Sequence record: OQ349392.1
Length of the DNA stretch: 64,000 nucleotides
Reading direction: 5' to 3' (one strand)
Source: Escherichia phage KIT06
Below, piece after piece: positions 1-64,000 of the stretch. A program made the translations under genes and the position numbers. The notes beneath the pieces are model-generated. The model saw only the letters and a program-made list of their open reading frames with translations. It ran no database searches and had not been told where the DNA came from. The number at the start of each line of letters is the position of its first letter. Positions within the stretch are counted from its first letter, which is position 1.

Positions 1-204
1 ATGAAATCATATAAAGTAAATTTAGAACTTTTTGATAAAGCAGTTCATCGAGAATATAGAATCATTCAACGCTTTTTCGATATGGGAGAAGCCGAAGAGT
101 TTAAAAACCGCTTTAAGAATATTAGAGATAAAATTCAATCCGACACCGCAACTAAAGATGAACTACTAGAAGTTGCTGAAGTTATTAAACGCAATATGAA
201 TTAA
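1..204 (+). CDS. Small conserved ORF upstream of rIIA (rIIA.1-like, 67 aa); may be 5'-truncated at the window edge
   Basis: ORF track 1..204; position immediately upstream of rIIA as in T-even phages. Confidence 0.5.
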
Positions 205-214
205 TGAGGAAATT

Positions 215-2392
215 ATGATTATCACCACTGAAAAAGAAACTATTCTTGGTAATGGTTCTAAATCAAAAGCATTTAGCATCACAGCATCTCCTAAAGTATT
301 TAAAATTCTGTCATCTGATTTGTATACAAACAAGATTCGCGCAGTAGTACGTGAATTGATTACCAACATGATTGATGCACATGCTCTCAATGGAAATCCT
401 GAAAAATTTATCATTCAAGTTCCAGGACGATTAGATCCGCGATTTGTTTGTCGAGATTTTGGTCCGGGTATGAGCGATTTTGATATTCAAGGTGATGATA
501 ATTCTCCTGGGTTGTATAATTCATACTTTAGTTCATCTAAGGCTGAATCTAACGATTTCATTGGTGGATTTGGTTTAGGTTCTAAATCTCCGTTTAGTTA
601 TACTGATACATTTAGTATTACTTCATATCATAAAGGCGAAATTCGTGGTTATGTAGCTTACATGGATGGTGACGGTCCGCAGATTAAACCTACATTCGTA
701 AAAGAAATGGGTCCAGATGATAAAACTGGTATTGAAATCGTAGTTCCAGTTGAAGAAAAAGACTTTAGAAACTTTGCTTATGAAGTTTCTTATATCATGC
801 GACCATTCAAAGATTTGGCTATCATTAATGGTCTTGACCGTGAAATTGATTATTTTCCGGATTTTGATGACTATTACGGCGTAAATCCAGAAAGATACTG
901 GCCAGATCGTGGTGGATTGTATGCTATCTATGGCGGTATTGTTTATCCTATTGATGGTGTTATTAGAGACCGTAACTGGTTAAGCATCCGCAATGAAGTG
1001 AATTATATTAAGTTTCCAATGGGTTCACTTGATATTGCTCCATCGCGTGAGGCTCTTTCACTAGATGATCGTACTCGTAAAAATATTATTGAGCGTGTTA
1101 AAGAGCTCAGTGAGAAAGCATTTAATGAAGATGTAAAACGATTTAAAGAATCTACATCTCCTCGTCATACATACCGTGAATTGATGAAGATGGGATATTC
1201 TGCTCGAGATTATATGATTAGTAATTCGGTCAAATTCACGACTAAAAATCTGTCATATAAAAAGATGCAGAGCATGTTTGAACCTGACAGTAAGTTATGT
1301 AATGCAGGAGTTGTGTATGAAGTAAATCTTGACCCTCGACTGAAACGCATTAAGCAAAGCCATGAAACTTCAGCCGTTGCATCAAGTTATCGTCTGTTTG
1401 GTATTAATACGACAAAAATTAATATTGTTATTGATAATACTAAAAATCGTGTTAATATTGTCCGTGGATTAGCACGTGCATTAGATGATAGCGAATTTAA
1501 TAACACCTTAAATATTCATCACAATGAGCGGCTTCTGTTTATTAATCCAGAAGTAGAATCGCAGATTGATTTGCTTCCTGATATTATGGCAATGTTTGAA
1601 AGTGATGAAGTTAACATTCATTATTTGTCAGAAATCGAAGCTTTAGTTAAAAGTTATATTCCAAAGGTAGTAAAAAGTGCAGCTCCTCGTCCTAAAGCTG
1701 CTACTGCATTTAAGTTTGAAATTAAAGACGGGCGCTGGGAAAAAGAGGAACTGTTTACGCTCACATCAGAAGCAGATGAAATTACTGGTTATGTAGCATA
1801 TATGCATCGTTCTGATATTTTCTCTATGGATGGTACTACATCGCTTTGTAATCCATCTACGAGTATTTTGACCCGTATGGCTAATCTTATTGGCATTAAT
1901 GAATTTTATGTTATTCGTCCACTTTTGCAGAAAAAGGTAAAAGAACTTGGTCAGTGTCAATGTATTTTTGAAACTTTGCGTGATTTATATGTAGATGCTT
2001 TTGATGATGTAGATTATGATAAGTATGTAGGTTATTCAAGTTCAGCTAAACGATATATTGATAAAATTATCAAGTATCCTGAGTTAGATTTTATGATGAA
2101 GTACTTCAGTGTAGATGAAGTTTCCGAAGAATATACTCGCCTTGGTAATATGGTTAGTTCATTGCAGGGTATATATTTCAACGGTGGAAAAGGTACCATC
2201 GGTCATGACATCTGGACAGTAACTAATCTTTTTGAAACACTATCATATAATGCTTCAAAAAACAGTGATAAAATGGTTGCTGAGTTTACCAAGAAATTCC
2301 GTATTGTTTCCGACTTCATCGGATATCGCAACTCTTTAAGTGATGATGAAGTTTCCCAAATCGCTAAAACTATGAAGGCCCTTGCGGCCTAA
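215..2392 (+). CDS. rIIA: rIIA membrane-associated protein (725 aa), GHKL-ATPase-like N-terminal region
   Basis: 725 aa ORF, same length as T4 rIIA as I recall; recognised sequence; followed directly by rIIB. Confidence 0.93.
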
Positions 2393-2403
2393 TAAGGAAA
2401 ATT

Positions 2404-3342
2404 ATGTACAATATTAAATGCCTGACCAAAAACGAACAAGCTGAAATTGTCAAACTGTATTCAAGTGGTAATTATACCCAACAGGAATTGGCTTATTGGA
2501 AAGATGTATCGGTGGACACAATCCGTCGTGTTTTGAAAAATGCTGAAGAAGCTGAACGCTCTAAAGTTACCATTAGCGGTGACATTACAGTTACAGTTAA
2601 TAGCGATGCAGTTATTGCTCCAGTTGCTAAATCTGACATTATTTGGAATGCATCTAAAAAATTCATTTCAATTACTGTTGACGGTGTAACTTATAACGCA
2701 ACTCCTAATACTCATTCAAACTTCCAAGAAATTCTTAATCTGCTTGTAGCGGATAAGTTGGAAGAAGCGGCACAAAAAATTAACGTTCGTCGCGCTGTTG
2801 AAAAATATATTTCCGGTGATGTTCGAATTGAAGGTGGAAGCTTGTTCTATCAAAATATTGAATTACGGTCTGGTTTAGTTGATCGTATTCTCGATTCGAT
2901 GGAAAAAGGCGAAAACTTTGAATTTTATTTTCCGTTCTTGGAAAATCTGTTGGAAAACCCAAGCCAAAAAGCGGTATCTCGACTCTTTGATTTCTTGGTA
3001 GCAAACGATATTGAAATTACAGAAGACGGCTACTTCTATGCTTGGAAAGTAGTTCGCAGCAATTACTTTGACTGTCATTCAAATACTTTTGATAACAGCC
3101 CTGGTAAAGTAGTTAAAATGCCACGTACTCGTGTGAATGACGATGATACACAAACTTGTTCTCGTGGTCTGCATGTGTGTTCTAAATCTTATATTCGTCA
3201 CTTTGGCAGTTCAACCAGTCGAGTTGTAAAAGTTAAAGTGCATCCTCGTGATGTAGTATCAATTCCGATTGATTACAACGATGCTAAAATGCGTACCTGC
3301 CAATACGAAGTAGTTGAAGACGTTACTGAACAATTCAAATAA
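2404..3342 (+). CDS. rIIB: rIIB protein (312 aa)
   Basis: 312 aa ORF, length and position match T4 rIIB; SD-like AGGAAA upstream. Confidence 0.92.
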   Translation: MYNIKCLTKNEQAEIVKLYSSGNYTQQELAYWKDVSVDTIRRVLKNAEEAERSKVTISGDITVTVNSDAVIAPVAKSDIIWNASKKFISITVDGVTYNATPNTHSNFQEILNLLVADKLEEAAQKINVRRAVEKYISGDVRIEGGSLFYQNIELRSGLVDRILDSMEKGENFEFYFPFLENLLENPSQKAVSRLFDFLVANDIEITEDGYFYAWKVVRSNYFDCHSNTFDNSPGKVVKMPRTRVNDDDTQTCSRGLHVCSKSYIRHFGSSTSRVVKVKVHPRDVVSIPIDYNDAKMRTCQYEVVEDVTEQFK

Positions 3343-3370
3343 GGGCTTCGGCCCTTAACTAAGGAAAATT

Positions 3371-3565
3371 ATGTTAGGTTATCAAGCACGAGTAAAAGAA
3401 GAATACGATCAATTAATGCTCAAAATTAACGCACTGAGCAAATTTTTAGAAAGTGAAAAGTTTTCAACGGTTAATGCAGTTGAGCAAGAACTGTTGCTTT
3501 CGCAGTTTATCTCAATGAAATCTTACGCAGATTGTTTAGAGAAAAGAATTGCACAATTCAAATAA
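3371..3565 (+). CDS. Hypothetical small protein (64 aa), rIIB-adjacent
   Basis: ORF with SD AAGGAAA before ATG; followed by hairpin terminator. Confidence 0.5.
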   Translation: MLGYQARVKEEYDQLMLKINALSKFLESEKFSTVNAVEQELLLSQFISMKSYADCLEKRIAQFK

Positions 3566-3569
3566 AGTA

Positions 3570-3591
3570 AAGGGCTTCGGCCCTTTTGTTT
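3570..3591 (+). terminator. Rho-independent terminator, AAGGGC-TTCG-GCCCTT hairpin plus T-run
   Basis: Perfect 6 bp stem with UUCG tetraloop followed by TTTTGTTTT. Confidence 0.6.
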
Positions 3592-3651
3592 TAAGGGAAA
3601 CTATGATTTATTATATTAACATCAGTGATTCCGACGTAAAAGGAAAGTTTA

Positions 3652-4209
3652 ATGCAGAAAACGAATCCGGGTTTACAGAGACTATTTCAGATTCCGACAT
3701 TTACCCTATCGAACAGTGACTTGACTAGTGAAATGAAGGTCAAAATTGCTGACACAGCAAGATACTCTTTAAAACAAAACCCGAACCAGGATAAAGCAGA
3801 AGTTATCGAAAGATGCCGTATCGCTGTGTATGCAGAGTTTTTTGTAGCAGATTGGCTGAGTGGGTATGTTAATAAAGGTCAAGAGGATGTTAATGACCCG
3901 TATACATATGCGTGGGATGTACTGGCGCATCCAAAATACTGTGGGCTTCGTGTAGAAGTCAAAACACATCAAACTGACTCACGTTGGATTTCGGTAACAA
4001 CCGGATGCAGCGGGGAGTATCCATATGGTTCTGGAATAAATCTAGGGCCCATTCTGAATCATCAGGTCGCTGACTGTATAATTATATTCAACACTAAAGA
4101 AATTCATCCAGGTGTCATCCAGTACACTCCGAAGTTCATCGGTGATAGAGAAGACCTTCGTAAGGTTGTAAGAAAAAGCAACTACAGCGGATGGTATCTT
4201 TCCATTTAA
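3652..4209 (+). CDS. denB: Endonuclease IV (185 aa)
   Basis: 185 aa, same length as T4 DenB as I recall; position between rIIB and ndd. Confidence 0.8.
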   Translation: MQKTNPGLQRLFQIPTFTLSNSDLTSEMKVKIADTARYSLKQNPNQDKAEVIERCRIAVYAEFFVADWLSGYVNKGQEDVNDPYTYAWDVLAHPKYCGLRVEVKTHQTDSRWISVTTGCSGEYPYGSGINLGPILNHQVADCIIIFNTKEIHPGVIQYTPKFIGDREDLRKVVRKSNYSGWYLSI

Positions 4210-4225
4210 AAATTTTCACAAAACG

Positions 4226-4264
4226 GTTTACATACCACAAGGACTGTGGTACTATACAACTATC
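4226..4264 (+). promoter_or_regulatory. T4-type early promoter (GTTTAC, 18 bp spacer, TACTAT) including conserved 20-mer TGTGGTACTATACAACTATC
   Basis: GTTTAC at 4226-4231, TACTAT at 4250-4255, upstream A-rich tract; 20-mer shared with 3 other sites. Confidence 0.6.
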
Positions 4265-4282
4265 AGCTACGGAGGAGTAAAA

Positions 4283-4546
4283 ATGAAATTTAAATTTTAT
4301 TACGCTAAACATAAAATAACTGATGAGTTTGTGTCAGTTGAATATTCTAGCGATGATGAAGGTATGATTTATACTCGTTTGGGACTATCGCATTGGGAGT
4401 CTGATACGCCTTATTTTTCAACTCCTGAAGAAATTACACGCTTAGTTAATGGTCATATGAATGACCACTGGGATGTAATTCTTACAGATAGTCTTAAAGC
4501 GGCTATTAATAGTAATGAAATGAAAATCGCTGAGATTGAACTATGA
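4283..4546 (+). CDS. Hypothetical protein (87 aa)
   Basis: ORF with SD GGAGGAG 8 nt upstream of ATG. Confidence 0.5.
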   Translation: MKFKFYYAKHKITDEFVSVEYSSDDEGMIYTRLGLSHWESDTPYFSTPEEITRLVNGHMNDHWDVILTDSLKAAINSNEMKIAEIEL

Positions 4547-4731
4547 GTTCATTATGGTGGTGTTTTGTTTGGTTAATTAGTATTCCATTAATTTGTTTAA
4601 CATTTACTTTTGTGATGAGGTTATTATGAAAATTTTGAATTCTGTACTTATTGCTTGTGCGTGGTGGGTTGCGCAAGTTTCGGCAGTAGTGATTGGTATT
4701 CACATTTATTACGAATATTTTTAAAAAAGTT

Positions 4732-4770
4732 GTTTACAAGACTGTTCCTCTGTGGTACTATACAACTATC
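4732..4770 (+). promoter_or_regulatory. T4-type early promoter (GTTTAC-N18-TACTAT) with conserved 20-mer
   Basis: GTTTAC 4732-4737, TACTAT 4756-4761, 20-mer 4751-4770. Confidence 0.6.
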
Positions 4771-4789
4771 AACTACGGAGGAACAGAAA

Positions 4790-4903
4790 ATGAAAAAGAT
4801 TGTTAAAGCTATATGGAATGTAGTTATAATACTAGTAGTTTTGAGTATATTCCCAATCGTTTTAATGATTGATGTATTAAACGCTTACTTTGGATTTATG
4901 TGA
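4790..4903 (+). CDS. Small hydrophobic peptide (37 aa, predicted single transmembrane helix)
   Basis: ATG at 4790 preceded by SD GGAGGA; inside longer track ORF 4655..4903. Confidence 0.35.
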   Translation: MKKIVKAIWNVVIILVVLSIFPIVLMIDVLNAYFGFM

Positions 4904-4910
4904 GGAAAAT

Positions 4911-5108
4911 ATGAAGCGTAAACGCAGTGCTTTTACATTTATGGAATGGTTTTTCGATAATATTTTTCCAGCTTTATTCATTTTCATGCTGATTTTTGCC
5001 TTAGGTTCAGTTGTAGTTGGAATCTATTTGATGGCAGTTGTCGGAATGGATATTCACCAAAATGGTTTAAAATCTGTGGTTGAAACAATTTGGAATGGTG
5101 TAAAATGA
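4911..5108 (+). CDS. Small membrane protein (65 aa, two hydrophobic segments)
   Basis: ATG at 4911 preceded by GAGGA; track ORF 4890..5108 starts further upstream. Confidence 0.45.
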   Translation: MKRKRSAFTFMEWFFDNIFPALFIFMLIFALGSVVVGIYLMAVVGMDIHQNGLKSVVETIWNGVK

Positions 5109-5223
5109 TGAATTTGCTGAGTGGTTGGTTTTATATTCTTATGTTTTACATTGGTGCAAATTTCCCATATTGGATGGGATGGTCAACAACTGCATTTGGA
5201 TTTTATACTCCTTGAGGTGAATT

Positions 5224-5439
5224 ATGAAAATCTTTAAAGATGTAAAGGTCGGTGAAATTTTTTGCTTAGATAATGGTGATCAGTTAATTCGTATTTCACC
5301 TCTTAAGAGCACTAGCGAGAAAATGACAGTTAACGCTACTTTAGCAAACAACAGCAATGAACGTTTCTGTATTGAAAATGATACTGAAACTTATACTGTA
5401 GAAGAGTTCTGGGAATTGAGTGTTGACTGCGACGATTAA
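5224..5439 (+). CDS. Hypothetical protein (71 aa)
   Basis: ORF with SD GAGGTGA upstream. Confidence 0.5.
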   Translation: MKIFKDVKVGEIFCLDNGDQLIRISPLKSTSEKMTVNATLANNSNERFCIENDTETYTVEEFWELSVDCDD

Positions 5440-5499
5440 TTTAACAGGCCGTGTGTATTCATGCGGCCTTGGAGTAGAAAATAATTAGAGGAAATCAAT

Positions 5500-5955
5500 A
5501 TGAAATACATGACTGTTACTGATCTGAATAATGCAGGTGCTACTGTTATTGGTACAATCAAGGGCGGTGAATGGGTTTTTGGAACTCCACATAAAGACAT
5601 TTTGTCTAACCCTGGATTTTACTTTTTAGTGAGTAAATTTGGTGGTCCATTTGATAGTCCGTGTGTATCTGCGCGATTTTATGTAGGTAATCAGCGTTCT
5701 AAGCAAGGATTCAGTGCAGTTCTAAGTCATATTCGTCAGCGTCGGTCCCAGCTCGCGCGTACTATTGCAAATAACAATGTTCCATACACAGTATTTTATC
5801 TACCTGCTTCTAAGATGAAACCTCTGACGACAGGATTTGGAAAGGGTCAGTTAGCTTTAGCGTTTACTCGTAATCATCATTCTGAGTATCAAACACTTGA
5901 AGAAATGAACCGTATGTTGGCTGATAATTTTAAATTTGTTTTGCAGGCATATTAA
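5500..5955 (+). CDS. ndd: Nucleoid disruption protein (151 aa)
   Basis: 151 aa, length and position (upstream of stp and ac) match T4 Ndd. Confidence 0.8.
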
Positions 5956-6032
5956 TGAGTAATTTCCATAACGAACACGTGATGCAGTTCTATCGTAACA
6001 ATCTTAAAATTAAAGGCGTCTTCGGACGCTAG
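5955..6032 (+). CDS. stp: Stp peptide (25 aa), activator of host PrrC anticodon nuclease
   Basis: Translation [25 protein letters not shown] is near-identical to T4 Stp as I recall; ATG overlaps ndd stop (TAATG). Confidence 0.75.
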
Positions 6033-6042
6033 TGAGGAAAAT

Positions 6043-6198
6043 ATGAATATCGCAAAATTATTAGGAGTTATTTCATTTATTTGTTGGATAGTAGCATGTG
6101 TTTTAACTATCTGTATTGATGTCAGCAGCGTGTTTTCGCAAGCTTTAGCCCAGGGTATGTGTGCATGTTTAACATTTGCGTTGTTATCTAATGATTAA
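6043..6198 (+). CDS. ac: Acriflavine-resistance membrane peptide (51 aa)
   Basis: 51 aa hydrophobic ORF with SD GAGGAAA; position between stp and gene 52. Confidence 0.65.
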   Translation: MNIAKLLGVISFICWIVACVLTICIDVSSVFSQALAQGMCACLTFALLSND

Positions 6199-6331
6199 GA
6201 AAATCTTGGGCTACTCAGTAGCCCTTGCTGCTTTACTGGTAGCACTATATTATGGAGTAATGTTCGGATTAATTCAAGTCGTGCTTTTCATTTCTGATGT
6301 TATTATGGCACTACATTCACTAGTATGGTAA
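6191..6331 (+). CDS. Small hydrophobic peptide (46 aa), 52.1-like
   Basis: ATG overlapping ac 3' end; hydrophobic; ends 5 nt before gene 52. Confidence 0.4.
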   Translation: MIKKILGYSVALAALLVALYYGVMFGLIQVVLFISDVIMALHSLVW

Positions 6332-6335
6332 ATTT

Positions 6336-7664
6336 ATGCAACTGAATAATCGCGATTTAAAAAGTATCATTGATAATGAAGCATTGGCTTATGCTATGTA
6401 CACGGTTGAAAACCGTGCTATTCCAAATATGATTGATGGATTTAAGCCAGTTCAACGATTTGTTATCGCTCGAGCTCTTGATTTGGCACGGGGAAATAAA
6501 GATAAGTTTCACAAACTTGCTTCTATTGCAGGTGGTGTAGCAGACCTTGGATATCATCATGGTGAAAACTCTGCGCAAGACGCGGGGGCTTTGATGGCTA
6601 ACACGTGGAATAATAACTTTCCTTTGTTAGATGGTCAAGGAAACTTTGGTTCTCGTACCGTTCAAAAAGCAGCAGCAAGTCGTTATATTTTTGCTCGTGT
6701 AAGTAAAAATTTCTATAACGTATATAAAGATACTGAATATGCTCCGGTACATCAAGATAAAGAACACATTCCGCCTGCTTTCTATTTGCCTATTATTCCT
6801 ACCGTTCTTCTTAATGGTGTTTCCGGTATTGCAACTGGTTATGCAACTTACATTCTTCCTCATAGTGTTTCTTCTGTCAAGAAAGCTGTACTACAAGCTC
6901 TTCAAGGAAAGAAAGTAACTAAACCGAAGGTAGAATTCCCAGAATTTCGCGGTGAAGTCGTTGAAATTGACGGTCAATATGAAATTCGTGGAACGTACAA
7001 GTTTACTTCACGAACTCAAATGAATATCACTGAGATTCCGTATAAGTATGATCGTGAAACTTATGTGAGTAAAATCTTAGACCCGCTTGAAGATAAAGGC
7101 TTCATTACGTGGGATGATGCTTGCGGCGAGCATGGTTTTGGCTTCAAAGTTAAATTCCGTAAAGAATATTCTTTAAGCGATAACGAAGAAGAACGCCATG
7201 CAAAAATTATGAAAGACTTTGGATTGATTGAGCGTCGTTCTCAGAATATTACAGTCATCAACGAGAAAGGAAAACTGCAAGTTTACGATGACGTAGTTGA
7301 TTTAATCAAAGACTTCGTTGAAGTTCGTAAAACTTATGTCCAAAAACGAATTGATAACAAAATCAAAGAAACTGAATCAGCATTTCGTTTAGCCTTTGCC
7401 AAGGCACATTTCATTAAGAAAGTAATTTCAGGTGAAATTGTTGTGCAAGGTAAAACTCGCAAAGAACTGACCGAAGAACTTTCTAAAATTGATATGTATT
7501 CTTCTTATGTTGATAAACTAGTTGGAATGAATATTTTTCATATGACTTCCGACGAAGCAAAGAAACTTGCTGAAGAAGCTAAAGCTAAAAAAGAAGAAAA
7601 CGAATATTGGAAAACTACTGATGTAGTTACAGAATACACTAAAGATTTAGAGGAAATCAAATGA
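6336..7664 (+). CDS. 52: DNA topoisomerase II medium subunit (GyrA-like, 442 aa)
   Basis: 442 aa; recognised N-terminal sequence; same length as T4 gp52. Confidence 0.93.
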   Translation: MQLNNRDLKSIIDNEALAYAMYTVENRAIPNMIDGFKPVQRFVIARALDLARGNKDKFHKLASIAGGVADLGYHHGENSAQDAGALMANTWNNNFPLLDGQGNFGSRTVQKAAASRYIFARVSKNFYNVYKDTEYAPVHQDKEHIPPAFYLPIIPTVLLNGVSGIATGYATYILPHSVSSVKKAVLQALQGKKVTKPKVEFPEFRGEVVEIDGQYEIRGTYKFTSRTQMNITEIPYKYDRETYVSKILDPLEDKGFITWDDACGEHGFGFKVKFRKEYSLSDNEEERHAKIMKDFGLIERRSQNITVINEKGKLQVYDDVVDLIKDFVEVRKTYVQKRIDNKIKETESAFRLAFAKAHFIKKVISGEIVVQGKTRKELTEELSKIDMYSSYVDKLVGMNIFHMTSDEAKKLAEEAKAKKEENEYWKTTDVVTEYTKDLEEIK

Positions 7665-7810
7665 GTCCATTCATTGGTATTACAAGCGCTGCATTAGTAT
7701 CCGGTAGCATTTTACTGGCGGGTTTAGGTGTTGTTCCAGCCGTAGCAGGAGGTCTTCTTGCGTTCGGAATTCAACGTGTTATCATGACAGTTATCACAGT
7801 CATGCAGTAA
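7661..7810 (+). CDS. Small hydrophobic peptide (49 aa)
   Basis: ATGA overlap with gene 52 stop; glycine/alanine-rich hydrophobic sequence. Confidence 0.4.
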   Translation: MSPFIGITSAALVSGSILLAGLGVVPAVAGGLLAFGIQRVIMTVITVMQ

Positions 7811-7815
7811 TTTTA

Positions 7816-7841
7816 GGGAGAGCCTCGGCTCTCCCTTTTTT
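7816..7841 (+). terminator. Rho-independent terminator (GGGAGAGCC...GGCTCTCCC hairpin plus T6)
   Basis: Near-perfect inverted repeat followed by TTTTTT. Confidence 0.7.
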
Positions 7842-7866
7842 ATTTCAAAATTTTTTTCACAAAACG

Positions 7867-7905
7867 GTTTACAACCAAAGCATACTGTGGTACTATACAA
7901 CTATC
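7867..7905 (+). promoter_or_regulatory. T4-type early promoter upstream of motA (GTTTAC-N18-TACTAT)
   Basis: GTTTAC 7867-7872, TACTAT 7891-7896, conserved 20-mer 7886-7905. Confidence 0.65.
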
Positions 7906-7937
7906 AACTACTGATACAGAATTACGGAGATTAGAAA

Positions 7938-8573
7938 ATGTCTAAAGTAACTTACATCATCAAAGCTTCTAACGATGTTCTGAATGAAAAAACTGCTGCG
8001 ATTTTAATTACTATTGCTAAGAAAGATTTCATTACAGCTGCAGAAGTTCGTGAGGTGCATCCAGATTTAGGTAATGCAGTAGTTAATAGTAATATTGGGG
8101 TATTGATTAAAAAAGGCCTGGTGGAGAAATCTGGTGATGGATTAATCATTACCGGTGAAGCTCAGGATATTATTTCAAATGCAGCAACTTTATACGCACA
8201 GGAAAATGCTCCGGAACTACTGAAAAAACGAGCAACTCGTAAAGCTCGCGAGATTACTTCTGATATGGAAGAAGATAAAGATTTCATGTTAAAACTTTTA
8301 GATGAAAATGGATTTGTTCTTAAAAAAGTTGAAACTTATCGTAGTAACTATCTCGCTATTTTAGAAAAACGCACTCACGGAATTCGTAATTTTGAAATTA
8401 ATAACAATGGAAATATGCGAATTTTTGGATACAAAATGATGGAACATCATATTCAGAAATTTACTGACATTGGTATGTCATGCAAAATCGCTAAAAATGG
8501 TAATGTGTATCTTGACATTAAACGCTCAGTAGAAAACATTGAAGCTGTAATCACTGTAGCATCTGAACTGTGA
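7938..8573 (+). CDS. motA: MotA middle-transcription activator (211 aa)
   Basis: 211 aa, same length as T4 MotA; position adjacent to gene 52. Confidence 0.88.
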   Translation: MSKVTYIIKASNDVLNEKTAAILITIAKKDFITAAEVREVHPDLGNAVVNSNIGVLIKKGLVEKSGDGLIITGEAQDIISNAATLYAQENAPELLKKRATRKAREITSDMEEDKDFMLKLLDENGFVLKKVETYRSNYLAILEKRTHGIRNFEINNNGNMRIFGYKMMEHHIQKFTDIGMSCKIAKNGNVYLDIKRSVENIEAVITVASEL

Positions 8574-8583
8574 GGAATAAATA

Positions 8584-8913
8584 ATGAACAAGTTAGAAAT
8601 TATCAATGAACTTCGCCGTTGTGCAGAACCCACTCAAGAGGGGTGGGACATCTGGTACCACGGAGCTTATCTTGGAACTATCGTAAAGATTAAGACTGGT
8701 AAATACATGATTATTCGTGAAAGTAAAGATGCTCCAGTAGGTATTCGCAATAATTTCATGGCAGCGATAAGTTCTTTTACAGATTCAGCTTACGAAATTT
8801 ACCTTGCTGATTATAAAGAATTTCAGGAATCTCAACCAGTTATTCGCTCAATTGGTGTTAACAAAGCTCAACAGAAAACTTTGTGGCAACGTATTAAAGG
8901 ATGGTTTAAATGA
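8584..8913 (+). CDS. Hypothetical protein (109 aa)
   Basis: ORF, SD GAGGAATAA upstream. Confidence 0.5.
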
Positions 8914-9371
8914 AAACTTTTAAAGAACGTTTAGCTCTGTTAGATAAAGCTTTGTCACGTGAGACTCCAGAAAGTTTGGCGGCTAAATTAGCTTCTTACA
9001 GTGGTGAATACACAGAACAAAATGTTTTAGATGAAGTTCCTGAAATCTGTTGGCAGTCTGCATACTGGGATGAAAACCAAAAGTACCAACGACGGATTGT
9101 TTGCGCAGCCAACCGTTTTAAATTAAAAGATGGACGAACTCTTATTATTCCAGGTGCTCGTCATTATTCTAAAGATATGGCAGCAGTTTTAGATGTAGTT
9201 AAACCTCAATTAGTTACTCAGCAAGTTTGTGATGATGACCAAGGGTTTATTGACCAATATAGTAATTATTGGACACGTGAAGAAGCAATGATTATTGCAA
9301 CTTACGCTGGACAAGTACGTGTTGAACGCGGCGGTAGTGAAAAAGAACTTTACTCTGAGGACCTTTACTAA
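8910..9371 (+). CDS. Hypothetical protein (153 aa)
   Basis: ORF with ATGA overlap to upstream gene. Confidence 0.5.
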
Positions 9372-9667
9372 TGAATATTAAAAAGTTTCAAATTGATGGA
9401 ATTATGAATCAAATCCAGGCATTGGAATATGCCAATAAAATGATGTCAACCAAATGGGGAATTTATGCCAATGAACCGGCATTTCAGTTTTGTAATATGG
9501 AATTCGCTAAAAAGCTCGTAGGAAAAGATTATGTATGTCCATTTAGTTCTCCAATAAATGGAATGCTAAAACCTGCTTTACGCGATCTTTATATCGCGAT
9601 GAACGAAGAAATGATAAAAGAACTAAAACGTCAACTAAAGGTGATTCAATTTGGCCAGGGAAATTAA
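9371..9667 (+). CDS. Hypothetical protein (98 aa)
   Basis: ORF with TAATG overlap to upstream gene. Confidence 0.5.
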   Translation: MNIKKFQIDGIMNQIQALEYANKMMSTKWGIYANEPAFQFCNMEFAKKLVGKDYVCPFSSPINGMLKPALRDLYIAMNEEMIKELKRQLKVIQFGQGN

Positions 9668-9951
9668 TTCAAAATCCGATTATTTTAATTCTCTCAATGA
9701 TAAAGATAAAATCTAATACGGCATTTTATTGTTGAGATGGGATATACTGACACACGTGATTTAAGAGAACATATATTTGAATGTGGTGTAGCTAAAAAGT
9801 TTTCATTCACATGCAAATGTTTAAGAGAGGTAATTCAGCACTATGAACAATTTAGTCGCAAAACATAATTTTAATAAAGCTTCTGTTCATAAAGATAAGA
9901 AGAAAGCGTTTAAAGAATCTAATCGCAAACAGAAACATAAGGGGAAGGTCT

Positions 9952-10230
9952 ATGATTATTGATTCTCAATCTGTGGTTCAATACACAATCAAAATTGATA
10001 TTCTAGAAAAGCTATATAAGTTTCTACCAAATTTATACCACTCAATTGTTAATGAATTAGTTGAAGAACTACATCTCGAGAATAATGATTTCTTGGTTGG
10101 AACTTATAAAGATAACTCAAAGGCGGGATATTTTTACGTAATTCCAGCTCCAGGAAAAAGTATTGATGATGTATTAAAAACTATAATGATTTATGTCCAT
10201 GATTACGAAATTGAAGATTATTTCGAATGA
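9952..10230 (+). CDS. arn: Anti-restriction nuclease inhibitor Arn-like (92 aa, acidic)
   Basis: 92 aa acidic ORF, length and position between motA and asiA match T4 Arn. Confidence 0.6.
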   Translation: MIIDSQSVVQYTIKIDILEKLYKFLPNLYHSIVNELVEELHLENNDFLVGTYKDNSKAGYFYVIPAPGKSIDDVLKTIMIYVHDYEIEDYFE

Positions 10231-10330
10231 GTCATAATCTTGAAATGGTAATCGAGCATAATGTAGCTCAGGAACATGAGTCGTTCAAGGAATTCGTAGA
10301 AAAAATTTTTGAAGAAAATAACACAGACCA

Positions 10331-10360
10331 ATTTACAAATCAAGCGTCTGATGATATTAT
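10331..10360 (+). promoter_or_regulatory. Early-type promoter upstream of asiA (ATTTAC-N18-TATTAT)
   Basis: ATTTAC 10331-10336, TATTAT 10355-10360. Confidence 0.45.
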
Positions 10361-10391
10361 AATAAAGTCAACTAATTGAGTGGTATAGTTA

Positions 10392-10664
10392 ATGAATAAA
10401 AACATTGATACAGTTCGTGAAATTATTACTGTTGCGTCTATTTTGATTAAATTTTCCAGAGAAGATATTGTTGAGAATCGTGCTAATTTTATCGCATTTC
10501 TGAATGAGATTGGAGTAACGCATGAAGGTAGAAAGTTGAATCAGAATTCATTCCGTAAAATTGTTTCTGAATTAACCCAAGAAGATAAGAAAACCCTCAT
10601 CGACGAATTCAACGAGGGTTTTGAGGGTGTATATCGATATCTAGAGATGTATACAAACAAATAA
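10392..10664 (+). CDS. asiA: Anti-sigma-70 factor AsiA (90 aa)
   Basis: 90 aa; sequence MNKNIDTVREIITVASILIKFSRED... recognised as T4 AsiA. Confidence 0.95.
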   Translation: MNKNIDTVREIITVASILIKFSREDIVENRANFIAFLNEIGVTHEGRKLNQNSFRKIVSELTQEDKKTLIDEFNEGFEGVYRYLEMYTNK

Positions 10665-11321
10665 TTATTTAGCCCTTCCTAATATTCTGGCCGCCTGAGA
10701 ACATATTGATTCAAGGCGGTCATTACTTATATGATCATTTCTATACCAGTACATGGTTATTGTTCCAGCATAGATGTTATCCAAATTAAAATATGGACAA
10801 CTGTACATGTAATTTATTTCGGGAGTAGGCTTTTTAGTTGGTAAAAAAGCAAATTTTGAATTGGAATAATAATGACGTCCATTTAAATGGACTGTATATT
10901 CATCCATAGTTTTATCAACAGGATATCCTCCAAGTGATTTTTCGGTTATTGTTGAAGGTAATCTTCCTTCGTATGCTATAATATCAACAAAATAGTTTAA
11001 GTTTTTAGGGCGGAAAGAATACACCGCACTAAAGTCTGCCTCAGATGATATGTGAACTATCTGGAGTTGTTCCAGGGCGACAGATTCAAAGCGTGCATTT
11101 CTTTCCTTTTCAATAATTTCACTGTATGTTTCATACTTTGATTGCTTATAGTACTCAAAGAAACTATCTCCCCTATACCAAACAATCGCCATTATAAACA
11201 AAAGAATTACGACAGCTACCCGGGAAGCAAGAACCTTCCCGGTAGCATTATCTTTGAACAAGCGATCTAGAACACCAAACAGAATATCAGAGGGCGAAAA
11301 TGATATTCTAGGTGCTGCCAT
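10665..11321 (-). CDS. t: Holin T (218 aa)
   Basis: 218 aa; N-terminal TM segment plus large periplasmic domain; matches T4 holin. Confidence 0.93.
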   Translation of the reverse strand: MAAPRISFSPSDILFGVLDRLFKDNATGKVLASRVAVVILLFIMAIVWYRGDSFFEYYKQSKYETYSEIIEKERNARFESVALEQLQIVHISSEADFSAVYSFRPKNLNYFVDIIAYEGRLPSTITEKSLGGYPVDKTMDEYTVHLNGRHYYSNSKFAFLPTKKPTPEINYMYSCPYFNLDNIYAGTITMYWYRNDHISNDRLESICSQAARILGRAK

Positions 11322-11351
11322 AGACCCTCCTTTTAAGGATATTTATTCAAA

Positions 11352-12143
11352 TTATACTCTTGCACCATATATTGTACCAACTTTAGTCCAAGTTGGAGCA
11401 TTACCAGTAACAGCTTTACCCGCAGCACCACCCGAGTGAACAGTTCCTCCAGTACCACCTTGAATATATGAAGATTTGCCAGCAGCTCCCAAATCTCCAC
11501 CATTTCCTCCATAGTGAACCCCAGAAACAGTACCTTTACCAGGAGCAGAAATTGTACCAGCAGATGCTGCCGCGGCACCGCCTCCAGCTTTACCTGCTGC
11601 ACCAAATGGACGACCTCCGCCGCCACCAAATATCATATCCATTTGAGGGAAAGGATGGTATCTAGCACCAGCGCCACCACCACCACCACCACCGATAATA
11701 CCATTATTGTTTATTCTTAAACGAGTTCCAATTCCGTTATTTATTGCAGTTCCTCCTGCTCCACCAGCAGAGTTACTTCCGCCATTTCCTCCTCGACCTA
11801 ATACATGAACCCCGCTATTAATATTTAAGGTAACGTATGCATTAGTTAATGAGCTAGGAAAATCTAAGCATGGAACACCAGTAGATTGAGAAACAATATT
11901 TCCTGTAATAGTAACAACAACAGGAGTACTACCTTGAGATTTGAGATAATTTATTAGCGTGTCTTTATTATAAGAATTGCTAGCACCAATGCTATAATAT
12001 ACTTCTTTAGATTGTCCAGCCATTGAGCTCATCCAACCAGGAACTGAAACACGAACTGCTTTCATTGCAGCGTCCATCCAACGTTGTCCAGTTTCATTCA
12101 CGGCAGATTCACCAATCCAGCCAGGAACACCTACAATTGCCAT
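11352..12143 (-). CDS. 38: Long-tail-fibre tip adhesin gp38, T2/T6 type (263 aa), with polyglycine motifs
   Basis: Glycine runs (GGGGGGGAG, GGGGR, GGNGG) separating variable segments; lies between gene 37 and t. Confidence 0.88.
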   Translation of the reverse strand: MAIVGVPGWIGESAVNETGQRWMDAAMKAVRVSVPGWMSSMAGQSKEVYYSIGASNSYNKDTLINYLKSQGSTPVVVTITGNIVSQSTGVPCLDFPSSLTNAYVTLNINSGVHVLGRGGNGGSNSAGGAGGTAINNGIGTRLRINNNGIIGGGGGGGAGARYHPFPQMDMIFGGGGGRPFGAAGKAGGGAAAASAGTISAPGKGTVSGVHYGGNGGDLGAAGKSSYIQGGTGGTVHSGGAAGKAVTGNAPTWTKVGTIYGARV

Positions 12144-12154
12144 TAAAAATCCTT

Positions 12155-12172
12155 AGAGGGCCGAAGCCCTCT
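12155..12172 (-). promoter_or_regulatory. Intercistronic hairpin between gene 37 stop and gene 38 start
   Basis: AGAGGGC-CGAA-GCCCTCT inverted repeat on the plus strand. Confidence 0.4.
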
Positions 12173-12173
12173 T

Positions 12174-15100
12174 TTACATAAGTTTAGATTCAAGTTCTTT
12201 TACACGAGCAGAAAGTGTTTTCACAGCTTCAACCAGAAGAGCAATCTGGGCTTGAGAAGAAACAGTGAGTATTTTATTACCCTTAATATCTTCAACTTCA
12301 CGAACTGCTTCAGGTAAAACATCTTGCAGTGTTTGAGCCACAATACCCGCTTCAGTCTGAACAATTTCACCACCTATATAGTCAGCTTTATCATAGATTA
12401 AACCATCAAGCTGTTCAACCTTTTCAAGAGCATTTTCAATAGGTCTGAAATTAGATTTCAAACGAATATCAGAACGAATATAAACGTTTGGGGCGTTTAT
12501 ATTCATGTCAGAATAGGTGTCACCTGTCTGGAATCTCATTCGGCGAGCTGCATTGGTCCAAACTTCTAAAAGACCGTCGCCAACCTGTCTGAAACCAGTA
12601 TCACTATCACCTATTACAATTGAGTTACCACCAAATCCGTTGCTTGTGTTAACACCAAGCGCCCCGGTAGAACCACAAGTCAATTTAGGGGTATAGAATG
12701 TACCGTCCATATCAAAAGTCCAACGAGCCTGTTGCCCTGATGCACTGTCACCACGCATGCGAATCATGCCTTGGCGCCAAGTACCAGGAACACCTAACCA
12801 TCCAAACTCAAACGATTGGCGATAACCCGCGTCAGTTAAAAGACTGTATCCAGAAAATAACGGGTAATAAGCTTGACTTGTCTTGGGAATGCTGCCAGTA
12901 TTCGCTAAGAATGCAGAACGGTCACGAGTCACATCAGAAATATCACCAAAGCTAGTGGACCACTGTCCTGCAACTTTAACTCGTGAATTAATGTTTCCAT
13001 TAATAGTAACATCTTTACCAAAAGAAGTATTTTCGTCAAGACGAACAGTACCAGCAGTCATATCAATTGAAAATGGTCGTTTTCCATTCCAACCACCTTC
13101 TGTTGCTGTGTTATCGCCGTCTGAAGCGTTTTTGTCGGTCAGTAAAATATAGAAGGTTCCACCATCATTTCGAAATAAAGCAGAATTAGAACCTGACCTA
13201 TCAGAATTACTCGTAATACGAATACCGGTTTGGTTATTAATAGCAATTTCAGATTCTGCTACATAACGCTTAACTTTACCGCGATCAACCAAGTTATTAA
13301 GAACATTAGCAACTTGACCGTTAACTGCTGTATCTGGAAGAGCATCTACAGGTGATTGTGTAGATGAGTTAATACCAATAACGCTAACAGTAGCATTTTC
13401 GGTACATGACCATTCACACGCTAGTTGATTACAATATGTTCCGGCATAAACATAAATGTCATATGTATTTCCAGAGACATTGTTAACTGCAATATTTCTA
13501 AATGCTGCGCTATACAGTCCAGATGTTCTTGTATATAATACAGCATTTAAGTCAGCAGGTCTTTCATTACCAGTACGTAAAATAATTTCAGCAATATTGC
13601 ATTGTGTGAATAATCCACTATTAAATCCAGAACCACCGGCTATTTTAAAGAAGACCGTAGAAGTAGATTGTGGCATTGTTACTGTTGCAAACTTATACCA
13701 TCCAGAGGTTGCTCCATAAGTAATAAATCCAGAATTAACTTTACGATTTAGCGTGGTATTTAAGTTGGCAAAGTTTCCTGAACCATTGGTAATATTACCG
13801 TCAGTTCCTAGTTGGGCATTGCCGACTTTAAGAGGCTTAGTAATATCGACAGAATCAGAATTTAATGCAATACCATGTGAATGTGTGTAGCTGTGCATAC
13901 GAACGACATTGCCGCCATCACCAATACCCAAATACCATTTAGGCACATCAGCCTTACGTCCTTGAATGAAGTTAGAAGACTCTTGTGTTGGAGCATTTAT
14001 TCTAATAGCATCGCTACTTGCATTAACTGTAATACGTTGACCAGCCGTAGTTCCAGCCACTTCTACTTTAAATCTTCCACCACCGATATCTACATCATGA
14101 TCCATGGAAACTTTACCATTACTTAATGTAATATAGAATGGACGTAAATTAGAAATGCCGCCTGATTCACCGGCATTCTGCGGAGTTGGAATAATATAAA
14201 ACTTATCTTCAGAACGACGGAAAATTGCGCCATATTCAGCATTCCAAATTCTTAATGCATCTGATGTTCCGCCGATTTTAACTTGCCCAGTAATAGAAGA
14301 ACCACCTTGGACAAACAAGCCGTTCTTCATTGTAACATTACCGTTTAAAGTGCTTAAACCATCAACTTTAAGATTTCCTGCAGTGCTAATAGAACCGTTA
14401 GCATTAACTGGTCCATTGAACTGGGTTACAACGGGCCCAACAGTTTCAGAACCTTCTGGGCGCTGGCGTTGTGAATAAAAATAATAACCTTGTGAATCAT
14501 ATACTTCAAATACAGTTTCTCTAATACCGGGAACTGAGTTAAAGGCATTACCCCATGCTTTAATTGAAACAGTATTTTTATTCTGTCCGTTACGAGTGCC
14601 TGCATCCCAGTTAATAGTTTTTGTCCCGTCAACACCTGTAGGCGCTTTAAATGACAAAGCATTGGTATTATCATCACCTGATAAAAATAATCCAGTACGC
14701 ATTGAAATACGTCGGGTTGAGTCAAATGTACCATCTGCTCTAATAGCAACTCTGTTAGAACCAGTGTTAATATCTAAAATTCCTGGTTCAACAAGGAGAC
14801 CTTGGGACATACCAACAGCCATACGACCTGTACCGCGGAAATAGTGATACATTTTAGAATTACTGTTATAACCGATATGAGTCTGACCATCGCCGTTATT
14901 ATTACCATCAATATCGGTACGCGCAGTAAACATTGCTTGGTTGTTATTTGGGAAATCCCAAGTAGAACCGGAATCTCGACTATAACCAACCATCAATTTT
15001 TTAGTACTATTAATACCATTATTCAAAATGGTAGCGGATGAAATACCGTTAGCCATCAGGTCATAAACGCCATCGCGGACCCATTTAATACCGGTATCGT

Positions 15101-16085
15101 TATCGCCAATCGCAATACCAATAGAAATTGCAGAATCAAGTGGATAACGGCCATTTGTACCACTATCAGGAAGACCTACTGAAATAGATTTACCTGCGGT
15201 AATACGTCCAGTGGTATCAAATGCCCACTGGAAAGACGAAGGTCCTACGCCGGTCCACCAAGAAATTTCTTGTGGCTTTCCTGAACGACAGTCAACTATT
15301 TCATGGAAAATGCTAGAAGTATTTGAAGCCCGCATTTTACGCATGTAGTTCAATCCGTTTGTATCACGGTCAGAACCATCTGCTGGTGGATTATAAATCC
15401 AAGTAGGTAAAGAAACAATGTCATAACCCGTGTCATTATTCGGTATAAAGGTTTTAGAACTCAGGTTAATATTTTTTGTATTGACGCGCGGTGCAGAAAC
15501 AAATCCAGTTGCCGAGTTAATATTGCCTGATGCAGAAATATTACCTGCACGGACTTCAATACTGCCATTATCTACAATAAAACTACCGTTACGATTAAAA
15601 GTCCAATATTTTGAATCACCAGATTCATTGATATATTGAATTTTAAAACTACCTTCGTTTACTAACGTACCAACAGAAAAAGTTCCATCTTTATAGCGTT
15701 GTTTAATTAGCGGATGGTATTCTGAAGTAGAAGTCGTTGAACTCAAATCGGTAAAGATAGGAGCTTTATTTTTATGTTGATTTGCCCAAGCACCATTACC
15801 AGCAGTTTTAGGTAAAAATTCAATATATTTTCCTGCATAAACAAACTGATTTCCATTAAGATTATATGTACCGTTCTGTAAATAATCTCCAGTTTGAGTG
15901 ATATTTCCACTGATATTACCGCCAGCGGAAATGCTTAAGTCAATGATATTTCCTGAATCATCTTTAGTAAAAATTGTTCTATCTTTTAAGTTTATAGCCA
16001 ATTCACCTTCGGCTAATACTGAAGCAGCAGGACGTGCACCTGCGGTTTTGCTTCTTTTAAATTGTATTTGTTTTAAAGTAGCCAT
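12174..16085 (-). CDS. 37: Long tail fibre distal subunit gp37 (1303 aa) with C-terminal intramolecular chaperone domain
   Basis: N-terminal half matches T4 gp37; C-terminus has S-D-I-R-L-K self-cleavage-like motif followed by coiled-coil tail. Confidence 0.9.
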   Translation of the reverse strand: MATLKQIQFKRSKTAGARPAASVLAEGELAINLKDRTIFTKDDSGNIIDLSISAGGNISGNITQTGDYLQNGTYNLNGNQFVYAGKYIEFLPKTAGNGAWANQHKNKAPIFTDLSSTTSTSEYHPLIKQRYKDGTFSVGTLVNEGSFKIQYINESGDSKYWTFNRNGSFIVDNGSIEVRAGNISASGNINSATGFVSAPRVNTKNINLSSKTFIPNNDTGYDIVSLPTWIYNPPADGSDRDTNGLNYMRKMRASNTSSIFHEIVDCRSGKPQEISWWTGVGPSSFQWAFDTTGRITAGKSISVGLPDSGTNGRYPLDSAISIGIAIGDNDTGIKWVRDGVYDLMANGISSATILNNGINSTKKLMVGYSRDSGSTWDFPNNNQAMFTARTDIDGNNNGDGQTHIGYNSNSKMYHYFRGTGRMAVGMSQGLLVEPGILDINTGSNRVAIRADGTFDSTRRISMRTGLFLSGDDNTNALSFKAPTGVDGTKTINWDAGTRNGQNKNTVSIKAWGNAFNSVPGIRETVFEVYDSQGYYFYSQRQRPEGSETVGPVVTQFNGPVNANGSISTAGNLKVDGLSTLNGNVTMKNGLFVQGGSSITGQVKIGGTSDALRIWNAEYGAIFRRSEDKFYIIPTPQNAGESGGISNLRPFYITLSNGKVSMDHDVDIGGGRFKVEVAGTTAGQRITVNASSDAIRINAPTQESSNFIQGRKADVPKWYLGIGDGGNVVRMHSYTHSHGIALNSDSVDITKPLKVGNAQLGTDGNITNGSGNFANLNTTLNRKVNSGFITYGATSGWYKFATVTMPQSTSTVFFKIAGGSGFNSGLFTQCNIAEIILRTGNERPADLNAVLYTRTSGLYSAAFRNIAVNNVSGNTYDIYVYAGTYCNQLACEWSCTENATVSVIGINSSTQSPVDALPDTAVNGQVANVLNNLVDRGKVKRYVAESEIAINNQTGIRITSNSDRSGSNSALFRNDGGTFYILLTDKNASDGDNTATEGGWNGKRPFSIDMTAGTVRLDENTSFGKDVTINGNINSRVKVAGQWSTSFGDISDVTRDRSAFLANTGSIPKTSQAYYPLFSGYSLLTDAGYRQSFEFGWLGVPGTWRQGMIRMRGDSASGQQARWTFDMDGTFYTPKLTCGSTGALGVNTSNGFGGNSIVIGDSDTGFRQVGDGLLEVWTNAARRMRFQTGDTYSDMNINAPNVYIRSDIRLKSNFRPIENALEKVEQLDGLIYDKADYIGGEIVQTEAGIVAQTLQDVLPEAVREVEDIKGNKILTVSSQAQIALLVEAVKTLSARVKELESKLM

Positions 16086-16093
16086 AAGTCCTC

Positions 16094-16756
16094 TTAATAA
16101 TAGCCGAAATCTTGAACAGAATCCTTAATTACGATTTGGTCAAATCGTGGAACGTGTGAAGGTTGAGATGCAGGATTCTGCGAGAAAAAGTTTGGTGCGG
16201 TTAAGTTTCCCGTCATAGTGTCACCAGATCGTAACACTCTAGAGTTCGCATTTGCCGTAACAGTATTTATTGCTCCATCAACATAGTCCTTCCTAGTAAG
16301 GTCATTAGCTGATACAGGAGAAACTGCATTACTTCTTATTTGACCTACTGCTGTCACGACGCCTTTTGTACTAATATCACCATTACGTGCATTAATTACA
16401 ACAGTTCGGTCTGCTGAACCTTGTGATGATTTAAAACCAATACCATTCCACGAAACGATGTCAATATTTGCCATAGCAAAAGTAGCTGCATCACCGTTGC
16501 CTGGATAAACACCGCACTGTTGACTACTACCTATAGTAGGAACATGTACTCCTCCATTAAATCGAACAGTCGCGGCATAAGTACCACCATTAGCTTTAGA
16601 AACGAAATCGTTATCTGCAGCTTGTGGTTTATTATATTCTGAATATATTTTAAATGATTTATAGAGTACATCGTCACCGGCTGGATTCAATGGAAAATTT
16701 CCTTGATGCCAAATGACAGAGCCTCCAGTTGTTGAACCTACTTTTAAATCAGCCAT
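16094..16756 (-). CDS. 36: Long tail fibre hinge subunit gp36 (220 aa)
   Basis: Length and position match T4 gp36. Confidence 0.85.
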   Translation of the reverse strand: MADLKVGSTTGGSVIWHQGNFPLNPAGDDVLYKSFKIYSEYNKPQAADNDFVSKANGGTYAATVRFNGGVHVPTIGSSQQCGVYPGNGDAATFAMANIDIVSWNGIGFKSSQGSADRTVVINARNGDISTKGVVTAVGQIRSNAVSPVSANDLTRKDYVDGAINTVTANANSRVLRSGDTMTGNLTAPNFFSQNPASQPSHVPRFDQIVIKDSVQDFGYY

Positions 16757-16779
16757 TGTATGCCCCTTTATTTTAATAG

Positions 16780-16787
16780 TATTTATA
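16780..16787 (-). promoter_or_regulatory. Late promoter TATAAATA for genes 36-37-38
   Basis: Plus-strand TATTTATA is TATAAATA on the minus strand, about 24 nt upstream of the gene 36 ATG. Confidence 0.6.
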
Positions 16788-16794
16788 AAGAAAA

Positions 16795-16822
16795 AGGGAA
16801 CCCGAAGGCTCCCTCAATTTAT
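16795..16822 (-). terminator. Hairpin terminator downstream of gene 35
   Basis: AGGGAGCC-TTCG-GGTTCCCT hairpin (one G-U pair) plus T-run on the minus strand. Confidence 0.5.
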
Positions 16823-17934
16823 ACTTCTCTAAATTCTTGCCCAAACACTTTACCAGTTTTAGACGATGCTTGTGTAGGAAGTACCATTATATCCGGAGGT
16901 GAAGCAGATTCACAGATATAATTAACGCGAATGCCGTTGACGCCAAATTCAGCAGGTTTCGAAATACCTCCATTTCTTGACACTTCAGAAAAGCTTAAAT
17001 TTCTCATGCCACCTTGACCAGCTTGCGCAGTTCTTTGCGCGTATATCGTAAATCCCACAGCGTTTTCTGGAACAACCACATAATCTTCCTTTAATTCCCA
17101 AGACCCAGCTTGTCCGGTAAACTCAGCTTGTGTCGAGGAAATATATCCATTAGATGCATTATAAAAGCGGATAGATATATTTGTAGTTCCAAGCGCAAGT
17201 AAATCTGCATCGGCATATAACTGAGCTTTAAGATAAAGAACATCGCCAGGAATTAAATTATAATCAGAGAGTTTACTTATAGCAGCTGAAGTTGGCAATC
17301 GCGCAATTTCGTTATTGGTTCCGCCAACTGCCGACATAAATTGATCAACGCTTTCATATGTTCTTTTTGGAAACCCGGTAGCTCCAACGTCTTCTAAACT
17401 GTCAAATACAACATCTAAAATAGTTTGATAATCATCTGTGCTTTTTCTATTACTTAATTTGACATGCTCTAATGCAATAGCTCTTTTAGAAGAAGTGTAA
17501 AAAGCAGCATATGATACGTCGAATCTTGACAATATAGAATCAGATGGAAAAGCAGACGTTCCTGCGGTTCTTAGCCAAGATACTACTTCAGGAGGAAAAT
17601 TAACCTTTCCGCTAGTTAATATAGCAACAAGTCTATTATTCGTCAAAGAATTCATGAAACTAACAAAAGCAGCTGATGTAGTATCATTTGAAGTAGAAAA
17701 AGCATATGACTTACTATCAACTAATGCTCCTGTGGAAGGGTCAAAAACTCTTAAATGAAGACCTGCGCTAAATGTTTGACTTCCGACAGGATTATCCTGA
17801 AATTTAACGTACGGTCCTGCAGTAGAAAGCGGGCAAGAACCCGCTATACTTATTTTGTATCTTACTGAATTACTTTCCGATAAAAATGGCGTTTGGACAT
17901 ATCCTTGTCCAAACTCTGCCATAAATTTTTCCAT
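16819..17934 (-). CDS. 35: Long tail fibre hinge connector gp35 (371 aa)
   Basis: Length and position match T4 gp35. Confidence 0.85.
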   Translation of the reverse strand: MEKFMAEFGQGYVQTPFLSESNSVRYKISIAGSCPLSTAGPYVKFQDNPVGSQTFSAGLHLRVFDPSTGALVDSKSYAFSTSNDTTSAAFVSFMNSLTNNRLVAILTSGKVNFPPEVVSWLRTAGTSAFPSDSILSRFDVSYAAFYTSSKRAIALEHVKLSNRKSTDDYQTILDVVFDSLEDVGATGFPKRTYESVDQFMSAVGGTNNEIARLPTSAAISKLSDYNLIPGDVLYLKAQLYADADLLALGTTNISIRFYNASNGYISSTQAEFTGQAGSWELKEDYVVVPENAVGFTIYAQRTAQAGQGGMRNLSFSEVSRNGGISKPAEFGVNGIRVNYICESASPPDIMVLPTQASSKTGKVFGQEFREV

Positions 17935-17942
17935 AATACCTC

Positions 17943-20900
17943 TTATTCAACCCATTCAAATTTAACCGTTTTATTCGCTGGGTCAGGAATAATGCGAACA
18001 TTACCAATTCGTAAGAAATCACGAATAGTAAGATTCCCCATTGTAGCATTATCAGATGGTAAAGCACCAATATCAGATGGTTGAGGAGGGTTACCTCCGT
18101 CAAATACCTGAACAAAACTCGACCAAGAGTTTTTGGTTTTCTGCCATGTACGTGTCCAGCGAGTGGTACGTGCTTCTGGAGTCGTTGGATAAGTAATCCA
18201 ATCTTGGTAAAGCGAATCAAGTGTGTTACCAAATTGAGTCAATGTACCAGGAGATTTAACTTCTTCGCCACGTTCTAAGTATGGAAGTCCAGTCACTTCA
18301 TTAGTTTTTTCAACCATTTTAAAATAACCCGGGAATTGGTTATAAGTAGCTGAATCATTAATATCGATTGACCAGAATCCTACAGTATCAGATGTTGGCG
18401 CACGGGTATATAAGTCAGATGTTTTAATGCCCTGAGAACGAATTCTCGAGTTAACAGTTAAGCCACCTGAGTTTATAGTAACACCTTTGGCAACGATTAA
18501 GCCTTCACCAATCGTTACTTGACCGGATGCATTGTTAATAGCTAAAGGACGTAATCCATTAAAACCACCAGTTTGGTCACCTGAATTAGTTAGCATAAAA
18601 TAGACATTAGCACCATCATTACGAATAAAGAATCCGTAATTACCACTAATAGCTCTAAAAGCATTCGATGATTTGCTAATGAATTCACCATTGGCTGTAA
18701 CTGAACGACCGAATGTTGCAGTGCCATTCACATTCATCAAACCGGAAGCATTAACATTTATTGGCATTACAGTACCATTAATGATAAACGCTATACTACC
18801 ATCTTTATTGCGTTGAGAATAAAAGTGATGAGATGTTTCATCGCCAACTTCAAACACGGTAGAACGAGTCGTATCCGAGCCGCCGCCAAACTGATTTCCC
18901 CATACTCTGATAGTCATCGTCTGTGCTGGGTTAGTTCCAGTTTGAGGTCCTTTTTCAAAAATCAGACGAGTTGCTGTTCCAGAGTTAGAAATAGTTAATG
19001 TACTATTTGCCGAAACTGAACCACCAAACGTAGCAGTACTAGATGATACAAGAGGGGCACTCAGATTCGTTTGTTGGGTTAAGGTTAGTGAACCATTAAC
19101 CGTCTGTGCAATATCCCTACGAATGAACTGGGATGAATCTAGACCATCCAGTAAATTACTATCTACGGCTTTTGCTTTTAATGGCAAGTAATTTGCTAAT
19201 ACACGGTTTAATTCATACGGTGATACTGCATAGCTATTTTTCTCGTATAATTCTAACGACTGTGTTGAACCAACTGTATCATTACCAACGAATGTAATTG
19301 AACCAGATGAAGTTTTAACAAAGCCTCTTATCGCAGTAGTAGCTGCCCAAGTAGGTTCACTCTGCGCAATCCATTTTAAATTTTTTGGAGATACAGCAGT
19401 ATTTGCTGACGTTCCAGCCACAGTTTCAGTCTGAGTTGCAACTTTAATAACACCTTCTTGCGATTCGGTAGATTTAGTACCTAAAAGCTTTTTAGGAGTT
19501 ATTAAAACATTATCCAATGTTCCTGCAGCAGCTTCAACTTGTGTAGCTACACGAAGTGTACCACGCTGTGTCTCATTTGCTTCAAGAATATTAAGGGTAT
19601 AATGGTCCCAGAGAGTTCCTGATTCAACTAATCCAGATAGAGCAACAACAGAAGTACGATCAGTACTATTAAATCTGGTTTTAATTTTTAATGGTGTAGA
19701 GATACGAGTATCGTCGACGCCCGCGTCGAATTCAACTTGTGTAGCAATTTCAGCTATACCACTTAAACTTTCAGTTGCTATACGGTCATTTAAAGTTTTA
19801 GGAGTGACTGCACGAGTATAATCAGTTCCTGTATTAACTTCACTTTGCGTAGCAATTTCAATTAAACCAATTCTTCCATCAGTTGATGTCTTTTTATGTA
19901 ACGTTTCTGGCGTTACAACAGCATTTGCCCATCCTTGCTGACTTTGTCCAGCAATTACTTCACTTTCAACTGCTAAAATTACTGCACCCTGTTGAGTAGG
20001 CGTAGCTTTATACTGATCCAAAGCTTTAGGTGAAACAACTAAATTATTAGTGTTTTTATTATAAACGTTTGTACCATTTAATTCACGACTAGAAGCTGGA
20101 GTAGCTCCTGCGGTAGATACAAAGGTTACAATACCAGATAATGATTCAGAACCTTGACGAGCTTGAAGCTTTTTAGGAGTGATGATTGTAGTATCATCAG
20201 TACCTGCATTAGTTTCCTGTTGCGTAGCAATTTCAGCAACACCTCTGCGAGTTTCAGTAGCAGTTCTTTCATTCAGCTTTTTAGGAGTGATGATAATATC
20301 GTCAGCAAAAGAGAATGTGGTGTTCTGATTCACTTGAGCAGTAGTTGCTATTCTTGCAATACCTCTGCGAGTTTCAGTAGCAGTGCGATTAGCTAACGTT
20401 TCTGGAGTAATTGCTAATTCTTTTTGTGGAGAATTTTCTAAATCGACGTTAGCTTGAGCTTGTGTAGCTAAAGCAATTACGCCTAATCTTGCTCTAGTAG
20501 AATCATTTAAAGAATCAACTCTTTCTACGGTTGGAACGTTTTGCTGTACAACCCAATATTTTCCATCAGAATCTTCTATATAAGCAAGCTCTAAAACTGG
20601 AACATAATTAGTTTCACCGTTAAAAACCAATTCTTGAACAGTTACCCATTTAGTTTCAGGCGGATATTCTGAACGTTTTGGGAATTGCAGCAATTGAACT
20701 GAAGAAGCAATTTTATCTTCACCGGCAGCTTTGATTTTAACTGTTTGTCCTTTTCTCATGTAATTCATGGAAATTTTAACAGTATCACCAACAGAAATAT
20801 TAGTTGGAAGCTGAAGTTCAATTGTTTGAGCTGTTCCGTTATTCGCACCAAATACCATAACTTCTTCATTTGGACGAATATTTGAATTAGTTGTTATAAT

Positions 20901-21812
20901 ACGTAAACGTGCTTTATTATCCCCGTCAAACAATCTCCACAATTTCTCATTATCATCAAACATCAAGAAACCGTCAATCGTTGTACGGCCTTCAATGGAA
21001 TGAGTTCCAACTTCTTGTATTGAAGTCGTTTCATCGTATGTAGTAACAATTGTATGATAAAGCGGATTTAGTTTATCTAAATCGACGAAATTAATAATAT
21101 CGCCATGATTAGCAAATCTTGGAAGTTTAACATTAATTGGTGCAGCAGAAGTAAATCTACGCACGATAAAATCGTTGGATTGCGCTTGATAAGTATTCGC
21201 TGGTGTTACAACTATAGCTTCTCTACTATAATCAGCAACATACATTTGCCACAGACGATTACTAAAAATTAAAACTAACTGTGATTTTGGATGAGTCATT
21301 AGTACTGAACGTACTTGTTCGCCTCTGAAGTTTACAATACTTTGCACTGGAGCTACAATTAAAACTTGGTTAACTCCAGGTTTTCCTCCAATATCTTGGA
21401 GAACGATAGTGTCACCGTCAATTGGGGAAGATGGTAAAGTAAATGTAATATCATTACCAGCTGCAGTGTTAACCGAAATAGCTTCACCGGATTTTAATTG
21501 ATATGAACCAGATGAAACTGTGATCCAGTTAGCATCAGTACGCAATGCTCTCCAGCGTCCACTATTAAAAGTTCCTGCCGGTTTTGGAATATCATTTATA
21601 GCAGCCCAAAAGCGGTTATCATAAATGATTACAAAATCTTTTAAATATCCACGAGTTGGATCATATTGTTGAACTGTGTTTTCTTGAATTAGGTAATCAA
21701 CGTTAACACCGTCAGTTCCTACGGCACGATCAGCTAAAGCTACGTTGATTATTTTATCGCCACCTGCGTCCAGACCATCTTCTGCTCTGAACTTTCTTTT
21801 AATCTCGGCCAT
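17943..21812 (-). CDS. 34: Long tail fibre proximal subunit gp34 (1289 aa)
   Basis: 1289 aa, same length as T4 gp34; internal roughly 36-40 aa repeats. Confidence 0.9.
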   Translation of the reverse strand: MAEIKRKFRAEDGLDAGGDKIINVALADRAVGTDGVNVDYLIQENTVQQYDPTRGYLKDFVIIYDNRFWAAINDIPKPAGTFNSGRWRALRTDANWITVSSGSYQLKSGEAISVNTAAGNDITFTLPSSPIDGDTIVLQDIGGKPGVNQVLIVAPVQSIVNFRGEQVRSVLMTHPKSQLVLIFSNRLWQMYVADYSREAIVVTPANTYQAQSNDFIVRRFTSAAPINVKLPRFANHGDIINFVDLDKLNPLYHTIVTTYDETTSIQEVGTHSIEGRTTIDGFLMFDDNEKLWRLFDGDNKARLRIITTNSNIRPNEEVMVFGANNGTAQTIELQLPTNISVGDTVKISMNYMRKGQTVKIKAAGEDKIASSVQLLQFPKRSEYPPETKWVTVQELVFNGETNYVPVLELAYIEDSDGKYWVVQQNVPTVERVDSLNDSTRARLGVIALATQAQANVDLENSPQKELAITPETLANRTATETRRGIARIATTAQVNQNTTFSFADDIIITPKKLNERTATETRRGVAEIATQQETNAGTDDTTIITPKKLQARQGSESLSGIVTFVSTAGATPASSRELNGTNVYNKNTNNLVVSPKALDQYKATPTQQGAVILAVESEVIAGQSQQGWANAVVTPETLHKKTSTDGRIGLIEIATQSEVNTGTDYTRAVTPKTLNDRIATESLSGIAEIATQVEFDAGVDDTRISTPLKIKTRFNSTDRTSVVALSGLVESGTLWDHYTLNILEANETQRGTLRVATQVEAAAGTLDNVLITPKKLLGTKSTESQEGVIKVATQTETVAGTSANTAVSPKNLKWIAQSEPTWAATTAIRGFVKTSSGSITFVGNDTVGSTQSLELYEKNSYAVSPYELNRVLANYLPLKAKAVDSNLLDGLDSSQFIRRDIAQTVNGSLTLTQQTNLSAPLVSSSTATFGGSVSANSTLTISNSGTATRLIFEKGPQTGTNPAQTMTIRVWGNQFGGGSDTTRSTVFEVGDETSHHFYSQRNKDGSIAFIINGTVMPINVNASGLMNVNGTATFGRSVTANGEFISKSSNAFRAISGNYGFFIRNDGANVYFMLTNSGDQTGGFNGLRPLAINNASGQVTIGEGLIVAKGVTINSGGLTVNSRIRSQGIKTSDLYTRAPTSDTVGFWSIDINDSATYNQFPGYFKMVEKTNEVTGLPYLERGEEVKSPGTLTQFGNTLDSLYQDWITYPTTPEARTTRWTRTWQKTKNSWSSFVQVFDGGNPPQPSDIGALPSDNATMGNLTIRDFLRIGNVRIIPDPANKTVKFEWVE
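19400..20460 (-). repeat. Degenerate intragenic tandem repeats (about 110 bp units) within gene 34
   Basis: Recurring TTTTAGGAGTGATGAT and CCTCTGCGAGTTTCAGTAGCAGT blocks; repeated I-T-P-K-K-L...A-T-Q motifs in the protein. Confidence 0.6.
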
Positions 21813-21845
21813 TCTCCCGGGCTCCTATTGTGTTTTCAATAATAA

Positions 21846-21853
21846 GTATTTAT
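21846..21853 (-). promoter_or_regulatory. Late promoter TATAAATA for gene 34
   Basis: Plus-strand TATTTATA about 34 nt upstream of the gene 34 ATG (minus strand). Confidence 0.6.
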
Positions 21854-21856
21854 ACT

Positions 21857-21886
21857 TGTTTACTTTAAGATTCGGATGGTATATAA
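21857..21886 (+). promoter_or_regulatory. Early promoter for rnh (GTTTAC-N18-TATAAT)
   Basis: GTTTAC 21857-21862, TATAAT 21881-21886. Confidence 0.65.
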
Positions 21887-21916
21887 TAGAAATCTCACTA
21901 ATTGAACGAGGTTCAT

Positions 21917-22834
21917 ATGGATTTAGAAATGATGCTAGATGAAGATTACAAAGAAGGAATCTGCTTAATTGACTTTAGTCAAATTGCGCTTTCAACTGCT
22001 CTAGTAAACTTCCCAGATAAAGAAAAAATTAATTTATCAATGGTTCGTCATTTGATATTGAACTCAATTAAGTTTAATGTCAAAAAAGCAAAAACTCTTG
22101 GATATACTAAAATTGTATTGTGTATAGATAACGCGAAATCTGGATACTGGCGTCGTGATTTCGCTTATTACTATAAGAAAAACCGTGGAAAAGCACGAGA
22201 AGAATCTACTTGGGACTGGGAAGGTTATTTTGAATCCAGCCATAAAGTTATAGATGAATTGAAAGCTTATATGCCATACATTGTTATGGATATTGATAAG
22301 TATGAAGCAGATGACCATATTGCTGTTTTGGTTAAAAAGTTCTCTTTAGAAGGACACAAGATTTTAATCATTTCATCGGATGGTGACTTTACTCAACTTC
22401 ACAAATACCCAAATGTTAAGCAATGGTCACCGATGCACAAGAAATGGGTTAAAATTAAAAGCGGTTCTGCTGAAATTGACTGTATGACTAAAATTCTTAA
22501 GGGCGATAAAAAGGATAACGTTGCTTCAGTTAAAGTACGATCTGACTTTTGGTTTACCAGAGTTGAAGGCGAACGAACTCCTTCAATGAAAACCTCTATT
22601 GTTGAAGCTATTGCTAATGACCGTGAGCAAGCTAAGGTGCTTCTCACCGAATCTGAGTATAATCGATACAAAGAAAATTTAGTTCTAATTGATTTTGATT
22701 ATATTCCTGATAATATTGCTTCAAACATTGTGAATTACTATAATTCATATAAATTACCACCGCGCGGCAAAATTTATTCATATTTTGTAAAAGCGGGTCT
22801 TTCTAAATTAACTAATAGCATTAATGAATTTTGA
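21917..22834 (+). CDS. rnh: RNase H / 5'-3' flap exonuclease (305 aa)
   Basis: Starts MDLEMMLDEDYKEG as T4 RNase H; SD GAGGT 6 nt upstream; track ORF begins 15 nt earlier. Confidence 0.9.
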   Translation: MDLEMMLDEDYKEGICLIDFSQIALSTALVNFPDKEKINLSMVRHLILNSIKFNVKKAKTLGYTKIVLCIDNAKSGYWRRDFAYYYKKNRGKAREESTWDWEGYFESSHKVIDELKAYMPYIVMDIDKYEADDHIAVLVKKFSLEGHKILIISSDGDFTQLHKYPNVKQWSPMHKKWVKIKSGSAEIDCMTKILKGDKKDNVASVKVRSDFWFTRVEGERTPSMKTSIVEAIANDREQAKVLLTESEYNRYKENLVLIDFDYIPDNIASNIVNYYNSYKLPPRGKIYSYFVKAGLSKLTNSINEF

Positions 22835-22842
22835 GGTGAATA

Positions 22843-23112
22843 ATGGCTAAAAAAGAAATGGTTGAATTTGATGAAGCTATCCATGGCGAAGACTTAGCTA
22901 AATTTATCAAAGAAGCATCTGATCATAAACTGAAAATTTCCGGTTATAATGAATTGATTAAAGACATTCGAATTCGTGCCAAAGATGAACTTGGCGTTGA
23001 TGGCAAGATGTTTAATCGTCTATTAGCTTTGTATCATAAAGATAACCGTGATGTGTTTGAAGCTGAAACTGAAGAGGTAGTTGAACTTTATGACACAGTT
23101 TTCTCTAAATGA
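22843..23112 (+). CDS. dsbA: Double-stranded DNA binding protein DsbA (89 aa)
   Basis: 89 aa, length and position between rnh and gene 33. Confidence 0.75.
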   Translation: MAKKEMVEFDEAIHGEDLAKFIKEASDHKLKISGYNELIKDIRIRAKDELGVDGKMFNRLLALYHKDNRDVFEAETEEVVELYDTVFSK

Positions 23113-23428
23113 TATTCGTCCGGTCGATGAGACCGGTCTTTCAGAAAAAGAACTTTCAATTAAGAAAGAAAAGGATGAAATTGCAAAGCTTCTTGACCGT
23201 CAAGAAAATGGATTTATTATTGAAAAAATGGTAGAAGAGTTTGGAATGAGTTATCTTGAAGCTACAACAGCATTCTTAGAAGAAAATTCTATTCCTGAAA
23301 CTCAATTTGCTAAATTTATTCCTTCGGGTATAATTGAAAAAATTCAGTCAGAAGCTATTGACGAAAATCTTTTACGTCCTTCTGTTGTTCGTTGTGAAAA
23401 AACTAATACATTAGATTTTCTACTATGA
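23090..23428 (+). CDS. 33: Late-transcription co-activator gp33 (112 aa)
   Basis: ATG at 23090 gives 112 aa (T4 gp33 length); track ORF uses upstream TTG. Confidence 0.8.
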   Translation: MTQFSLNDIRPVDETGLSEKELSIKKEKDEIAKLLDRQENGFIIEKMVEEFGMSYLEATTAFLEENSIPETQFAKFIPSGIIEKIQSEAIDENLLRPSVVRCEKTNTLDFLL

Positions 23429-24078
23429 TTAAACTCCGCATGCCTGCTGGTGGTGAAAGATACATTGATGGTAAATCAGTTTATAAATTATACTTAATGA
23501 TAAAACAACATATGAATGGAAAGTATGATGTAATTAAGTATAATTGGTGCATGCGGGTGTCTGATGCCGCTTATCAAAAGCGAAGGGATAAGTATTTTTT
23601 CCAGAAGTTATCAGAAAAATATAAATTAAAGGAACTTGCTTTAATCTTTATAAGCAATCTTGTTGCTAACCAAGATGCTTGGATTGGTGACATCTCTGAC
23701 GCTGATGCACTTGTGTTTTATCGTGAATATATCGGACGCTTAAAGCAAATTAAATTTAAGTTTGAAGAAGATATTCGCAACATTTATTATTTTAGTAAAA
23801 AAGTTGAAGTTTCTGCTTTTAAAGAAATCTTTGAGTATAATCCAAAAGTTCAATCAAGTTATATTTTTAAACTACTTCAATCGAATATAATTTCGTTTGA
23901 GACGTTTATCTTGCTTGATTCGTTTTTAAATATAATTGATAAACATGATGAACAGACTGATAATTTAGTCTGGAATAATTATTCTATAAAGTTAAAGGCT
24001 TATAGAAAAATTTTAAATATTGACTCACAGAAAGCTAAAAGTGTTTTTATTGAAACTGTGAAATCTTGTAAGTACTAA
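23425..24078 (+). CDS. 59: Helicase loader gp59 (217 aa)
   Basis: 217 aa; ATGA overlap with gene 33; precedes gene 32. Confidence 0.85.
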   Translation: MIKLRMPAGGERYIDGKSVYKLYLMIKQHMNGKYDVIKYNWCMRVSDAAYQKRRDKYFFQKLSEKYKLKELALIFISNLVANQDAWIGDISDADALVFYREYIGRLKQIKFKFEEDIRNIYYFSKKVEVSAFKEIFEYNPKVQSSYIFKLLQSNIISFETFILLDSFLNIIDKHDEQTDNLVWNNYSIKLKAYRKILNIDSQKAKSVFIETVKSCKY

Positions 24079-24079
24079 T

Positions 24080-24103
24080 TGCTTATTATAAATAGATTAT
24101 AAT
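24080..24103 (+). promoter_or_regulatory. Promoter region upstream of gene 32 with MotA-box-like TGCTT, a TATAAATA octamer and TATAAT
   Basis: TGCTTA 24080-24085, TATAAATA 24087-24094, TATAAT 24098-24103. Confidence 0.5.
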
Positions 24104-24177
24104 TATCTCACTGACCAGCTATGAGGTCATACATCGTCATAGCACCAACTGTTAATTAAATTAAAAAGGAAATAAAA

Positions 24178-25086
24178 ATGTTTAAACGTAAATCTACTGC
24201 TGAACTCGCTGCGCAAATGGCTAAACTGGCTGGAAATAAAGGTGGTTTTTCTTCTGAAGATAAAGGCGAGTGGAAACTGAAACTCGATAATGCGGGTAAC
24301 GGCCAAGCAGTAATTCGTTTTCTTCCGTCTAAAAATGATGAACAAGCACCATTCGCCATTCTTGTAAATCACGGTTTCAAGAAAAATGGTAAATGGTATA
24401 TTGAAAACTGTTCATCTACCCACGGTGATTACGATTCTTGTCCAGTATGTCAGTACATCAGTAAAAATGATTTGTATAACACTGACAATAAAGAGTACGG
24501 TCTTGTTAAACGTAAAACTTCTTACTGGGCTAACATTCTTGTAGTAAAAGACCCAGCTGCTCCAGAAAATGAAGGTAAAGTATTTAAATACCGCTTCGGT
24601 AAGAAAATCTGGGATAAAATCAATGCAATGATTGCAGTTGATGTTGAAATGGGTGAAACTCCGGTTGATGTAACTTGTCCGTGGGAAGGTGCTAACTTTG
24701 TACTGAAAGTTAAACAAGTTTCTGGTTTTAGTAACTACGACGAATCTAAATTCCTGAATCAATCTGCGATTCCAAACATTGATGATGAATCTTTCCAGAA
24801 AGAACTGTTTGAACAGATGGTTGACCTTTCTGAAATGACTTCTAAAGATAAATTCAAATCGTTTGAAGAACTGAGCACTAAGTTCAGTCAAGTTATGGGA
24901 ACTGCTGCTATGGGTGGTGCCGCAGCAACTGCTGCTAAGAAAGCTGATAAAGTTGCTGATGATTTGGATGCATTCAATGTTGATGACTTCAAAACAAAAA
25001 CTGAAGATGATTTTATGAGCTCAAGCTCTGGCAGTTCATCTAGTGCTGATGACACGGACCTGGATGACCTTTTGAATGACCTTTAA
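24178..25086 (+). CDS. 32: Single-stranded DNA binding protein gp32 (302 aa)
   Basis: Recognised sequence incl. acidic Ser/Asp-rich C-terminus; SD AAGGAAA upstream. Confidence 0.95.
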
Positions 25087-25108
25087 TAGATTATATTACT
25101 AATTAATT

Positions 25109-25133
25109 GGGGACCCTAGAGGTCCCCTTTTTT
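25109..25133 (+). terminator. Rho-independent terminator after gene 32
   Basis: GGGGACC-CTAGA-GGTCCCC hairpin plus TTTTTT. Confidence 0.7.
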
Positions 25134-25158
25134 ATTTCAAAAATTTTTTCACAAAACG

Positions 25159-25197
25159 GTTTACAACCAAAGCATACTGTGGTACTATACAACTATC
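25159..25197 (+). promoter_or_regulatory. T4-type early promoter (GTTTAC-N18-TACTAT), near-identical copy of the motA promoter cassette
   Basis: GTTTAC 25159-25164, TACTAT 25183-25188; 70 bp identical to 7836-7905 except 1 nt. Confidence 0.65.
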
Positions 25198-25210
25198 GGC
25201 AATACTGCTG

Positions 25211-25462
25211 ATGATGATTAAAGAGGAAAATAACATGGCTAAAATTGATATTGATGTTGTTGATTTTGAATATATTGAAGAAATTATTCGTAATCGTTAT
25301 CCTGAACTCCGTATTACAAGCGCACTAAATGACCCCAATTGCAATGTTTCAGTTGTTATTGAAGGTCCTTTAAATCGTCTTAAACAATTTATGGTTAATG
25401 AATATTGTGACGGTATGGATGCTGAAGATGTAGAATTTTACACAGGATTTATTGAGCAGTAA
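25211..25462 (+). CDS. Hypothetical protein (83 aa), frd-region small ORF
   Basis: ORF with SD upstream. Confidence 0.5.
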
Positions 25463-25506
25463 TTATTAAGGGGCTATCAAGCCCCTATTAAAATGAGGAA
25501 AACGCA

Positions 25507-25887
25507 ATGTATACTGGTAGAAAATATGAACTTGTTCCAAGACTTATTGATACATTTATTAATTATAGTCCACGTTCTAATTCATCAATAGTTAAAGCTA
25601 TTCGAGATAATGGCGGATGGTTTGAAGTTAAAGAAGTTTCCTTCGCTAATGGATATAAAGCAGTAAAACACATTGAATGCGCAAATGGAAAGCATTTTTA
25701 CCTTAAAGATAGACTTTTAGAAATTTGTGAAGACGAATTTCATTGTTTTCGCGAGTATAAAGAATCGATTTCTGAAGAAGATGAAGTCAAAGACAAGGTT
25801 TCTGGCGTAACAAAAATTCACTGCATTGTAGACGAAAACAATGTAGATGAAATCATTGAACTTTTGCGAAAAACTTTCAAAAAGTAG
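25507..25887 (+). CDS. Hypothetical protein (126 aa)
   Basis: ORF with SD GAGGAAAA upstream. Confidence 0.5.
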   Translation: MYTGRKYELVPRLIDTFINYSPRSNSSIVKAIRDNGGWFEVKEVSFANGYKAVKHIECANGKHFYLKDRLLEICEDEFHCFREYKESISEEDEVKDKVSGVTKIHCIVDENNVDEIIELLRKTFKK

Positions 25888-25916
25888 TTTACAGAAGGGT
25901 AGTAGTGTGATACTAT
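25887..25916 (+). promoter_or_regulatory. Early promoter with internal inverted repeat (GTTTAC-N18-TACTAT)
   Basis: GTTTAC 25887-25892, TACTAT 25911-25916, GGGTAGTAGT/ACTATTACCC inverted repeat. Confidence 0.55.
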
Positions 25917-25941
25917 TACCCTATCAACTAAGGAGAATAAA

Positions 25942-26184
25942 ATGAGATTACAACGCCAGAGCATCAAAGATTCAGAAGTTAAAGGTAAATGGTATTTTAA
26001 TATCATCGGTAAAGATTCTGAACTTGTTGAAAAAGCTGAACATCTTTTGCGTGATATGGGATGGGAAGATGAATGTGATGGATGCCCTCTTTATGAGGAT
26101 GGAGAAAGCGCAGGATTTTGGATTTACCATTCTGACGTTGAACAGTTTAAAGCTGATTGGAAAATTGTGAAAAAGTCTGTTTAA
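25942..26184 (+). CDS. Hypothetical protein (80 aa)
   Basis: ORF with SD AAGGAGAA upstream. Confidence 0.5.
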   Translation: MRLQRQSIKDSEVKGKWYFNIIGKDSELVEKAEHLLRDMGWEDECDGCPLYEDGESAGFWIYHSDVEQFKADWKIVKKSV

Positions 26185-26194
26185 GGAAAATAAT

Positions 26195-27021
<827 letters not shown>

Positions 27022-27029
27022 AATAACGC

Positions 27030-27389
27030 GTGGCGGAAAATATGAACTTTAATTATTATCCTATTCTATTAGAAAAAGACGCAAAACAACCAAAATGGCA
27101 GGGTCCTCAGTTTATTAAAGGCGTCTATCAATTAGTAGTTCCTAAAGACAAGGTTTATAGCAGTTGTTTCACTGAATCCGCTTGCAGTATTTTCGGTAAT
27201 AGTTCTCCGTATTGGAATTTTGATATAAAGCTTGACAGAAATATCGATATTTGGTTGAAAGCTATGGATATCGGCAATATCACGTTTGATGAGAATAACT
27301 ATCATATTATTGGTCGCTTTTCCAAACGTGGTAAAGAATTATATTTTACGCCTGAAATTGAAAGAAAATTTGATGCTAAACCGTATTGA
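27030..27389 (+). CDS. Hypothetical protein (119 aa) inserted between frd and td
   Basis: ORF with own start 9 nt after frd stop; no recognisable motif. Confidence 0.5.
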   Translation: MAENMNFNYYPILLEKDAKQPKWQGPQFIKGVYQLVVPKDKVYSSCFTESACSIFGNSSPYWNFDIKLDRNIDIWLKAMDIGNITFDENNYHIIGRFSKRGKELYFTPEIERKFDAKPY

Positions 27390-27434
27390 TTATTTAGCTT
27401 CATAAAATGTATTATAATTTATATAAGGTACTAA

Positions 27435-28295
27435 ATGAAACAATACCAAGATTTAATTAAAGACATTTTTGAAAATGGCTATGAAACCGATGACCGAACG
27501 GGCACAGGAACAATTGCTTTGTTCGGTACTAAATTACGCTGGGATTTAACTAAAGGTTTTCCTGCAGTAACAACTAAGAAGCTCGCTTGGAAAGCTTGCA
27601 TTGCTGAGCTCCTTTGGTTTTTATCAGGAAGCACAAATGTCAATGATTTACGATTAATTCAGCATGATTCGTTAATTCAAGGCAAAACAGTCTGGGATGA
27701 AAATTACGAAAATCAAGCAAAAGATTTAGGATATCATAGTGGTGAACTTGGTCCAATTTATGGAAAACAATGGCGTGATTTTGGCGGTGTAGACCAAATT
27801 GTAGAAGTTATTGATCGTATTAAAAAACTGCCAAATGATAGACGTCAAATTGTTTCTGCATGGAATCCAGCTGAACTTAAATATATGGCATTACCGCCTT
27901 GTCATATGTTCTATCAGTTTAATGTGCGTAATGGCTATTTGGATTTGCAGTGGTATCAACGTTCTGTAGATGTTTTTCTTGGTCTTCCATTTAATATTGC
28001 ATCATATGCTGCGTTAGTTCATATTGTAGCTAAGATGTGTAATCTTATTCCAGGAGATTTGATATTTTCTGGCGGTAATACTCATATCTATATGAATCAC
28101 GTAGAACAATGTAAAGAAATTTTGCGTCGTGAACCTAAAGAGCTTTGTGAACTGGTAATAGGCGGATTACCTTATAAATTTCGTTATCTTTCTACTAAAG
28201 AACAATTGGAATACATTCTTAAACTCAGGCCTAAAGATTTCGTTCTCAAAGATTATCAGTCCCACGGTGTCTTGAAAGGAAAAATGGCGGTATAA
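27435..28295 (+). CDS. td: Thymidylate synthase, uninterrupted (286 aa)
   Basis: Continuous 286 aa ORF with ThyA motifs (catalytic PPCH); no intron. Confidence 0.95.
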   Translation: MKQYQDLIKDIFENGYETDDRTGTGTIALFGTKLRWDLTKGFPAVTTKKLAWKACIAELLWFLSGSTNVNDLRLIQHDSLIQGKTVWDENYENQAKDLGYHSGELGPIYGKQWRDFGGVDQIVEVIDRIKKLPNDRRQIVSAWNPAELKYMALPPCHMFYQFNVRNGYLDLQWYQRSVDVFLGLPFNIASYAALVHIVAKMCNLIPGDLIFSGGNTHIYMNHVEQCKEILRREPKELCELVIGGLPYKFRYLSTKEQLEYILKLRPKDFVLKDYQSHGVLKGKMAV

Positions 28296-28318
28296 TTTTA
28301 ATTTAATTGCGAGGATAT

Positions 28319-28582
28319 ATGATTTTACGATTTAAGGATACTTCTGGTGTCGTTCTTTTTACACTTCCTAATCCAAGCGAGTTAGAAGTTCCAGGACCAG
28401 AACAGCCTATTATCATTTATGGCAAAAAATATTATACTCATAAAATGACTCGTGAGTATTTTGATAATAAAATTTCCACAGTTAAAACTTCTTCTGATTG
28501 TTATTATGATATTACTGTTTTAACGGAAAAACAATATGACGAACTATTACCGCGCGGGCCGTCTATGTCGGGTAGTGAATAA
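28319..28582 (+). CDS. Hypothetical protein (87 aa)
   Basis: ATG at 28319 with SD GAGGA; track ORF uses upstream TTG at 28307. Confidence 0.5.
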
Positions 28583-28862
28583 ATATAAATCCGACTTTGA
28601 TGTTAATATTCACCGTGGTACATTTTGGGGAAATTACGTCGGTAAAGATGCTGGCAGCCGGGAGGCTGCCATTGAATTATTCAAAAAAGATTTTATACGT
28701 CGAATTAAATCCGGAGAAATAACTAAAGCACATTTAGAGCCTTTACGTGGAATGAGGCTAGGATGCACATGTAAACCAAAGCCGTGTCATGGTGATATAA
28801 TAGCTCATATAGTTAACCGATTGTTTAAAGACGATTTTCAAGTTGAGGACTTATGCAATTAA
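28536..28862 (+). CDS. Hypothetical Cys/His-containing protein (108 aa)
   Basis: ORF overlapping the upstream ORF; C-T-C-K-P-K-P-C-H motif. Confidence 0.5.
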
Positions 28863-31117
28863 TTAATGTTATCAAAAGTAGTGGTGTTTCTCAGAGCTTT
28901 GATCCGCAAAAAATTATTAAAGTTTTATCTTGGGCAGCTGAAGGAACATCTGTAGATCCTTATGAATTATATGAAAATATTAAATCATATCTCCGTGATG
29001 GAATGACAACTGATGACATTCAGACTATTGTCATTAAGGCTGCTGCGAATTCTATTTCAGTTGAAGAGCCTGATTATCAATACGTAGCTGCGCGCTGTTT
29101 AATGTTCGCTCTTCGTAAGCATGTTTACGGGCAATATGAACCACGTTCATTTATTGACCATATTTCTTACTGTGTAAATGAAGGTAAATATGACCCTGAA
29201 TTGTTGTCAAAATATTCTGCAGAAGAAATTACATTTTTAGAATCAAAAATTAAGCACGAGCGGGATATGGAATTTACTTATTCCGGGGCGATGCAATTAA
29301 AAGAAAAATATCTAGTTAAAGATAAAACCACTGGTCAAATTTATGAAACTCCACAGTTTGCATTTATGACTATTGGAATGGCATTACATCAAGATGAACC
29401 TGTTGATAGATTAAAACACGTTATTCGTTTTTATGAAGCAGTATCTACTCGACAGATTTCACTGCCAACTCCTATTATGGCTGGTTGTCGTACTCCAACT
29501 CGGCAGTTTAGTTCATGTGTTGTTATTGAGGCAGGTGATTCGCTGAAGTCTATTAACAAAGCTTCTGCTTCAATTGTTGAATATATCTCCAAACGCGCTG
29601 GAATTGGTATTAACGTTGGTATGATTCGTGCCGAAGGTTCTAAGATTGGCACAGGTGAAGTACGCCATACTGGCGTTATTCCTTTTTGGAAACATTTTCA
29701 GACTGCTGTTAAATCATGTTCACAGGGTGGAATTCGTGGCGGCGCTGCTACTGCTTATTATCCTATTTGGCATTTGGAAGTTGAAAATCTTCTCGTTTTG
29801 AAAAATAACAAAGGCGTAGAAGAAAACCGTATTCGTCATATGGATTATGGCGTCCAGCTGAATGATTTGATGATGGAACGTTTTGGAAAGAACGACTACA
29901 TTACTTTGTTCAGTCCACATGAAATGGGTGGTGAGCTTTATTATTCTTATTTTAAAGACCAAGACCGTTTCCGTGAATTATACGAAGCCGCAGAAAAAGA
30001 CCCTAATATTCGTAAAAAGCGCATTAAAGCCCGTGAACTGTTTGAATTGCTCATGACTGAACGCTCAGGAACAGCAAGGATTTATGTACAGTTCATTGAT
30101 AATACGAATAACTATACTCCATTTATTCGTGAAAAGGCACCTATTCGTCAGAGTAACTTGTGTTGTGAAATTGCTATTCCAACAAATGATGTGAATAGTC
30201 CTGATGCTGAAATTGGATTGTGCACGTTATCTGCATTTGTGTTGGATAACTTCGATTGGCAAGACCAAGATAAAATTAATGAATTAGCAGAAGTTCAAGT
30301 TCGCGCTCTTGATAATCTTTTGGATTACCAAGGATATCCAGTTCCTGAAGCAGAAAAAGCTAAAAAGCGTCGAAATCTTGGTGTAGGTGTTACCAACTAT
30401 GCAGCTTGGCTGGCAAGTAACTTTGCTTCTTATGAAGATGCTAACGATTTAACACATGAACTATTTGAGAGATTACAGTATGGACTCATTAAAGCATCCA
30501 TTAAGCTCGCCAAAGAAAAAGGACCTTGCGAATATTATTCAGACACTCGTTGGTCTCGAGGCGAATTACCTATCGACTGGTACAATAAAAAGATTGACCA
30601 AATCGCAGCTCCAAAATACGTTTGTGACTGGTCGTCGCTGCGGGAAGACCTTAAGCTCTTTGGCATCCGTAATAGCACATTATCAGCACTTATGCCATGT
30701 GAGTCATCTTCCCAAGTTTCTAACAGTACAAACGGTATCGAGCCTCCACGTGGACCAGTCTCTGTTAAAGAATCAAAAGAGGGTTCCTTTAATCAAGTCG
30801 TGCCCAATATTGAGCATAACATAGACCTATATGATTATACGTGGAAATTAGCTAAGAAAGGTAATAAACCTTATCTTACACAGGTAGCTATTATGCTTAA
30901 ATGGGTGTGTCAATCAGCTTCAGCGAATACATATTATGACCCGCAGATTTTTCCAAAAGGAAAGGTTCCAATGTCTGTAATGATTGATGACCTTTTGTAC
31001 TTTTGGTATTTTGGCGGAAAAAATTTCTATTATCATAATACCCGTGACGGTTCTGGTACTGATGATTATGAAATAGAAACTCCAAAAGCTGAAGATTGTT
31101 CATCCTGTAAATTATGA
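28853..31117 (+). CDS. nrdA: Aerobic ribonucleotide reductase large subunit (754 aa)
   Basis: 754 aa; ATP-cone N-terminus, class I RNR motifs; same length as T4 NrdA. Confidence 0.95.
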   Translation: MQLINVIKSSGVSQSFDPQKIIKVLSWAAEGTSVDPYELYENIKSYLRDGMTTDDIQTIVIKAAANSISVEEPDYQYVAARCLMFALRKHVYGQYEPRSFIDHISYCVNEGKYDPELLSKYSAEEITFLESKIKHERDMEFTYSGAMQLKEKYLVKDKTTGQIYETPQFAFMTIGMALHQDEPVDRLKHVIRFYEAVSTRQISLPTPIMAGCRTPTRQFSSCVVIEAGDSLKSINKASASIVEYISKRAGIGINVGMIRAEGSKIGTGEVRHTGVIPFWKHFQTAVKSCSQGGIRGGAATAYYPIWHLEVENLLVLKNNKGVEENRIRHMDYGVQLNDLMMERFGKNDYITLFSPHEMGGELYYSYFKDQDRFRELYEAAEKDPNIRKKRIKARELFELLMTERSGTARIYVQFIDNTNNYTPFIREKAPIRQSNLCCEIAIPTNDVNSPDAEIGLCTLSAFVLDNFDWQDQDKINELAEVQVRALDNLLDYQGYPVPEAEKAKKRRNLGVGVTNYAAWLASNFASYEDANDLTHELFERLQYGLIKASIKLAKEKGPCEYYSDTRWSRGELPIDWYNKKIDQIAAPKYVCDWSSLREDLKLFGIRNSTLSALMPCESSSQVSNSTNGIEPPRGPVSVKESKEGSFNQVVPNIEHNIDLYDYTWKLAKKGNKPYLTQVAIMLKWVCQSASANTYYDPQIFPKGKVPMSVMIDDLLYFWYFGGKNFYYHNTRDGSGTDDYEIETPKAEDCSSCKL

Positions 31118-31168
31118 TATAATTTGACTCACGGACGAGTCACTATCTATTAACTAAGCGGAAAATTT

Positions 31169-32347
31169 ATGAGCACAGTTTTTAATACAAATCCAGTTGA
31201 TGTTTTAAAAGAACCTATGTTCTTCGGTTCAGGTCTTGGTATTGCACGTTATGATATTCAACGCCATAAAGTTTTTGAAGATTTAACCGAAAAGCAATTG
31301 TCATTTTTCTGGCGTCCTGAAGAAGTAAACTTGATGATGGATGCTGCACAATTTAACAAGCTTCCTCAGTATCAGCAAGATATTTTTACTAATAACCTGA
31401 AGTATCAATCACTTCTAGATAGCATTCAGGGTCGTGCACCGTCTGCTGTACTTATGTCATTAATTTCAGATCCAAGCCTTGATACATGGGTTGCTACATG
31501 GACTTTTAGTGAAACTATTCACAGTCGTTCATATACTCATATCATGCGAAATCTTTATACTGATCCATCGAAGGTATTTGATGAGATTGTACTAGATGAA
31601 GCTATCATGAAACGTGCTGAATCTATCGGTCGCTATTATGATGATGTTCTGACTAAAACCCGTGAATGGGAAAATGCTAAAGAATTTACAGAACTAGCTA
31701 AAGAATCTCCTGATGCTGTTTTTCGTTTAAATCGAGCTATTAAACAAGAAGCCGAAGCTAAACGAGCACTAATGAAATCTCTTTACCTCTGTTTGCACGT
31801 TATTAATGCCTTAGAAGCTATTCGTTTTTATGTATCTTTTGCATGTACCTTTAACTTCCATAAGAACATGGAAATCATGGAAGGTAATGCCAAGATTATG
31901 AAGTTCATTGCGCGTGATGAGCAGCTTCACCTTAAAGGCACTCAATATATTATTCGTCAACTTCAATCCGGTACTGATGGTGATGAATGGGTTAAAATTG
32001 CTCAAGAGTGTGAACAAGAAGCAGTTGATATTTTCATGGAAGTTAACCGCCAAGAAAAAGATTGGGCAGTTCATTTATTTAAAGATGGCGATGTTCCTGG
32101 ATTAAATACAAATAGCATGTGGAGCTTTATTGATTACTTAACTGTATCTCGTATGAAACAGTGCGGTCTTCCATGCCCAATTACTGATGCTCCGGTTAAA
32201 CATCCGTATCCTTGGATTCGTGAATACCTTAATTCTGATAATGTTCAATCCGCGCCGCAAGAAGTAGAACTGTCATCTTACCTTGTAGCACAGATTGATA
32301 ATGATGTTGATGATAAAGTTATGATGAGTTTTAAAAAATATTTTTAA
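31169..32347 (+). CDS. nrdB: Aerobic ribonucleotide reductase small subunit, uninterrupted (392 aa)
   Basis: Continuous ORF with di-iron ferritin-like motifs; no intron. Confidence 0.93.
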   Translation: MSTVFNTNPVDVLKEPMFFGSGLGIARYDIQRHKVFEDLTEKQLSFFWRPEEVNLMMDAAQFNKLPQYQQDIFTNNLKYQSLLDSIQGRAPSAVLMSLISDPSLDTWVATWTFSETIHSRSYTHIMRNLYTDPSKVFDEIVLDEAIMKRAESIGRYYDDVLTKTREWENAKEFTELAKESPDAVFRLNRAIKQEAEAKRALMKSLYLCLHVINALEAIRFYVSFACTFNFHKNMEIMEGNAKIMKFIARDEQLHLKGTQYIIRQLQSGTDGDEWVKIAQECEQEAVDIFMEVNRQEKDWAVHLFKDGDVPGLNTNSMWSFIDYLTVSRMKQCGLPCPITDAPVKHPYPWIREYLNSDNVQSAPQEVELSSYLVAQIDNDVDDKVMMSFKKYF

Positions 32348-32351
32348 GGAG

Positions 32352-32374
32352 TGGGCCGCAAGGCCCATTTTATT

Positions 32375-32375
<1 letters not shown>
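32352..32375 (+). terminator. Hairpin terminator after nrdB
   Basis: TGGGCC-GCAA-GGCCCA hairpin followed by TTTTATTAT. Confidence 0.55.
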
Positions 32376-33962
<1,587 letters not shown>

Positions 33963-33965
33963 GCT

Positions 33966-34019
33966 GTTTACAAGTCCCTCGTGTTGTGTTACAGTAGTCT
34001 TACTGACATAACATGAGGA
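33966..34019 (+). repeat. 54 bp promoter/5'UTR cassette, copy 1 (GTTTAC, imperfect inverted repeat, SD)
   Basis: Identical 54-mer also at 49061-49114. Confidence 0.8.
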
Positions 34020-34023
34020 CTTT

Positions 34024-34530
34024 ATGATGGATTTACAGCTTATTACTACTGAAATGGTCGTTGAAGCATACGGTGATACTACAGATGGGATTTCTGTATT
34101 TAAAGGAAATCGTCGAGTTGGATATATCACCGATCTTAAGAAAGATTTAGCTAAGCAAGTCAAGCGGAAAACGACTATTAAAGAATATCGAAATCGTCGC
34201 CTTGAGCAAGCCCGTGATATGCTTCCTGATGCGGTTGAGGAGATGAAAGTCTTTTTAGAAAATCAGCTTGCGAAATATGATTGTGATGTGTTCATTAATC
34301 AGACTCAACCTAATGTTCATATTAATAGCTGTAAATGCTACATCATCGTTAATCCTTTGACGGGAAAACATCGTCTTGGAATTAGTAATCCAAATCGTAG
34401 TGCATCAGATATGGCAGAAGATGTTGAGGCATGCTTTAAAATTTCTAAATCTCCGGCTGAACATCATATTTTAATTAACGGTCTTTCTCAAGACGATATT
34501 GTAGAGGTTATTAAAACTTTATGCATGTAA
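34024..34530 (+). CDS. alc: Alc, inhibitor of host transcription on cytosine DNA (167-168 aa)
   Basis: Length and position between rnlA and pseT-region ORFs; start may be the second ATG at 34027. Confidence 0.78.
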   Translation: MMDLQLITTEMVVEAYGDTTDGISVFKGNRRVGYITDLKKDLAKQVKRKTTIKEYRNRRLEQARDMLPDAVEEMKVFLENQLAKYDCDVFINQTQPNVHINSCKCYIIVNPLTGKHRLGISNPNRSASDMAEDVEACFKISKSPAEHHILINGLSQDDIVEVIKTLCM

Positions 34531-34874
34531 GTAATTTTACAGCTGGATTGCTATTACTTGTAATAGCATTTGGTGGAACATCTATTATTTTAAAAAATAA
34601 GGTAGAAAGATTAGAAACATCGGTTACTGAAATTACAAAAACGGCCAATGAAAACGCTTTAGCATTAGATAATTTGCGAATTCAGTATAATTATATTGAT
34701 GCGATGAATAATAAAAATCGTGAGGCAATTGCTGCTATTGAGCGTGAAAATGAAAAACTGCGCAAAGATGCAAAGAAGGCGGATGTGGTGGCTCATAAGC
34801 CAGGATTGGTTGAAAAACAAATCAACAACTCCTTCAACAAGTTCGCAGAAGACATCCAGGACCTTTCTAAATGA
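34521..34874 (+). CDS. Spanin inner-membrane subunit (Rz-like, 117 aa)
   Basis: N-terminal TM helix followed by coiled-coil-rich periplasmic domain; T4 pseT.3 position. Confidence 0.65.
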   Translation: MHVSNFTAGLLLLVIAFGGTSIILKNKVERLETSVTEITKTANENALALDNLRIQYNYIDAMNNKNREAIAAIERENEKLRKDAKKADVVAHKPGLVEKQINNSFNKFAEDIQDLSK

Positions 34875-35170
34875 TTAAACTATCGGCAGTAATATTATCT
34901 ATTGGTCTTCTAGTTGGTTGTTCGACAAAGCCTCTAGAAGTAAAGAAAGAAACAGTTCATCCTAATTGGCCTGTGCAAATAAAGTCATATGATGAAGCTA
35001 AACTATCTTGGCAAGTTAAAGTTATTGATGGTAAAGCTTGGGTCGGTATGCCATTTGAAGATTCCCAGGAATTTCGTATTTGGCTTAATGATGTAAAACG
35101 ATATGTACATGACCAAAAAACTATGATATGTTATTATCGTCAAGAGCTAAAAGAGGATAAATGTAAATGA
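34871..35170 (+). CDS. Spanin outer-membrane lipoprotein subunit (Rz1-like, 99 aa)
   Basis: Signal peptide with lipobox LVGC; immediately after the i-spanin, ATGA overlap. Confidence 0.65.
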   Translation: MIKLSAVILSIGLLVGCSTKPLEVKKETVHPNWPVQIKSYDEAKLSWQVKVIDGKAWVGMPFEDSQEFRIWLNDVKRYVHDQKTMICYYRQELKEDKCK

Positions 35171-35394
35171 TTTCATGGCATCAATTTGAACATCTCAAAG
35201 GATTGATTTATGAATCCGAGATGGCTGCAATGATTTATGGACGCCAGATTCAACGATTAGAATCTTTGCCTCCAACTAATGATGTTTTATTAGCTCAATC
35301 ACGCGCTAATCTTAAAAATGAATACCAAAATAAGTGGGGGTAAAGCATCTAAAGACCTGCATGATTATATTCAATCATTGGTTGAGAAAAATAA

Positions 35395-36602
<1,208 letters not shown>

Positions 36603-36666
36603 TGGCTTGGCACCATGAAACTTTGTCTATTATTGATTGGCTTGAAGAAAATTATGTGAGGTAAAT

Positions 36667-36942
36667 ATGTTTCCGACTTACTCTAAAATCGTAGAAGTAG
36701 TGTTTAGTCAAATTATCGCTAATAACATGTTTGAAAAGCTTGATAATGCAGCTGAGCTTCGAATCCACGCTCAAGTGACTCATGTATTGAACGCTTTGCT
36801 TCCAGACCAAGTGGATTCTATTGCAATTACGCTGTATCCAGGTTCCGCGCATATCATTGTCGTATTTGGTCTTGATGCTGAGCTAGTCATCAAAGGCGAT
36901 ATTCGTTTTGAATCGCAGACATCAGAATTCAAAGCAATTTAA
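36667..36942 (+). CDS. Hypothetical protein (91 aa)
   Basis: ORF with SD upstream. Confidence 0.5.
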   Translation: MFPTYSKIVEVVFSQIIANNMFEKLDNAAELRIHAQVTHVLNALLPDQVDSIAITLYPGSAHIIVVFGLDAELVIKGDIRFESQTSEFKAI

Positions 36943-36944
36943 TA

Positions 36945-36974
36945 GTTTACTTTACGGTAGAGTTGTGATATTAT
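36945..36974 (+). promoter_or_regulatory. Early promoter with stem-loop (GTTTAC-N18-TATTAT)
   Basis: GTTTAC 36945-36950, TATTAT 36969-36974, GGTAGAG/CTCTACC inverted repeat. Confidence 0.55.
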
Positions 36975-37003
36975 AGCTCTACCAAACAAATGAGGAAATT
37001 GAA

Positions 37004-37240
37004 ATGCTAAGTGAAAAACCAATTACTGTTAAAGAATTCCAAGAAAAAGTTAAACTATTTGCTCAGGAATTGGTAAATAAAGTTTCTGAACGATTTCCTG
37101 AAACATCGGTTCGTGTTATTACCGAAACTCCTCGTTCAGTATTAGTAATTGTGAATCCAGGTGATGGTGACCAAATAACACATCTCAAATTGGATTTTGA
37201 TGGATTAGTTGAAGCACAAAGGGTGTATGGCGTACTATGA
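37004..37240 (+). CDS. Hypothetical protein (78 aa)
   Basis: ORF with SD TGAGGAAA upstream. Confidence 0.5.
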   Translation: MLSEKPITVKEFQEKVKLFAQELVNKVSERFPETSVRVITETPRSVLVIVNPGDGDQITHLKLDFDGLVEAQRVYGVL

Positions 37241-37575
37241 TGAATTTAACTGATATAATTGATAATTGTCTTGAAAATGATACTGGCGATCATAGAGCGC
37301 TTGACTCTGAAACAGCACAGTTCATTAGAATAACTTTAATGAATGATACTCTAGTGAATAGTATTCATCCTTCTGTGTATGATGCTATTATTGTGACGAA
37401 GTATCCAGTTGAGCTTCACAAAAAGATGGCTGGTGCAATTTTTATTGATAAGAAAAACCGCTTTAAAGATGGGCAGAATATAATTAGTTCTGTTATTAAA
37501 AGTATAACTAAACTTCGTCACGAAATTTATCGTGTTGAAACCGCTAAATCTGCTTATCTGGTGATTATGAAATGA
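37237..37575 (+). CDS. Hypothetical protein (112 aa)
   Basis: ORF with ATGA overlap. Confidence 0.5.
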   Translation: MMNLTDIIDNCLENDTGDHRALDSETAQFIRITLMNDTLVNSIHPSVYDAIIVTKYPVELHKKMAGAIFIDKKNRFKDGQNIISSVIKSITKLRHEIYRVETAKSAYLVIMK

Positions 37576-38153
37576 AAGCGAGTACAGTACTTCAAATTGC
37601 ATATTTAGTATCACAAGAATCCAAATGTTGCTCCTGGAAGGTAGGAGCAGTAATTGAAAAGAATGGACGTATTATTTCTACTGGATATAACGGTTCTCCG
37701 GCAGGTGGTGTGAATTGCTGTGATTATGCTGCCGAGCAAGGTTGGTTGTTGAATAAACCTAAACATACTATCATTCAAGGTCATAAGCCCGAATGTGTAT
37801 CATTTAGTTCAACTGAACGTTTTGTCTTAGCGAAAGAACACCGTAGTGCTCACTCTGAATGGTCGTCTAAAAATGAAATTCACGCTGAACTAAATGCAAT
37901 TTTGTTTGCTGCACGAAATGGTTCTTCAATTGAAGGCGCTACTATGTATGTAACACTTTCTCCTTGCCCAGATTGTGCAAAAGCAATAGCTCAATCTGGA
38001 ATTAAAAAGTTGGTTTATTGTGAAACGTACGATAAAAATAAACCTGGCTGGGATGATATTCTGCGAAATGCGGGTATTGAAGTGTTTAATGTTCCTAAGA
38101 AAAACTTGAATAAGTTAAACTGGGAAAATATCAACGAATTCTGCGGTGAATAA
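37572..38153 (+). CDS. cd: dCMP deaminase (193 aa)
   Basis: Zinc-binding H-A-E and P-C-x-x-C deaminase motifs; same length as T4 Cd. Confidence 0.9.
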   Translation: MKASTVLQIAYLVSQESKCCSWKVGAVIEKNGRIISTGYNGSPAGGVNCCDYAAEQGWLLNKPKHTIIQGHKPECVSFSSTERFVLAKEHRSAHSEWSSKNEIHAELNAILFAARNGSSIEGATMYVTLSPCPDCAKAIAQSGIKKLVYCETYDKNKPGWDDILRNAGIEVFNVPKKNLNKLNWENINEFCGE

Positions 38154-38389
38154 TGAAATTTCGTTTGGTACAACTCACAGCAATTAGTTCTTATTCTAAT
38201 GAGAACATTTCATTTGCTGTAGAGTATAAGAAGCATTTTTTCTCTAAATGGAAGCAGTATTATAAGTCAAACTGGGTTTGTATTGATAATCCACATAGTT
38301 GGAAATCTGATTTAGAAAAATGCCAAAAATTGCTTTCCACTCTTAAAGAACGTGGAACAACTCATATTAAAACTGTGATAGGTAAATAA
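38153..38389 (+). CDS. Hypothetical protein (78 aa)
   Basis: ORF with TAATG overlap. Confidence 0.5.
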   Translation: MKFRLVQLTAISSYSNENISFAVEYKKHFFSKWKQYYKSNWVCIDNPHSWKSDLEKCQKLLSTLKERGTTHIKTVIGK

Positions 38390-38698
38390 ATGAAACTGAC
38401 GACTGAACAGAAAGTAGCAATTCGTGAAATTTTGAAAACTAAATTGTCCATGGGTATTTCAAACGTAGTTTTTGAAAAGTCTGATGGTACTATTCGTACT
38501 ATGAAAGGCACTCGTGATGCAGACTTTATGCCAACCATGCAAACCGGTAAATTGACTGAATCGACTCGGAAAGAATCTACTGATATGATTCCAGTATTTG
38601 ATGTTGAGCTTGGTGCATGGCGAGGTTTTTCTATTGACAAATTGATTTCCGTTAATGGTATGAAAGTTGAGCATTTGCTTCAATTTATTGGTAAATAA
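38390..38698 (+). CDS. Hypothetical protein (102 aa)
   Basis: ORF directly after the preceding stop. Confidence 0.5.
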   Translation: MKLTTEQKVAIREILKTKLSMGISNVVFEKSDGTIRTMKGTRDADFMPTMQTGKLTESTRKESTDMIPVFDVELGAWRGFSIDKLISVNGMKVEHLLQFIGK

Positions 38699-38754
38699 AT
38701 GCTTTAAGAATTATTTGTTATTATTAATTCATCTGTTAACAAAAAGGAAAAACG

Positions 38755-39090
38755 ATGTCTGAAGTACAACAGCTACCAATTCGTGCTGTCGGTGAATATG
38801 TTATTTTAGTTTCTGAACCTGCACAAGCCGGTGATGAAGAAGTCACAGAATCAGGACTCATTATCGGTAAACGTGTTCAAGGTGAAGTTCCTGAACTGTG
38901 TGTAGTTCACTCTGTTGGTCCTGATGTTCCTGAAGGTTTCTGCGAAGTTGGTGATTTGACTTCTCTTCCAGTTGGTCAAATTCGAAACGTTCCGCATCCT
39001 TTTGTAGCTCTGGGTCTTAAGCAGCCAAAAGAAATTAAACAAAAATTCGTTACCTGTCACTATAAAGCTATTCCGTGTCTTTATAAGTGA
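38755..39090 (+). CDS. 31: Co-chaperonin gp31 (GroES analogue, 111 aa)
   Basis: 111 aa; recognised sequence; position next to rIII. Confidence 0.9.
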
Positions 39091-39237
39091 TATAAATAAT
39101 AATATGAATTGGGTGTCGGAATAATAAGTTAACCGAACAATTCTATGTGGTAGTCTACAACTGAGAGATCTGTCGAAAGAAGATGAAATTCAGAAGAACG
39201 TGACTACCGAGTTTTAATCTCTAACGAGAATTTTTAA

Positions 39238-39486
39238 ATGATTAAACAATTACAACACGCTCTTGAACTGCAACGAAACGCATGGAATAATGGTCACGAA
39301 AACTATGGCGCATCTATTGATGTTGAAGCCGAAGCTCTTGAAATCCTGCGTTATTTCAAACATCTGAATCCTGCTCAAACTGCATTAGCTGCTGAGCTCC
39401 AGGAAAAAGATGAACTTAAGTATGCTAAGCCTCTGGCTTCTGCTGCACGAAAAGCAGTTCGTCACTTTGTGGTAACACTGAAGTAA
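39238..39486 (+). CDS. rIII: rIII lysis-inhibition accessory protein (82 aa)
   Basis: 82 aa, length and position match T4 rIII. Confidence 0.82.
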   Translation: MIKQLQHALELQRNAWNNGHENYGASIDVEAEALEILRYFKHLNPAQTALAAELQEKDELKYAKPLASAARKAVRHFVVTLK

Positions 39487-39841
39487 TTTATTGGAGATTC
39501 ACTGCCTTAGTGTGAGCTAAAATCGAGGAGCCGTCGAACTGTCTGATTAATGATTTGCGAATCATTATAGTTTTAAGACCCCGGCAGTTTTACGGTGTAC
39601 CTCTTGAATGTTATTCTTATAGCGGCAAGTGCATGCTACCCCGAGGTGATGGCTAATCGGGAGTACGCCTCAAGGCCTATATATCCATCAGTATATATCT
39701 TATCCTCGAGAAATCGAACCCGGAACCTTTAAGCTAACGGTGTGCAACAGATAAGAGCTATAAGGTATGATGACGGGTTTATGGTTATCCTGTCGGTAAA
39801 TATTCAAAACCTAAGTACCCCTTTGAGGGCTTTCGCAGGCA

Positions 39842-40060
39842 ATGCCAATAAGTCCTGCATTTTCATTTAAAAGAGAATTTATAATGGCAAAACAAGCTAA
39901 AGCAAAGAAAGCAGTTGAAAAGAAAGTTGGTGATTCTAAACGCGCTGGCTACAAGCGTGGGTCGAACTCTCGTATCAATCAAACTGTTGAGAAGATCATG
40001 CGCCGAGCACGTGCGGTTCTTCGAGATGATGCTTCTCGTTTTGGTAAGCAGAAAGCATAA
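39842..40060 (+). CDS. Hypothetical basic protein (72 aa; possibly 58 aa from ATG 39884)
   Basis: Lys/Arg-rich ORF followed by strong terminator; start uncertain. Confidence 0.45.
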   Translation: MPISPAFSFKREFIMAKQAKAKKAVEKKVGDSKRAGYKRGSNSRINQTVEKIMRRARAVLRDDASRFGKQKA

Positions 40061-40065
40061 GTTGA

Positions 40066-40090
40066 GGACTCCTTCGGGAGTCCTTTTTTA
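40066..40090 (+). terminator. Rho-independent terminator
   Basis: GGACTCC-TTCG-GGAGTCC hairpin plus TTTTTTA. Confidence 0.7.
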
Positions 40091-40113
40091 TTTTCCAAAG
40101 ATTGCACAAAGTT

Positions 40114-40143
40114 GTTTACAGTATAGTTCCTTTGTGATAGTAT
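40114..40143 (+). promoter_or_regulatory. Early promoter (GTTTAC-N18-TAGTAT)
   Basis: GTTTAC 40114-40119, TAGTAT 40138-40143. Confidence 0.55.
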
Positions 40144-40170
40144 TATCTTACACAAACAAAGGAGAATAAA

Positions 40171-40503
40171 ATGAAAACGATTAATCTGAACGCTACAGTT
40201 AAAACTAAATGCTTCAATGGTAAATATGATGAAACTATGTGGTTCTTAATGGCAGTTGAAGGTGATATTATTGAAGTAGAAACAACAGAAGGTATGGGAA
40301 CAGATTTCACCTTTACAATTCAAGTTCATAATTTCTTTACTGGTTGGATTTATGAATTGAATACAGTAATCGTTGGAAAAATTGAACAAAATGAATTGGG
40401 TGAATGGTATTATGTTACAGCTCGCCAGCGTGCCGAACGCTTAATTGAGAAGATGAAAAAAGTTGGTAAACTTGACATGCAGCACTGGAAAGTAGTAAAA
40501 TAA
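40171..40503 (+). CDS. Hypothetical protein (110 aa)
   Basis: ORF with SD AAGGAGAA. Confidence 0.5.
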   Translation: MKTINLNATVKTKCFNGKYDETMWFLMAVEGDIIEVETTEGMGTDFTFTIQVHNFFTGWIYELNTVIVGKIEQNELGEWYYVTARQRAERLIEKMKKVGKLDMQHWKVVK

Positions 40504-40505
40504 TT

Positions 40506-40536
40506 GTTTACTTTGGTACAGGATATGATATTATAT
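40506..40536 (+). promoter_or_regulatory. Early promoter with stem-loop (GTTTAC, GGTACAGG/CCTGTACC inverted repeat)
   Basis: GTTTAC 40506-40511; A/T-rich -10 region about 18 bp downstream. Confidence 0.5.
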
Positions 40537-40571
40537 ACCTGTACCGCAATTAAACATCTCGGAGAATAAAA

Positions 40572-40937
40572 ATGAACTACATCAACTTTGAACGTAAATA
40601 TGTTTCTAATGGTATTGCAGGTTCTATTGATACTATCTGCCTTTGGAAACATCAAAATGGATCAGTATGCGAAATTGAACAGTATATGACTCCTAACTAC
40701 GTTTATATGCGATTTGAAAATGGCATCACGGTTTCAATCACGAAAGAAGGTTCTTCTTTTAAAATCGCATTAGATGATGATTTCCGTCAACGTGATTTAG
40801 GTACCCATCCTTGCTGGAACGGCGTTAATCGTAAGCTTCTGGTTAAAACTTGGATTCGTCATATTCTGAGTAACAGAGCTAAACCTGAGCATCTTGAAGC
40901 GATCTTTGATGTAGTTCTTAACGAATTTGATATTTAA
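40572..40937 (+). CDS. Hypothetical protein (121 aa)
   Basis: ORF with SD GGAGAATAAA. Confidence 0.5.
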   Translation: MNYINFERKYVSNGIAGSIDTICLWKHQNGSVCEIEQYMTPNYVYMRFENGITVSITKEGSSFKIALDDDFRQRDLGTHPCWNGVNRKLLVKTWIRHILSNRAKPEHLEAIFDVVLNEFDI

Positions 40938-40977
40938 AATAAAACAGGGGCTTCGGCCCCTTACTGAGGAAAATACT

Positions 40978-41265
40978 ATGTTTATGACTACTTATTTTGA
41001 TACCCGTAAAAACTTCTGTGAAGTAGTTTTCTCTAAGGCGCCTAAAGACCTTCCTGCTCATTTGCAACCTACCAGTGAATCAATTAAAAACTACGTTAAT
41101 GTAGTCTGCCCTTTAGAGTTTCGTACTGTAAATGGGCGTGATACTCTAGCTATCACTAAACTTAATCGTGAAATTGACATTGACCCTTCAATTGCGCGTG
41201 AAATTAACATTTCTGATATTGGCGGCGGTAATGTTAAATCGCATGGTTTTCAGATGAGGTTCTAA
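40978..41265 (+). CDS. Hypothetical protein (95 aa)
   Basis: ATG at 40978 with SD TGAGGA; track ORF 40927.. would run through the GGGGC-TTCG-GCCCC hairpin at 40947-40960. Confidence 0.45.
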   Translation: MFMTTYFDTRKNFCEVVFSKAPKDLPAHLQPTSESIKNYVNVVCPLEFRTVNGRDTLAITKLNREIDIDPSIAREINISDIGGGNVKSHGFQMRF

Positions 41266-41462
41266 TGAAATTCTTTTTAGGTCAAACTGTTGAATTAAAG
41301 GGAGTTGGTATACCTGGATTAATTTCTAAGGTTCTATCTCCATTTAAATGGAGTGGTATTCAAATAAAAGAGGCTTATATTGTTTCCTGGGTAGATGGAA
41401 ATGAAGACCTTCGTATGGGCGATGAATTATCTCCTATCTATGGATTAAAGGAATTAGTATGA
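41265..41462 (+). CDS. Hypothetical protein (65 aa)
   Basis: ORF with TAATG overlap. Confidence 0.45.
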   Translation: MKFFLGQTVELKGVGIPGLISKVLSPFKWSGIQIKEAYIVSWVDGNEDLRMGDELSPIYGLKELV

Positions 41463-41665
41463 ATATAATTAATAAGATTTTTGGAATTCAGTACATTAAG
41501 GTCACATATAAAGTAACGTATAAAGGTCCGTATACCGATGAACATGAAGAGCCGCAAGTTAAGTCTATTATATTAGAAAAGGACCCTAACTGGCCAATTG
41601 AATTTCGTCTTCCTTGCTATGGTCATTGGGCTGATGTTGAAATTATAAGTATTGAAAATGTCTGA
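41459..41665 (+). CDS. Hypothetical protein (68 aa)
   Basis: ORF with ATGA overlap. Confidence 0.45.
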   Translation: MNIINKIFGIQYIKVTYKVTYKGPYTDEHEEPQVKSIILEKDPNWPIEFRLPCYGHWADVEIISIENV

Positions 41666-42116
41666 GTTAGAGATTAGAAGCAATTTTAGATGGCCATCAT
41701 GTGCATTAAGTAATTTCGCCCAATGGCCTTTTGTTATGGATGGTATCCAATTTGGAGGTCTCGAAGGATTCCTCCAAGGATGCAAGGTGAAAAATGTTGA
41801 ACAACAGCGTCGTATATTTGGGTTATCCGGGCTTGCCGCCCAACAAGCTGGAAGGTCTTATGCAAGAGCTCAGGACCATGGCACGTTGTTCTGGCTTGGA
41901 ACTCCGTTTTCAAGATATTCCGAAGCATGGAAAGAATTATACACAAATGCATATTTTGAAGCCGCGATCCAAAACAAGGGGTTTCGTGATGCCTTACAAG
42001 CCTCTAAAGGAAAAATTTTGAAGCACAGCATGGCTAGCGGTCTAACAAAAGATGATACAATACTAACCGAAGCTGAATTTATTGATGTGTTAAACCTATT
42101 AAGAGACTCTCTATGA
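41652..42116 (+). CDS. NADAR (YbiA-like) domain protein (154 aa)
   Basis: Motif LSNFAQWPFVMDGIQFGGLEGFLQGCK resembles the NADAR signature FSNFxxWP..DG......EhyfQaxK of E. coli YbiA. Confidence 0.6.
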   Translation: MKMSELEIRSNFRWPSCALSNFAQWPFVMDGIQFGGLEGFLQGCKVKNVEQQRRIFGLSGLAAQQAGRSYARAQDHGTLFWLGTPFSRYSEAWKELYTNAYFEAAIQNKGFRDALQASKGKILKHSMASGLTKDDTILTEAEFIDVLNLLRDSL

Positions 42117-42943
42117 AGCCAACTATTTTGACTGATATTGATGGAGTATGTTTAAGCTGGCAATCAGGCCTTCCTTATTTTGCTCAGAAATATAATCTTC
42201 CGTTAGAACATATTTTAAAAATGATCCAAGATGAGAAATTTATTTCTCCAGGTAAACTCTTTAATTGTGACGAAGAACTTGGCGTCAAGTTAATTGAAAA
42301 ATACAATCGTTCAGATTTTATTCGTTACTTGTCTCCGTATAAAGATGCCCTGTGTGTAATTAACAAATTAAAAGAAGATTATAATTTTGTAGCTGTTACA
42401 GCATTGGGTGATTCTATTGACGCTCTGTTGAATCGTCAATTTAATTTGAATGCTCTTTTTCCTGGTGCTTTCTCGGAAGTAATGATGTGTGGTCATGATT
42501 CTTCAAAAGAAGAGCTGTTCAAAAAGGCAAAAGAGAAATATAACGTAATTTGTTATATTGACGATCTCGCTCATCACTGCGATCATGCGAGTGAAATATT
42601 AAATGTTCCTGTTTATTGGATGGCTCGAGGGGAGCGTGATAATATTCCAAAAACTGCTCAGCGAGTTTATACATGGAATGATGTAGAAAATAAGCTTTTT
42701 TCGCCGAAGGAAAATAAAGAAAGTTTTGATAGTGAAAAAGCTATAAAAGATTTAATTGAGAAGATGGTTAAAAACGATTCTTTTCCTTGGAACACTACCT
42801 GGAGAACGCCTGGATTAAATCCTTATAATCATCCATATCAGACACATCCGTTTCAGACATGGAACTATATTAAACCTGGTGGCATAGAGTATTTGTATAA
42901 TAGACCTACTAGTGGTGATAATATTTTTCAAGGAGCATTCTAA
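42113..42943 (+). CDS. HAD-superfamily hydrolase-like protein (276 aa)
   Basis: N-terminal ILTDIDGV motif (HAD motif I, DxDG). Confidence 0.55.
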   Translation: MKPTILTDIDGVCLSWQSGLPYFAQKYNLPLEHILKMIQDEKFISPGKLFNCDEELGVKLIEKYNRSDFIRYLSPYKDALCVINKLKEDYNFVAVTALGDSIDALLNRQFNLNALFPGAFSEVMMCGHDSSKEELFKKAKEKYNVICYIDDLAHHCDHASEILNVPVYWMARGERDNIPKTAQRVYTWNDVENKLFSPKENKESFDSEKAIKDLIEKMVKNDSFPWNTTWRTPGLNPYNHPYQTHPFQTWNYIKPGGIEYLYNRPTSGDNIFQGAF

Positions 42944-43209
42944 TGTTTGTTGTTCATACTATTTATGAAAATGAAGGTAATACTACACGTGATTACGGTC
43001 ACGTAAATCAATTTTTTAGATGCAATCCAGAATTCCGTGCTCAAAAAGACGAACGAATTTTTAAAAAATGTGTAGAACAAGGTTTCATTTACGTCAAGCA
43101 CTGGATGCAAGGAAATAAAGTTAGAACTACATATCATAAGTCTTTGCCTGAGCTTAATGATGAATTGATTTATAATAGAGCTGTAAACCAAACCTTGAAG
43201 GATGAATAA
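42943..43209 (+). CDS. Hypothetical protein (88 aa)
   Basis: ORF with TAATG overlap; directly precedes ligase. Confidence 0.5.
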   Translation: MFVVHTIYENEGNTTRDYGHVNQFFRCNPEFRAQKDERIFKKCVEQGFIYVKHWMQGNKVRTTYHKSLPELNDELIYNRAVNQTLKDE

Positions 43210-44669
43210 TGATTCTTAAAATTCTGAATGAAATAGCATCTATTGGTTCAACTAAGCAGAAGCAAGCAATTCTTGAAAAGAATAAAGATAATGAATTGCT
43301 TAAACGAGTATATCGTCTGACTTATTCTCGTGGGTTACAGTATTATATCAAGAAATGGCCTAAACCTGGTATTGCTACCCAGAGTTTTGGAATGCTGACT
43401 ATTACCGATATGCTTGACTTCATTGAATTCACGTTAGCTACTCGGAAATTAACTGGCAATGCAGCAATTGAGGAATTAACTGGATATATCACCGATGGTA
43501 AAAAGGATGATGTTGAAGTTTTGCGTCGAGTTATGATGCGAGACCTTGAATGCGGTGCTTCAGTATCTATTGCAAACAAAGTTTGGCCAGGTTTAATTCC
43601 TGAACAACCTCAAATGCTGGCAAGTTCTTATGATGAAAAAGGCATTAGTAAGAATATCAAGTTTCCAGCTTTTGCGCAGTTAAAAGCAGATGGAGCTCGG
43701 TGTTTTGCTGAAGTCCGAGGTGATGAATTAGATGATGTTCGTCTTTTATCACGAGCTGGCAATGAATACCTAGGATTAGATCTTCTTAAGGAAGAGTTAA
43801 TCAAAATGACTGCTGAAGCCCGCCAGATTCATCCAGAAGGTGTGTTAATTGATGGCGAATTGGTATACCATGAGCAAGTTGAAAAGGAACCAGAAGGCCT
43901 AGATTTTCTTTTTGATGCTCCTGAAATCAGTAAAGCTAAAGAATTCGCCGAAGTAGCTGAATCACGTACTGCTTCTAATGGAATCGCCAATAAATCTTTA
44001 AAGGGAACTATTTCAGAAAAAGAAGCCAAATGTATGAAGTTTCAGGTCTGGGATTATGTTCCGTTGGTAGAAATATACGGTCTTCCGGCGTTTCGTTTAA
44101 AATATGATGTACGTTTTTCTAAACTAGAACAAATGACATCAGGATATGATAAAGTAATTTTAATTGAAAACCAAGTAGTAAATAACCTAGATGAAGCTAA
44201 GGTAATTTATAAAAAATATATTGACCAAGGTCTTGAAGGTATTATTCTCAAAAATACCGATGGATTGTGGGAAAATGCTCGTTCAAAAAATCTCTATAAA
44301 TTTAAAGAAGTAATTGATGTTGATTTAAAAATTGTAGGAATTTATCCTCACCGTAAAGACCCTACTAAAGCAGGTGGATTTATTCTTGAGTCAGAGTGTG
44401 GAAAAATTAAAGTAAATGCTGGTTCAGGCTTAAAAGATAAAGCCGGTGTAAAATCACATGAACTTGACCGTACTCGCATTATGGAAAACCAAAATTATTA
44501 TATTGGAAAAATTCTAGAGTGCGAATGCAACGGTTGGCTAAAATCTGATGGCCGCACTGATTACGTAAAATTATTTCTTCCAATTGCGATTCGTTTGCGT
44601 GAAGATAAAACAAAAGCTAATACATTCGAGGATGTATTTGGTGATTTTCATGAGGTAACTGGTCTATGA
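43209..44669 (+). CDS. 30: ATP-dependent DNA ligase (486 aa)
   Basis: Recognised as T4 DNA ligase (MILKILNEIASIGSTKQKQAILEKNKDNELLKRVYRL...); adenylation lysine motif in FAQLKADGAR. Confidence 0.95.
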   Translation: MILKILNEIASIGSTKQKQAILEKNKDNELLKRVYRLTYSRGLQYYIKKWPKPGIATQSFGMLTITDMLDFIEFTLATRKLTGNAAIEELTGYITDGKKDDVEVLRRVMMRDLECGASVSIANKVWPGLIPEQPQMLASSYDEKGISKNIKFPAFAQLKADGARCFAEVRGDELDDVRLLSRAGNEYLGLDLLKEELIKMTAEARQIHPEGVLIDGELVYHEQVEKEPEGLDFLFDAPEISKAKEFAEVAESRTASNGIANKSLKGTISEKEAKCMKFQVWDYVPLVEIYGLPAFRLKYDVRFSKLEQMTSGYDKVILIENQVVNNLDEAKVIYKKYIDQGLEGIILKNTDGLWENARSKNLYKFKEVIDVDLKIVGIYPHRKDPTKAGGFILESECGKIKVNAGSGLKDKAGVKSHELDRTRIMENQNYYIGKILECECNGWLKSDGRTDYVKLFLPIAIRLREDKTKANTFEDVFGDFHEVTGL

Positions 44670-44854
44670 AAGCTTACTTAGAAACAATTGTCATTGCTCA
44701 AAAAGAAGGTGGAGATGTTTCTACTTCTGTATCACAAGTCATTCTCGAATTTGTAGATGCATATGCTTATAATAAATTTACAGAAACATTTGATGCCTAC
44801 GAAAAAGGTCCAAAGTTTGAAATATATCGTACTCTCTTACCATTAGATTATTAA
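44666..44854 (+). CDS. Hypothetical protein (62 aa)
   Basis: ORF with ATGA overlap to ligase; followed by hairpin terminator. Confidence 0.45.
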   Translation: MKAYLETIVIAQKEGGDVSTSVSQVILEFVDAYAYNKFTETFDAYEKGPKFEIYRTLLPLDY

Positions 44855-44876
44855 AGGCCTTCGGGCCTTTAATTTT
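44853..44876 (+). terminator. Hairpin terminator
   Basis: AAAGGCC-TTCG-GGCCTTT hairpin followed by AATTTT. Confidence 0.55.
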
Positions 44877-44883
44877 ATAAATA
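44876..44883 (+). promoter_or_regulatory. Late promoter TATAAATA upstream of alt
   Basis: Exact TATAAATA about 20 nt upstream of the alt ATG. Confidence 0.6.
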
Positions 44884-44903
44884 GAATAAACACTAGAGAG
44901 GAT

Positions 44904-47000
44904 ATGATGGAACTCATTACAGAATTATTTGACGAAGATACTACTCTTCCGATTACAAACTTAAATCCAAAGAAGAAAATACCGCAAATTTTTTCAGTTC
45001 ATGTTGATGACGCAATTGAACAACCAGGCTTTCGTTTATGTACCTATACATCTGGAGGTGATACTAACCGTGATCTAAAGATGGGCGATAAAATGATGCA
45101 CATTGTTCCTTTTACATTAACTGCTAAAGGTTCAATTGCTAAATTGAAAGGTCTCGGTCCAAGCCCAATTAATTACATCAATTCAGTTTTTACTGTTGCG
45201 ATGCAAACGATGCGTCAGTATAAAATTGATGCCTGCATGCTTCGTATTCTTAAGTCTAAAACTGCCGGTCAAGCTCGACAAATTCAAGTTATTGCTGATA
45301 GACTTATCCGTAGTCGTTCGGGTGGCAGATACGTCCTTCTTAAGGAACTCTGGGATTACGATAAAAAGTACGCATATATTCTTATACATCGCAAAAATGT
45401 ATCACTAGAAGACATTCCAGGAGTTCCGGAAATTAGTACCGAGCTCTTTACTAAAGTTGAATCGAAAGTCGGCGATGTTTATATCAATAAAGATACTGGA
45501 GCTCAAGTAACTAAAAATGAGGCAATTGCTGCATCTATTGCGCAAGAAAATGATAAGCGTTCTGACCAAGCTGTAATCGTTAAAGTTAAAATTTCCCGTA
45601 GAGCAATTGCGCAAAGTCAGTCATTGGAATCTTCTAGATTTGAAAGCGAATTATTCCAGAAATATGAATCTACCGCAGCTAATTTCAATAAACCCGCTAC
45701 AGCTCCTTTAATTCCCGAAGCAGAAGAAATGAAGCTTGGAATTAATTCATTAGCTTCTAAAACTAAGGCAGCAAAAATTATTGCTGAAGGAACTGCAGAT
45801 GAACTTCACTATGACTATAAATTCTTTTCAAAAAGTGAGGTTAATGAAGTTTCTGAAAAAATTAAAGACGTAATTCTTAATGCGATTAAAAATGAACCAA
45901 CTACTTCAATAAAATGTTTAGAGAAGTATGCAGCAGCTATTAATAAATTCTTTGAAGAATATAAAGATACTTGGCTTGATAAACATAATAAAACCCGTAA
46001 AGGACAGCCAGATGAAGTCTGGGAAGAAATAACTAAAAATTCCTGGAACGCAGCAAAAACTAAATTCCTCAAACGAATGATTTATAGCTTTTCTGGAATT
46101 GGTGCAGGTCCAATGATTGATATTACTATTGCCCGTGATGGTTCTAAATATACTCCATCACAAAAGCGCGGCATTAGAGAATATTGTGGTTCAGGATATA
46201 CTGACATCAATAATCTTCTTTTAGGACGCTACAATCCAGAACGATATGATGTAATGAGTGAAAAAGAAATTGAATCTGCGATAAATAATTTAGATTCAGC
46301 CTTTGAAAATGGTGACCGTATACCAGAAGGCATTACAGTTTATCGTGCTCAAAGTATGACTGCTCCTATATACGAAGCGCTAGTTAAAAATAAAGTGTTC
46401 TATTTCAGAAATTTTGTATCTACTTCTTTAACTCCTATCATTTTTGGACGTTTTGGAATTACACATGCTGGTATCGGTCTTTTAGAACCAGAAGCTCGTA
46501 ATGAATTAACAGTTGATAAAAATGAAGAAGGAATAACTATTAATCCGAACGAAATAAGAGCGTATAAAGAAAATCCTGAATACGTTAAAGTTCAAATAGG
46601 ATGGGCAATTGATGGAGCTCATAAAGTTAATGTTGTATATCCAGGGAGTCTCGGAATAGCAACAGAAGCTGAAGTAATTCTACCACGCGGATTGATGGTC
46701 AAAGTTAATAAAATAACTGATGCTTCTAATAATGACGGAACAACATCTAATAACACAAAACTCATTCAAGCTGAAGTTATGACTACGGAAGAACTCACCG
46801 AATCAGTAATTTATGACGGTGACCGTCTAATGGAAACTGGTGAAGTAGTTGCAATGACAGATGATATTGAAATAGAAGACAGAGTTGACTTTGCATCATT
46901 TGTTTCATCAAATGTTAAACAGAAAGCAGAATCATCTCTCGGAATTATTGCGTCTTGCATAGATATTACAAACATGCCTTACAAGTTCGTTCAAGGATAA
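44904..47000 (+). CDS. alt: ADP-ribosyltransferase Alt (about 697 aa), capsid-packaged
   Basis: N-terminus MELITELFDEDTTLPITNL as T4 Alt; C-terminal half has R / S-T-S / E-x-E ART signatures (YR, FVSTSL, EAEV); start probably ATG 44907. Confidence 0.85.
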   Translation: MMELITELFDEDTTLPITNLNPKKKIPQIFSVHVDDAIEQPGFRLCTYTSGGDTNRDLKMGDKMMHIVPFTLTAKGSIAKLKGLGPSPINYINSVFTVAMQTMRQYKIDACMLRILKSKTAGQARQIQVIADRLIRSRSGGRYVLLKELWDYDKKYAYILIHRKNVSLEDIPGVPEISTELFTKVESKVGDVYINKDTGAQVTKNEAIAASIAQENDKRSDQAVIVKVKISRRAIAQSQSLESSRFESELFQKYESTAANFNKPATAPLIPEAEEMKLGINSLASKTKAAKIIAEGTADELHYDYKFFSKSEVNEVSEKIKDVILNAIKNEPTTSIKCLEKYAAAINKFFEEYKDTWLDKHNKTRKGQPDEVWEEITKNSWNAAKTKFLKRMIYSFSGIGAGPMIDITIARDGSKYTPSQKRGIREYCGSGYTDINNLLLGRYNPERYDVMSEKEIESAINNLDSAFENGDRIPEGITVYRAQSMTAPIYEALVKNKVFYFRNFVSTSLTPIIFGRFGITHAGIGLLEPEARNELTVDKNEEGITINPNEIRAYKENPEYVKVQIGWAIDGAHKVNVVYPGSLGIATEAEVILPRGLMVKVNKITDASNNDGTTSNNTKLIQAEVMTTEELTESVIYDGDRLMETGEVVAMTDDIEIEDRVDFASFVSSNVKQKAESSLGIIASCIDITNMPYKFVQG

Positions 47001-47003
47001 ATC

Positions 47004-49061
47004 ATGGAACTTATTACAGAATTATTTGACGGCGCTTCGGCGCCGGTTGTTAACTTAAATCCTAAGCATAAAATACCTCAAATTTTTGCTATTCAAGCCG
47101 GCGAAGAAAGTGTGCTTCCTGGATTTAGATTTTGTACATACACCTCTGGCGGTGATACAAATAAAAACGTTAAGCCAGGCGATAAAATGATGCATATCGT
47201 AATGATAGGTGTTAATGAGAAACTATCATTAGTTAAACTTAAAAACTTGGGTGGAAATCCAATTGGTGTCATTAATGCAGTTTTTGATACTGCTCTTCAA
47301 ACAATGAAACAGTATAAAATTGACGCATGCTTATTCCGCGTACTAAAGAGTAAAACAAATGGCGCTGCTCGTCAAATGCAAGTTATTGCCGACCGTTTAG
47401 TACGTACTAAAGGAGCAGGTCGATATGTTCTTTTAAAGGAAATCTGGGACTATGATAAGAAATATGCATATATTATGGTTTACCGTAAAAATGCCAATTT
47501 AGAAGACATTCCAGGTGTACCTCCTATTTCAACTGAGTTATTCACAAAAGTTGAATCAAAGGTTGGTGATGTTTATGTAGATGTTAAAACAGGTAATGCT
47601 GTTCCTAAAGCTGTTGCTGTTGCTGCTTCTATTGCTTTAGAAAATGATAAGCGTACGGATCAAGCTGTTATTCAGAAAACTAAAATTAGCCGTCGATTAG
47701 CAGCTCAGGCTCAATATTCTACTGTCGATGCTTCACTTCAGGGTGATAGCTTCGCTGCTAAGAAATATCAAGAGTTTGAATCTAAAGTTCCGGTATATAA
47801 AGCAGAAGGACCAATGAACTCTGGCGTTATTCAGGTTGGTTCAAACTTCAGTAAAGGAGCTATCGGTGGTATGAGAAGTGCTTCTCGTTTTAAATCTAGT
47901 GATTATGAACTAGAAAGCTTCAGAAATCATATTGCATTGGCTCATGCACGTTTACGTGATCCATCTATCAAGTTACAGAGCGATATAACATATCAAGGTT
48001 CTCAGGAATATTTAAAGAATAAAGAATTTTTTGATTATAAAACTGATAAAATTTTAAGCGATCTCGCTGACATTAATATTTCTAATAGCTTTGATGTTAT
48101 TAAGAAAATTATCAATGATTTAGTTAAAGGTTCTAAAGCCACGCCAGATGAAAAGGTAGCTATTGTTCAATTTGTCATGAATGGCATTTATAAATTGATT
48201 AATGAGTCTGCTTCTCAAGCGTATGAATATGCAAGTACTGAAGTACCCCCAAAAGGATTAACTCGGGCTGAGTCTGATGTAATTGAAGATTATTGCGCAG
48301 ATTCATATGTTGAAATGAACTCGTTCCTTTTAGGTAAACCAGATTCTACTCGTGAAGAATACATGGAACGAGCTATTAAACACATCGAGACAATGGATTC
48401 TGCCTTTGCCAAAGGATCAGTTCTTCCTCCAGGAACTACGCTTTATCGTGGACAAGAAGTTACTTTTAAAACTTTACGCCATAATATTGAAAATAAAATG
48501 TTCTATTTCAAGAACTTCGTATCAACATCGCTTAAACCAAATATCTTCGGTGAGTATGGTAAAAACTATATGGCCCTAGATGATTCTGGTGCAGTATTTT
48601 CTGGTGAAGGAGAAGGTTCAGTTGATGCTGAAGATTTAATGCATATGGGCAGTCACTCTGCTTACGCGAATGAAGATGCTGAAACTAGCGTGGGTATGGT
48701 AATTAAAGGGGCTGAGCGAATCAAAGTTATCGTTCCAGGTCATTTATCAGGATTTCCATCAGAAGCTGAAGTTATTCTACCGCGCGGAATTTTACTGAAG
48801 ATTAATAAAGTAAGTACGTACTTTATGAAAGAAACTGCTTATAACAAGTATCTAATAGAAGGTACAATCGTTCCTCCTTCTGAACAATTAGAGGAATCGG
48901 TATATGATGGCGAGCATCTAATGGAAACTGGCGAAGTTCGTCCAATGGCTGGATTTAATCAATTCCTTGTAGAAGAATCAAAAGAAGAGGAAAACGAAGT
49001 TTCTCAAATCTTGGCTTCTTTGGTTAACATCAACGGAATGTCTAAAAAGTTCAAAATGTAG
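47004..49061 (+). CDS. Second Alt-like ADP-ribosyltransferase paralog (685 aa)
   Basis: N-terminal ~230 aa closely parallel the upstream alt; divergent C-terminal half keeps YR...FVSTSL...EAEVILPRG motifs. Confidence 0.7.
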   Translation: MELITELFDGASAPVVNLNPKHKIPQIFAIQAGEESVLPGFRFCTYTSGGDTNKNVKPGDKMMHIVMIGVNEKLSLVKLKNLGGNPIGVINAVFDTALQTMKQYKIDACLFRVLKSKTNGAARQMQVIADRLVRTKGAGRYVLLKEIWDYDKKYAYIMVYRKNANLEDIPGVPPISTELFTKVESKVGDVYVDVKTGNAVPKAVAVAASIALENDKRTDQAVIQKTKISRRLAAQAQYSTVDASLQGDSFAAKKYQEFESKVPVYKAEGPMNSGVIQVGSNFSKGAIGGMRSASRFKSSDYELESFRNHIALAHARLRDPSIKLQSDITYQGSQEYLKNKEFFDYKTDKILSDLADINISNSFDVIKKIINDLVKGSKATPDEKVAIVQFVMNGIYKLINESASQAYEYASTEVPPKGLTRAESDVIEDYCADSYVEMNSFLLGKPDSTREEYMERAIKHIETMDSAFAKGSVLPPGTTLYRGQEVTFKTLRHNIENKMFYFKNFVSTSLKPNIFGEYGKNYMALDDSGAVFSGEGEGSVDAEDLMHMGSHSAYANEDAETSVGMVIKGAERIKVIVPGHLSGFPSEAEVILPRGILLKINKVSTYFMKETAYNKYLIEGTIVPPSEQLEESVYDGEHLMETGEVRPMAGFNQFLVEESKEEENEVSQILASLVNINGMSKKFKM

Positions 49062-49114
49062 TTTACAAGTCCCTCGTGTTGTGTTACAGTAGTCTTACTG
49101 ACATAACATGAGGA
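49061..49114 (+). repeat. 54 bp promoter/5'UTR cassette, copy 2
   Basis: Identical to 33966-34019. Confidence 0.8.
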
Positions 49115-49121
49115 ACACAAA

Positions 49122-49412
49122 ATGAAATCTTCTTTACGCTTTTTAGGTCAAGAACTTGTAGTTGAAGGCGTTATTCCTGCTGATAATGCTTTTAATGAAG
49201 CAGTTTACGATGAATTTATTAAAATTTTTGGAACAGATAAAAAGTTCGGAATTTTTCCTTCTGAAAATTTTTCAAAGCCAGAACAGACTGAAAGCATTTT
49301 CCAAGGTGTAGTAACAGGCAAATTTGAGTCAGAAGCTCCGGTAAAAATTGAAGTTTATATTGAAGACAGTTTAGTTGCTTCAGTTGCTGCTTTTATTTCA
49401 TTCCGTAAATAA
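49122..49412 (+). CDS. Hypothetical protein (96 aa)
   Basis: ORF with SD GAGGAACA; followed by bidirectional hairpin. Confidence 0.5.
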   Translation: MKSSLRFLGQELVVEGVIPADNAFNEAVYDEFIKIFGTDKKFGIFPSENFSKPEQTESIFQGVVTGKFESEAPVKIEVYIEDSLVASVAAFISFRK

Positions 49413-49418
49413 AAACAT

Positions 49419-49436
49419 GGGGACCGAAAGGTCCCC
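49419..49436. terminator. Bidirectional hairpin terminator between convergent genes
   Basis: GGGGACC-GAAA-GGTCCCC perfect 7 bp stem; A-run upstream and T-rich downstream. Confidence 0.6.
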
Positions 49437-49440
49437 GTTG

Positions 49441-50406
49441 TTATATTGCTCCTAATATTTTACTCTGCGAATTGACAATCCCTGTCATAGTATTAATGTT
49501 TGAAATGCTTCCCGCAGTTCCTCCTAATCTACTAAGTCGTGAAAGCGAATTAGATAGTCCAGTAACACCTCCGCTATTTCCGAGAACGCTTTGAATGCCA
49601 TTTATAGCAGCAGATTCAAGCCATTCAAGCGCAGCTTGTCTATCAACCGACCCAGCCTGCATGACTCTATACGCAAAAGTAACATCAAATGTAGTTATTT
49701 GGTTATCTCCATCATATGATAACTCAGGAGCGCTCACTGACACTGGAATGCATCCGGTGAACATCACCGCAGTATGAGGCAATCCATTGCGAGCATGAAG
49801 ATTAACTTGAATATCTGCCTCGACATCTTGTGGCAAAGCACGCAATCCAGTTACTGGGTCTTGAACAGCGTTAACCCAGTCTTGCATTGCACGATAGTTA
49901 CATGCTTCTGAATCCATTCTAAATGAAATAACCAAAGGGTCTAATTCTCTTCCGGTTATGCGAATATTAGGAGAATTGTAGTTCCAGTCAGTTTCATAGG
50001 ATAATCTATTCTCTGGCATTTTTACAGAATATATCATCAATCCAGATGAGTTATATGCCATGTTAAAGAAGTCAATTAAATATGTACCAACTGTAAATGA
50101 GCCCAATAAACTTTGAACCGTACGTTGACTCATGGCACCAATAAGATATTTACTAACCCCTGATTTTCTTATCAGTTTTTGTGTGCCAGCTGTAATTAGC
50201 GTAGTAATTCCCTGATTAATATCACCTTGAGTTAATCCTAACCAATCTGAATTTAGGCCCAAGTTATTATAAGAAAAGTTGCTAATTGAACTTATCAACG
50301 AAGAGCTTTTAGTTGATGGAGTTGTTGCAAAAACGCAGCTAAACATATTATTACGTTGGAAATCTGCGTTTATTGCTTGATTATTAAATTCCTCTAAAGA
50401 ATACAT
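49441..50406 (-). CDS. 54: Baseplate tail-tube initiator gp54 (321 aa)
   Basis: Length and position in the 51-27-28-29-48-54 block. Confidence 0.85.
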   Translation of the reverse strand: MYSLEEFNNQAINADFQRNNMFSCVFATTPSTKSSSLISSISNFSYNNLGLNSDWLGLTQGDINQGITTLITAGTQKLIRKSGVSKYLIGAMSQRTVQSLLGSFTVGTYLIDFFNMAYNSSGLMIYSVKMPENRLSYETDWNYNSPNIRITGRELDPLVISFRMDSEACNYRAMQDWVNAVQDPVTGLRALPQDVEADIQVNLHARNGLPHTAVMFTGCIPVSVSAPELSYDGDNQITTFDVTFAYRVMQAGSVDRQAALEWLESAAINGIQSVLGNSGGVTGLSNSLSRLSRLGGTAGSISNINTMTGIVNSQSKILGAI

Positions 50407-51500
50407 TAAAAAGTCCCCGCATATAAAGAAGCACGGTTTAACGTGATAATTTCTCTCATAGTAATCTCGAGAGTAAATGTACTAGGGAGGTTTGGAGCAA
50501 TAGCTAATCCGTTAAAGTTACCATTAGGTGTTTTATCAAATCTAATGCTCTGTATTTGGCATGGACCAAATATTTCCGTTTTTCCATCAAACTTAGATGT
50601 TGCACCAAAGTTTTTCACCATCCAAACTGTCGGGTTTGAAACTACAAGAACGTTCGTTAAACTTGCTGTCATTTTCTCAAATAGTGTTTTATTTTTAGCT
50701 GCGTCTTCCGGAGATAAAGGTTCAATTAATGTAGAACGATACCAATCATCTAAATACCCCTTTATTTCAGCAGCATATTGAGATTTGCCAGTTTCACCAT
50801 AAGAAAAATAGTTAAAATATTGATAGATATTGATAATAGCCATCAAATCTTCTGTTGAACGTGGAGTCAAATCCCATGTAAACACTTTAGTTCTATTTTC
50901 AGCACCACCATACATACTTCTGGCTGTCGTATAAATCTGCTCATTATTATCAGCCATTATACCTTGTGTTATACTTTCCAGTGCCCCAAATACTGCGGTT
51001 GAAGCAATATTACTTAGCACACCAGTAGCAGTACCTCCGCCTCTACTAATAAGACTTTCTTGAACATCATTAAATCTATGTGATGATGTGTCAACATCAG
51101 ATTTAGATCTCGGTAAAAGAATGTTTGCGACAGGAGCTTTACTTATTGTTCCTGAATTGTTATTTGATATTAATCCATTTGATAGTTTTGATACTGTACT
51201 ACTAATAGTGTTTCTAGCTGTACTTAAAATACTCGAAGATGAAGAAGAGTAGTTAGATCTCATCGATCTAAGACTTCCAGAATCCCTAGATGACATATTG
51301 TATGCAGTAAATAATAATCCATTCTTATATAGATCTGTTACCTGGAAGTCCCCTGTAGTGTCATTACCACTAGCACGCCCAGTTGGAAACTGGGCGGTGT
51401 ATGTTTTAGTTGCTACTTCTGATTTAGTACTCTGTCCGGCTGAAATTTTCTCACCGGACTTTTTAATTAAATCAGCAGTTATTTCTTTAACAATTGCCAT
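50406..51500 (-). CDS. 48: Baseplate tail-tube cap protein gp48 (364 aa)
   Basis: 364 aa as T4 gp48; gene order. Confidence 0.85.
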   Translation of the reverse strand: MAIVKEITADLIKKSGEKISAGQSTKSEVATKTYTAQFPTGRASGNDTTGDFQVTDLYKNGLLFTAYNMSSRDSGSLRSMRSNYSSSSSSILSTARNTISSTVSKLSNGLISNNNSGTISKAPVANILLPRSKSDVDTSSHRFNDVQESLISRGGGTATGVLSNIASTAVFGALESITQGIMADNNEQIYTTARSMYGGAENRTKVFTWDLTPRSTEDLMAIINIYQYFNYFSYGETGKSQYAAEIKGYLDDWYRSTLIEPLSPEDAAKNKTLFEKMTASLTNVLVVSNPTVWMVKNFGATSKFDGKTEIFGPCQIQSIRFDKTPNGNFNGLAIAPNLPSTFTLEITMREIITLNRASLYAGTF

Positions 51501-51508
51501 ATTATTCC

Positions 51509-53281
51509 TTAATTAACTCCAGTCGCATCAAATACACCAGGAGCAGTTGTACTCGTAACAGGTGTCATATTATGAACGACAGTATTTTTCTTAACAACAT
51601 TATTAGTATTATTGATCGAAGGAGATGCTTGTTGAACAGGAGCTTGTTGTGCTTTGTTCTTTTCAATAACCTGGACCTGTTTAGCTTCTGGTGATTTAGC
51701 AGAAGTTTCAGGTTTGGCATTAGGCTGATTTTTCTTGAGCTCTTGATAAGTAGCATCAATTTTAGAAAATCTAGCAGCAAGTTCTTTTTTAACTGCCGGT
51801 GAATTATTTAAATCAGGGTCATCCATCCGTTTTTTAAGGTCTTCATAGGCAGCTTCAACTGATTTAACTGTTGAGTCTTTACTCATATCAGCCGAATCAG
51901 CATATTTTTCAAAGCGAATCATTGCGGCACGGGCTTCATTAGCCTTCATTAAAGCATTTTTTCTTTCTTCTGGTGAAAGTTGCTTTAATTTTTCTTCTTC
52001 TGCTGCACGTTCTTCGTCGGTAGTTAGTGCTTCTTTATTATCAACGCCACGAATCCAGTTAGATGCACGAGTTTTCCAATTAGCAATTTTATCTAATCCT
52101 TTTGCTATCGGACCAAGGTCTCCGTTCATTCGTTTATCTTGATAATTTGCAACTTTTTCCTGGTCTTCTTTATTGAGAGATGCTCCAGTAGAATTTTGGA
52201 AATTTTCTAGTGCTCTTCCTTCTACTTCATCAGCAGTATCCTTCATACCAGGAATGACTCGAAGAATTGCCGCAGATAATTTAGCCATACCTAATTGAAT
52301 AAGTTCACCTAAATTGTAAAGAACCTTTCCAAGCCCTTCTACAATAGCTACCGTCAAACCACCCCAATCTCCCTCTTCCCAGAATTTTTTAATTTCATCA
52401 ATAGAACTAAAGATGCTCTGTAATAAAGGACCCCATGTTCCGGTTTCGCTAGAGAATTTAGTAAAGTTTGAACTAAACAAATCCCAAGCCTGCGAAAATT
52501 TATCTGACCAATATTTAAAGTGAACCATCAGCAGATCTATTCCAACAACAACAGCCAATATCATTGCAGTCATTTTAGCGGCTTCAATAGCAGCACTGAC
52601 AGTATACTTAAATAACATGCTTGATATTTTATCAGTAATTGAAATGGATTTCTTAAATCCAAAATCAACAGTCTTTGTTAATTTATCTAAAGCTTGAGAT
52701 AATTTTAAGTTAAATGCGTCTTTTTTCTGTTTTTCTTCTGGCGATTCTTGTTTGGGCTCAACTGGCTGAGGGGTAGGGAAAAAATCAGCATCAGGATCAT
52801 TATTAACTGCTTCAGGAGCTGGTAATAAAGGACCAACAGATTCAGCTGTATCATCCTCAACAACTTTAACAGGAATAGCGCTTTCAACCGTGGCTAAACT
52901 AGTTCCTGTTTGTTGAATTCCGGCTGTCTGAATTTTTTGCTCTAGTAAACTCGTTAATTTATCTAATTTGCTCCCGAGTGATTCACCGATTTCTTTATTA
53001 ATATTATTGCCAATTTCGACAGTTTCAGCAATTAACTCAGAACCAGCAGTAGTATCACTCACTGCGTTTTCTACGCTGTCAATTGCTCCAATTATTTCAT
53101 TCGATTTTTCTTCGACAGTTTGAGCAATTAACTCAGAAGCAGCTTGAGCATCATCCAATTTCGTAGATATATCGTTAAGTCCAGATAAAGTGTTAGAAGC
53201 GGATTTAGCCGCTTCCTGTGTTGGTTTATTATCTGAAATAACTTTTCTACGCATCGTTTGCATTTCTTGTGGCTTTTTCAT
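51509..53281 (-). CDS. 29: Baseplate hub / tail-length determinator gp29 (590 aa)
   Basis: 590 aa as T4 gp29; gene order. Confidence 0.85.
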   Translation of the reverse strand: MKKPQEMQTMRRKVISDNKPTQEAAKSASNTLSGLNDISTKLDDAQAASELIAQTVEEKSNEIIGAIDSVENAVSDTTAGSELIAETVEIGNNINKEIGESLGSKLDKLTSLLEQKIQTAGIQQTGTSLATVESAIPVKVVEDDTAESVGPLLPAPEAVNNDPDADFFPTPQPVEPKQESPEEKQKKDAFNLKLSQALDKLTKTVDFGFKKSISITDKISSMLFKYTVSAAIEAAKMTAMILAVVVGIDLLMVHFKYWSDKFSQAWDLFSSNFTKFSSETGTWGPLLQSIFSSIDEIKKFWEEGDWGGLTVAIVEGLGKVLYNLGELIQLGMAKLSAAILRVIPGMKDTADEVEGRALENFQNSTGASLNKEDQEKVANYQDKRMNGDLGPIAKGLDKIANWKTRASNWIRGVDNKEALTTDEERAAEEEKLKQLSPEERKNALMKANEARAAMIRFEKYADSADMSKDSTVKSVEAAYEDLKKRMDDPDLNNSPAVKKELAARFSKIDATYQELKKNQPNAKPETSAKSPEAKQVQVIEKNKAQQAPVQQASPSINNTNNVVKKNTVVHNMTPVTSTTAPGVFDATGVN

Positions 53282-53811
53282 TCAAATAATCCAATAATAT
53301 TGCCAATTCCGGTTATTGGACCATTAGGGCCAGGAATTGCTAAAGTTGTAAAAATATCATTTGCCCATTTTAAAACGAATGCTGGCATCTCAAGAAAATT
53401 AATTTCTTTAACTTCATCATTGACCTTAAGCAAGCATTTGGATAACATATCGCTCACCGTTAAAAATTGTTCAAATTTTCCAGGAGGTCTAAAATAAAAT
53501 GTATTTCCTTGGTATTGAAATTCTAATCTTTGGCACACATAAACATCATTAATGTCATAAGTATAACCATCTATTTCTTTACGAGATTTAATCTTTCCAT
53601 TAAATTCCAATAAATGAATAGAAACGAAATCAACTTCTGCCGGTGATAAATTCGGACAAATAGAATCAATAAGAAGTTTTAAATTTTCATCAGGACCTTT
53701 AACATCTTTTAAAATGTTATAGTGTTTAAGACCCATTTTAGGAATAGAAACTTCTTTATTGCTTATTGGAAGAACTACTTTCTTCAGTGGTAGTATCAGA
53801 TTTAAATTCAT
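53278..53811 (-). CDS. 28: Baseplate hub distal subunit gp28 (177 aa)
   Basis: 177 aa as T4 gp28; overlaps the gene 27 3' end, so start may be internal. Confidence 0.8.
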
Positions 53812-54931
53812 TTTTAACCTTAACTGGGTCTATTGTTTCCAGTTTCGTTGCATTAGTGAACATATATAGATGAGTTACTGAATTATTATTGGATAATTCA
53901 TGGATGACTTCATCAACGTAAAATTCTGTTTTAAATTGGTTTTTACTATCATTAAAAATAATTTTAACGCCAGGTGTCAAGTTAAAATTACCGACAGTGG
54001 AACATTTAGCATAGCCGTCATATTGCGCCATAGTTTGAAGACGAATAGCTTCTTCATATCCATTCCTATAAGTCATTTCAGAATAAGCACCTGACCTTGA
54101 CACTACAATAGAGTTTTCTCCCTTTCCTGTAGTAATCATTGGCAATGAAGAATCTAAAAATGAATGCGCGTAGATAGTAGCGTTTTTCATTGGGTCGCGT
54201 TTGTGAGGATTCGATTTAGTCAACCAAACGAAATCATATGCTAATGGATATTTTAATTCTTGGATGAATTGACCTATTAAAGATGGCTCACCGACAATCA
54301 TTGGATACGGTTCTTGATTTATCATCATATCATAGTCCATCATGTTAACTCCCATGATGTCTTGCCACACAAATACAAATTTGTCACTTCCTACAGCTAG
54401 AGCAACTTCTCTAACATACGACAAATAGTTTTCAAATGTGCTAGTCCATGGAATATCAGGAACATAAGCATTTATAGCATTTATTGCTGGAGTTAATAAC
54501 GTGCGATCTTGATAAATGACGCCAAGCATTTCCTTTATAGATTCACCTGCATCAGGGAAAAACGGTCTGCCAAATTTAAGATTTTCTATAGAATGAATAG
54601 TTCCCAATTCAATAGCAATGATGTTATCACCCTTTGAATCTACTGACACGGAAAAATGCTTACATCCATAAATTCGTGTTTTAACATTATTAATATCGTT
54701 TGCATTAGCTACAGAAATCTGAATTATTTCATTTCCATCCATTTTTGTATGGATATTTTTAGAATCATAAAACTGCAGCATTCCTTCATTTCGACCATAA
54801 AGAGAATCCCGCATAGTTAATGTGGTAATAGTAGCAGCTAATTCAACAAATCTATTATTACTCCAAGCGTCGTAGCTATCAAATAATTTAACGCTGAGAT
54901 TTGGATATCCTGGGCGTTGCAACATACTCAT
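53756..54931 (-). CDS. 27: Baseplate hub subunit gp27 (391 aa)
   Basis: 391 aa as T4 gp27; gene order. Confidence 0.88.
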
Positions 54932-55680
54932 TATTGTTTATCCTTCTCAATCAGTTTTAATACGAATCCGCGCTCGGCAGGAATCATTTTCATTATTGAA
55001 TTTAAGCTATAATTACTTTTTACGAGTGTGTGATTAATTTGATAAAAAGTAAATATTTCATCTGGGTTAACTAATAGCTTAAATACATCTACTATATCAG
55101 TGTATTTTTTTACATACTTATTACAACACGACATATGCAATGTTAAATTAATAGGATTCATTGCATCGAGAATTTTTTCTAATGTTTCTATCTCGATTGC
55201 ATCAACAAGTTCTATTTGACTTGATTCGCTAATTTCCTTCCAATCATACCATGTTTCATCTACTTGAACAGAATGAATATTTTCAGTAATCATCTTTGCT
55301 TTATTTTCATAAAACTCAGAAGGAAACTTTAATTTAATTTTAACATTAGCTACATCAAAAACAGGTTCCTTTAATTCTTTTTGATATATTTCAAATGGAA
55401 CTGTCTTTTCTTTTTTACATTTTGGACATACAAATGTGACCGGTACTTTAGTTTTACCTATTGACCCTACAAATACCTGCAAAAATATAAATGGTTGCCA
55501 AGTCTTCGGATAGTCTCCAAAATAATCGGCAATTAAATCAGCAATTATTTCTTTTTGTTCTTGTGGTGACCGATGTTCTATATCGTTTCGAACTAACAAA
55601 AAATCTCGATAATCTTCTACCGTAAATGGTTTAAAACGATGAACACCATCTGGTAATTTACAACGAATAATGTTTGCCAT
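54931..55680 (-). CDS. 51: Baseplate hub assembly catalyst gp51 (249 aa)
   Basis: 249 aa as T4 gp51; Cys-rich; gene order. Confidence 0.85.
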
Positions 55681-55697
55681 AGATGCTCCTTTTATTC

Positions 55698-55705
55698 TAT
55701 TTATA
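55698..55705 (-). promoter_or_regulatory. Late promoter TATAAATA for gene 51 operon
   Basis: Plus-strand TATTTATA; overlaps the divergent gene 26 late promoter. Confidence 0.55.
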
Positions 55706-55709
55706 AATA
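55702..55709 (+). promoter_or_regulatory. Late promoter TATAAATA for genes 26-25
   Basis: Exact TATAAATA about 22 nt upstream of the gene 26 ATG. Confidence 0.55.
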
Positions 55710-55730
55710 TGATAAATAAAGGAGCTAAAT

Positions 55731-56357
55731 ATGTATGAATACAAATTTGATGTGAGAGTTGGTTCTAAAATAATCAACTGTCGCGCATTTACTCTTAAAG
55801 AATATCTAGAACTTATTACTGCTAAAAAGAACGGTTCAGTAGAAGAGATCGTTAAAAAGCTAATCAAAGAATGCACAAATGCAAAAGATTTAAACCGCCA
55901 AGAATCAGAACTACTATTGATTCATTTATGGGCACATTCTCTTGGAGAAGTTAATCACGAAAACTCCTGGAAGTGCACCTGCGGAACTGAAATACCAACC
56001 CATATAAATCTATTACATACACAAATAGATGCACCAGAAGACCTCTGGTATACACTGGGTGACATTAAAATTAAGTTCCATTACCCTAAAATTTTTGATG
56101 ATAAAAATATAGCCCACATGATAGTATCATGTATAGAAACGATTCATGCTAACGGTGAAAGCATTCCAATTGAAGACTTGAATGAAAAAGAGTTGGAAGA
56201 TTTATATTCTATCATCACAGAGTCAGATATTGTAGCTATAAAAGATATGCTTTTAAAGCCTACTGTTTATTTGGCTGTTCCAATTAAATGTCCAGAGTGT
56301 GGAAAATCTCACGCTCATGTAATAAGAGGACTCAAAGAATTCTTTGAGCTATTGTAA
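55731..56357 (+). CDS. 26: Baseplate hub subunit gp26 (208 aa)
   Basis: 208 aa as T4 gp26; divergent from gene 51. Confidence 0.85.
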
Positions 56358-56755
56358 TGGCAAATATTAATAAGCTTTATTCTGACATTGACCCAGAAAT
56401 GAAAATGGATTGGGACAAAGACGTTTCCAGATCTCTTGGATTAAGGTCAATTAAAAATAGTCTTTTAGGAATTATTACAACCAGGAAAGGGTCAAGGCCA
56501 TTTGACCCGGAATTTGGATGTGATTTATCTGACCAGCTTTTTGAGAATATGACTCCTCTTACTGCTGATACTGTTGAGCGTAACATTGAAAGCGCAGTAA
56601 GAAACTACGAGCCACGTATTGATAAATTAGCAGTTAATGTAATACCAGTTTATGATGATTATACTCTGATAGTAGAAATACGCTTTTCAGTCATCGATAA
56701 CCCTGATGATATTGAGCAGATAAAACTACAACTGGCTTCCAGTAACAGAGTATAA
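56357..56755 (+). CDS. 25: Baseplate wedge subunit gp25 (132 aa)
   Basis: 132 aa as T4 gp25; TAATG overlap with gene 26. Confidence 0.88.
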   Translation: MANINKLYSDIDPEMKMDWDKDVSRSLGLRSIKNSLLGIITTRKGSRPFDPEFGCDLSDQLFENMTPLTADTVERNIESAVRNYEPRIDKLAVNVIPVYDDYTLIVEIRFSVIDNPDDIEQIKLQLASSNRV

Positions 56756-56781
56756 TGCTTCACGTATAAACGTGGTATAAT
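56756..56781 (+). promoter_or_regulatory. MotA-dependent middle promoter-like element upstream of uvsY
   Basis: TGCTT 56756-56760, then TGGTATAAT extended -10 at 56773-56781. Confidence 0.55.
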
Positions 56782-56821
56782 GAATCTAAGTCCATCCAAT
56801 AACAATTGAATAGAGAACAAT

Positions 56822-57235
56822 ATGAAATTAGAAGATCTTCAAGAAGAATTGAAGAAAGATGTGTTTATAGATTCGACTAAATTACAGTATGAAGCAGCTA
56901 ATAATGTGATGTTATATAGTAAATGGCTTAATAAGCATTCAAGTATTAAAAAGGAAATGCTTAGAATTGAAGCACAGAAAAAAGTTGCTCTTAAAGCTAA
57001 ATTAGACTACTACTCGGGACGAGGAGATGGTGATGAATTTAGTATGGATCGTTATGAAAAATCAGAAATGAAGACAGTTCTATCAGCTGATAAGGATGTT
57101 TTAAAAGTTGATACTTCATTACAATATTGGGGAATTTTATTAGATTTCTGTAGCGGAGCTCTTGATGCTATTAAATCACGCGGATTTGCTATTAAGCATA
57201 TTCAAGACATGCGAGCATTTGAGGCTGGAAAATAA
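56822..57235 (+). CDS. uvsY: Recombination mediator UvsY (137 aa)
   Basis: 137 aa; recognised sequence. Confidence 0.9.
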   Translation: MKLEDLQEELKKDVFIDSTKLQYEAANNVMLYSKWLNKHSSIKKEMLRIEAQKKVALKAKLDYYSGRGDGDEFSMDRYEKSEMKTVLSADKDVLKVDTSLQYWGILLDFCSGALDAIKSRGFAIKHIQDMRAFEAGK

Positions 57236-57459
57236 TGAGATATAGCATTGATGATGCTTTTAATTATGAAGAAGAATTTGAAACGGAAATTCAATTCTTA
57301 ATGAAAAAGTATAATCTCAAGCGTCAGGATATTCGTATCCTGGCCGACCACCCATGCGGTGAAGATGTCCTTTATATTAAAGGAAAATTTGCCGGATATC
57401 TTGATGAATATTTTTATTCTAAAGATATGGGCATTGATATGCATATGAGAGTTATATAA
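57235..57459 (+). CDS. Hypothetical protein (74 aa)
   Basis: ORF with TAATG overlap to uvsY. Confidence 0.5.
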   Translation: MRYSIDDAFNYEEEFETEIQFLMKKYNLKRQDIRILADHPCGEDVLYIKGKFAGYLDEYFYSKDMGIDMHMRVI

Positions 57460-57487
57460 ATAGATATATAATTTAGAGGAGACAATC

Positions 57488-57655
57488 ATGTCAGATAAGA
57501 TTTGTGTTGTCTGTAAAACTCCAATCGATTCTGCATTGGTTGTTGAAACAGACAAAGGTCCTGTGCATCCTGGGCCTTGTTATAATTACATTAAAGAACT
57601 ACCAGTTTCAGAAAGTTCGGAAGAACAATTAAATGAAACACAACTTTTGCTATAG
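57488..57655 (+). CDS. Hypothetical small Cys-containing protein (55 aa)
   Basis: ATG with SD GAGGAGA; C-x-x-C ... P-G-P-C pattern; below the track's 60 aa cutoff. Confidence 0.4.
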   Translation: MSDKICVVCKTPIDSALVVETDKGPVHPGPCYNYIKELPVSESSEEQLNETQLLL

Positions 57656-57677
57656 TGTGACCTTTAGTCTATAGTTT

Positions 57678-57706
57678 TGGCCCTTCCTTTTTGGTTGGGC
57701 CTTTTT
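57678..57706 (+). terminator. Hairpin plus T6 terminator
   Basis: GGCCC...GGGCC stem with 13 nt loop followed by TTTTTT. Confidence 0.45.
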
Positions 57707-57710
57707 TAAT

Positions 57711-57953
57711 TTAAAAGCTTTCTTCTACTTCATCGTCTGAATCTTCTAATTCAGCTCTTTTTCCTGCCAAAGCATCTCTCACAGAGATGTCATCAGTATC
57801 TTTTAATTCAGTTTCTTTAACTCTTTTCTTGTAATAAGCTTCAAGTTCTTCTAGACCTTCTAATGTTTGACAAGAGGCAATTTTACCCATAAATTCATCA
57901 ATAGAAGCTTCATAAAGAAATTGTTTAAATTCTAGTAACATCTTTTTCTCCAA
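57711..57953 (-). CDS. UvsW.1-like small acidic protein (80 aa)
   Basis: Immediately downstream of uvsW on the minus strand. Confidence 0.6.
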   Translation of the reverse strand: MEKKMLLEFKQFLYEASIDEFMGKIASCQTLEGLEELEAYYKKRVKETELKDTDDISVRDALAGKRAELEDSDDEVEESF

Positions 57954-57966
57954 AGGGCCGGAGCCC

Positions 57967-59478
57967 TTATAAATTAACTGTTTTCATTACGTAATTAAAT
58001 TTTTCATCTGCGTAGCGCTGAATACGATCAATGCCGTGTTTTAAAAGATAGTTCAAATGAACGTATTTCTTTTTCGTATTAGCAGATTTTGGTCTAACGC
58101 CCGCGTCATCTATAAGATCCCAGACCGTTGCGATTGTTTTAGAACCATGCTTACGTAATACGCGACCTATTGTTTGCAATACAATAATTTTAGATTTAAC
58201 ACCGTGTGCTAAAACAACGTGATGCAGATTTTTAACTGAAATACCGGTAGAAAATACACCATAACTAGCTACTATAATTATTCCTTTACCGTTTTCAGCT
58301 AAGGTTTTCATTACGTTGCGTGTTTCGGTATCAACTTCCCCTGATACGTAATAAACTTTATCGTATTCATTTTTAATTAAATCGAAAATAGCTTTACCGT
58401 GCGATACGTGTTTAAACATGACAAAAGCGTTTTCATCTTTTTGCGCAAGTTTAATAGCTAATTTAGCGATCCATTTATTTCTTTTACTGAGCCCAGTAAT
58501 AATTTTTATTTCTTCTTGGTAAGTTTTTCCCTTTAATTTAGTAGTGAACTCATCGGGATAGCGAAGAAAAATACTATTAATTTTTAACTCAGTTACTTGT
58601 CCATCTTCCATTAATTTAGAAGTCGTTACTGGCTTAAATATTTCACCAAACATTCCAACATACTGCATGATATTAGCTTTGCCATCACGTAATGAACCAG
58701 ACAAACCAAATTTAAACATACAGTTATTTAAACCTGATATGATAGATGAAATACTTTTTCCTGTAGCAAGATGGCATTCATCATTCATCATCATTCCAAA
58801 CTGTGAGAACCATTCTTTTGGTTGTTTTACTACAGTTTGCCATGTACCAACAACGACTGGTGCATCATTTTTATATTTATCATCTTTTGATGCTCCACCA
58901 CCGATTTTCTTTATCATTGCATGACTGAATAAACGATAGTCAACAAAGTCATCAGCCATCTGAGTTGTCAGAGCAGTTGTTGGAACAATGATAAGAATTT
59001 TACCTTCATAATTTTCCAAATAATAACGTGCAAGCAAAGCTTGAATTAAAGATTTACCTGCGGATGTTGGAAGATTAAGAATTCTACGACGATTAACTAA
59101 TCCTTCGAACACTGCATCTTTTTGATACCAGTGTGGTTCAATTCTTTTATTTCCTGAATAGATTTCTAATTTAGAAAGCCATTCATCAAAATCTTTTCTT
59201 GATAATTCTTCTTTTTCGTTAATCTGTGGGTCAATCCAAGCTTTATAGCCAAAGTTATCGCAGAACTTTTTAATTTGCCCGACTAAGCCGAATGGAAGAA
59301 GGCGATTATAATCTAAAAGACGGATTCGTCCATCCCAGTGGCCATATTTGTACTTCGGATTAAAACGATACCCATCAGCTTCAAAGCTAAAGAAATCACG
59401 GAGTTCATGAAATGTACTTTCTTCACAATCAATTCTCACGTGACTAAAATCATAAAAATGTACTTTAATGTCAGTCAT
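57967..59478 (-). CDS. uvsW: UvsW SF2 DNA helicase (503 aa)
   Basis: Walker A PTSAGKS, DECH box; length matches T4 UvsW. Confidence 0.9.
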   Translation of the reverse strand: MTDIKVHFYDFSHVRIDCEESTFHELRDFFSFEADGYRFNPKYKYGHWDGRIRLLDYNRLLPFGLVGQIKKFCDNFGYKAWIDPQINEKEELSRKDFDEWLSKLEIYSGNKRIEPHWYQKDAVFEGLVNRRRILNLPTSAGKSLIQALLARYYLENYEGKILIIVPTTALTTQMADDFVDYRLFSHAMIKKIGGGASKDDKYKNDAPVVVGTWQTVVKQPKEWFSQFGMMMNDECHLATGKSISSIISGLNNCMFKFGLSGSLRDGKANIMQYVGMFGEIFKPVTTSKLMEDGQVTELKINSIFLRYPDEFTTKLKGKTYQEEIKIITGLSKRNKWIAKLAIKLAQKDENAFVMFKHVSHGKAIFDLIKNEYDKVYYVSGEVDTETRNVMKTLAENGKGIIIVASYGVFSTGISVKNLHHVVLAHGVKSKIIVLQTIGRVLRKHGSKTIATVWDLIDDAGVRPKSANTKKKYVHLNYLLKHGIDRIQRYADEKFNYVMKTVNL

Positions 59479-59507
59479 GTCTAAATACCATGTAATAAAT
59501 ATATCTA

Positions 59508-59515
59508 TATTTATA
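59508..59515 (-). promoter_or_regulatory. Late promoter TATAAATA for uvsW
   Basis: Plus-strand TATTTATA about 30 nt upstream of the uvsW ATG (minus strand). Confidence 0.55.
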
Positions 59516-59528
59516 CTGAGGAAATATT

Positions 59529-60209
59529 ATGATAGATAAAGATTATATTGCAGAGCTGAAGGCTCTTGATGATAATAAAGAAGCTAAGGCTAAATTAGCT
59601 GAATATGCTGAACAGTTTGGTATAAAGGTCAAAAAGAATAAATCTTTTGATAATATCGTTAATGATATTGAAGAAGCCCTCCAGAAGCTCGCTAGTGAAC
59701 CTATGCCAGAGACTGATGGGTTATCTATTAAAGACTTAATCAATGCTGCTGATGCTGCAGAGGGATTAAAATATGACGATGAAGAAGTCAATCCAGAGGC
59801 AGCACTTCTGATTGATTCTCCGGTTAAATCTGATATTAAAATTGAAGTAGTCGAAACGGATAAAATTCCTGAAAATACCGATGTTTTGATTGAAGATACT
59901 CCTTTTGTTGAAGAAAAATTCGAACAGGCTGTAGCTGAGATTATTGAATCTGAAAAGCCGTCTGTATTTACTCTTCCGGAAAACTTTAGTCCGAATCTTC
60001 AGCTGATTGGAAAAAATCCAGGATTCTGCACTGTTCCTTGGTGGATTTACCAGTGGATTGCTGAAACTCCGGATTGGAAATCTCACCCAACTAGTTTTGA
60101 ACACGCGTCGGCACATCAAACTTTATTTAGCTTAATTTATTACATTAATCGCGACGGATCAGTTCTAATTCGTGAAACACGCAATTCTTCTTTCGTAACA
60201 TTAAAATAA
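59529..60209 (+). CDS. inh: Inh, inhibitor of prohead protease (226 aa)
   Basis: 226 aa as T4 Inh; position between uvsW and hoc. Confidence 0.7.
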   Translation: MIDKDYIAELKALDDNKEAKAKLAEYAEQFGIKVKKNKSFDNIVNDIEEALQKLASEPMPETDGLSIKDLINAADAAEGLKYDDEEVNPEAALLIDSPVKSDIKIEVVETDKIPENTDVLIEDTPFVEEKFEQAVAEIIESEKPSVFTLPENFSPNLQLIGKNPGFCTVPWWIYQWIAETPDWKSHPTSFEHASAHQTLFSLIYYINRDGSVLIRETRNSSFVTLK

Positions 60210-60218
60210 GGATAACTT

Positions 60219-61070
60219 ATGGCTTTTACAGTTGATATAACTCCTAAAACACCTACTGGAGTTATAGATCAGACTCAGCAGTTTACTGCTACACCCAGTG
60301 GTGAAACTGGAGGTGGAACTATTACCTATGCTTGGACTGTAGACGATGTTCCACAGGATGGAGCTGAAGCAACTTTTAGTTATGTACTAAAAGGACCTGC
60401 CGGTCAAAAGACTATTAAAGTAGTTGCAACAAACACAGTTCCAGATACTGATGCTGAAACAGCAGAAGCTACTACAACTATCACGGTTCAAAATAAGACA
60501 CAGACAACTACCTTAGCTGTAACTCCTGATAGTCCTGCTGCTGGAGTGATTGGAACTCCTGTTGAATTTACTGCTGCTTTAGCTTCTCAACCATCAGGCG
60601 CATCTGCTACGTATCAATGGTATGTAGATGATTCACAAGTTGGTGGAGAAACTAACTCTACATTTAATTACACTCCTTCCACAAGCGGAGTTAAAACAAT
60701 TAAGTGTGTGGCTCAAGTAACCGCGACAGATTATGATGCAAAGGAAGTTACTTCGAATGAAGTATCACTGACTGTGACTGATAAAGTTGCTCCAGAACCA
60801 GAAGGTGAACTACCTTATGTTCATCCTCTTCCACATCGTACTTCAGCTTATATCTGGTGCGGTTGGTGGGTTATGGATGAAATCCAAAAAATGACTGAAG
60901 AAGGTAAAGATTGGAAAACTGAAGATCCAGATAGTAAATACTACCTGCATCGTTACACTCTTCAGAAGATGTTGAAAGACTATCCAGAAGTTGATGTTCA
61001 AGAATCACGTAATGGATACATCATTCATAAAACTGCTTTAGAAACTGGTATCATCTATACCTATCCATAA
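60219..61070 (+). CDS. hoc: Highly immunogenic outer capsid protein Hoc, short form (283 aa)
   Basis: N-terminus MAFTVDITPKTPTGVIDQTQQFTATPSGETGGGTITYAWTV and C-terminal capsid-binding domain recognised; fewer Ig-like repeats than T4 Hoc. Confidence 0.88.
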   Translation: MAFTVDITPKTPTGVIDQTQQFTATPSGETGGGTITYAWTVDDVPQDGAEATFSYVLKGPAGQKTIKVVATNTVPDTDAETAEATTTITVQNKTQTTTLAVTPDSPAAGVIGTPVEFTAALASQPSGASATYQWYVDDSQVGGETNSTFNYTPSTSGVKTIKCVAQVTATDYDAKEVTSNEVSLTVTDKVAPEPEGELPYVHPLPHRTSAYIWCGWWVMDEIQKMTEEGKDWKTEDPDSKYYLHRYTLQKMLKDYPEVDVQESRNGYIIHKTALETGIIYTYP

Positions 61071-61074
61071 TCTA

Positions 61075-61100
61075 AGGGGCTTCGGCCCCTTTCTTCATTT
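61075..61100 (+). terminator. Rho-independent terminator after hoc
   Basis: AGGGGC-TTCG-GCCCCT hairpin followed by T-rich tract. Confidence 0.65.
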
Positions 61101-61158
61101 TGAAAGCACACAAAACACAATCAGAAAACGATGTATATAATGGCACCAACTCGATAAC

Positions 61159-61374
61159 ATGAGATTGATTATGAGAACTGAGGTTGTGGTGTTTACACTC
61201 CATGAGTCTGGAAAGTCATTCATTGAAATTGCTCGTGAATTGAACTTACAGGCAAAAGAAGTGGCTGTATTATGGGCTCGAGCTATGACTGCTAAGAATA
61301 AATTTGAGACTCGAGAAAAAGTTGTCTATAGAAAAAGACATATTAATAAAAAGGTGAAAAATGGAACAGTATGA
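61159..61374 (+). CDS. Hypothetical protein (71 aa), possible helix-turn-helix
   Basis: ORF; segment SGKSFIEIARELNLQAKEVAVLWARA looks HTH-like (weak). Confidence 0.4.
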   Translation: MRLIMRTEVVVFTLHESGKSFIEIARELNLQAKEVAVLWARAMTAKNKFETREKVVYRKRHINKKVKNGTV

Positions 61375-61639
61375 TCTTTATGAAAATGAATCTTTTGCTA
61401 ATCAATTACGCGAAAAAGCGCTTAAAAGTAAACAGTTTAAACTAGAGTGTTTTATCAAAGATTTTTCGGAACTTGCTAATAAAGCAGCTGAGCAAGGTAA
61501 AACATATTTTAGTTATTATTGTACCGCTCGTGATAAATTGATTACTGAAGAAATTGGTGATTGGCTGAGAAAAGAAGGATTTAGCTTTAAAGTCAATAGT
61601 GACCAGCGTGATGGTGATTGGTTAGAAATTACATTTTGA
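61361..61639 (+). CDS. Hypothetical protein (92 aa)
   Basis: ORF overlapping the upstream ORF end. Confidence 0.5.
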   Translation: MEQYDLYENESFANQLREKALKSKQFKLECFIKDFSELANKAAEQGKTYFSYYCTARDKLITEEIGDWLRKEGFSFKVNSDQRDGDWLEITF

Positions 61640-61648
61640 GGATTAATT

Positions 61649-62653
61649 ATGTTTAAAAAGTATAGCAGTCTTGAAAATCATTATAATTCTAAATTCATTG
61701 AAAAACTTTATAGTTTAGGATTGACTGGCGGCGAATGGGTAGCTCGTGAAAAGATTCATGGTACAAATTTCTCACTGATTATTGAGCGTGATAAAGCAAC
61801 TTGTGCTAAACGTACTGGACCGATTCTTCCTGCTGAAGATTTCTTTGGGTATGAAATTATTCTAAAGAATTACGCTGATTCCATTAAAGCAGTACAAGAT
61901 ATTATGGAAACTTCGGCAGTTGTATCTTATCAAGTCTTCGGCGAATTCGCTGGACCTGGCATTCAGAAGAATGTCGATTATGGTGATAAAGATTTTTATG
62001 TATTTGACATTATTGTTACTACAGAAAGTGGTGATGTGACTTATGTCGATGATTATATGATGGAATCATTCTGTAATACATTCAAATTTAAAATGGCTCC
62101 ACTTTTAGGTCGCGGTAAATTTGAAGAGCTTATTAAATTGCCAAATGATTTAGATTCTGTCGTCCAAGATTATAATTTTACAGTAGACCATGCCGGATTA
62201 GTTGATGCAAATAAATGCGTCTGGAATGCCGAAGCAAAAGGCGAAGTATTTACCGCTGAAGGTTATGTATTGAAACCTTGTTATCCTTCTTGGATGCCTA
62301 ATGGCAATCGTGTAGCTATTAAATGCAAGAACTCTAAATTTAGCGAAAAGAAAAAGTCTGATAAGCCTATTAAAGCTAAAGTTGAACTGTCAGAAGCTGA
62401 TAACAAGCTGATGGGAATTTTAGCTTGTTACGTTACACTGAACCGAGTAAATAACGTTATTTCTAAAATTGGCGAAATTGGTCCAAAAGATTTTGGAAAG
62501 GTGATGGGACTAACTGTTCAAGATATTTTGGAAGAAACTTCTCGTGAAGGTATTACTCTAACTCAAGCGGATAATCCTTCTTTAGTTAAAAAGGAATTAG
62601 TTAAAATGGTACAAGATGTACTTCGTCCGGCTTGGATTGAATTGGTAAGTTAA
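61649..62653 (+). CDS. rnlB: RNA ligase 2 (334 aa)
   Basis: Recognised as T4 Rnl2 ([23 protein letters not shown]...); nucleotidyltransferase lysine motif in EKIHGTN. Confidence 0.92.
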
Positions 62654-62655
62654 AT

Positions 62656-62685
62656 AAAAAGGGACCTTTCGGTCCCTTTGTTTTA
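62656..62685. terminator. Bidirectional terminator between rnlB and gene 24
   Basis: A5-GGGACC-TTTC-GGTCCC-T-run; symmetric A/T flanks. Confidence 0.7.
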
Positions 62686-63966
62686 TTCATCAACGATAAT
62701 TTTTGGTAGCTTAACACCTAATAAAACAGACAAATCTGAACGACCCGCCATTTTATCCATGTCTCCGCCATCAATTATTCTTGCTTCTTTTTCGTCTTTT
62801 GCTACAGTGTAAGGATTTGCAGATAAAGCATATCTAACCAATAAACCGATAGATGGCTGCAAACTTTCTGGATCAACTACAACTTTAAATGCACCTACAT
62901 GTTCAGGGTCATCTAAGTCAAGACCTTCTGTATACGGAGCATAGAAAATTGATCCGACAATTTCTTTTTCACCAATATTTTCTACTACACCAACGATTAC
63001 ATAATCTAATGGGCTGTTAGTATCGCAATAAAGCGGTAAACCATTAGCTAAGAACCCGTAGGCATTTTGTGAAAGATATTTATCATCTTCTGGTTTATGT
63101 TTTAACCAACCTGATGCAGCAAGAATCGCAGCGGCACGAGCTGAAGCAACACAGAACGTTGCTGTATAAGTTGATTCTTTTTGGATATGCGAAACCATTT
63201 CACATACCATTCGGTATAATGAACGACCGGCTTCAGGTGCAGATGCATAACTCAAATCAATGAATCCGGTATCAGTAATTCCTGTAACTTTATAGCGTTT
63301 TGACACTGTAATCAAAGACTGTAGAATATCTTTATTGATTTCATCCGCCATTTCAGTTGCAAGCAAATCTTCCAAGAAATTAGGAGCATCGAATCCATTT
63401 GCTTCTAAATCTTGTGCTAATTCAACTGTGATGCCAGTTTTAAGTTTACGAGATTTGACTGAAGTTTGCCATTTATTAATCTGGAATCTAGCATCAGCAA
63501 TTTCGCTATCAGAGCTTTCAAATTTGCTCGTTGACGCTGCATCAGAAAATAGACGAACCTTTAAAAGAACAATTGCAATCTGAAGAGCTAGTTCTAAATC
63601 GCTTTCTTCAATGGTAGCAAATGGTGTATCTTCTAATACTTTATAAACGATATTATTGTATTTGAATAAATCGCCTTTATTGAGAGTTAATTTAGACTCT
63701 TCTGTTAATTCTGTGATTTGTTCTCGGTCTACATATCCAGCTTCGCCAGCGTAAGTAGCACCAGTTTTAAATGTAAATTCATTATCTGGGTTAAGGTATT
63801 TGATACCATAAAAAGCAGCAACAGGTTGATTAGTTCTTTGCGTTGCTACAATGTCAGAATATATTAATTTAGTGGTAGCGCGAGTCAAAGCAACGAGATT
63901 TGGGCGACCGATTGAGTTGCTATTCGTTGTGGTTGATTCGCGCAGAAGTTCGTTGATTTTAGCCAT
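62683..63966 (-). CDS. 24: Capsid vertex protein gp24 (427 aa)
   Basis: 427 aa as T4 gp24; major-capsid-protein-like fold family; gene order next to rnlB. Confidence 0.9.
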   Translation of the reverse strand: MAKINELLRESTTTNSNSIGRPNLVALTRATTKLIYSDIVATQRTNQPVAAFYGIKYLNPDNEFTFKTGATYAGEAGYVDREQITELTEESKLTLNKGDLFKYNNIVYKVLEDTPFATIEESDLELALQIAIVLLKVRLFSDAASTSKFESSDSEIADARFQINKWQTSVKSRKLKTGITVELAQDLEANGFDAPNFLEDLLATEMADEINKDILQSLITVSKRYKVTGITDTGFIDLSYASAPEAGRSLYRMVCEMVSHIQKESTYTATFCVASARAAAILAASGWLKHKPEDDKYLSQNAYGFLANGLPLYCDTNSPLDYVIVGVVENIGEKEIVGSIFYAPYTEGLDLDDPEHVGAFKVVVDPESLQPSIGLLVRYALSANPYTVAKDEKEARIIDGGDMDKMAGRSDLSVLLGVKLPKIIVDE

Positions 63967-64000
63967 TGCGCTTTCCTTGTTGAGAGTATATGTTTATTTA

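Follow-up and report, generated by a model that had tools for sequence, protein, structure and literature searches.

The window analysed here, a stretch of 64,000 nucleotides from Escherichia phage KIT06 (OQ349392.1), derives from a Tequatrovirus other than T4. Positions 4283-6331 extend from the start codon (ATG) of the small ORF that comes first downstream of denB to the stop codon of the last small ORF preceding gene 52, and all genes discussed below are encoded on the plus strand. An earlier note on this DNA had described the interval as a cluster of very small, mostly hydrophobic ORFs, a description that is borne out by ORF tiling and hydrophobicity in comparison with shuffled sequences. 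While the proposed size range of 25-87 aa stands, the count of "at least seven" has to be raised: the interval holds eleven real protein-coding genes, ten of which encode micro-proteins of 25-87 aa, the remaining one being ndd (151 aa), which belongs to the block though it is not small. The block is flanked upstream by denB (3652-4209) and downstream by the topoisomerase gene 52 (6336-7664), both on the strand of the block and identical to their T4 counterparts at 182 of 185 and 439 of 442 residues, respectively. Comparison with T4 also shows that the earlier identifications of denB, stp, ac and gene 52 were correct.

The first gene of the block, orfA (4283-4546), encodes an acidic, soluble protein of 87 aa (pI 4.8) that belongs to the RB14ncORF269c/RB69ORF270c family (phrog_2390, E = 1.4e-45 over 87 of 87 profile positions). 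It is followed by ndd.6 (4543-4629, 28 aa, phrog_8851) and ndd.5 (4626-4724, 32 aa, phrog_5011), each of which encodes one hydrophobic helix and starts in an ATGA overlap with the stop codon of the preceding gene. Further downstream, ndd.4 (4790-4903, 37 aa, phrog_3098) specifies a Lys-rich N-terminus and one predicted transmembrane helix, and the gene at 4911-5108 a DUF7248 protein (65 aa, phrog_2401), which corresponds to a fused ndd.3/2a and comprises a basic N-tail, one long hydrophobic segment and a conserved C-terminal GLKSVVExIWNG; its match to PF23906 (73.4 bits against a threshold of 27, profile positions 3-57 of 58) places it within that family. The start of ndd.2 (5105-5215, 36 aa, hydrophobic and aromatic-rich, phrog_4135) overlaps the stop of the DUF7248 gene, whereupon ndd.1 (5224-5439) encodes a second acidic, soluble protein (71 aa, pI 4.3, phrog_2183, precomputed PF26909). 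The nucleoid disruption gene ndd (5500-5955) shares a TAATG stop/start overlap with stp (5955-6032, 25 aa, basic, PF08133), which precedes ac (6043-6198, 51 aa, two hydrophobic segments, phrog_2501 with E = 7.6e-23). The last gene, 52.1 (6191-6331), whose first 8 nt lie within the end of ac, encodes a hydrophobic DUF7396 protein of 46 aa that matches PF24129 over all of its 46 profile positions (79.8 bits, threshold 27) and hence is a member of this family.

Pfam or PHROG families were thus found for every ORF, whereas an NCBIfam search of the block proteins gave no matches, and the PHROGs carry only the label "unknown function" or legacy names except for stp. The product names "outer membrane protein", "periplasmic protein" and "naphthalene 1,2-dioxygenase", which are attached to block ORFs in public records, are without basis. 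Seven of the ten small products are hydrophobic: hydrophobic stretches of 15 residues or more on the Kyte-Doolittle scale occur in ndd.6, ndd.5, ndd.4, the DUF7248 protein, ndd.2, ac (twice) and 52.1. With segments long enough to span a bilayer and no domain matches, these products are classed by hydropathy as putative inner-membrane micro-proteins, their insertion and topology being predicted from hydropathy and charge. Lys/Arg-rich N-termini are present in ndd.4, the DUF7248 protein and 52.1.

Gene order, strand and flanks are common to the block and its T4 counterpart (NC_000866, 165.2-167.0 kb), so that the synteny with T4 ndd.1-ndd.6, which the earlier note had suggested examining, is evident. 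Protein identity to T4 amounts to 92-98% for every T4 gene of the block, with identical residues at 27/28 positions in ndd.6, 31/32 in ndd.5, 34/37 in ndd.4, 40/40 in the ndd.2a part, 35/36 in ndd.2, 69/71 in ndd.1, 144/151 in ndd, 24/25 in stp, 48/51 in ac and 45/46 in 52.1. As far as gene content and sequence go, the block represents the accessory early region between denB and 52 in its T4 form, which the classical deletion sa-delta-9 removes from T4 without loss of viability. This region has long been annotated and much studied, a point that the earlier note had missed, and the copy in the window adds little that is new.

Two differences from the T4 reference nevertheless stand out. Where the window has an intact 65-aa DUF7248 gene, NC_000866 lists "ndd.3" and "ndd.2a"; a gap of 1 nt splits the ORF in that record, while the resequenced T4 genome OZ209057.1 has it intact. 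On this comparison of records, ndd.3 and ndd.2a of T4 are one 65-aa DUF7248 gene, and their separation in the reference goes back to a discrepancy of a single base. The second difference concerns orfA, the sole small ORF without a T4 counterpart. Its position between denB and ndd.6 is the one occupied by the RB14ncORF269c/RB69ORF270c family, and among its Tequatrovirus allele classes, which number at least three, the window copy represents the commonest. T4 has lost the gene through a deletion that runs in frame from one AAATGAAA repeat to another, leaves an 8-codon remnant (MKIAEIEL) and proceeded via this 8-bp coding microhomology. Kept by most relatives, orfA is ancestral to the group and was deleted in T4. 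It is a hypervariable cassette: in 7 of 19 relatives orfA shows a nucleotide identity of only 61-66%, as opposed to 93-100% in its flanks, and the 671 phage records containing it fall into discrete identity classes, with deletion and replacement variants. Between allele classes dS reaches 1-2.4 and dN/dS 0.16-0.36; these values indicate purifying and not positive selection and, given the saturated dS, old alleles that have been moved by recombination. An exhaustive profile search retrieved 12 representative clusters for orfA among 1.84 billion proteins and no informative larger protein, and PDB sequence searches with orfA and ndd.1 gave nothing meaningful. Word-indexed homologue searches for these two proteins returned almost exclusively near-identical sequences. 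AlphaFold2 models built from shallow alignments (mean pLDDT 50.8 for orfA and 47.8 for ndd.1) were too poor for a fold search.

The coding status of the small ORFs is supported by several measures. ATG-initiated plus-strand ORFs with a minimum length of 25 aa take up 92.5% of the region, compared with 13% on the minus strand and 33 +/- 10% (maximum 60%) in 300 dinucleotide shuffles, and ORFs with a strongly hydrophobic 17-mer number six as against 0.63 +/- 0.8 (maximum 4) in the shuffles. For each of the ten ORFs, 18-20 of 20 Tequatrovirus sequences carry an intact copy (orfA in 18, at exactly 87 aa; ndd.6 in 19; ndd.5, ndd.4, ndd.1 and 52.1 in 20 each). Within the genus, pN/pS lies at 0.07-0.45 for nine of the ten (ndd.5 0.09, DUF7248 0.10, ndd.2 0.09, ndd.1 0.07, ac 0.11), variable sites are mostly third codon positions, and nearly all ORF-internal indels are multiples of 3. 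For ndd.4, pN/pS within Tequatrovirus is about 1 on very few substitutions, and its dN/dS between genera is 0.10-0.17. Homologues or positional analogues of the block ORFs are present in other Tevenvirinae genera, where the seven families tested yield dN/dS values of 0.08-0.6 at saturated synonymous sites (52.1 0.08-0.45; ndd.6 0.2-0.6, where 0.4-0.6 amounts to only moderate constraint). Identity across genera amounts to 39-59% for ndd.6, 55-61% for ndd.4 and up to 96% for 52.1; DUF7248 homologues of 63-71 aa occur throughout the Tevenvirinae genera, some relatives possess an additional ac paralogue, and tblastn matches of ndd.5 are confined to Tequatrovirus. Relatives of ndd (45-95% identity) were found at 36 IMG/VR loci, and in every Tevenvirinae lineage sampled ndd is flanked by a similar cluster of small hydrophobic ORFs. 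Invariant or near-invariant polar and motif residues comprise D28 of ndd.4 (Asp28 is invariant), GLK...G in DUF7248 and VLFxSDVI in 52.1. Conservation, homologues in other genera and dN/dS well below 1 show that the small ORFs are genes, and the conservation in related phages on which the earlier note had staked its reading is present, accompanied by purifying selection. Single genomes carry frameshifts in ndd.6 (L004) and ndd.2 (L045), which, together with a gene content that varies between genera, indicates that each gene is dispensable in some settings. In ndd.2, the first ATG is changed to ATA in 5 of 20 relatives, where the second Met codon constitutes the start, and one relative has a 13-bp deletion. 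The SV76 record (L040) has truncations too, but as gene 52 and ac are likewise disrupted in it, these were discounted as probable misassemblies.

Two early promoters, postulated in the earlier note, are matched at the level of sequence upstream of the first (orfA) and the fourth (ndd.4) ORF. The T4 early motif, GTTTAC-N15-TGGTANNAT, has seven matches in the 64-kb window, all on the plus strand, where 0.07 would be expected, and T4 shares both promoters of the block. The first, P1 (4226-4255, plus strand), combines a GTTTACA -35 element with a TG-extended TACTAT -10 element 28 nt upstream of orfA; it is kept in 20 of 20 Tequatrovirus sequences and appears as a predicted early promoter in the GenBank annotation of fPS-90. 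The second, P2, forms part of a promoter-early stem-loop (PeSL) element on the plus strand (4732-4789, promoter 4732-4761) that precedes ndd.4. The arms of its 15-bp stem (4742-4756 and 4772-4786) pair the promoter spacer with the Shine-Dalgarno (SD) sequence of ndd.4 (-23.2 kcal/mol, z = -5.9), 14-15 of the 15 pairs are retained in 20 of 20 relatives with changes of the wobble type only, and the stem is missing in RNA that starts at P2. Hence, the ribosome-binding site of ndd.4 would be sequestered in read-through RNA and, we infer, free only in transcripts initiated at P2. Like the PeSL cassettes of T4-like hyperplastic regions, P2 joins a consensus early promoter to a strong, conserved stem-loop (Arbiol 2010, PMC2839356; Comeau 2014, PMC4122927), and this very locus serves as an example of the concept (PMC4122927, Fig. 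6A). The junctions of such cassettes are sites of gene gain, loss and replacement, as exemplified by the exchange of ndd.4/ndd.5 between T4 and phage PST (Comeau 2014, PMC4122927). P2 thus belongs to the PeSL class, whereas P1, whose stem-loop is not significant in the window (z = -0.8), is a promoter lacking this feature, though gene content changes there, and the loss of orfA in T4 ran through coding microhomology rather than through a PeSL itself.

RNA folding further predicts plus-strand hairpins between ndd.1 and ndd (5446-5469; 10-bp stem, -16.5 kcal/mol, z = -2.9), in the last stp codons (6015-6030, with a UUCG loop) and within 52.1 (6208-6224 and 6226-6244). Small indels of relatives cluster around the ndd.1/ndd hairpin, and the 52.1 hairpins are annotated as a terminator in two public records. 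An Rfam scan of positions 3300-6700 at E <= 1 revealed no known RNA family. With respect to translation, the earlier claim that each ORF has its own SD sequence holds for six genes, orfA, ndd.5 (GAGG), ndd.4, DUF7248, ndd.1 and ac, which feature GGAGG or GAGG at a spacing of 4-8 nt, and fails for the other four. In ndd.6 (ATGA), ndd.2 (ATGA), stp (TAATG) and 52.1 (8-nt overlap, no SD), a weak or absent SD coincides with a start codon in or against the upstream stop, which implies translational coupling. The block is accordingly divided into the coupled sub-groups orfA>ndd.6>ndd.5, ndd.4, DUF7248>ndd.2, ndd.1, ndd>stp and ac>52.1.

As the earlier note had stated, Stp and Ac are host-interaction factors, which is backed by the literature (PMC3014915; 10.1101/2025.06.30.662393). 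Stp of T4 acts as an inhibitor of type Ic restriction enzymes; PrrC senses the peptide and is activated by it, and the N-proximal 18 residues of Stp have been implicated in the interaction with EcoprrI (PMC3014915). These 18 residues are the same in the window, where Stp differs from the T4 protein by T19I and by the missing Q26 of the C-terminal tail; among relatives this tail occurs in two sequence types, with total lengths from 25 to 28 aa. By its profile match (68.6 bits against a cut-off of 25, positions 1-25 of 26), the window protein is assigned to the T4 Stp family of anticodon nuclease activators (PF08133, Nuclease_act). Ac renders infection sensitive to acridines, which accumulate in infected cells; G38R in T4 Ac leads to acriflavine resistance, and blockage of AcrAB-TolC by Ac has been put forward in a preprint as a proposal rather than a demonstrated interaction (10.1101/2025.06.30.662393). 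The window protein is recognisable as Ac, differs from that of T4 at three residues and retains G38. Ndd of T4 disrupts the nucleoid.

In T4, the RNAs of all these genes belong to the early class, and a time-course proteome detected only Ndd and Ndd.1 of the block, Ndd.1 being early, while 52.1, ac, ndd.2, ndd.2a, ndd.3, ndd.4, ndd.5, ndd.6 and Stp went undetected (PMC9697503, Table S2). Since shotgun mass spectrometry is poor at peptides of this kind, their non-detection speaks neither for nor against them. The sa-delta-9 deletion (52.1 to denB) halves burst size, with the block being dispensable in laboratory hosts, and virtually abolishes the phage-induced rise in phosphatidylglycerol synthesis (PMC6071114). 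According to the same retrospective report, in which the phenotype is that of the whole 3.4-kb deletion including ndd, stp and denB, the region is predicted to encode several membrane proteins, with no product similar to a lipid enzyme; stimulation is also lost in mutants without dCTPase, endonuclease IV and Alc (PMC6071114). Taken together, halved burst and lost phosphatidylglycerol stimulation point to membrane physiology rather than to evasion of immunity. In the literature search for "ndd.1" to "ndd.6", Kutter 2018 alone proved relevant, and a search for ribosome profiling of T4 found no such study.

The observations as a whole are, with good confidence, best explained by a T4-type accessory early block of real micro-protein genes whose hydrophobic products would retune the host envelope. 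Within minutes of infection, the seven products in question, of 28-65 aa with one or two helices each, would enter the inner membrane of the host and bind host membrane proteins or complexes there. They would thereby retune envelope functions such as lipid synthesis, efflux and perhaps also transport or exclusion; this model follows the proposal made for Ac. Bacteria themselves use small membrane proteins as regulators, one example being AcrZ, which binds to the efflux pump AcrB. Regulators of this type are similar in size (about 30-65 aa), have one or two helices and lack an enzymatic domain, though the likeness is an analogy of mechanism only, and phage-encoded counterparts would be inhibitory instead of modulatory. 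In contrast to the hydrophobic seven, orfA and ndd.1 are candidate soluble, acidic early proteins with cytoplasmic targets, and orfA may represent an old cassette that is swapped by recombination at a PeSL-flanked hot spot.

Among the alternatives, the one that survives best, which takes up the anti-defence part of the earlier note, holds that the uncharacterised small ORFs encode anti-defence or immune-evasion peptides like Stp, each of which neutralises, or is sensed by, one host defence system. To extend the host-interaction roles of Stp and Ac to the other ORFs is guilt by association, though an anti-defence role of these ORFs is plausible. It accords with Stp being both an anti-restriction peptide and a trigger of PrrC, with the early timing of the block, with its dispensability in laboratory strains and with the differences in its gene content from genus to genus. 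The ancient allele classes and the deletion and replacement variants of orfA between near-identical flanks, as well as the ac paralogue, follow a pattern common in arms-race genes. Many anti-restriction proteins are small and acidic, as are orfA and ndd.1. Against this, strong conservation and not diversification is seen in most of the hydrophobic genes, the orfA alleles are under purifying and not positive selection, and the sole reported block-level phenotypes concern burst size and lipid synthesis. No similarity to characterised anti-defence or defence families emerged from PHROGs, Pfam, NCBIfam and PADLOC; a PADLOC search with the ten proteins gave only a match of ndd.4 to KwaA (13.8 bits, E = 0.0085 for one protein), which is insignificant and attributable to transmembrane composition. 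The preprint on Emp of Mosigvirus was set aside, as the gene concerned adjoins motA instead of the denB-52 block. As an account of the uncharacterised ORFs, anti-defence is therefore rated as rather doubtful.

Alternatively, the hydrophobic peptides could be specific determinants of the T4 phospholipid switch, which act directly on enzymes or regulators of lipid synthesis to raise phosphatidylglycerol synthesis and lower that of phosphatidylethanolamine. The near-complete loss of stimulation in sa-delta-9 and the seven predicted membrane peptides within the deleted interval speak for it, yet the phenotype is that of a whole 3.4-kb deletion that also takes ndd, stp and denB, the data stem from a retrospective report, and the loss seen as well in dCTPase, endonuclease IV and Alc mutants hints at an indirect cause; we consider this explanation unlikely. 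Still lower ranks a role in phage-phage competition or envelope integrity, that is superinfection exclusion, membrane resealing after DNA injection or lysis timing. Other small membrane proteins of T4, namely Imm, Sp, RI and RIII, have roles of this kind, and early expression, the predicted inner-membrane location, the halved burst without the block and the annotated neighbours rIIA/rIIB, membrane-associated protectors against prophage-induced early lysis, would suit it. Nevertheless, the block proteins have no sequence relation to Imm, Sp, RI, RIII or holins and fall into separate PHROGs of unknown function, and the literature examined contained no exclusion or lysis phenotype of sa-type deletions, which renders this reading distinctly improbable. 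That the small ORFs are chance frames in AT-rich early leader or spacer DNA with a regulatory role, as their shortness, the nine products undetected in the T4 proteome, the omission of several of them by gene callers in many public records and the hairpins overlapping stp and 52.1 might suggest, is hardly credible and effectively already refuted by the selection and conservation data, that is by tiling and hydrophobicity far above shuffles, third-position variation, pN/pS well below 1, frame-preserving indels and cross-genus protein conservation despite saturated synonymous sites, in addition to curated families for each ORF and genetics for stp and ac.

The envelope-retuning explanation can be extended to a bolder and tentative form, possible though to be doubted at present, in which the hydrophobic seven would jointly constitute an "inner-membrane takeover kit", each product being a dedicated inhibitor or re-tuner of a different host membrane machine, and the soluble, hypervariable orfA cassette would act as a host-strain-specific factor for counter-defence or trigger avoidance. 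Multidrug efflux would be the target of Ac, with phospholipid synthesis, transporters and membrane-bound abortive-infection effectors as candidate targets of the others.

Beyond what the annotated map of T4 and the sequenced genomes of Tequatrovirus, which number in the hundreds, already offer, the window provides no leverage. Its useful by-products are corrections, namely the single DUF7248 gene, the absence of orfA from T4, the four ORFs with stop/start overlaps and the baseless product names. For the many tiny early membrane proteins of T4, Stp and Ac illustrate that peptides of this type are able to target important machinery of the host. If true, a takeover kit of this kind would account for the lipid and burst phenotypes of sa-delta-9 and would offer, within one small block, peptides that inhibit membrane complexes of E. 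coli.

The source phage of the window is a T4-like Tequatrovirus, and the block at 4283-6331 belongs to the T4 denB-52 early accessory region, which it resembles in every respect testable, i.e. position, gene order, orthology and promoters. On the + strand, rIIB, denB.1 and denB (3652-4209) precede the block, while topoisomerase gene 52 (6336-7664) follows it. The block itself comprises eleven + strand genes, namely orfA (87 aa, 4283-4546), ndd.6 (28 aa), ndd.5 (32 aa), ndd.4 (37 aa, 4790-4903), a DUF7248 ORF (65 aa, 4911-5108) corresponding to T4 ndd.3 plus ndd.2a, ndd.2 (36 aa), ndd.1 (71 aa), ndd (151 aa), stp (25 aa), ac (51 aa) and 52.1 (46 aa); all but orfA share 92-98% identity with the T4 genes of the same name. 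All block ORFs belong to an existing PHROG, and Stp (PF08133), the 65-aa ORF (PF23906) and 52.1 (PF24129, DUF7396) pass the Pfam thresholds. A search with the 2.1-kb block gave matches in 556 phage records; in 489 the match spans 80% or more of the query, and Escherichia phage GEP001 ranks first (97.9% identity). The region is an annotated one that has been known for decades.

The claim of the earlier note that this is a dense cluster of mostly hydrophobic small ORFs was borne out against a chance baseline of 300 dinucleotide shuffles of the region, in which ATG-ORFs of at least 25 aa were counted. Such ORFs cover 92.5% of the region on the + strand, far above the 33 +/- 10% (maximum 60%) of the shuffles, and 13% on the opposite strand. 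Likewise, six ORFs contain a strongly hydrophobic 17-residue stretch as compared to 0.63 +/- 0.8 in the shuffles. Seven of the ten small proteins are hydrophobic; of the others, Stp is basic, and the products of orfA and ndd.1 are soluble acidic proteins. An own SD, which had been ascribed to every ORF, precedes six of them (orfA, ndd.5, ndd.4, the DUF7248 gene, ndd.1 and ac) but is weak or absent in ndd.6, ndd.2, stp and 52.1. In the latter four, the start overlaps or abuts the preceding stop codon (ATGA, ATGA, TAATG and an 8-nt overlap, respectively), which together with the poor SD constitutes a signature of translational coupling. An identical 16-nt ribosome-binding cassette, GTGAGGAAAATATGAA, precedes the DUF7248 gene (4900-4915) and ac (6032-6047) as well as the extra ac paralogue of phages F26 and vB_SsoM_113 (L041 2528-2550), and may possibly serve as microhomology for gene insertion. 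Further downstream, a strongly hydrophobic motA.1-like ORF (7661-7810, 49 aa, 100% identical to T4 motA.1) overlaps the end of gene 52, so that the run of tiny membrane-protein genes extends past the block.

The coding status of the small ORFs was assessed by alignment with 19 other Tequatrovirus genomes (T4, GEP001, six IMG/VR contigs and eleven further GenBank records). Conservation in related phages, whose absence the earlier note would have counted against its proposal, is evident: between 18 and 20 of the 20 sequences carry each small ORF in intact form, indels within ORFs nearly always have lengths divisible by three, with the remaining indels located in the four intergenic spacers, and variable sites are mainly third codon positions. 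Within the genus, pN/pS amounts to 0.07-0.30 in eight small ORFs and 0.45 in orfA; the exception is ndd.4 with a value of about 1, which is derived from eight variable sites only. Between genera, dN/dS is 0.08-0.45 for 52.1, 0.17 for stp, below 0.3 for the DUF7248 ORF, below 0.25 for ndd.1, 0.33-0.44 for orfA and 0.4-0.6 for ndd.6. In ndd.4 it is 0.10-0.17 with synonymous sites near saturation, revealing clear purifying selection across genera. Moreover, polar and motif residues are retained beyond generic hydrophobicity, such as Asp28 of ndd.4, the C-terminal GLKSVVExIWNG of the DUF7248 protein and VLFxSDVI...SLxW of 52.1. Small, strongly hydrophobic same-strand ORFs flank ndd in every Tevenvirinae lineage sampled via Ndd (identity down to 45%), though with varying membership: ndd.4, DUF7248 and 52.1 are widespread, whereas recognisable ndd.5 and ac are confined to Tequatrovirus. 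Because of these indel, intactness, codon-position, substitution-rate, motif and cross-genus data, the reading of the ORFs as spurious was rejected. Judged by this pattern of sequence evolution, all block ORFs are established as real coding genes. Apart from this, the ndd.4 DNA is unusually uniform in Tequatrovirus (96-100% identity; pS 0.016 versus 0.07-0.39 for the block's remaining small ORFs), and the few substitutions that it shows are for the most part non-synonymous exchanges among V, I, A and M, for which a recent sweep or constraint at the RNA level are both possible.

With respect to the DUF7248 gene, a single G is missing from codon 2 of the 65-aa ORF in the T4 reference NC_000866, whereby the ORF is split into 'ndd.3' (26 aa) and 'ndd.2a' (40 aa). 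The missing G is the sole difference over 2,800 nt from the resequenced T4 OZ209057.1, whose ORF is intact, and a 63-71-aa form is found in all other relatives and all other genera. On this comparative basis, 'ndd.3' and 'ndd.2a' are two pieces of a single 65-aa DUF7248 gene, and 'ndd.3' is either an artefact or a stock-specific lesion. In RB3 the ORF is likewise intact, yet annotated as the 40-aa part only. Other public records show further irregularities. Several omit three to five small genes altogether, and product names in L002, L041, L048 and L049 (e.g. 'outer membrane protein', 'periplasmic protein', 'naphthalene 1,2-dioxygenase', 'sugar ABC transporter permease' and 'transcriptional regulator') appear unsupported and look like propagated annotation artefacts. 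In the record of the T2-type phage SV76 (OM339528.1, L040), premature stops leave 10 codons of ac and 44 of the DUF7248 gene, and gene 52 carries a broken-feature flag; the probable cause is sequencing errors at homopolymers and not true pseudogenisation.

Against an expectation of 0.07, the window contains seven copies of the T4 early-promoter motif GTTTAC-N15-TGGTANNAT, all of them on the + strand. In agreement with the two early promoters noticed previously, two copies lie directly upstream of orfA (4226-4255) and ndd.4 (P2, 4732-4761). Elsewhere, two identical 30-nt copies of the motif, GTTTACAACCAAAGCATACTGTGGTACTAT, at 7867-7896 (upstream of motA) and 25159-25188, look like a repeated promoter cassette despite their distance in the genome. 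A 15-bp stem (arms 4742-4756 and 4772-4786; -23.2 kcal/mol; z = -5.9) joins the P2 spacer to the GGAGG of ndd.4 and is preserved in all 20 relatives with wobble-type changes only. This stem, which combines with P2 into a promoter-early stem-loop (PeSL) cassette in the sense of Arbiol and Comeau, can form in read-through RNA from upstream but not in P2-initiated RNA, suggesting that ndd.4 is probably translated mainly from the transcript of its own promoter. The ndd.4/ndd.5 exchange at this locus was the example chosen by Comeau et al. (PMC4122927), and the recent sweep considered for ndd.4 would have occurred next to this cassette. Two further structures were observed. Within 52.1, just upstream of gene 52, codons 6-18 (6208-6244) fold into two stable hairpins side by side (-20 kcal/mol, z = -3.4), which are annotated as a terminator in two public records and could attenuate early transcription into gene 52. 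The final stp codons (GVFGR-stop, 6015-6030) fold into a GC-rich hairpin, capped by a UUCG tetraloop, immediately 5' of the ac ribosome-binding site, a sequence absent from relatives with an alternative Stp tail (L040, L044).

The orfA gene is missing from T4 owing to an in-frame deletion between two AAATGAAA repeats (window 4279-4546 aligned with NC_000866), which also occurs in independently sequenced T4. T4 retains the promoter together with the start codon and the final six sense codons of the gene; the resulting 8-codon mini-ORF, MKIAEIEL, still overlaps the ndd.6 start, so that coupling to ndd.6 may be preserved in T4. Outside T4 the gene is widespread: among 671 phage records orfA falls into discrete identity classes (at least 95%, about 66%, about 52-55%, about 44% and about 30%) while its length is a constant 87 aa within Tequatrovirus, and with 12 clusters among 1.84 billion representative proteins the family is very small. 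In seven of the 19 relatives, DNA identity of orfA is only 61-66%, as opposed to 93-100% in the flanking genes. Some relatives have the 68-aa RB32ORF266c at the junction, either as an additional insertion or in place of orfA. Recent positive selection was rejected on the basis of dS values of 1-2.4 and dN/dS of 0.16-0.36 between classes, which argue for ancient alleles swapped by recombination.

None of the block ORFs matches characterised defence or anti-defence families in PHROG, NCBIfam or PADLOC. Stp of T4 inhibits type Ic restriction enzymes, thereby unmasking the PrrC anticodon nuclease, and its N-proximal 18 residues are important (PMC3014915). These residues are identical in the window copy, which differs from T4 Stp in its length of 25 aa, T19I and the absence of the terminal Gln; relatives encode 25-28 aa with two tail types. 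Wild-type ac confers acriflavine sensitivity on T4 infection, and according to a 2025 preprint (10.1101/2025.06.30.662393) Ac expression sensitises E. coli to acriflavine and ampicillin, for which interference with AcrAB-TolC was proposed there and repeated as an assumption in a 2026 PNAS paper. In some relatives, stp and ac are separated by a second ac paralogue; a diverged 51-aa copy, MKFVHG...GETSVFLQASAQG..., is located at L041 2544-2699 and L042 2759-2914. Ac-like proteins with the motif (D/E)(S/T)SVxSQ also occur in other genera (L009 4029-4178, L022 2692-2835), where tblastn at E < 0.01 missed them. The putative anti-defence role raised by the earlier note for the small ORFs is possible, and most plausible for the soluble, hypervariable orfA.

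The viable T4 deletion sa-delta-9, which removes 52.1, ac, stp, ndd, ndd.1-ndd.6 and denB, gives about half the normal yield and virtually abolishes phage-induced stimulation of phospholipid synthesis, especially of phosphatidylglycerol (Kutter et al., PMC6071114). The same authors list the ndd.1-ndd.6 products as unknown, and the open-access papers and preprints found assign no function to ndd.1-ndd.6 or 52.1. In a time-resolved T4 transcriptome and proteome (PMC9697503, Table S2), all block RNAs are of the early class and Ndd and Ndd.1 were detected as early proteins, while 52.1, Ac, Stp, Ndd.2, Ndd.2a, Ndd.3, Ndd.4, Ndd.5 and Ndd.6 were undetected; as this is expected for peptides so small and hydrophobic, it is not decisive on whether they are made.

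Taken together, the block combines consensus early promoters, coupled sub-operons and real coding genes, seven of which encode hydrophobic segments predicted to span the membrane; the N-termini of the ndd.4, DUF7248 and 52.1 products are basic. Within the first few minutes of infection, the peptides would be synthesised and become inserted in the inner membrane, where, lacking room for catalytic domains, they would act by binding host membrane proteins. Ac would provide a precedent for such membrane-targeted action, the lipid-synthesis phenotype of the deletion would fit an envelope-directed role, and the likeness in mechanism to bacterial small membrane-protein regulators of the AcrZ type is an analogy only. 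Tentatively, and with considerable doubt, the block may be regarded as a set of coordinated peptide inhibitors of host membrane machines combined with a strain-specific counter-defence cassette.

Follow-up and report, generated by a model that had tools for sequence, protein, structure and literature searches.

Terminator-promoter cassettes before motA and behind gene 32 of a T4-like phage, and a probable exchange of promoter spacer between them

The DNA analysed here (the window) is a 64,000-nucleotide stretch of Escherichia phage KIT06 (OQ349392.1, one strand), and two of its gene junctions carry nearly the same regulatory sequence, one just before motA and one just behind gene 32. We consider it very likely that both copies are compact terminator-promoter cassettes separating transcription units and that the gene-32 copy was patched with sequence from the motA copy, a reading built on the observed anatomy, copy number, allele pattern, presence or absence of a module at motA, and chimeric cassettes. 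The sequences support the original prediction that both copies are promoter-early stem-loop (PeSL) cassettes of T4-like phages. The kind is already known, PeSLs having been published for T4 and PST (Comeau, Arbiol and Krisch 2014); as the cassette belongs to textbook T4 regulation and is a recombination motif published for this genus, the finding is mainly one of correct recognition. What the comparison with relatives appears to add is that the near-identity of the pair is lineage-specific and stems from ectopic conversion, the gene-32 site being multi-allelic with alleles from three cassettes, and that the motA copy borders a common promoter-ORF module present at another cassette site in a different genus.

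The window belongs to a T4-like phage (Tequatrovirus) and carries the T4 map in reverse order. A megablast search with positions 6800-9000 returned 479 phage records with query coverage of at least 80% and top identities of 96-98%; these are Tequatrovirus genomes, in which the stretch is annotated as topoisomerase II (gp52), MotA.1 and MotA. The closest match varied with the segment (SH-2, 98%, for 6800-9000; bov9_1, 100%, for 25090-25215), and the shared 70-mer described below was matched at 100% by P922 and NBEco003. The T4 reference order, reversed, runs rIIB, denB, ndd, ac, 52, motA.1, motA, arn, asiA, t and continues with 38-34, rnh, dsbA, 33, 59, 32 and frd.3. The corresponding features of the window, all but the last taken from the ORF list, are as follows.

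215-2392, plus strand: rIIA-sized ORF
2404-3342, plus strand: rIIB-sized ORF
3652-4209, plus strand: 185-aa ORF at the denB position, followed by a run of small ORFs
6336-7664, plus strand: 442-aa ORF, gp52 by order and annotated relatives
7661-7810, plus strand: 49-aa ORF, motA.1 by annotated relatives (stop codon 7808-7810)
7938-8573, plus strand: 211-aa ORF, motA; the equivalent stretch is annotated MotA in relatives
3' of the 211-aa motA ORF, minus strand: gene block
plus strand: 310-aa ORF at the rnh position and 217-aa ORF at the gene 59 position
24178-25086, plus strand: 302-aa ORF, gene 32 (stop codon 25084-25086)
25235-25462, plus strand: likely frd.3 (228 nt, the length of T4 frd.3)

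The ORFs and the annotated phages at 96-98% identity give gp52/motA.1/motA and 32/frd.3 as flanking genes, and the ORF layout taken with the T4 gene order puts the motA copy at the junction of motA.1 with motA, and its partner at that of gene 32 with frd.3.

Both copies are built in the same order. An upstream stop codon is followed by a GC-rich hairpin, six T and an A+T-rich tract ending in TTTTCACAAAACGG; then come TTTACA, a 17-nt spacer that ends in TGg, TACTAT and a conserved start region; and the 3' end consists of a site-specific leader, a Shine-Dalgarno sequence and the ATG of motA or frd.3. Before motA this layout (GC-rich hairpin, T-run, A+T-rich tract, TTTACA-17-TGnTACTAT promoter) fills 7815-7940, and behind gene 32 it fills 25109-25237. 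It had been proposed for 7811-7905 that hairpin terminator, T-run and early promoter form one unit, and terminator scan, promoter scan and folding found all of these parts there. The basis of each assignment is given in brackets.

7815-7836, plus strand: terminator hairpin 3' of motA.1, AGGGAGAGC-CUCG-GCUCUCCCU, 9 pairs, 6 of them G-C (terminator scan)
7836-7867, plus strand: T-run (7836-7841) and A+T-rich tract, TTTTTTATTTCAAAATTTTTTTCACAAAACGG (equal to 25128-25159 except for 1 nt)
7868-7873, plus strand: -35 hexamer TTTACA, fitting the T4/PST PeSL consensus TTTACW (promoter scan)
7874-7888, plus strand: 15-nt spacer core ACCAAAGCATACTGT, allele A or motA type (sequence comparison with relatives)
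7888-7896, plus strand: extended -10, TGg and TACTAT, with a 17-nt spacer and TG present (promoter scan)
7897-7905, plus strand: conserved start region ACAACTATC, last part of the shared 70 nt (in all four 20-mer copies)
7906-7940, plus strand: site-specific leader, GGAG Shine-Dalgarno (7926-7929), motA ATG (7938-7940) (sequence)
25109-25127, plus strand: terminator hairpin 3' of gene 32, GGGGACC-CUAGA-GGUCCCC, 7 pairs, 6 of them G-C (terminator scan)
25128-25159, plus strand: T-run and A+T-rich tract (sequence, register comparison)
25160-25165, plus strand: -35 hexamer TTTACA (promoter scan)
25166-25180, plus strand: 15-nt spacer core ACCAAAGCATACTGT, the motA-type allele and proposed converted patch (T4 has AGCATAAAGCTTTAT here)
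25180-25197, plus strand: TGg and TACTAT extended -10 with start region ACAACTATC (20-mer search, promoter scan)
25198-25237, plus strand: site-specific leader, AAAGAGGAAA Shine-Dalgarno, likely frd.3 ATG (25235-25237) (sequence)

The motA-copy hairpin folds at -20.0 kcal/mol (z -5.65) and is site-specific, being unlike the gene-32 hairpin, which folds at -14.3 kcal/mol (z -2.16), modestly better than shuffled sequence. Predicted terminators are annotated at both sites in related records, for example KAW1E185 and wV7, and the Omega interposon of Prentki and Krisch (1984) reportedly uses the gene 32 terminator. When the whole window was scanned against Rfam at gathering thresholds, nothing was hit; the cassettes thus coincide with no described RNA family. 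The stretch 7836-7867 would act as the U-tract of the terminator and, by position, perhaps as an UP-like element, a role suggested by its A/T content and position and by the description of T4 early promoters (PMC2988021). From the consensus and the T4 literature we infer that both copies have terminator and promoter activity.

Among relatives, each of the two terminator hairpins has two forms, one the exact reverse complement of the other (L001, L012, L013, L017, L018, L021, L033): GGGAGAGCCTCGGCTCTCCC and GGGAGAGCCGAGGCTCTCCC at the motA site (window 7816-7835), GGGGACCCTAGAGGTCCCC and GGGGACCTCTAGGGTCCCC at the gene-32 site (25109-25127). As the stems are palindromic, the flip affects the loop alone, and it looks like an inversion through template switching inside the hairpin.

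Comparison of the window with itself for repeats paired 7808-7905 with 25100-25197 over 98 nt at 87% identity, and the mismatches are concentrated in the hairpins (GGGAGAGCCTCGGCTCTCCC against GGGGACCCTAGAGGTCCCC). From the T-run to the end of a shared 20-mer, 7836-7905 and 25128-25197 are identical at 69 of 70 positions, just as the original prediction had it (70 bp identical apart from 1 nt), and the sole difference, A4T7 against A5T6, falls in the A/T tract. When the eleven early promoters of GTTTAC type in the window were set in one register, every other pair agreed at 23-52 of 70 positions; the identity of the pair therefore reaches well beyond the hexamers and the promoter consensus, and the possibility that the two sites resemble each other in the hexamers only falls away. 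The 20-mer itself, TGTGGTACTATACAACTATC, occurs exactly four times on the plus strand (4245, 4751, 7886 and 25178), with none expected from 100 dinucleotide shuffles. Its presence at motA and gene 32 had been correctly recognized; the window has four copies, not just these two. The copies at 4245 and 4751 lack a hairpin, and two further relatives of the cassette were found in the window.

4213-4264, plus strand: promoter-only copy 3' of denB, without hairpin, with spacer TACCACAAGGACTGT (donor type of allele D)
4719-4770, plus strand: promoter-only copy in the denB-ndd plastic region (repeat and 20-mer searches)
25874-25925, plus strand: more distant family member, an early promoter within the frd.3-frd block (repeat search, promoter scan)
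40066-40152, plus strand: third full cassette with hairpin (GGACTCCTTCGGGAGTCC), T-run and early promoter, more diverged (35-36/70 to the pair)

A blastn search with the 70-nt core matched 540 phage records at 2678 places, about 5 per genome.

The start region of the copy at 4719-4770 alternates in relatives between ACAACTATC and TACCCTATC. Over 4754-4770, the window, ESh29 and UFV-AREG1 have GGTACTATACAACTATC, and T4, bov9_1 and KAW1E185 have GGTACTATTACCCTATC, which is also the start region found at the 25909 promoter. The alternation looks like another small patch swapped between promoters.

The motA cassette of T4 is the same as that of the window, including the spacer. The T4 gene-32 cassette shares with it only 39 nt (T-run to GTTTACA) and the 17 nt GGTACTATACAACTATC, and the 15 nt between these blocks are AGCATAAAGCTTTAT, not ACCAAAGCATACTGT. 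The T4 nrdC.11/nrdC.10 cassette has this AGCATAAAGCTTTAT as its spacer and shares the layout of hairpin, T-run and promoter as well as the upstream block. We read the gene-32 site in relatives, with 16 genomes aligned segment by segment, and found at least five discrete spacer alleles, the hairpin, A/T tract, -10/start region and leader being near-constant and site-specific across the 16 genomes.

Allele A, ACCAAAGCATACTGT, equal to the motA cassette: gene-32 site of the window, bov9_1, JE01 and KAW1E185, and of UFV-AREG1 with 1 change
Allele B, AGCATAAAGCTTTAT, equal to the T4 nrdC.11/nrdC.10 cassette: gene-32 site of T4 and AugustSocin, and of A6-6 with 2 changes
Allele C, TCCTTGTCCTTCCAT, no donor found: gene-32 site of PST, Shfl2, wV7, ACG-C40 and ECML-134, with close variants in RB32, PYps55T and IMG/VR contig L002
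Allele D, TACCACAAGGACTGT, equal to the denB-downstream promoter (window 4226-4255): gene-32 site of ESh29 and JK1
Allele E, TACACCAAAGACTGT, no donor found: gene-32 site of sb3

Across these 16 genomes any two spacers differ on average by 46%, compared with 3% for the 34 nt next to them, and a chance match of 15 out of 15 positions has a probability of about 3e-9 at this base composition. Discrete spacer alleles, three of them equal to other cassettes, within site-specific hairpins and leaders argue for short-patch ectopic gene conversion, and its repeated occurrence at the gene-32 site would be the simplest reading. Donor sites for alleles C and E were not found in the cassettes compared. 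The gene-32 site of PYps55T, which had seemed altered because of low coverage, turned out to be a normal site with its variant of allele C.

Counts of allele-specific 40-mers in the phage collection (records/places: A 436/467, B 451/513, C 243/279, D 142/153) exceed one place per record by 11-62 for each allele, so that the same promoter allele occupies two sites in tens of genomes; about 36 carry allele C twice, and T2 has allele B at one locus and C at another. The window's gene-32 allele was found at 99% identity or more in only 19 of 501 records. The 69/70 identity thus belongs to a minority allele (roughly 20-30 of about 500 database genomes) and, as far as these sequences go, is a lineage-specific state and not general to T4-type phages. 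At the motA site, allele A was read in 9 of 11 relatives; JE01 is 1 nt off and fHoEco02 has allele B, for which reason we abandoned the notion of an invariant motA spacer. That the transfer ran from motA to gene 32 is suggested by frequency alone, the motA site having allele A in 436 records and the gene-32 site being multi-allelic. At the gene-32 site, allele A is combined with three or more flank haplotypes, which could reflect several conversion events, or one plus ordinary inter-phage recombination.

These data bear on whether any recombination is needed. The copies might be alike only through strong selection for the extended T4 early promoter consensus, which is unusually long (PMC2988021), and the UP/-35 and -10/start blocks are indeed common to several copies in the window and in T4. 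However, the pair is identical in the 15-nt spacer as well, and only the 33935/49030 pair also shares its whole spacer, the spacer cores of other promoters being unrelated; the gene-32 spacer diverges by 46% between close relatives whose flanks diverge by 3%; and three of its alleles are the spacers of other named cassettes. Selection alone is thereby largely refuted, and we regard it as very improbable. Slightly less probable still is an autonomous small mobile element, MITE-like or of homing type, inserting copies at new sites. About five copies of the 70-nt core per genome (540 records, 2678 places) would suit such an element, as would the speculation of Arbiol et al. that a dedicated protein might bind the stem-loop (PMC2839356), but hairpins and leaders differ between copies, identity ends at functional promoter boundaries and does not span the whole unit, the cassettes showed neither terminal inverted repeats nor target-site duplications, every copy keeps its gene junction throughout the relatives sampled, and variation is limited to an internal patch. 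That reads of one copy were placed at the other during assembly or consensus calling is the least credible explanation of all, for although the repeats are short and A/T-rich and their single difference lies in a homopolymer tract, the same gene-32 allele occurs with gene-32 flanks in the independently sequenced bov9_1, JE01, KAW1E185, UFV-AREG1 and phiC600P9, and a 70-nt repeat is shorter than typical sequencing reads.

According to the conversion reading, each copy would be a compact regulatory cassette between two transcription units. The intrinsic terminator (GC-rich hairpin and U-tract) would end the upstream transcript, 52/motA.1 or gene 32, with the T-run and A+T-rich tract also positioned as an UP element; a strong host-sigma70 early promoter (TTTACA, 17 nt, TGn, TACTAT) would restart transcription right after infection, and the new transcript, for motA or frd.3, would begin with a short leader that has a Shine-Dalgarno sequence of its own. 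At gene 32, a stretch of at minimum the 15-nt spacer and at maximum the shared 70 nt would have been replaced by motA-copy sequence in an ectopic homologous exchange, and the 39-nt and 17-nt blocks already common to both copies, as in T4, would have primed it. The mechanism would be either gene conversion or template switching. This cassette family would also provide crossover points for the gain or loss of promoter and ORF modules.

A broader proposal, to which we give somewhat better than even weight, is that the gene-32 cassette repeatedly receives ectopic conversion of 15-70 nt from at least three cassettes some 17-90 kb away (motA, nrdC.10 and denB-downstream), that spacer alleles circulate among Tequatrovirus sites, that terminator loops flip, and that the cassettes are template-switching hotspots, the allele pattern being a sequence-level record of PeSL-PeSL recombination across core blocks. 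If so, such recombination could be read from alleles; the PeSL papers, in the parts at hand, inferred it only from ORF gains and losses and from mini-circles detected by PCR. The multi-allelic spacer amounts to a natural experiment, which indicates that at most 40 nt of flanking identity suffices for non-allelic exchange between regulatory cassettes, and it bears on how alleles of promoter strength and small ORF modules may spread among T4-like phages. Annotators should not mistake the occurrence of one 70-mer at several loci for misassembly.

We also compared gene content at the cassettes across relatives. An exact-pattern scan of IMG/VR with the 19-mer TTTCACAAAACGGTTTACA found 10 stretches on 7 contigs, too few for a survey, and the survey of relatives was done in the GenBank phage collection. 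In one of these contigs, L006, the motA cassette is separated from motA by a 75-aa ORF and then a second early promoter; a 23-nt direct repeat, CTATCAAATAAATGAACTGAAAC, with one copy after each promoter, bounds this insert. This ORF, which 142 phage records contain, is missing from the window and T4 (loci of the ORF and its homologue: L006 1366-1593, L027, L029, L028 1165-1401). EcWhh-1 has it in the position seen in L006. In fHoEco02 it follows a chimeric cassette, which joins the motA hairpin to a B-type spacer; the spacer of L006 is A-type, so crossovers fell at different points within the cassette. Salmonella phage Melville (Gelderlandvirus) encodes a protein 63% identical to the 75-aa ORF between homologues of nrdC.11 and nrdC.10, the site of the third T4 cassette, as the first of three promoter-ORF modules. 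Neither the 75-aa ORF nor the 87-aa ORF at 4283-4546 discussed below had a match in Pfam.

At the gene-32 copy, ORF gain or loss was not seen in the relatives read, a deletion in phiC600P9 being the only structural change. The expectation that gene content would reveal module exchange is thus borne out at motA and not at gene 32, and the more general claim that such cassettes serve as recombination substrates agrees both with the gene-32 spacer alleles that come from other cassettes and with the variable promoter and ORF module at motA. The motA and gene-32 copies are direct repeats 17.3 kb apart, and the DNA between them encloses motA, asiA, t, the tail-fibre genes 34-38, rnh, 33, 59 and 32. 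From T4 genetics, the tail-fibre genes, 33, 59, 32 and motA are essential. Excision between the copies should therefore give no viable phage; as it would lose 17 kb including the tail-fibre genes, the pair is presumably linked by conversion, not by ORF shuffling.

The phiC600P9 deletion (L032, MT630408.1 142300-143000) fuses the 3' end of gene 32 (…ACGGACC) to the spacer (CCAAAGCATACTGT…), taking out the last gene 32 codons, the terminator, the A/T tract and the -35 hexamer, and the record has a 1179-nt 'single stranded DNA-binding protein' running into frd.3. When therapeutic T4-like phages are engineered, repeated cassettes may be points of instability, as this deletion illustrates.

Between denB and ndd, the gene right behind the promoter varies among relatives, and in the window it is the 87-aa ORF (4283-4546). 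Only the last few codons of this ORF are left in T4 (L001), fused to the promoter leader, and bov9_1 (L012), ESh29 and UFV-AREG1 have an extra 68-aa ORF exactly between the Shine-Dalgarno/ATG and the 87-aa ORF.

The T4 and PST PeSLs are described in PMC4122927 as a stem-loop just upstream of TTTACW-N17-TAYWAT, with an A+T-rich region before it, then a Shine-Dalgarno sequence and a start codon. Both copies have a matching promoter (TTTACA-17 nt-TACTAT with TG), a hairpin just upstream of it (7815-7836 and 25109-25127), the further element TTTTTTATTTCAAAA(A/T)TTTTTTCACAAAAC, and, at the 3' end, GGAG (7926-7929) with the ATG at 7938 for motA and AAAGAGGAAA with the ATG at 25235 for frd.3. They are multi-copy as well, with four exact 20-mers in the window and about five places for the 70-mer per genome. 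Both have the GC-rich hairpin followed by six T of an intrinsic terminator and all four RNA polymerase recognition elements of the T4 early promoter class, the UP element by A/T content and position; T4 early promoters are UP/-35/TGn/-10 promoters with an unusually long consensus (PMC2988021). Since the anatomy fits this description and the published PeSL definition, the PeSL label is right. Association with ORF gain or loss holds for the motA copy only, not for the gene-32 copy. Both of these copies lie at borders of conserved genes (52/motA.1 and motA; 32 and frd.3), and the promoter-only copies 4245 and 4751 lie within the variable denB-ndd region.

The T4/PST PeSLs belong to the same genus and have the same layout and the same proposed role as exchange points, and PMC4122927 illustrates the denB-ndd region (ndd.4/.5 exchange), where the window has its copies 4245 and 4751. 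That text does not name the motA and gene-32 copies; its subject is ORF insertions, deletions and replacements and mini-circles, and no replacement of promoter spacers between distant copies was found described in it. The term 'gene conversion' is absent from PMC2839356 and was not met in the parts of PMC4122927 that were consulted. The PeSLs of RB49 and phi1 are, like the cassettes here, composite terminator and early promoter motifs, conserved over about 100 bp, with chimeric copies arising by crossovers at varied points within the motif (PMC2839356). Their promoter and terminator activity was measured by lacZ fusions, and recombination between copies was shown experimentally, mini-circles from neighbouring PeSLs being detected by inverse PCR on infected cells (PMC2839356). 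Their promoters are near-perfect TTGACA/TATAAT, whereas the window pair has TTTACA/TACTAT, and their stem-loop, rich in G-runs and C-runs, usually lies between or overlaps the -35 and -10 elements (PMC2839356); in the window the stem-loop lies upstream with a T-run after it, as in a classical intrinsic terminator. T4 has cassettes with UP/-35/TGn/-10 architecture at the same two junctions (PMC2988021). Unlike the window pair, the T4 pair shares only its 39-nt upstream and 17-nt -10/start blocks and has differing spacers, the T4 gene-32 copy matching the nrdC.10 copy instead of the motA copy. As in concerted evolution by ectopic gene conversion generally, discrete multi-nucleotide patches appear to have been copied between non-allelic repeats with flanks unchanged, but the repeats here are only about 70 nt long, are separated by 17 kb to about 90 kb and have a regulatory, not a coding, role, and the recipient is multi-allelic across a phage genus.

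Three further repeats were noted in the window. A second pair of early promoters, 33966-34019 and 49061-49114, is identical at 54 of 54 nt, a stretch that spans GTTTACA, the -10 TACAGT and the leader up to the Shine-Dalgarno sequence. The first lies 3' of a 386-aa ORF (32802-33962), which we take to be RNA ligase 1, and 5' of a 168-aa ORF; the second lies 3' of a second Alt-like gene and 5' of a 96-aa DUF5498 protein. Two paralogous genes in tandem, 44904-47000 (698 aa) and 47004-49061 (685 aa), each encode an ADP-ribosyltransferase domain (PF03496); their nucleotide sequences are about 71% identical across long stretches, and they appear to be a duplicated alt gene. Finally, within a minus-strand 1289-aa ORF at the position of gene 34 (long tail-fibre), 19435-20411 contains five copies of a 68-nt unit at 60-74% identity and 108-375 nt spacing, an internal coding repeat.

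Follow-up and report, generated by a model that had tools for sequence, protein, structure and literature searches.

Genes and signals at the locus

The distal tail-fibre locus of Escherichia phage KIT06, which we analysed in a stretch of 64,000 nucleotides (called here the window), comprises gene 37 and, directly downstream of it, gene 38, and is flanked by gene 36 and the holin gene t (Table 1). Both reading frames start with ATG in the ORF check, the gene 37 product having the 1303 aa given in a preliminary description of this DNA, and their products are exactly those deposited for KIT06 as WCS66657.1 ('tail fiber protein', a singleton cluster at 90% identity) and WCS66656.1 ('receptor recognizing protein', GenBank OQ349392.1). 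The T2/T6-type tail-fibre module present here is already known and already annotated, and it is ordinary. The arrangement of a gene 37 bearing an intramolecular chaperone (IMC), gene 38 and t is also found in T2, T6, REP4, AV115, TB004 and others.

KIT06 belongs to the genus Tequatrovirus, and its description as an otherwise T4-collinear genome holds: 88.5% of the window length is about 95% identical to T4 at the nucleotide level and collinear with it, in reversed orientation. The module occupies the same genome position as in T4 and has the same flanks, the products of t, 36, 35 and 34 being 85-98% identical to their T4 counterparts. By far the largest non-T4 stretch of the window spans 11347-15939, and identity to T4 DNA returns at 11346, which lies 6 nt past the stop codon of gene 38. 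A contig of the Logan read assemblies is 100% identical to positions 7892-25173 of the window.

Table 1. Features of the distal tail-fibre locus and its flanks, with positions in the window
Feature	Position	Strand	Basis
Gene t, holin, conserved left flank	10665..11321	-	Pfam Phage_holin_T; 98% aa identity with T4
Gene 38, 263-aa T2-type receptor-binding adhesin, monomeric long-tail-fibre tip	11352..12143	-	Pfam, PHROG, PDB, AlphaFold
gp38 aa 117-263, glycine-rich-motif/hypervariable-segment domain (polyglycine-II sandwich), receptor-binding part	11355..11795	-	33% Gly; entropy profile
gp38 hypervariable segment aa 223-237	11433..11477	-	Entropy
gp38 hypervariable segment aa 204-212	11508..11534	-	Entropy
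gp38 hypervariable segment aa 184-194, includes K185	11562..11594	-	Alignment and entropy
gp38 hypervariable segment aa 160-171 (ARYHPFPQMDMI)	11631..11666	-	Top column entropy in family, 2.57 bits
gp38 aa 1-45, N-terminal attachment domain, predicted to dock on gp37 tip	12009..12143	-	Gp38_N; 6F45_D alignment
UUCG-tetraloop hairpin in 30-nt 37/38 intergenic spacer	12155..12172	-	Fold energy -13.4 kcal/mol, z = -1.9; terminator-like scan match
Gene 37, T2-type subunit (1303 aa) of the distal half-fibre	12174..16085	-	PHROG 1699 full length; T2 gp37 alignment
gp37 aa 1205-1303, C-terminal IMC, Peptidase_S74	12177..12473	-	Pfam PF13884; predicted autocleavage R1204/S1205
gp37 distal shaft segment, about aa 930-1129	12700..13299	-	Identity map
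gp37 shaft segment, about aa 485-634, residual T4 DNA similarity 73%	14185..14633	-	Nucleotide comparison
gp37 aa 1-49, N-terminal joint with gp36, conserved in all T-evens including T4	15940..16085	-	97-98% nt, 96% aa identity with T4
Gene 36, 220 aa, distal hinge connector	16094..16756	-	Pfam Phage_T4_gp36; 85% aa identity with T4
TATAAATA, consensus of T4 late promoters, 24 nt ahead of gene 36	16780..16787	-	Motif match and position

Two putative expression signals accompany the genes. The TATAAATA motif upstream of gene 36 is the sole exact match between 10,600 and 21,800 and is therefore likely to be the promoter of 36-37-38(-t), as judged from position alone, its count across the whole window being no higher than chance. 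Between genes 37 and 38, the UUCG hairpin is followed by the AAGGA Shine-Dalgarno sequence of gene 38 and may serve as an mRNA stabiliser or as an attenuator. The same late-promoter feature is present in the annotation of phage SA20RB.

Mosaic structure of gp37 and limits of the cassette

Residues 1-664 of gp37 align to residues 1-640 of T4 gp37, so that the match of the N-terminal half to T4 announced in the preliminary description stands as homology, but the overall identity is only 46% and near-identity is confined to aa 1-50. In bins of 50 aa, the identity is 96% for aa 1-50, falls to 18-34% for aa 51-350 and rises to 42-82% for aa 351-650. Gene 37 DNA matches that of T4 only over 15940-16085 (97-98% on a 100-nt map) and in the island 14185-14633 (73%). 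Past aa 664, we found no alignment to the T4 collar or needle, and beyond T4 residue 640 only short internal repeats were recovered.

The T4-unlike stretch is a patchwork in which each segment is 90-100% identical to a different phage. Positions 14185-14750 are about 96% identical to phages AV122 and FJ1, the gp37 of AV122 having been classed as T4-type (PMC10844046). The distal shaft segment is 85-100% identical to LH2, Phaginator, Bas43 and AV115 (a Mosigvirus), whereas REP4, TB004 and SA20RB either lack it or have a dissimilar one. Over the full protein, AV115 gp37 is 77% identical to that of KIT06, and Bas43 gp37 is a different mosaic. The mosaic character that had been ascribed to the module is borne out by gene 37 but goes further than claimed, since the identity map shows the centre of gene 36 (16300-16600) to be mosaic too. 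Linkers that are nearly identical across the T-evens delimit the cassette: one is gene t, another is formed by the end of 37 and the start of 38, and a third by the start of 37 and the end of 36; the stretch 15940-16085 is the cassette's right-hand recombination linker. Because of this near-identity, homologous recombination can exchange the cassette wholly or in part, and gene 37 of KIT06 is a patchwork of this kind.

The C-terminal half of gp37 had been described as different from that of T4, with alignment to the T4 needle region set as the test against this claim, and no such alignment was found. The Collar domain (PF07484) and the Phage_fiber repeats (HxH), which characterise the C-terminal ~250 aa of a T4-type receptor-binding tip and which Pfam detects in T4 gp37, are absent from KIT06 gp37, which carries a Peptidase_S74 domain in their place and a Gp34_trimer match at aa 522-652. 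Positions 1-58 of the PF13884 model cover aa 1205-1262 (9e-14), the domain starting exactly at S1205. This residue opens the sequence SDIRLK, preceded as in T2 by NVYIR, and the motif NVYIR|SDIRLK occurs in T2, in T6 and in all seven further gp37 of T2 type in the comparison, T4 being without it. Drexler, Riede and Henning are said to have reported in 1986 that the T2 chaperone is released by autoproteolysis after trimerisation. SDIRLK aligns with S|SDRRIK of phage S16 in 6F45_A, the pattern SDxRxK being common to T2, T6 and S16, and both the cleavage site and the autoproteolytic release of the S16 gp37 IMC are documented (PMC7917993). The motif suggests that the KIT06 IMC would likewise autocleave between R1204 and S1205.

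The gp38 adhesin and its relatives

The preliminary description of gene 38 as encoding a 263-aa glycine-rich adhesin is confirmed by composition, family and fold. Glycine makes up 23% of the protein, which matches the Pfam families GP38 (PF05268; 6e-69, 232.6 bits) and, over aa 1-42, Gp38_N (PF21721; 7e-18, 64.7 bits), the curated cut-off being 25 bits for each; T2 and T6 gp38 match both families as well. It belongs to PHROG 2056 ('tail fiber protein; host specificity', 1e-100) and its sequence retrieves S16 gp38 (PDB 6F45_D) with E = 4e-49. The AlphaFold model (pLDDT 92.8, pTM 0.86) superposes on the same chain with E = 3e-22, TM-scores of 0.78/0.82 and 42% identity, and its only significant PDB matches are 6F45_D and the PP01 gp38 chains of 9V85. 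The model shows the three-part fold of S16 gp38, made of an attachment domain, a beta-helix and a polyglycine-II sandwich.

These data bear on whether the locus could instead work as in T4, whose gp37 collar and needle themselves bind OmpC/LPS and whose gp38 is an unrelated chaperone absent from the virion. Such a T4-like arrangement, with the gp37 tip as receptor binder and the downstream gene supplying no more than a non-virion assembly chaperone, would agree with the positions of the two genes, which are those of T4 37 and 38, and with the homology of the first 664 residues of gp37. We consider its probability to be next to nil: an S74 IMC occupies the C-terminus where the collar and needle should be, gp38 falls confidently in the adhesin family by sequence and fold, and similarity between it and the 183-aa T4 gp38 is not detectable (best BLASTP E = 12), as the preliminary description had anticipated. 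The Pfam domains and the lack of similarity to T4 gp38 already refute this arrangement.

With the adhesin assignment retained, gp38 can be divided into conserved and variable parts. In the 6F45_D alignment, W9, W22 and W37 correspond to the three Trp 'prongs' of S16 gp38, and across 61 homologues conservation is at least 90% at W9 and W22; N-terminal Trp residues of gp38 insert into the gp37 tip (PMC7917993). The attachment domain (aa 1-45) is 96% identical to that of T2 and 100% to that of AV115. In the same 61 homologues, four high-entropy segments alternate with invariant Gly blocks (aa 116-121, 127-131, 152-158, 174-181, 213-216 and 239-247), and the PFPQM core of the first segment is common to T6 gp38.

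The classification as a T2/T6-type module is upheld by the domain content of both proteins, the shared IMC motif and the 6F45_D-like gp38 model, but neither reference phage is a complete match. KIT06 resembles T2 (AP018813) in gene order, domain content, the NVYIR|SDIRLK motif, the gp38 attachment domain and a gp37 that aligns from end to end; it differs in its gp37, which is 51% identical and 38 aa shorter, and in aa 161-263 of gp38, which are 43% identical. It resembles T6 (AP018814) in adhesin architecture, Tsx receptor, PFPQM core and IMC motif, but the T6 gp37, of 994 aa, can be aligned over no more than aa 1-75 and the last ~270 aa (30%), and gp38 is 55% identical overall. Over aa 161-263, gp38 is closer to T6 (56%) than to T2. 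The S16 tip (6F45; Dunne et al. 2018) shares with KIT06 the fold of gp38, its Trp prongs and polyglycine motifs, and a gp37 IMC with the SD-R-K site, but it has OmpC as receptor, other loops and an unrelated gp37 upstream of the tip.

Receptor recognition and proposed mechanism

The receptor of KIT06 is Tsx, as for T6. Its dependence on Tsx and LPS was established by a study in which the phage did not infect the Keio Δtsx strain and needed waaC (PMC11274021); gp37 and gp38 go unmentioned in that paper, whose analysis takes in neither the IMC nor the mosaic make-up. KIT06 gp38 is 97% identical to the gp38 of Bas43 (TadeuszReichstein), whose receptor is Tsx (BASEL supplementary table), and to that of AV115, shown like AV114 to be Tsx-dependent (PMC10844046). 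Its hypervariable loops hardly differ from those of Bas43, AV114 and AV115; in the variable segments the sole difference from AV115 is K185A, and Bas43 differs by K185A and Q228K. By analogy with these near-identical proteins and from the KIT06 genetics, gp38 would be the Tsx binder of the phage. That the module determines host range, as the preliminary description stated, is suggested by knowledge of the family together with the published receptor genetics.

A T2-type module reading another receptor (OmpF or FadL as in T2, OmpA as in K3, Ox2 and AV108), with the Tsx dependence arising elsewhere, might be proposed from the attachment domain, closest to that of T2, and from a gp37 that is T2-like throughout. 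It could also draw on AV108, whose gp38 resembles those of AV109, AV114 and AV115 except in HVS3 and HVS4 and uses OmpA (PMC10844046). However, we judge it very improbable, because the Δtsx strain is not infected, the hypervariable segments agree, but for the one or two substitutions above, with their counterparts in Bas43 and AV115, which depend on Tsx, and the receptor-binding part of gp38 shares so little with T2, whose receptor is FadL/OmpF.

The same study reported that the btuB-defective strain RK4792 is weakly infected and named BtuB as a receptor (PMC11274021). A fibre tip of dual specificity, recognising Tsx and, less efficiently, BtuB, would account for this result, and K185 is unusual among the close relatives, position 185 being Ala in six of the seven closest gp38s compared. 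We nevertheless hold this reading to be unlikely: the effect in RK4792, a strain not isogenic with the Keio parent, was no more than a weakening of infection, none of the gp38-type adhesins in the cited literature has BtuB as its receptor, and the exception among the seven, TB004, also carries K185. The weak infection of the btuB-defective strain is unexplained by a pure Tsx adhesin.

Very probably, the locus is a Tequatrovirus cassette for the distal long tail fibre, of T2/T6 configuration, with a self-chaperoning gp37 and a gp38 adhesin reaching Tsx. Late transcription from the promoter ahead of gene 36 would cover genes 36-37-38, and gp37 would form trimers assisted by the IMC at its own C-terminus, which would then cut itself off at R1204|S1205 and depart, exposing a hydrophobic trimeric tip. 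A single gp38 monomer may dock on this tip through the Trp prongs of aa 1-45 and present its four hypervariable loops, carried by the conserved polyglycine scaffold, to Tsx, the outer-membrane nucleoside channel. This binding would be reversible and would set the host range; irreversible binding to the LPS core would fall to the short fibres, which are encoded outside the window.

AV115 is a Mosigvirus with a near-identical gp38, and the adhesin has therefore crossed genus boundaries. K185 lies in a hypervariable segment, and the experimentally typed relatives have Ala at this position.

Fibre genes in a T4-collinear setting

The window is collinear, in reversed orientation, with the T4 genome (NC_000866 composite) from rIIA to gene 24, and 88.5% of its length matches at about 95% nucleotide identity. 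The longest T4-unlike stretch extends from 11347 to 15939, interrupted solely at 14185-14633 by an island of 73% identity; the T4 match ends 6 nt 3' of the gene 38 stop codon and picks up again at codon 49 of gene 37. The flanking proteins stay close to those of T4 (gp34 96%, gp35 98%, t 98% and gp36 85%). Because of this collinearity, the boundaries of the stretch and the near-T4 neighbours, the preliminary description, a genome collinear with T4 except for a replaced distal-fibre cassette, is correct, and its open reading frames (ORFs) were exact in coordinates and length. Its observation and its interpretation both hold, with four refinements: gp37 resembles T4 only modestly in its N-terminal half, a T2-like scaffold carries T6-like specificity, Tsx is in all likelihood the receptor, and the mosaic extends into gene 36.

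Both fibre proteins match exactly those of Escherichia phage KIT06 (gp37, WCS66657.1; gp38, WCS66656.1), whose genome counts 167,059 bp and whose cited BioProject is PRJNA1101219. Contig 6 of the Logan assembly SRR17680687 (17,282 nt) is 100% identical to window 7892-25173.

Features of the fibre locus and closest relatives of its segments (identity of DNA in the last column where a relative is named)
Feature	Position	Strand	Remarks
Gene t, holin	10665-11321	-	Phage_holin_T (Pfam)
Gene 38, 263-aa ORF	11352-12143	-	GP38 adhesin and Gp38_N (Pfam)
Gene 37, 1303-aa ORF	12174-16085	-	Gp34_trimer, gp37_trimer, Peptidase_S74 (Pfam)
Gene 36, 220-aa ORF beyond gene 37		-	Phage_T4_gp36 (Pfam)
UUCG-tetraloop hairpin	12155-12172	-	fills the 30-nt 37/38 spacer; -13.4 kcal/mol
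Second GC-rich UUCG-tetraloop hairpin	16794-16815	-	35/36 spacer, after gene 35
Exact late-promoter consensus, upstream of gene 36	16780-16787		proposed from position
Exact late-promoter consensus, upstream of gene 34	21847-21854		proposed from position
Segment closest to REP4	14600-15900 and 13700-14299		89-100%
Segment closest to Phaginator	13300-13699		97-100%
Segment closest to LH2, AV115, Phaginator, Bas43	12700-13299		85-100%; REP4 and TB004 absent or divergent
Segment closest to AV122, FJ1	14185-14750		about 96%
Gene 36 centre, closest to AV115, LH2	16300-16600		75-98%
Linker	12000-12499		3' end of gene 37 (encodes the intramolecular chaperone) and 5' end of gene 38 (encodes the attachment domain)
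Further linker	15900-16300
Further linker	gene t

After the gene 36 ORF come a 371-aa and then a 1289-aa ORF, both on the minus strand. The hairpin of the 35/36 spacer is directly followed by the late-promoter consensus TATAAATA, of which the window holds 9 copies against 9.35 expected, a number not above chance. Since the motif is not enriched, the only two exact sites near the fibre genes, one ahead of gene 36 and one ahead of gene 34, are proposed as late promoters by position only; a sigma-70 scan gives no useful information on late genes. The gp35 protein itself (16819-17934, minus strand) matches at aa 58-126 the Pfam family ILEI (interleukin-like EMT inducer, PF15711; 3e-8), a family whose name is surprising for a fibre hinge protein, and the match is also found on the Logan copy.

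The gp38 adhesin and the gp37 subunit

In a T4-type fibre, gp37 ends in a needle and gp38 is an unrelated assembly chaperone. For gp38 this reading was dropped, the alignment to T4 gp38 (183 aa) being empty: a full-length match was looked for and no similarity was found (best E = 12), in agreement with the earlier claim that the protein is not the chaperone. It had been described instead as an adhesin, and several lines of evidence bear this out. The crystallised adhesin gp38 of phage S16 (6F45 chain D) matches aa 8-261 with E = 4e-49, three N-terminal tryptophans being aligned between the two proteins. An AlphaFold model (pLDDT 92.8, pTM 0.86), computed from a family alignment of 61 sequences drawn from a 5.8-billion-cluster database, finds in the PDB only S16 gp38 (TM 0.78/0.82) and PP01 gp38. 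In the same 61 sequences, invariant glycine blocks are parted by four high-entropy segments (aa 160-171, 184-194, 204-212 and 223-237), which is the architecture of glycine-rich motifs and hypervariable segments described for this family.

The single alignment between gp37 and its T4 counterpart covers aa 1-664 (T4 1-640) at 46% identity, and past aa 664 gp37 has no counterpart of the T4 collar or needle. Counted over bins of 50 aa, T4 identity starts at 96% (aa 1-50), drops to 18-34% at aa 51-350, returns to 42-82% at aa 351-650 and then collapses. The N-terminal half, announced as T4-like, is thus homologous, but its similarity is modest and near-identity is confined to the first 50 residues; the C-terminal half is indeed T4-unlike, as only short low-scoring repeats align there and a match to the needle region was sought and not found. 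T2 gp37 aligns end to end (51%, highest at both ends), and T6 gp37 only at aa 1-75 and over the last ~270 residues. In the N-proximal shaft, aa 92-170 (nt 15576-15812) resemble T4 gp37 aa 683-770 (36%, E = 2e-10), a shuffled shaft repeat rather than the needle; since the T4 domain sits just before the collar, shaft modules appear to be shuffled in gp37. Self-BLASTP detected no internal repeats at E < 1e-3, and repeat-like similarity exists only to gp34 (aa 493-706 and 955-1040 versus gp34 952-1146 and 1045-1128).

The C-terminus of gp37 carries the Peptidase_S74 intramolecular chaperone, whose first residue is exactly S1205. Its motif NVYIR|SDIRLK recurs unchanged in T2, reads DVYIR|SDSRLK in T6, is kept in all other T2-type gp37s compared and is missing in T4; it aligns with the S16 site S|SDRRIK, where cleavage frees the chaperone and bares the gp38 docking surface (PMC7917993). 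Judging from this motif, gp37 is predicted to be cut at R1204|S1205, leaving a mature protein of aa 1-1204 and releasing 99 residues.

Receptor specificity

The attachment domain of gp38 is T2-like (96%). In the receptor-binding part, identity is higher with T6 (56%) than with T2 (43%), and the first hypervariable segment has its PFPQM core in common with T6 gp38. Sequence identity of the whole gp38 is 99.6% with the TB004 protein and 97% with those of AV115 and Bas43. Experimental work demonstrated Tsx use by AV114 and AV115 (PMC10844046), and the BASEL supplementary table lists Bas43 as Tsx-dependent. The differences from AV115 and Bas43 are mostly outside the variable segments (aa 48-77 and aa 261), the exceptions being K185A in both phages and Q228K in Bas43. 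For KIT06 itself, a Keio Δtsx mutant was not infected, dependence on waaC was strong, a btuB-defective strain was infected less well, and attachment was compared to that of T6 (PMC11274021). As gp37 and gp38 are not mentioned in that paper (PMC11274021), we infer the assignment from these comparisons, which argue strongly that KIT06 recognises Tsx via gp38. The sole point left over is that this phage was reported to depend partly on BtuB.

A mosaic module and other differences from T4

Mapping identity in 100-nt steps against ten phages, together with targeted searches, showed that the cassette is a patchwork. No single donor for the whole module was found in the collection: REP4, the best match (85% of the DNA at 96% identity; gp37 83% aa), is yet partial, and the remaining segments were traced to other phages, so every part of the module has close relatives. 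The gp36 hinge connector is also mosaic: at positions 16300-16600 identity is no more than 56-83% with T4, T2 and TB004, against 86-98% with AV115 or LH2, so that the exchangeable stretch goes past the module coordinates first noted. Across the eight nearest T2-type phages in the comparison, the linkers between the variable blocks share 91-100% identity (82-99% for T2 itself), a pattern that fits the recombination between conserved motifs reportedly described by Tétart and co-workers in 1998. G+C content rises to 0.40-0.46 at 11250-13000, versus about 0.33-0.37 in adjoining DNA; a foreign origin was rejected, as the glycine codons of gp38 explain at least part of the rise and the relatives of the segment are all T-even phages.

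A fresh natural chimera across both fibre architectures and across genera, perhaps with a second receptor specificity gained, seems very improbable. It would account for gp37 being the sole member of its 90%-identity cluster in a 15-billion-sequence collection, for a shaft segment of ~570 nt about 96% identical to the fibre of AV122, a phage with a T4-type needle, and for a distal shaft and adhesin in common with the Mosigvirus AV115; the BtuB phenotype and K185, an unusual residue for its hypervariable loop, would speak for the second specificity. The module belongs to a familiar, well-studied class, and the genome that carries it is in the databases with annotation and has been published, Tsx being named as the receptor. 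T2-type gp37 and gp38, the logic of glycine-rich motifs and hypervariable segments, their structure and swapping between conserved linkers are textbook knowledge for T-even phages. Significance beyond annotation is small and practical value modest: the published Tsx phenotype can probably be tied to gp38 loops aa 160-171, 184-194, 204-212 and 223-237, a gp37 maturation site is now predicted, and the segment-wise donor map is of use for host-range prediction or fibre engineering.

Elsewhere in the window, five collinear junctions are without T4 mobile elements: 24074/24115 (segG), 27982/27984 (td intron and I-TevI), 31113/31169 (mobE and nrdB.1), 31842/31845 (nrdB intron and I-TevIII) and 59472/59492 (segE). 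Short stretches have no T4 DNA counterpart (4274-4513, 26218-26419, 27027-27431, 35401-35696, 39612-39766 and 45714-46142); they hold small ORFs without a Pfam match, one of 119 aa between frd and td (27030-27389) and one of 81 aa (26195-26440). Finally, two full-length Alt-type ADP-ribosyltransferase paralogues lie in tandem on the plus strand (44904-47000, 698 aa; 47004-49061, 685 aa), 41% identical to each other and both matching Pfam ADPrib_exo_Tox; 47697-49041 is without T4 DNA match. T4, in contrast, has one alt gene and, at the second position, the remnants alt.-1 and alt.-2.

Follow-up and report, generated by a model that had tools for sequence, protein, structure and literature searches.

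Gene 38 of the window, the whole 64,000-nucleotide stretch of DNA analysed here, lies on the minus strand at 11352..12143, and its 263-residue product is very probably a T2-type receptor-recognising adhesin, gp38, that would cap the tip of the distal long-tail-fibre subunit gp37 and whose present set of hypervariable segments would recognise Tsx. The protein is 100% identical over 263 residues to WCS66656.1, the 'receptor recognizing protein' of Escherichia phage KIT06 (genome OQ349392, 167,059 bp), and the predicted Tsx specificity draws on this identity together with the close similarity to gp38 of three relatives, AV114, AV115 and Bas43. Publications already cover the gp38 protein along with its architecture, receptor and cassette-style evolution. 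Gene 38 determines host range and here predicts dependence on Tsx, which is of use in designing phage cocktails and in anticipating resistance through loss of tsx; beyond annotation, the import is small.

Family, fold and genomic context of gp38

The open reading frame comprises 263 codons, from an ATG start to a TAA stop at 11352-11354 on the minus strand, and its translation matches the Pfam families PF05268 and PF21721. GP38 scores 232.6 bits (cut-off 25; 6e-69) over profile positions 1-218 of 218, and Gp38_N scores 64.7 bits (cut-off 25; 7e-18) over residues 1-42. The best PHROG, 2056 ('tail fiber protein; host specificity'), covers the full length at 1e-100, and a phmmer search against PDB sequences returned as sole matches 6F45_D, which is S16 gp38 (4e-49), and 9V85 (3e-32), a GFP-gp38 fusion representing the receptor-binding domain of PP01 gp38 (PMC12892980). 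An AF2 model built with 108 homologues as input reached a mean pLDDT of 93.2 and a pTM of 0.87; at E<=0.001 Foldseek retrieved from the PDB only 6F45_D (E 4e-23, TM 0.79/0.83) and chains A and C of 9V85 (TM 0.71/0.84 on 9V85_C), all remaining matches having E>1.

The predicted structure has three domains, a helical attachment domain, a beta-helix and a polyglycine-II (PGII) sandwich, and thus shares its architecture with the gp38 proteins of S16 (PDB 6F45; Dunne et al. 2018) and of the E. coli O157 phage PP01 (PDB 9V85; PMC12892980). The glycine-rich motifs (GRMs) align one to one with those of both proteins, and identity in the structural alignments is 42% to S16 gp38 and 38-39% to PP01 gp38. 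In the S16 crystal structure the glycine motifs are polyglycine-II helices packed as a three-layer sandwich, the hypervariable segments (HVSs) between them are distal loops for which receptor contact has been proposed, and the N-terminal domain has three conserved tryptophans that dock on the trimer of gp37 (PMC6851490). DSSP assigns the Gly-rich stretches of our AF2 model to neither helix nor strand, and the PGII geometry is predicted by homology. The three attachment-domain tryptophans are present as W9, W22 and W37; W9 and W22 are invariant in an alignment of ten gp38 sequences, and position 37 is W in Tequatrovirus, Mosigvirus and S16 and Y in Krischvirus-type sequences.

The surroundings of the gene are equally typical, with the canonical order g37-g38-t. 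Gene 37 (12174..16085, minus strand) encodes the 1303-residue distal long-tail-fibre subunit, which carries a C-terminal Peptidase_S74 intramolecular-chaperone domain as well as gp37/gp34 trimerisation regions (Pfam PF13884 at residues 1205-1262, PF20744 and PF21446; PHROG 1699), and by analogy gp37 would be the partner whose tip is capped by gp38. The holin gene t (10665..11321, minus strand; Pfam PF11031, 4e-117) follows immediately downstream of gene 38. Between g37 and g38 lies a hairpin, AGAGGGC-UUCG-GCCCUCU (12155..12172, minus strand), conserved in TB004, T2, Bas39, AV114 and Bas43 and followed by an AAGGA Shine-Dalgarno sequence. Genomes of Tequatrovirus, the genus to which KIT06 also belongs, match the first 25 kb of the window at 94-96% nucleotide identity, and the Logan contig SRR17680687_6 matches it over 8 kb at 100%. 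Four further open reading frames, at 11333-11629 (minus strand) and at 11468-11665, 11514-11720 and 11254-11439 (plus strand), are located inside the well-supported frame of gp38 or overlap it, and were discounted as probable products of low-complexity codon usage. In 10400-12400, the match to a sigma-70-like promoter and most of those to terminators were likewise set aside as consensus noise, gene 38 being a late gene of a T-even phage; the g37-g38 hairpin is the exception.

The initial annotation had called the product a gp38 adhesin, and this is borne out by Pfam, PHROG, the PDB sequence match, the predicted fold and the g37-g38-t order; the reading as an ordinary long-tail-fibre adhesin of the T2/T6/S16 type is supported, as judged from sequence and model. 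The locus is, however, also the one named gene 38 in T4, and the records of RB18, SA20RB, teqhal, AV109/114/115 and vB_Eco_Geo name the product 'distal long tail fiber assembly catalyst' or 'tail assembly protein', as would suit a T4-type gp38, an assembly chaperone that assists the folding of gp37 without being part of the virion. We give this reading next to no probability. Pfam and PHROG match the adhesin family, with adhesin models covering the whole length, and no tail-fibre-assembly chaperone family was matched in Pfam at E<=0.01. Both the sequence and the predicted fold match the adhesin crystal structures of S16 and PP01, whereas the sequence of T4 gp38 differs greatly from that of the adhesin (PMC6851490; PMC3157838), and gp37 here has an S74 intramolecular chaperone domain of its own. 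The chaperone-like product names are a transfer of annotation from T4, and the T4-type assignment was rejected on family, PDB match, fold and gene context.

A mode of action for the adhesin can be proposed from the AF2 model and from its homologues of known crystal structure, the gp38 proteins of S16 and PP01. Monomeric gp38 would cap the trimeric gp37 tip of the Tequatrovirus long tail fibre, its three-helix N-terminal domain (residues 1-45, with Trp9, Trp22 and Trp37) plugging into hydrophobic pockets of the gp37 trimer. The central beta-helix would bear two long excursions whose glycine-rich motifs form polyglycine-II helices in a three-layer 'PGII sandwich', leaving the HVSs between the motifs as distal loops that would engage an outer-membrane beta-barrel at its extracellular loops; for the present HVS allele this barrel would be the nucleoside channel Tsx. 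In the general T-even model, reversible binding by the long fibres is followed by binding of the short fibres to LPS and then by contraction; here, the long fibres would bind Tsx reversibly, after which the short fibres would bind the LPS inner core and the tail would contract. The deep LPS core is needed by both KIT06 (PMC11274021) and Bas43 (PMC8594841).

Glycine-rich motifs and hypervariable segments

As published, gp38 is built from five GRMs with four HVSs set between them (Trojet et al. 2011, PMC3157838), and the C-terminal half of the window protein likewise has five such motifs separating four such segments. We compared them segment by segment in the alignment of ten sequences (the window protein, Bas43, AV109/114/115, Brandy, two metagenomic relatives, T6, T2, M1 and S16) and in a broader alignment of 108 (107 database homologues and the window protein), with a comparison panel made up of M1 (OmpA), T2, T6, S16 and PP01; gp38 of K3 and Ox2 fall outside this panel. 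Glycine accounts for 47 of the 127 residues between 116 and 242 (37%, or 51% together with alanine) and for 9.6% of residues 1-115. Across the window's 41 open reading frames of at least 150 residues the mean is 6.8%, gp38 being the richest (23%), followed by gp37 (11%).

The N-terminal attachment domain (residues 1-45; 12009..12143, on the minus strand like all the segments that follow) corresponds to Gp38_N, has AF2 helices at 10-18, 23-29 and 38-41 and, by analogy, would dock on the gp37 trimer tip with Trp9, Trp22 and Trp37. Residues 46-115 (11799..12008) form the N-terminal part of the central beta-helix, as indicated by AF2 strands and by alignment to the beta-helix of S16 and PP01. The first motif, GRM1 (GRGGNGG, residues 116-122; 11778..11798), is identical in seven of the nine other aligned sequences and keeps 6/7 residues in T2 and S16; G116, R117, G118 and G119 are invariant among the 108 sequences. 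HVS1 (SNSAGGAGGTAINNGIGTRLRINNNGII, 28 residues, 123-150; 11694..11777) is the least variable of the four HVSs and partly beta-helix, with identities of 28/28 to Bas43 and AV114, 19/28 to T6 and 15/29 to S16. GRM2 is a run of seven glycines (residues 151-157; 11673..11693), and its codons, (GGT)6GGC, are the one tract that resembles a microsatellite. HVS2 (AGARYHPFPQMDMIF, residues 158-172; 11628..11672), a predicted beta-hairpin loop (AF2 strands 160-165 and 168-173), is identical in Bas43 and AV114 (15/15), shares 8/15 residues with T6, PFPQM among them, and 1/15 with T2.

GRM3 (GGGGGRPFG, residues 173-181; 11601..11627) is conserved at 9/9 positions in all sequences compared except S16 (8/9). 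The 30-residue HVS3 (residues 182-211; 11511..11600) matches Bas43 and AV114 at 29/30 positions, T6 at 12/30 and T2 at 6/31, and its K185 is the sole HVS difference from AV114/AV115. Within GRM4 (GGNGG, residues 212-216; 11496..11510), G215 is invariant among the 108 sequences, and the conservation of G213 and G216 is 90% or higher. HVS4 (21 residues, 217-237; 11433..11495) is identical to AV114 (21/21), differs from Bas43 at one position (20/21) and retains 6/21 residues of T6 and 4/21 of T2. GRM5 (GGAAG, residues 238-242; 11418..11432) is the same in all ten aligned sequences (5/5), and the conserved C-terminal strands of residues 243-263 (11355..11417) close the beta-helix according to the alignment and the AF2 model. 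Relative to T6, T2, M1 and S16 the GRMs have at most one mismatch per motif and most are identical (5/5 to 9/9), whereas the identity of HVS2-4 to T2, M1 and S16 falls to between 1/15 and 13/31.

The initial annotation had quoted five glycine strings as conserved runs alternating with short variable segments. All five occur in the translation: GGGGGGGAG at residues 151-159 (11667-11693), GGGGRPFG at 174-181 (11601-11624), GKAGGGAAAAS at 184-194 (11562-11594), GGNGGDLG at 212-219 (11487-11510) and GGTGGT at 229-234 (11442-11459), in each case on the minus strand. Two of them, GKAGGGAAAAS and GGTGGT, sit inside HVS3 and HVS4, respectively, are not conserved in the alignments and are therefore lineage-specific; the conserved GRM1 and GRM5 had been overlooked. 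Nor does 'short' describe HVS1, HVS3 and HVS4 with their 28, 30 and 21 residues.

Tsx as the predicted receptor and a second Tsx-binding allele

KIT06, whose gp38 is the window protein, does not infect the Keio delta-tsx strain, and its lowest infection rate is seen on waaC, where infection is strongly impaired (PMC11274021). The term 'gp38' has no occurrence in that paper, which leaves the Tsx dependence unlinked to gene 38; assigning the reported phenotype to this gene is a small addition of the present analysis. Across HVS1-4 the identity is 94/94 to KIT06, 93/94 to AV109/AV114/AV115 and 92/94 to Bas43, which places the protein with the Tsx-specific gp38 alleles of the AV114/Bas43/KIT06 type. 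Recognition of Tsx has been shown experimentally for AV114 and AV115 (PMC10844046), and for Bas43 TadeuszReichstein, a BASEL phage, the supplementary table of PMC8594841 gives Tsx as the primary and the LPS deep core as the terminal receptor. The receptor can be predicted from gp38 phylogeny (PMC12032242), and a swap of gp38 sequence from HVS2 onward changes which porin or receptor is used (bioRxiv 10.64898/2026.04.02.716166). That the loops carry outer-membrane-protein specificity, as had been proposed for this gene, matches these two reports as well as PMC6851490 and PMC3157838. The variable segments are identical to those of a single characterised phage, the Tsx-dependent KIT06, as is the whole protein, and the specificity is thus already known. 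A separate observation on KIT06 is its weak infection of the btuB-defective strain RK4792, which has a different background (PMC11274021); this weak plating is unexplained by the Tsx model.

The relatives on which the assignment draws are very close. Bas43 and the Mosigvirus phages AV109/AV114/AV115 have gp38 proteins with 97.0% amino-acid identity to the window protein and identical GRMs, and the differences consist of K185A in HVS3, A261S and five to six substitutions in the beta-helix (residues 48-77), to which Bas43 alone adds Q228K in HVS4. The genus of the AV phages is not that of KIT06, and their downstream holin is only 63-87% identical to the window's at the nucleotide level. That AV114 and Bas43 have Ala in place of K185 need not be neutral, because single substitutions in HVS3 can switch the receptor: Q206L in HVS3 takes RB51, which uses OmpF, to the phenotype of RB68, which uses OmpW (bioRxiv 10.64898/2026.04.02.716166).

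Since single HVS3 substitutions can retarget gp38 and KIT06 displays a weak btuB-linked effect, it is conceivable that the relevant receptor of this adhesin is not, or not only, Tsx, and might instead be OmpA, FadL, OmpF, OmpC or BtuB. Small HVS changes do retarget such adhesins, as in the RB51-to-RB68 porin switch; the Krischvirus AV108 has a related adhesin and yet uses OmpA, owing to differences in HVS3 and HVS4 (PMC10844046), and PST, only three residues apart from T6, gains the use of OmpA (PMC3157838). We nevertheless consider a different or additional receptor improbable. KIT06 itself has K185 and is Tsx-dependent all the same, its identical protein going with a complete loss of plating on delta-tsx (PMC11274021). 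RK4792 and the Keio parent are not isogenic, which leaves the btuB effect uncontrolled, and the adhesin literature cited here holds no report of BtuB binding by a T-even gp38.

Given Tsx as the predicted receptor, the comparison with T6, the classical Tsx binder (Trojet et al. 2011, PMC3157838), is informative. T6 gp38 belongs to the same family and has the same domain order, the same five GRMs and the same receptor, and it shares with the window protein the PFPQM core of HVS2 (8/15) and a GTIS.PG.G.V.G pattern in HVS3. The two proteins are, however, only 55% identical overall, with 12/30 residues in HVS3, 6/21 in HVS4 and 23/70 in the beta-helix. The low HVS identity to T6 indicates that two or more diverged sets of HVSs recognise Tsx, and the KIT06-type set would constitute a second Tsx-binding allele, distinct from that of T6, another small addition. 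Two diverged sets fit the large group of gp38 proteins with predicted Tsx specificity described by Lutz et al. (PMC12032242). A further idea, which we regard as speculative and rather unlikely, is that the set of KIT06, Bas43 and AV114 has a footprint on the extracellular loops of Tsx other than that of the T6 set, and that K185 might add to the weak BtuB-linked phenotype of KIT06. Were the footprints separate, phages of the two alleles would escape each other's resistance arising from tsx point mutations.

In T2 gp38 the N-terminal attachment domain is identical to that of the window protein at 43/45 positions, and nucleotide identity is 93-100% in the end of g37, the intergenic hairpin and the holin gene; the specificity cassette, however, is replaced (HVS2 1/15, HVS3 6/31, HVS4 4/21). 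The receptors of T2 gp38 are FadL and OmpF, and that of M1 gp38 is OmpA. OmpC is the receptor of the gp38 proteins of S16 and PP01, whose HVS loops bear no relation to those of the window protein (2/15 in HVS2 and 3/21 in HVS4 for S16).

Glycine-codon DNA and cassette exchange

The 61 glycine codons of gene 38 include 33 GGT and 19 GGA, and the earlier description of the DNA at 11460-11720 as GGT/GGA-rich and repetitive holds for its composition; the DNA is only mildly repetitive. With a lowered threshold, TRF found a single 28-nt period-3 array at 11666-11693 with a score of 42 (default threshold 50). It consists of (GGT)6GGC followed by GCT GGT, the perfect repeat spanning just 18 nt. A repeat search returned only imperfect in-frame repeats of 13-22 nt with 70-93% identity, and no inverted repeats in the glycine-codon region. 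What had been taken for repetitive DNA is a biased Gly/Ala codon content, not true repeats.

The same DNA had been held to be prone to slippage, and on this view the glycine codons would form a contingency tract in which gain or loss of GGT units alters GRM length and modulates host range at high frequency. The perfect (GGT)6 plus GGC tract at 11673-11693 is what such a mechanism would act on, and the GRM2 glycine run does vary across 116 homologues (counted as 3-9, roughly 4-10 Gly, a count of qualitative use only because the pattern absorbs one leading residue and is one too low where that residue is Gly). Moreover, the metagenomic protein P0003, from another lineage, has three glycines fewer than its near-twin P0002, the single such deletion among the 116. 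We judge the contingency reading very improbable all the same. The perfect repeat is limited to 18 nt, below the default TRF threshold, and TB004, Bas43, AV114 and kaaroe, each with seven glycines at GRM2, interrupt the tract with GGC/GGA, as does Bas39; the perfect (GGT)6 is thus private to the present genome and its purity is not conserved. Among the same-allele relatives examined there is no length variation in GRM2, all having exactly seven glycines. In T6, deletion of a whole GRM is lethal to adsorption (PMC3157838), which argues that GRM length is structurally constrained. A phase-variable contingency locus was rejected on its defining test, as no long perfect tract of varying length was found among near-identical genomes. 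In-frame indels do arise over evolutionary time, with no sign in these sequences of a high-frequency slippage switch, and the proposed proneness to slippage is left barely supported, by one 18-nt (GGT)6 tract.

The companion proposal, that this DNA is prone to recombination, fared better and is borne out by cassette-shaped profiles of nucleotide identity, computed in a 60-nt sliding window along the gene 38 region. Conserved GRM DNA and conserved gene ends would serve as homology anchors through which a GRM1-to-GRM5 specificity cassette is exchanged between phages. Trojet et al. (PMC3157838) delimited the specificity determinant to a segment of about 400 bp with four HVSs and described cassette exchange, and exchange bounded by the glycine motifs, as the sequences suggest it, is clearly visible here against both Krischvirus and Bas39, the phenomenon itself being already published. 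Relative to the Krischvirus kaaroe, identity reaches 92-98% only from about residue 114 (GRM1) to about residue 242 (GRM5); the N-terminal part is 58-83% identical, the flanks are unalignable and gene 38 of kaaroe lies elsewhere in its genome. A cassette common to phages with unalignable flanks is a further small addition. The pattern is inverted relative to Bas39 FriedrichMiescher, with 93-100% identity up to about residue 100, 43-65% over residues 143-242 and 97% thereafter. In a further combination, the protein P0004 joins a window-like N-terminus to T6-like HVS2-4.

Transfer of the adhesin specificity region between genera

The closest match to the KIT06 adhesin gene (gene 38, 11352-12143, minus strand) is found in phage TB004, at 98.7% nucleotide identity. 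The specificity cassette running from the first to the last conserved glycine-rich motif (GRM1 to GRM5, 11418-11800) is 92-98% identical at the nucleotide level to its counterpart in Krischvirus kaaroe (MN850574, 1486-2271). Identity in the N-terminal domain of gp38 is only 58-83%, and the flanks of the gene, which occupies a different genomic neighbourhood in kaaroe, are unalignable. The cassette is a clean case of cross-genus transfer with the glycine motifs as its bounds.

Comparison with the Mosigvirus AV114 suggests that a larger segment can also move. Gene 38 of AV114 is 82-100% identical to that of KIT06 per 60-nt window and exceeds 95% across most of its length, whereas the adjoining holin gene t (10900-11330) reaches only 63-87%. 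Because identity is high in gene 38 and low in the holin gene, gene 38 may have moved between genera together with the 3' end of gene 37 as one unit. Within gene 38, a patch at 11540-11625 (residues 173-202) shows only 84-85% nucleotide identity to Bas43, AV114 and kaaroe and contains a single amino acid difference, K185A, in the third hypervariable segment; the remaining changes are synonymous and affect glycine and alanine codons. TB004 is identical to KIT06 in the part of this patch checked base by base. The patch may represent a micro-recombination tract, or it may reflect relaxed codon choice in the GGN/GCN runs.

Mosaic gene 37 and the hairpin preceding gene 38

The distal part of gp37, the tail-fibre subunit encoded upstream of gene 38, is itself mosaic (12500-12900). 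Positions 12690-12900 are 86-95% identical to Bas43, essentially unalignable with TB004, Bas39 and AV114 (about 15-40%), and only 15-62% identical to T2. The final ~45 codons of gene 37 are 97-100% identical in all five phages. Megablast against TB004 returned no match to 12504-13215, 13998-14465 or 16310-16576.

The 30-nt gap between genes 37 and 38 contains a minus-strand hairpin (AGAGGGC-UUCG-GCCCUCU, 12155-12172) with a 7-bp stem and a UUCG tetraloop, followed by an AAGGA Shine-Dalgarno sequence spaced 7 nt from the gene 38 ATG. TB004, T2, Bas39 and AV114 all share this hairpin unchanged, Bas43 has one change in the stem, and kaaroe, where gene 38 does not adjoin gene 37, lacks it. C(UUCG)G hairpins in T4 intercistronic regions are very stable, and we take the KIT06 element to resemble them.

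Annotation of the adhesin locus and related public reads

GenBank records label orthologues of the adhesin 'distal long tail fiber assembly catalyst', 'tail assembly protein' or 'hypothetical protein', including those of RB18 (MH553563), SA20RB (OL960581), teqhal (MN895435), AV109, AV114, AV115 and vB_Eco_Geo. The assembly-type names are a position-based transfer of the T4 gp38 chaperone name, and such annotation misleads host-range prediction.

Four ORFs encoding 61-98 aa overlap gene 38 in other frames within 11254-11720: 11254-11439, 11468-11665 and 11514-11720 on the plus strand and 11333-11629 on the minus strand. We rejected them as genes given the strongly supported gp38 frame in the same DNA; they look like by-products of low-complexity glycine/alanine codon DNA. 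ARAGORN found no tRNA genes across positions 1-64000, and the window therefore holds no tRNA cluster.

Among public read-set assemblies, a 17-kb Logan contig (SRR17680687, contig 6) is 100% identical to 9001-17000, which places the same phage, presumably either KIT06 itself or one of its clones, in that sequencing run.
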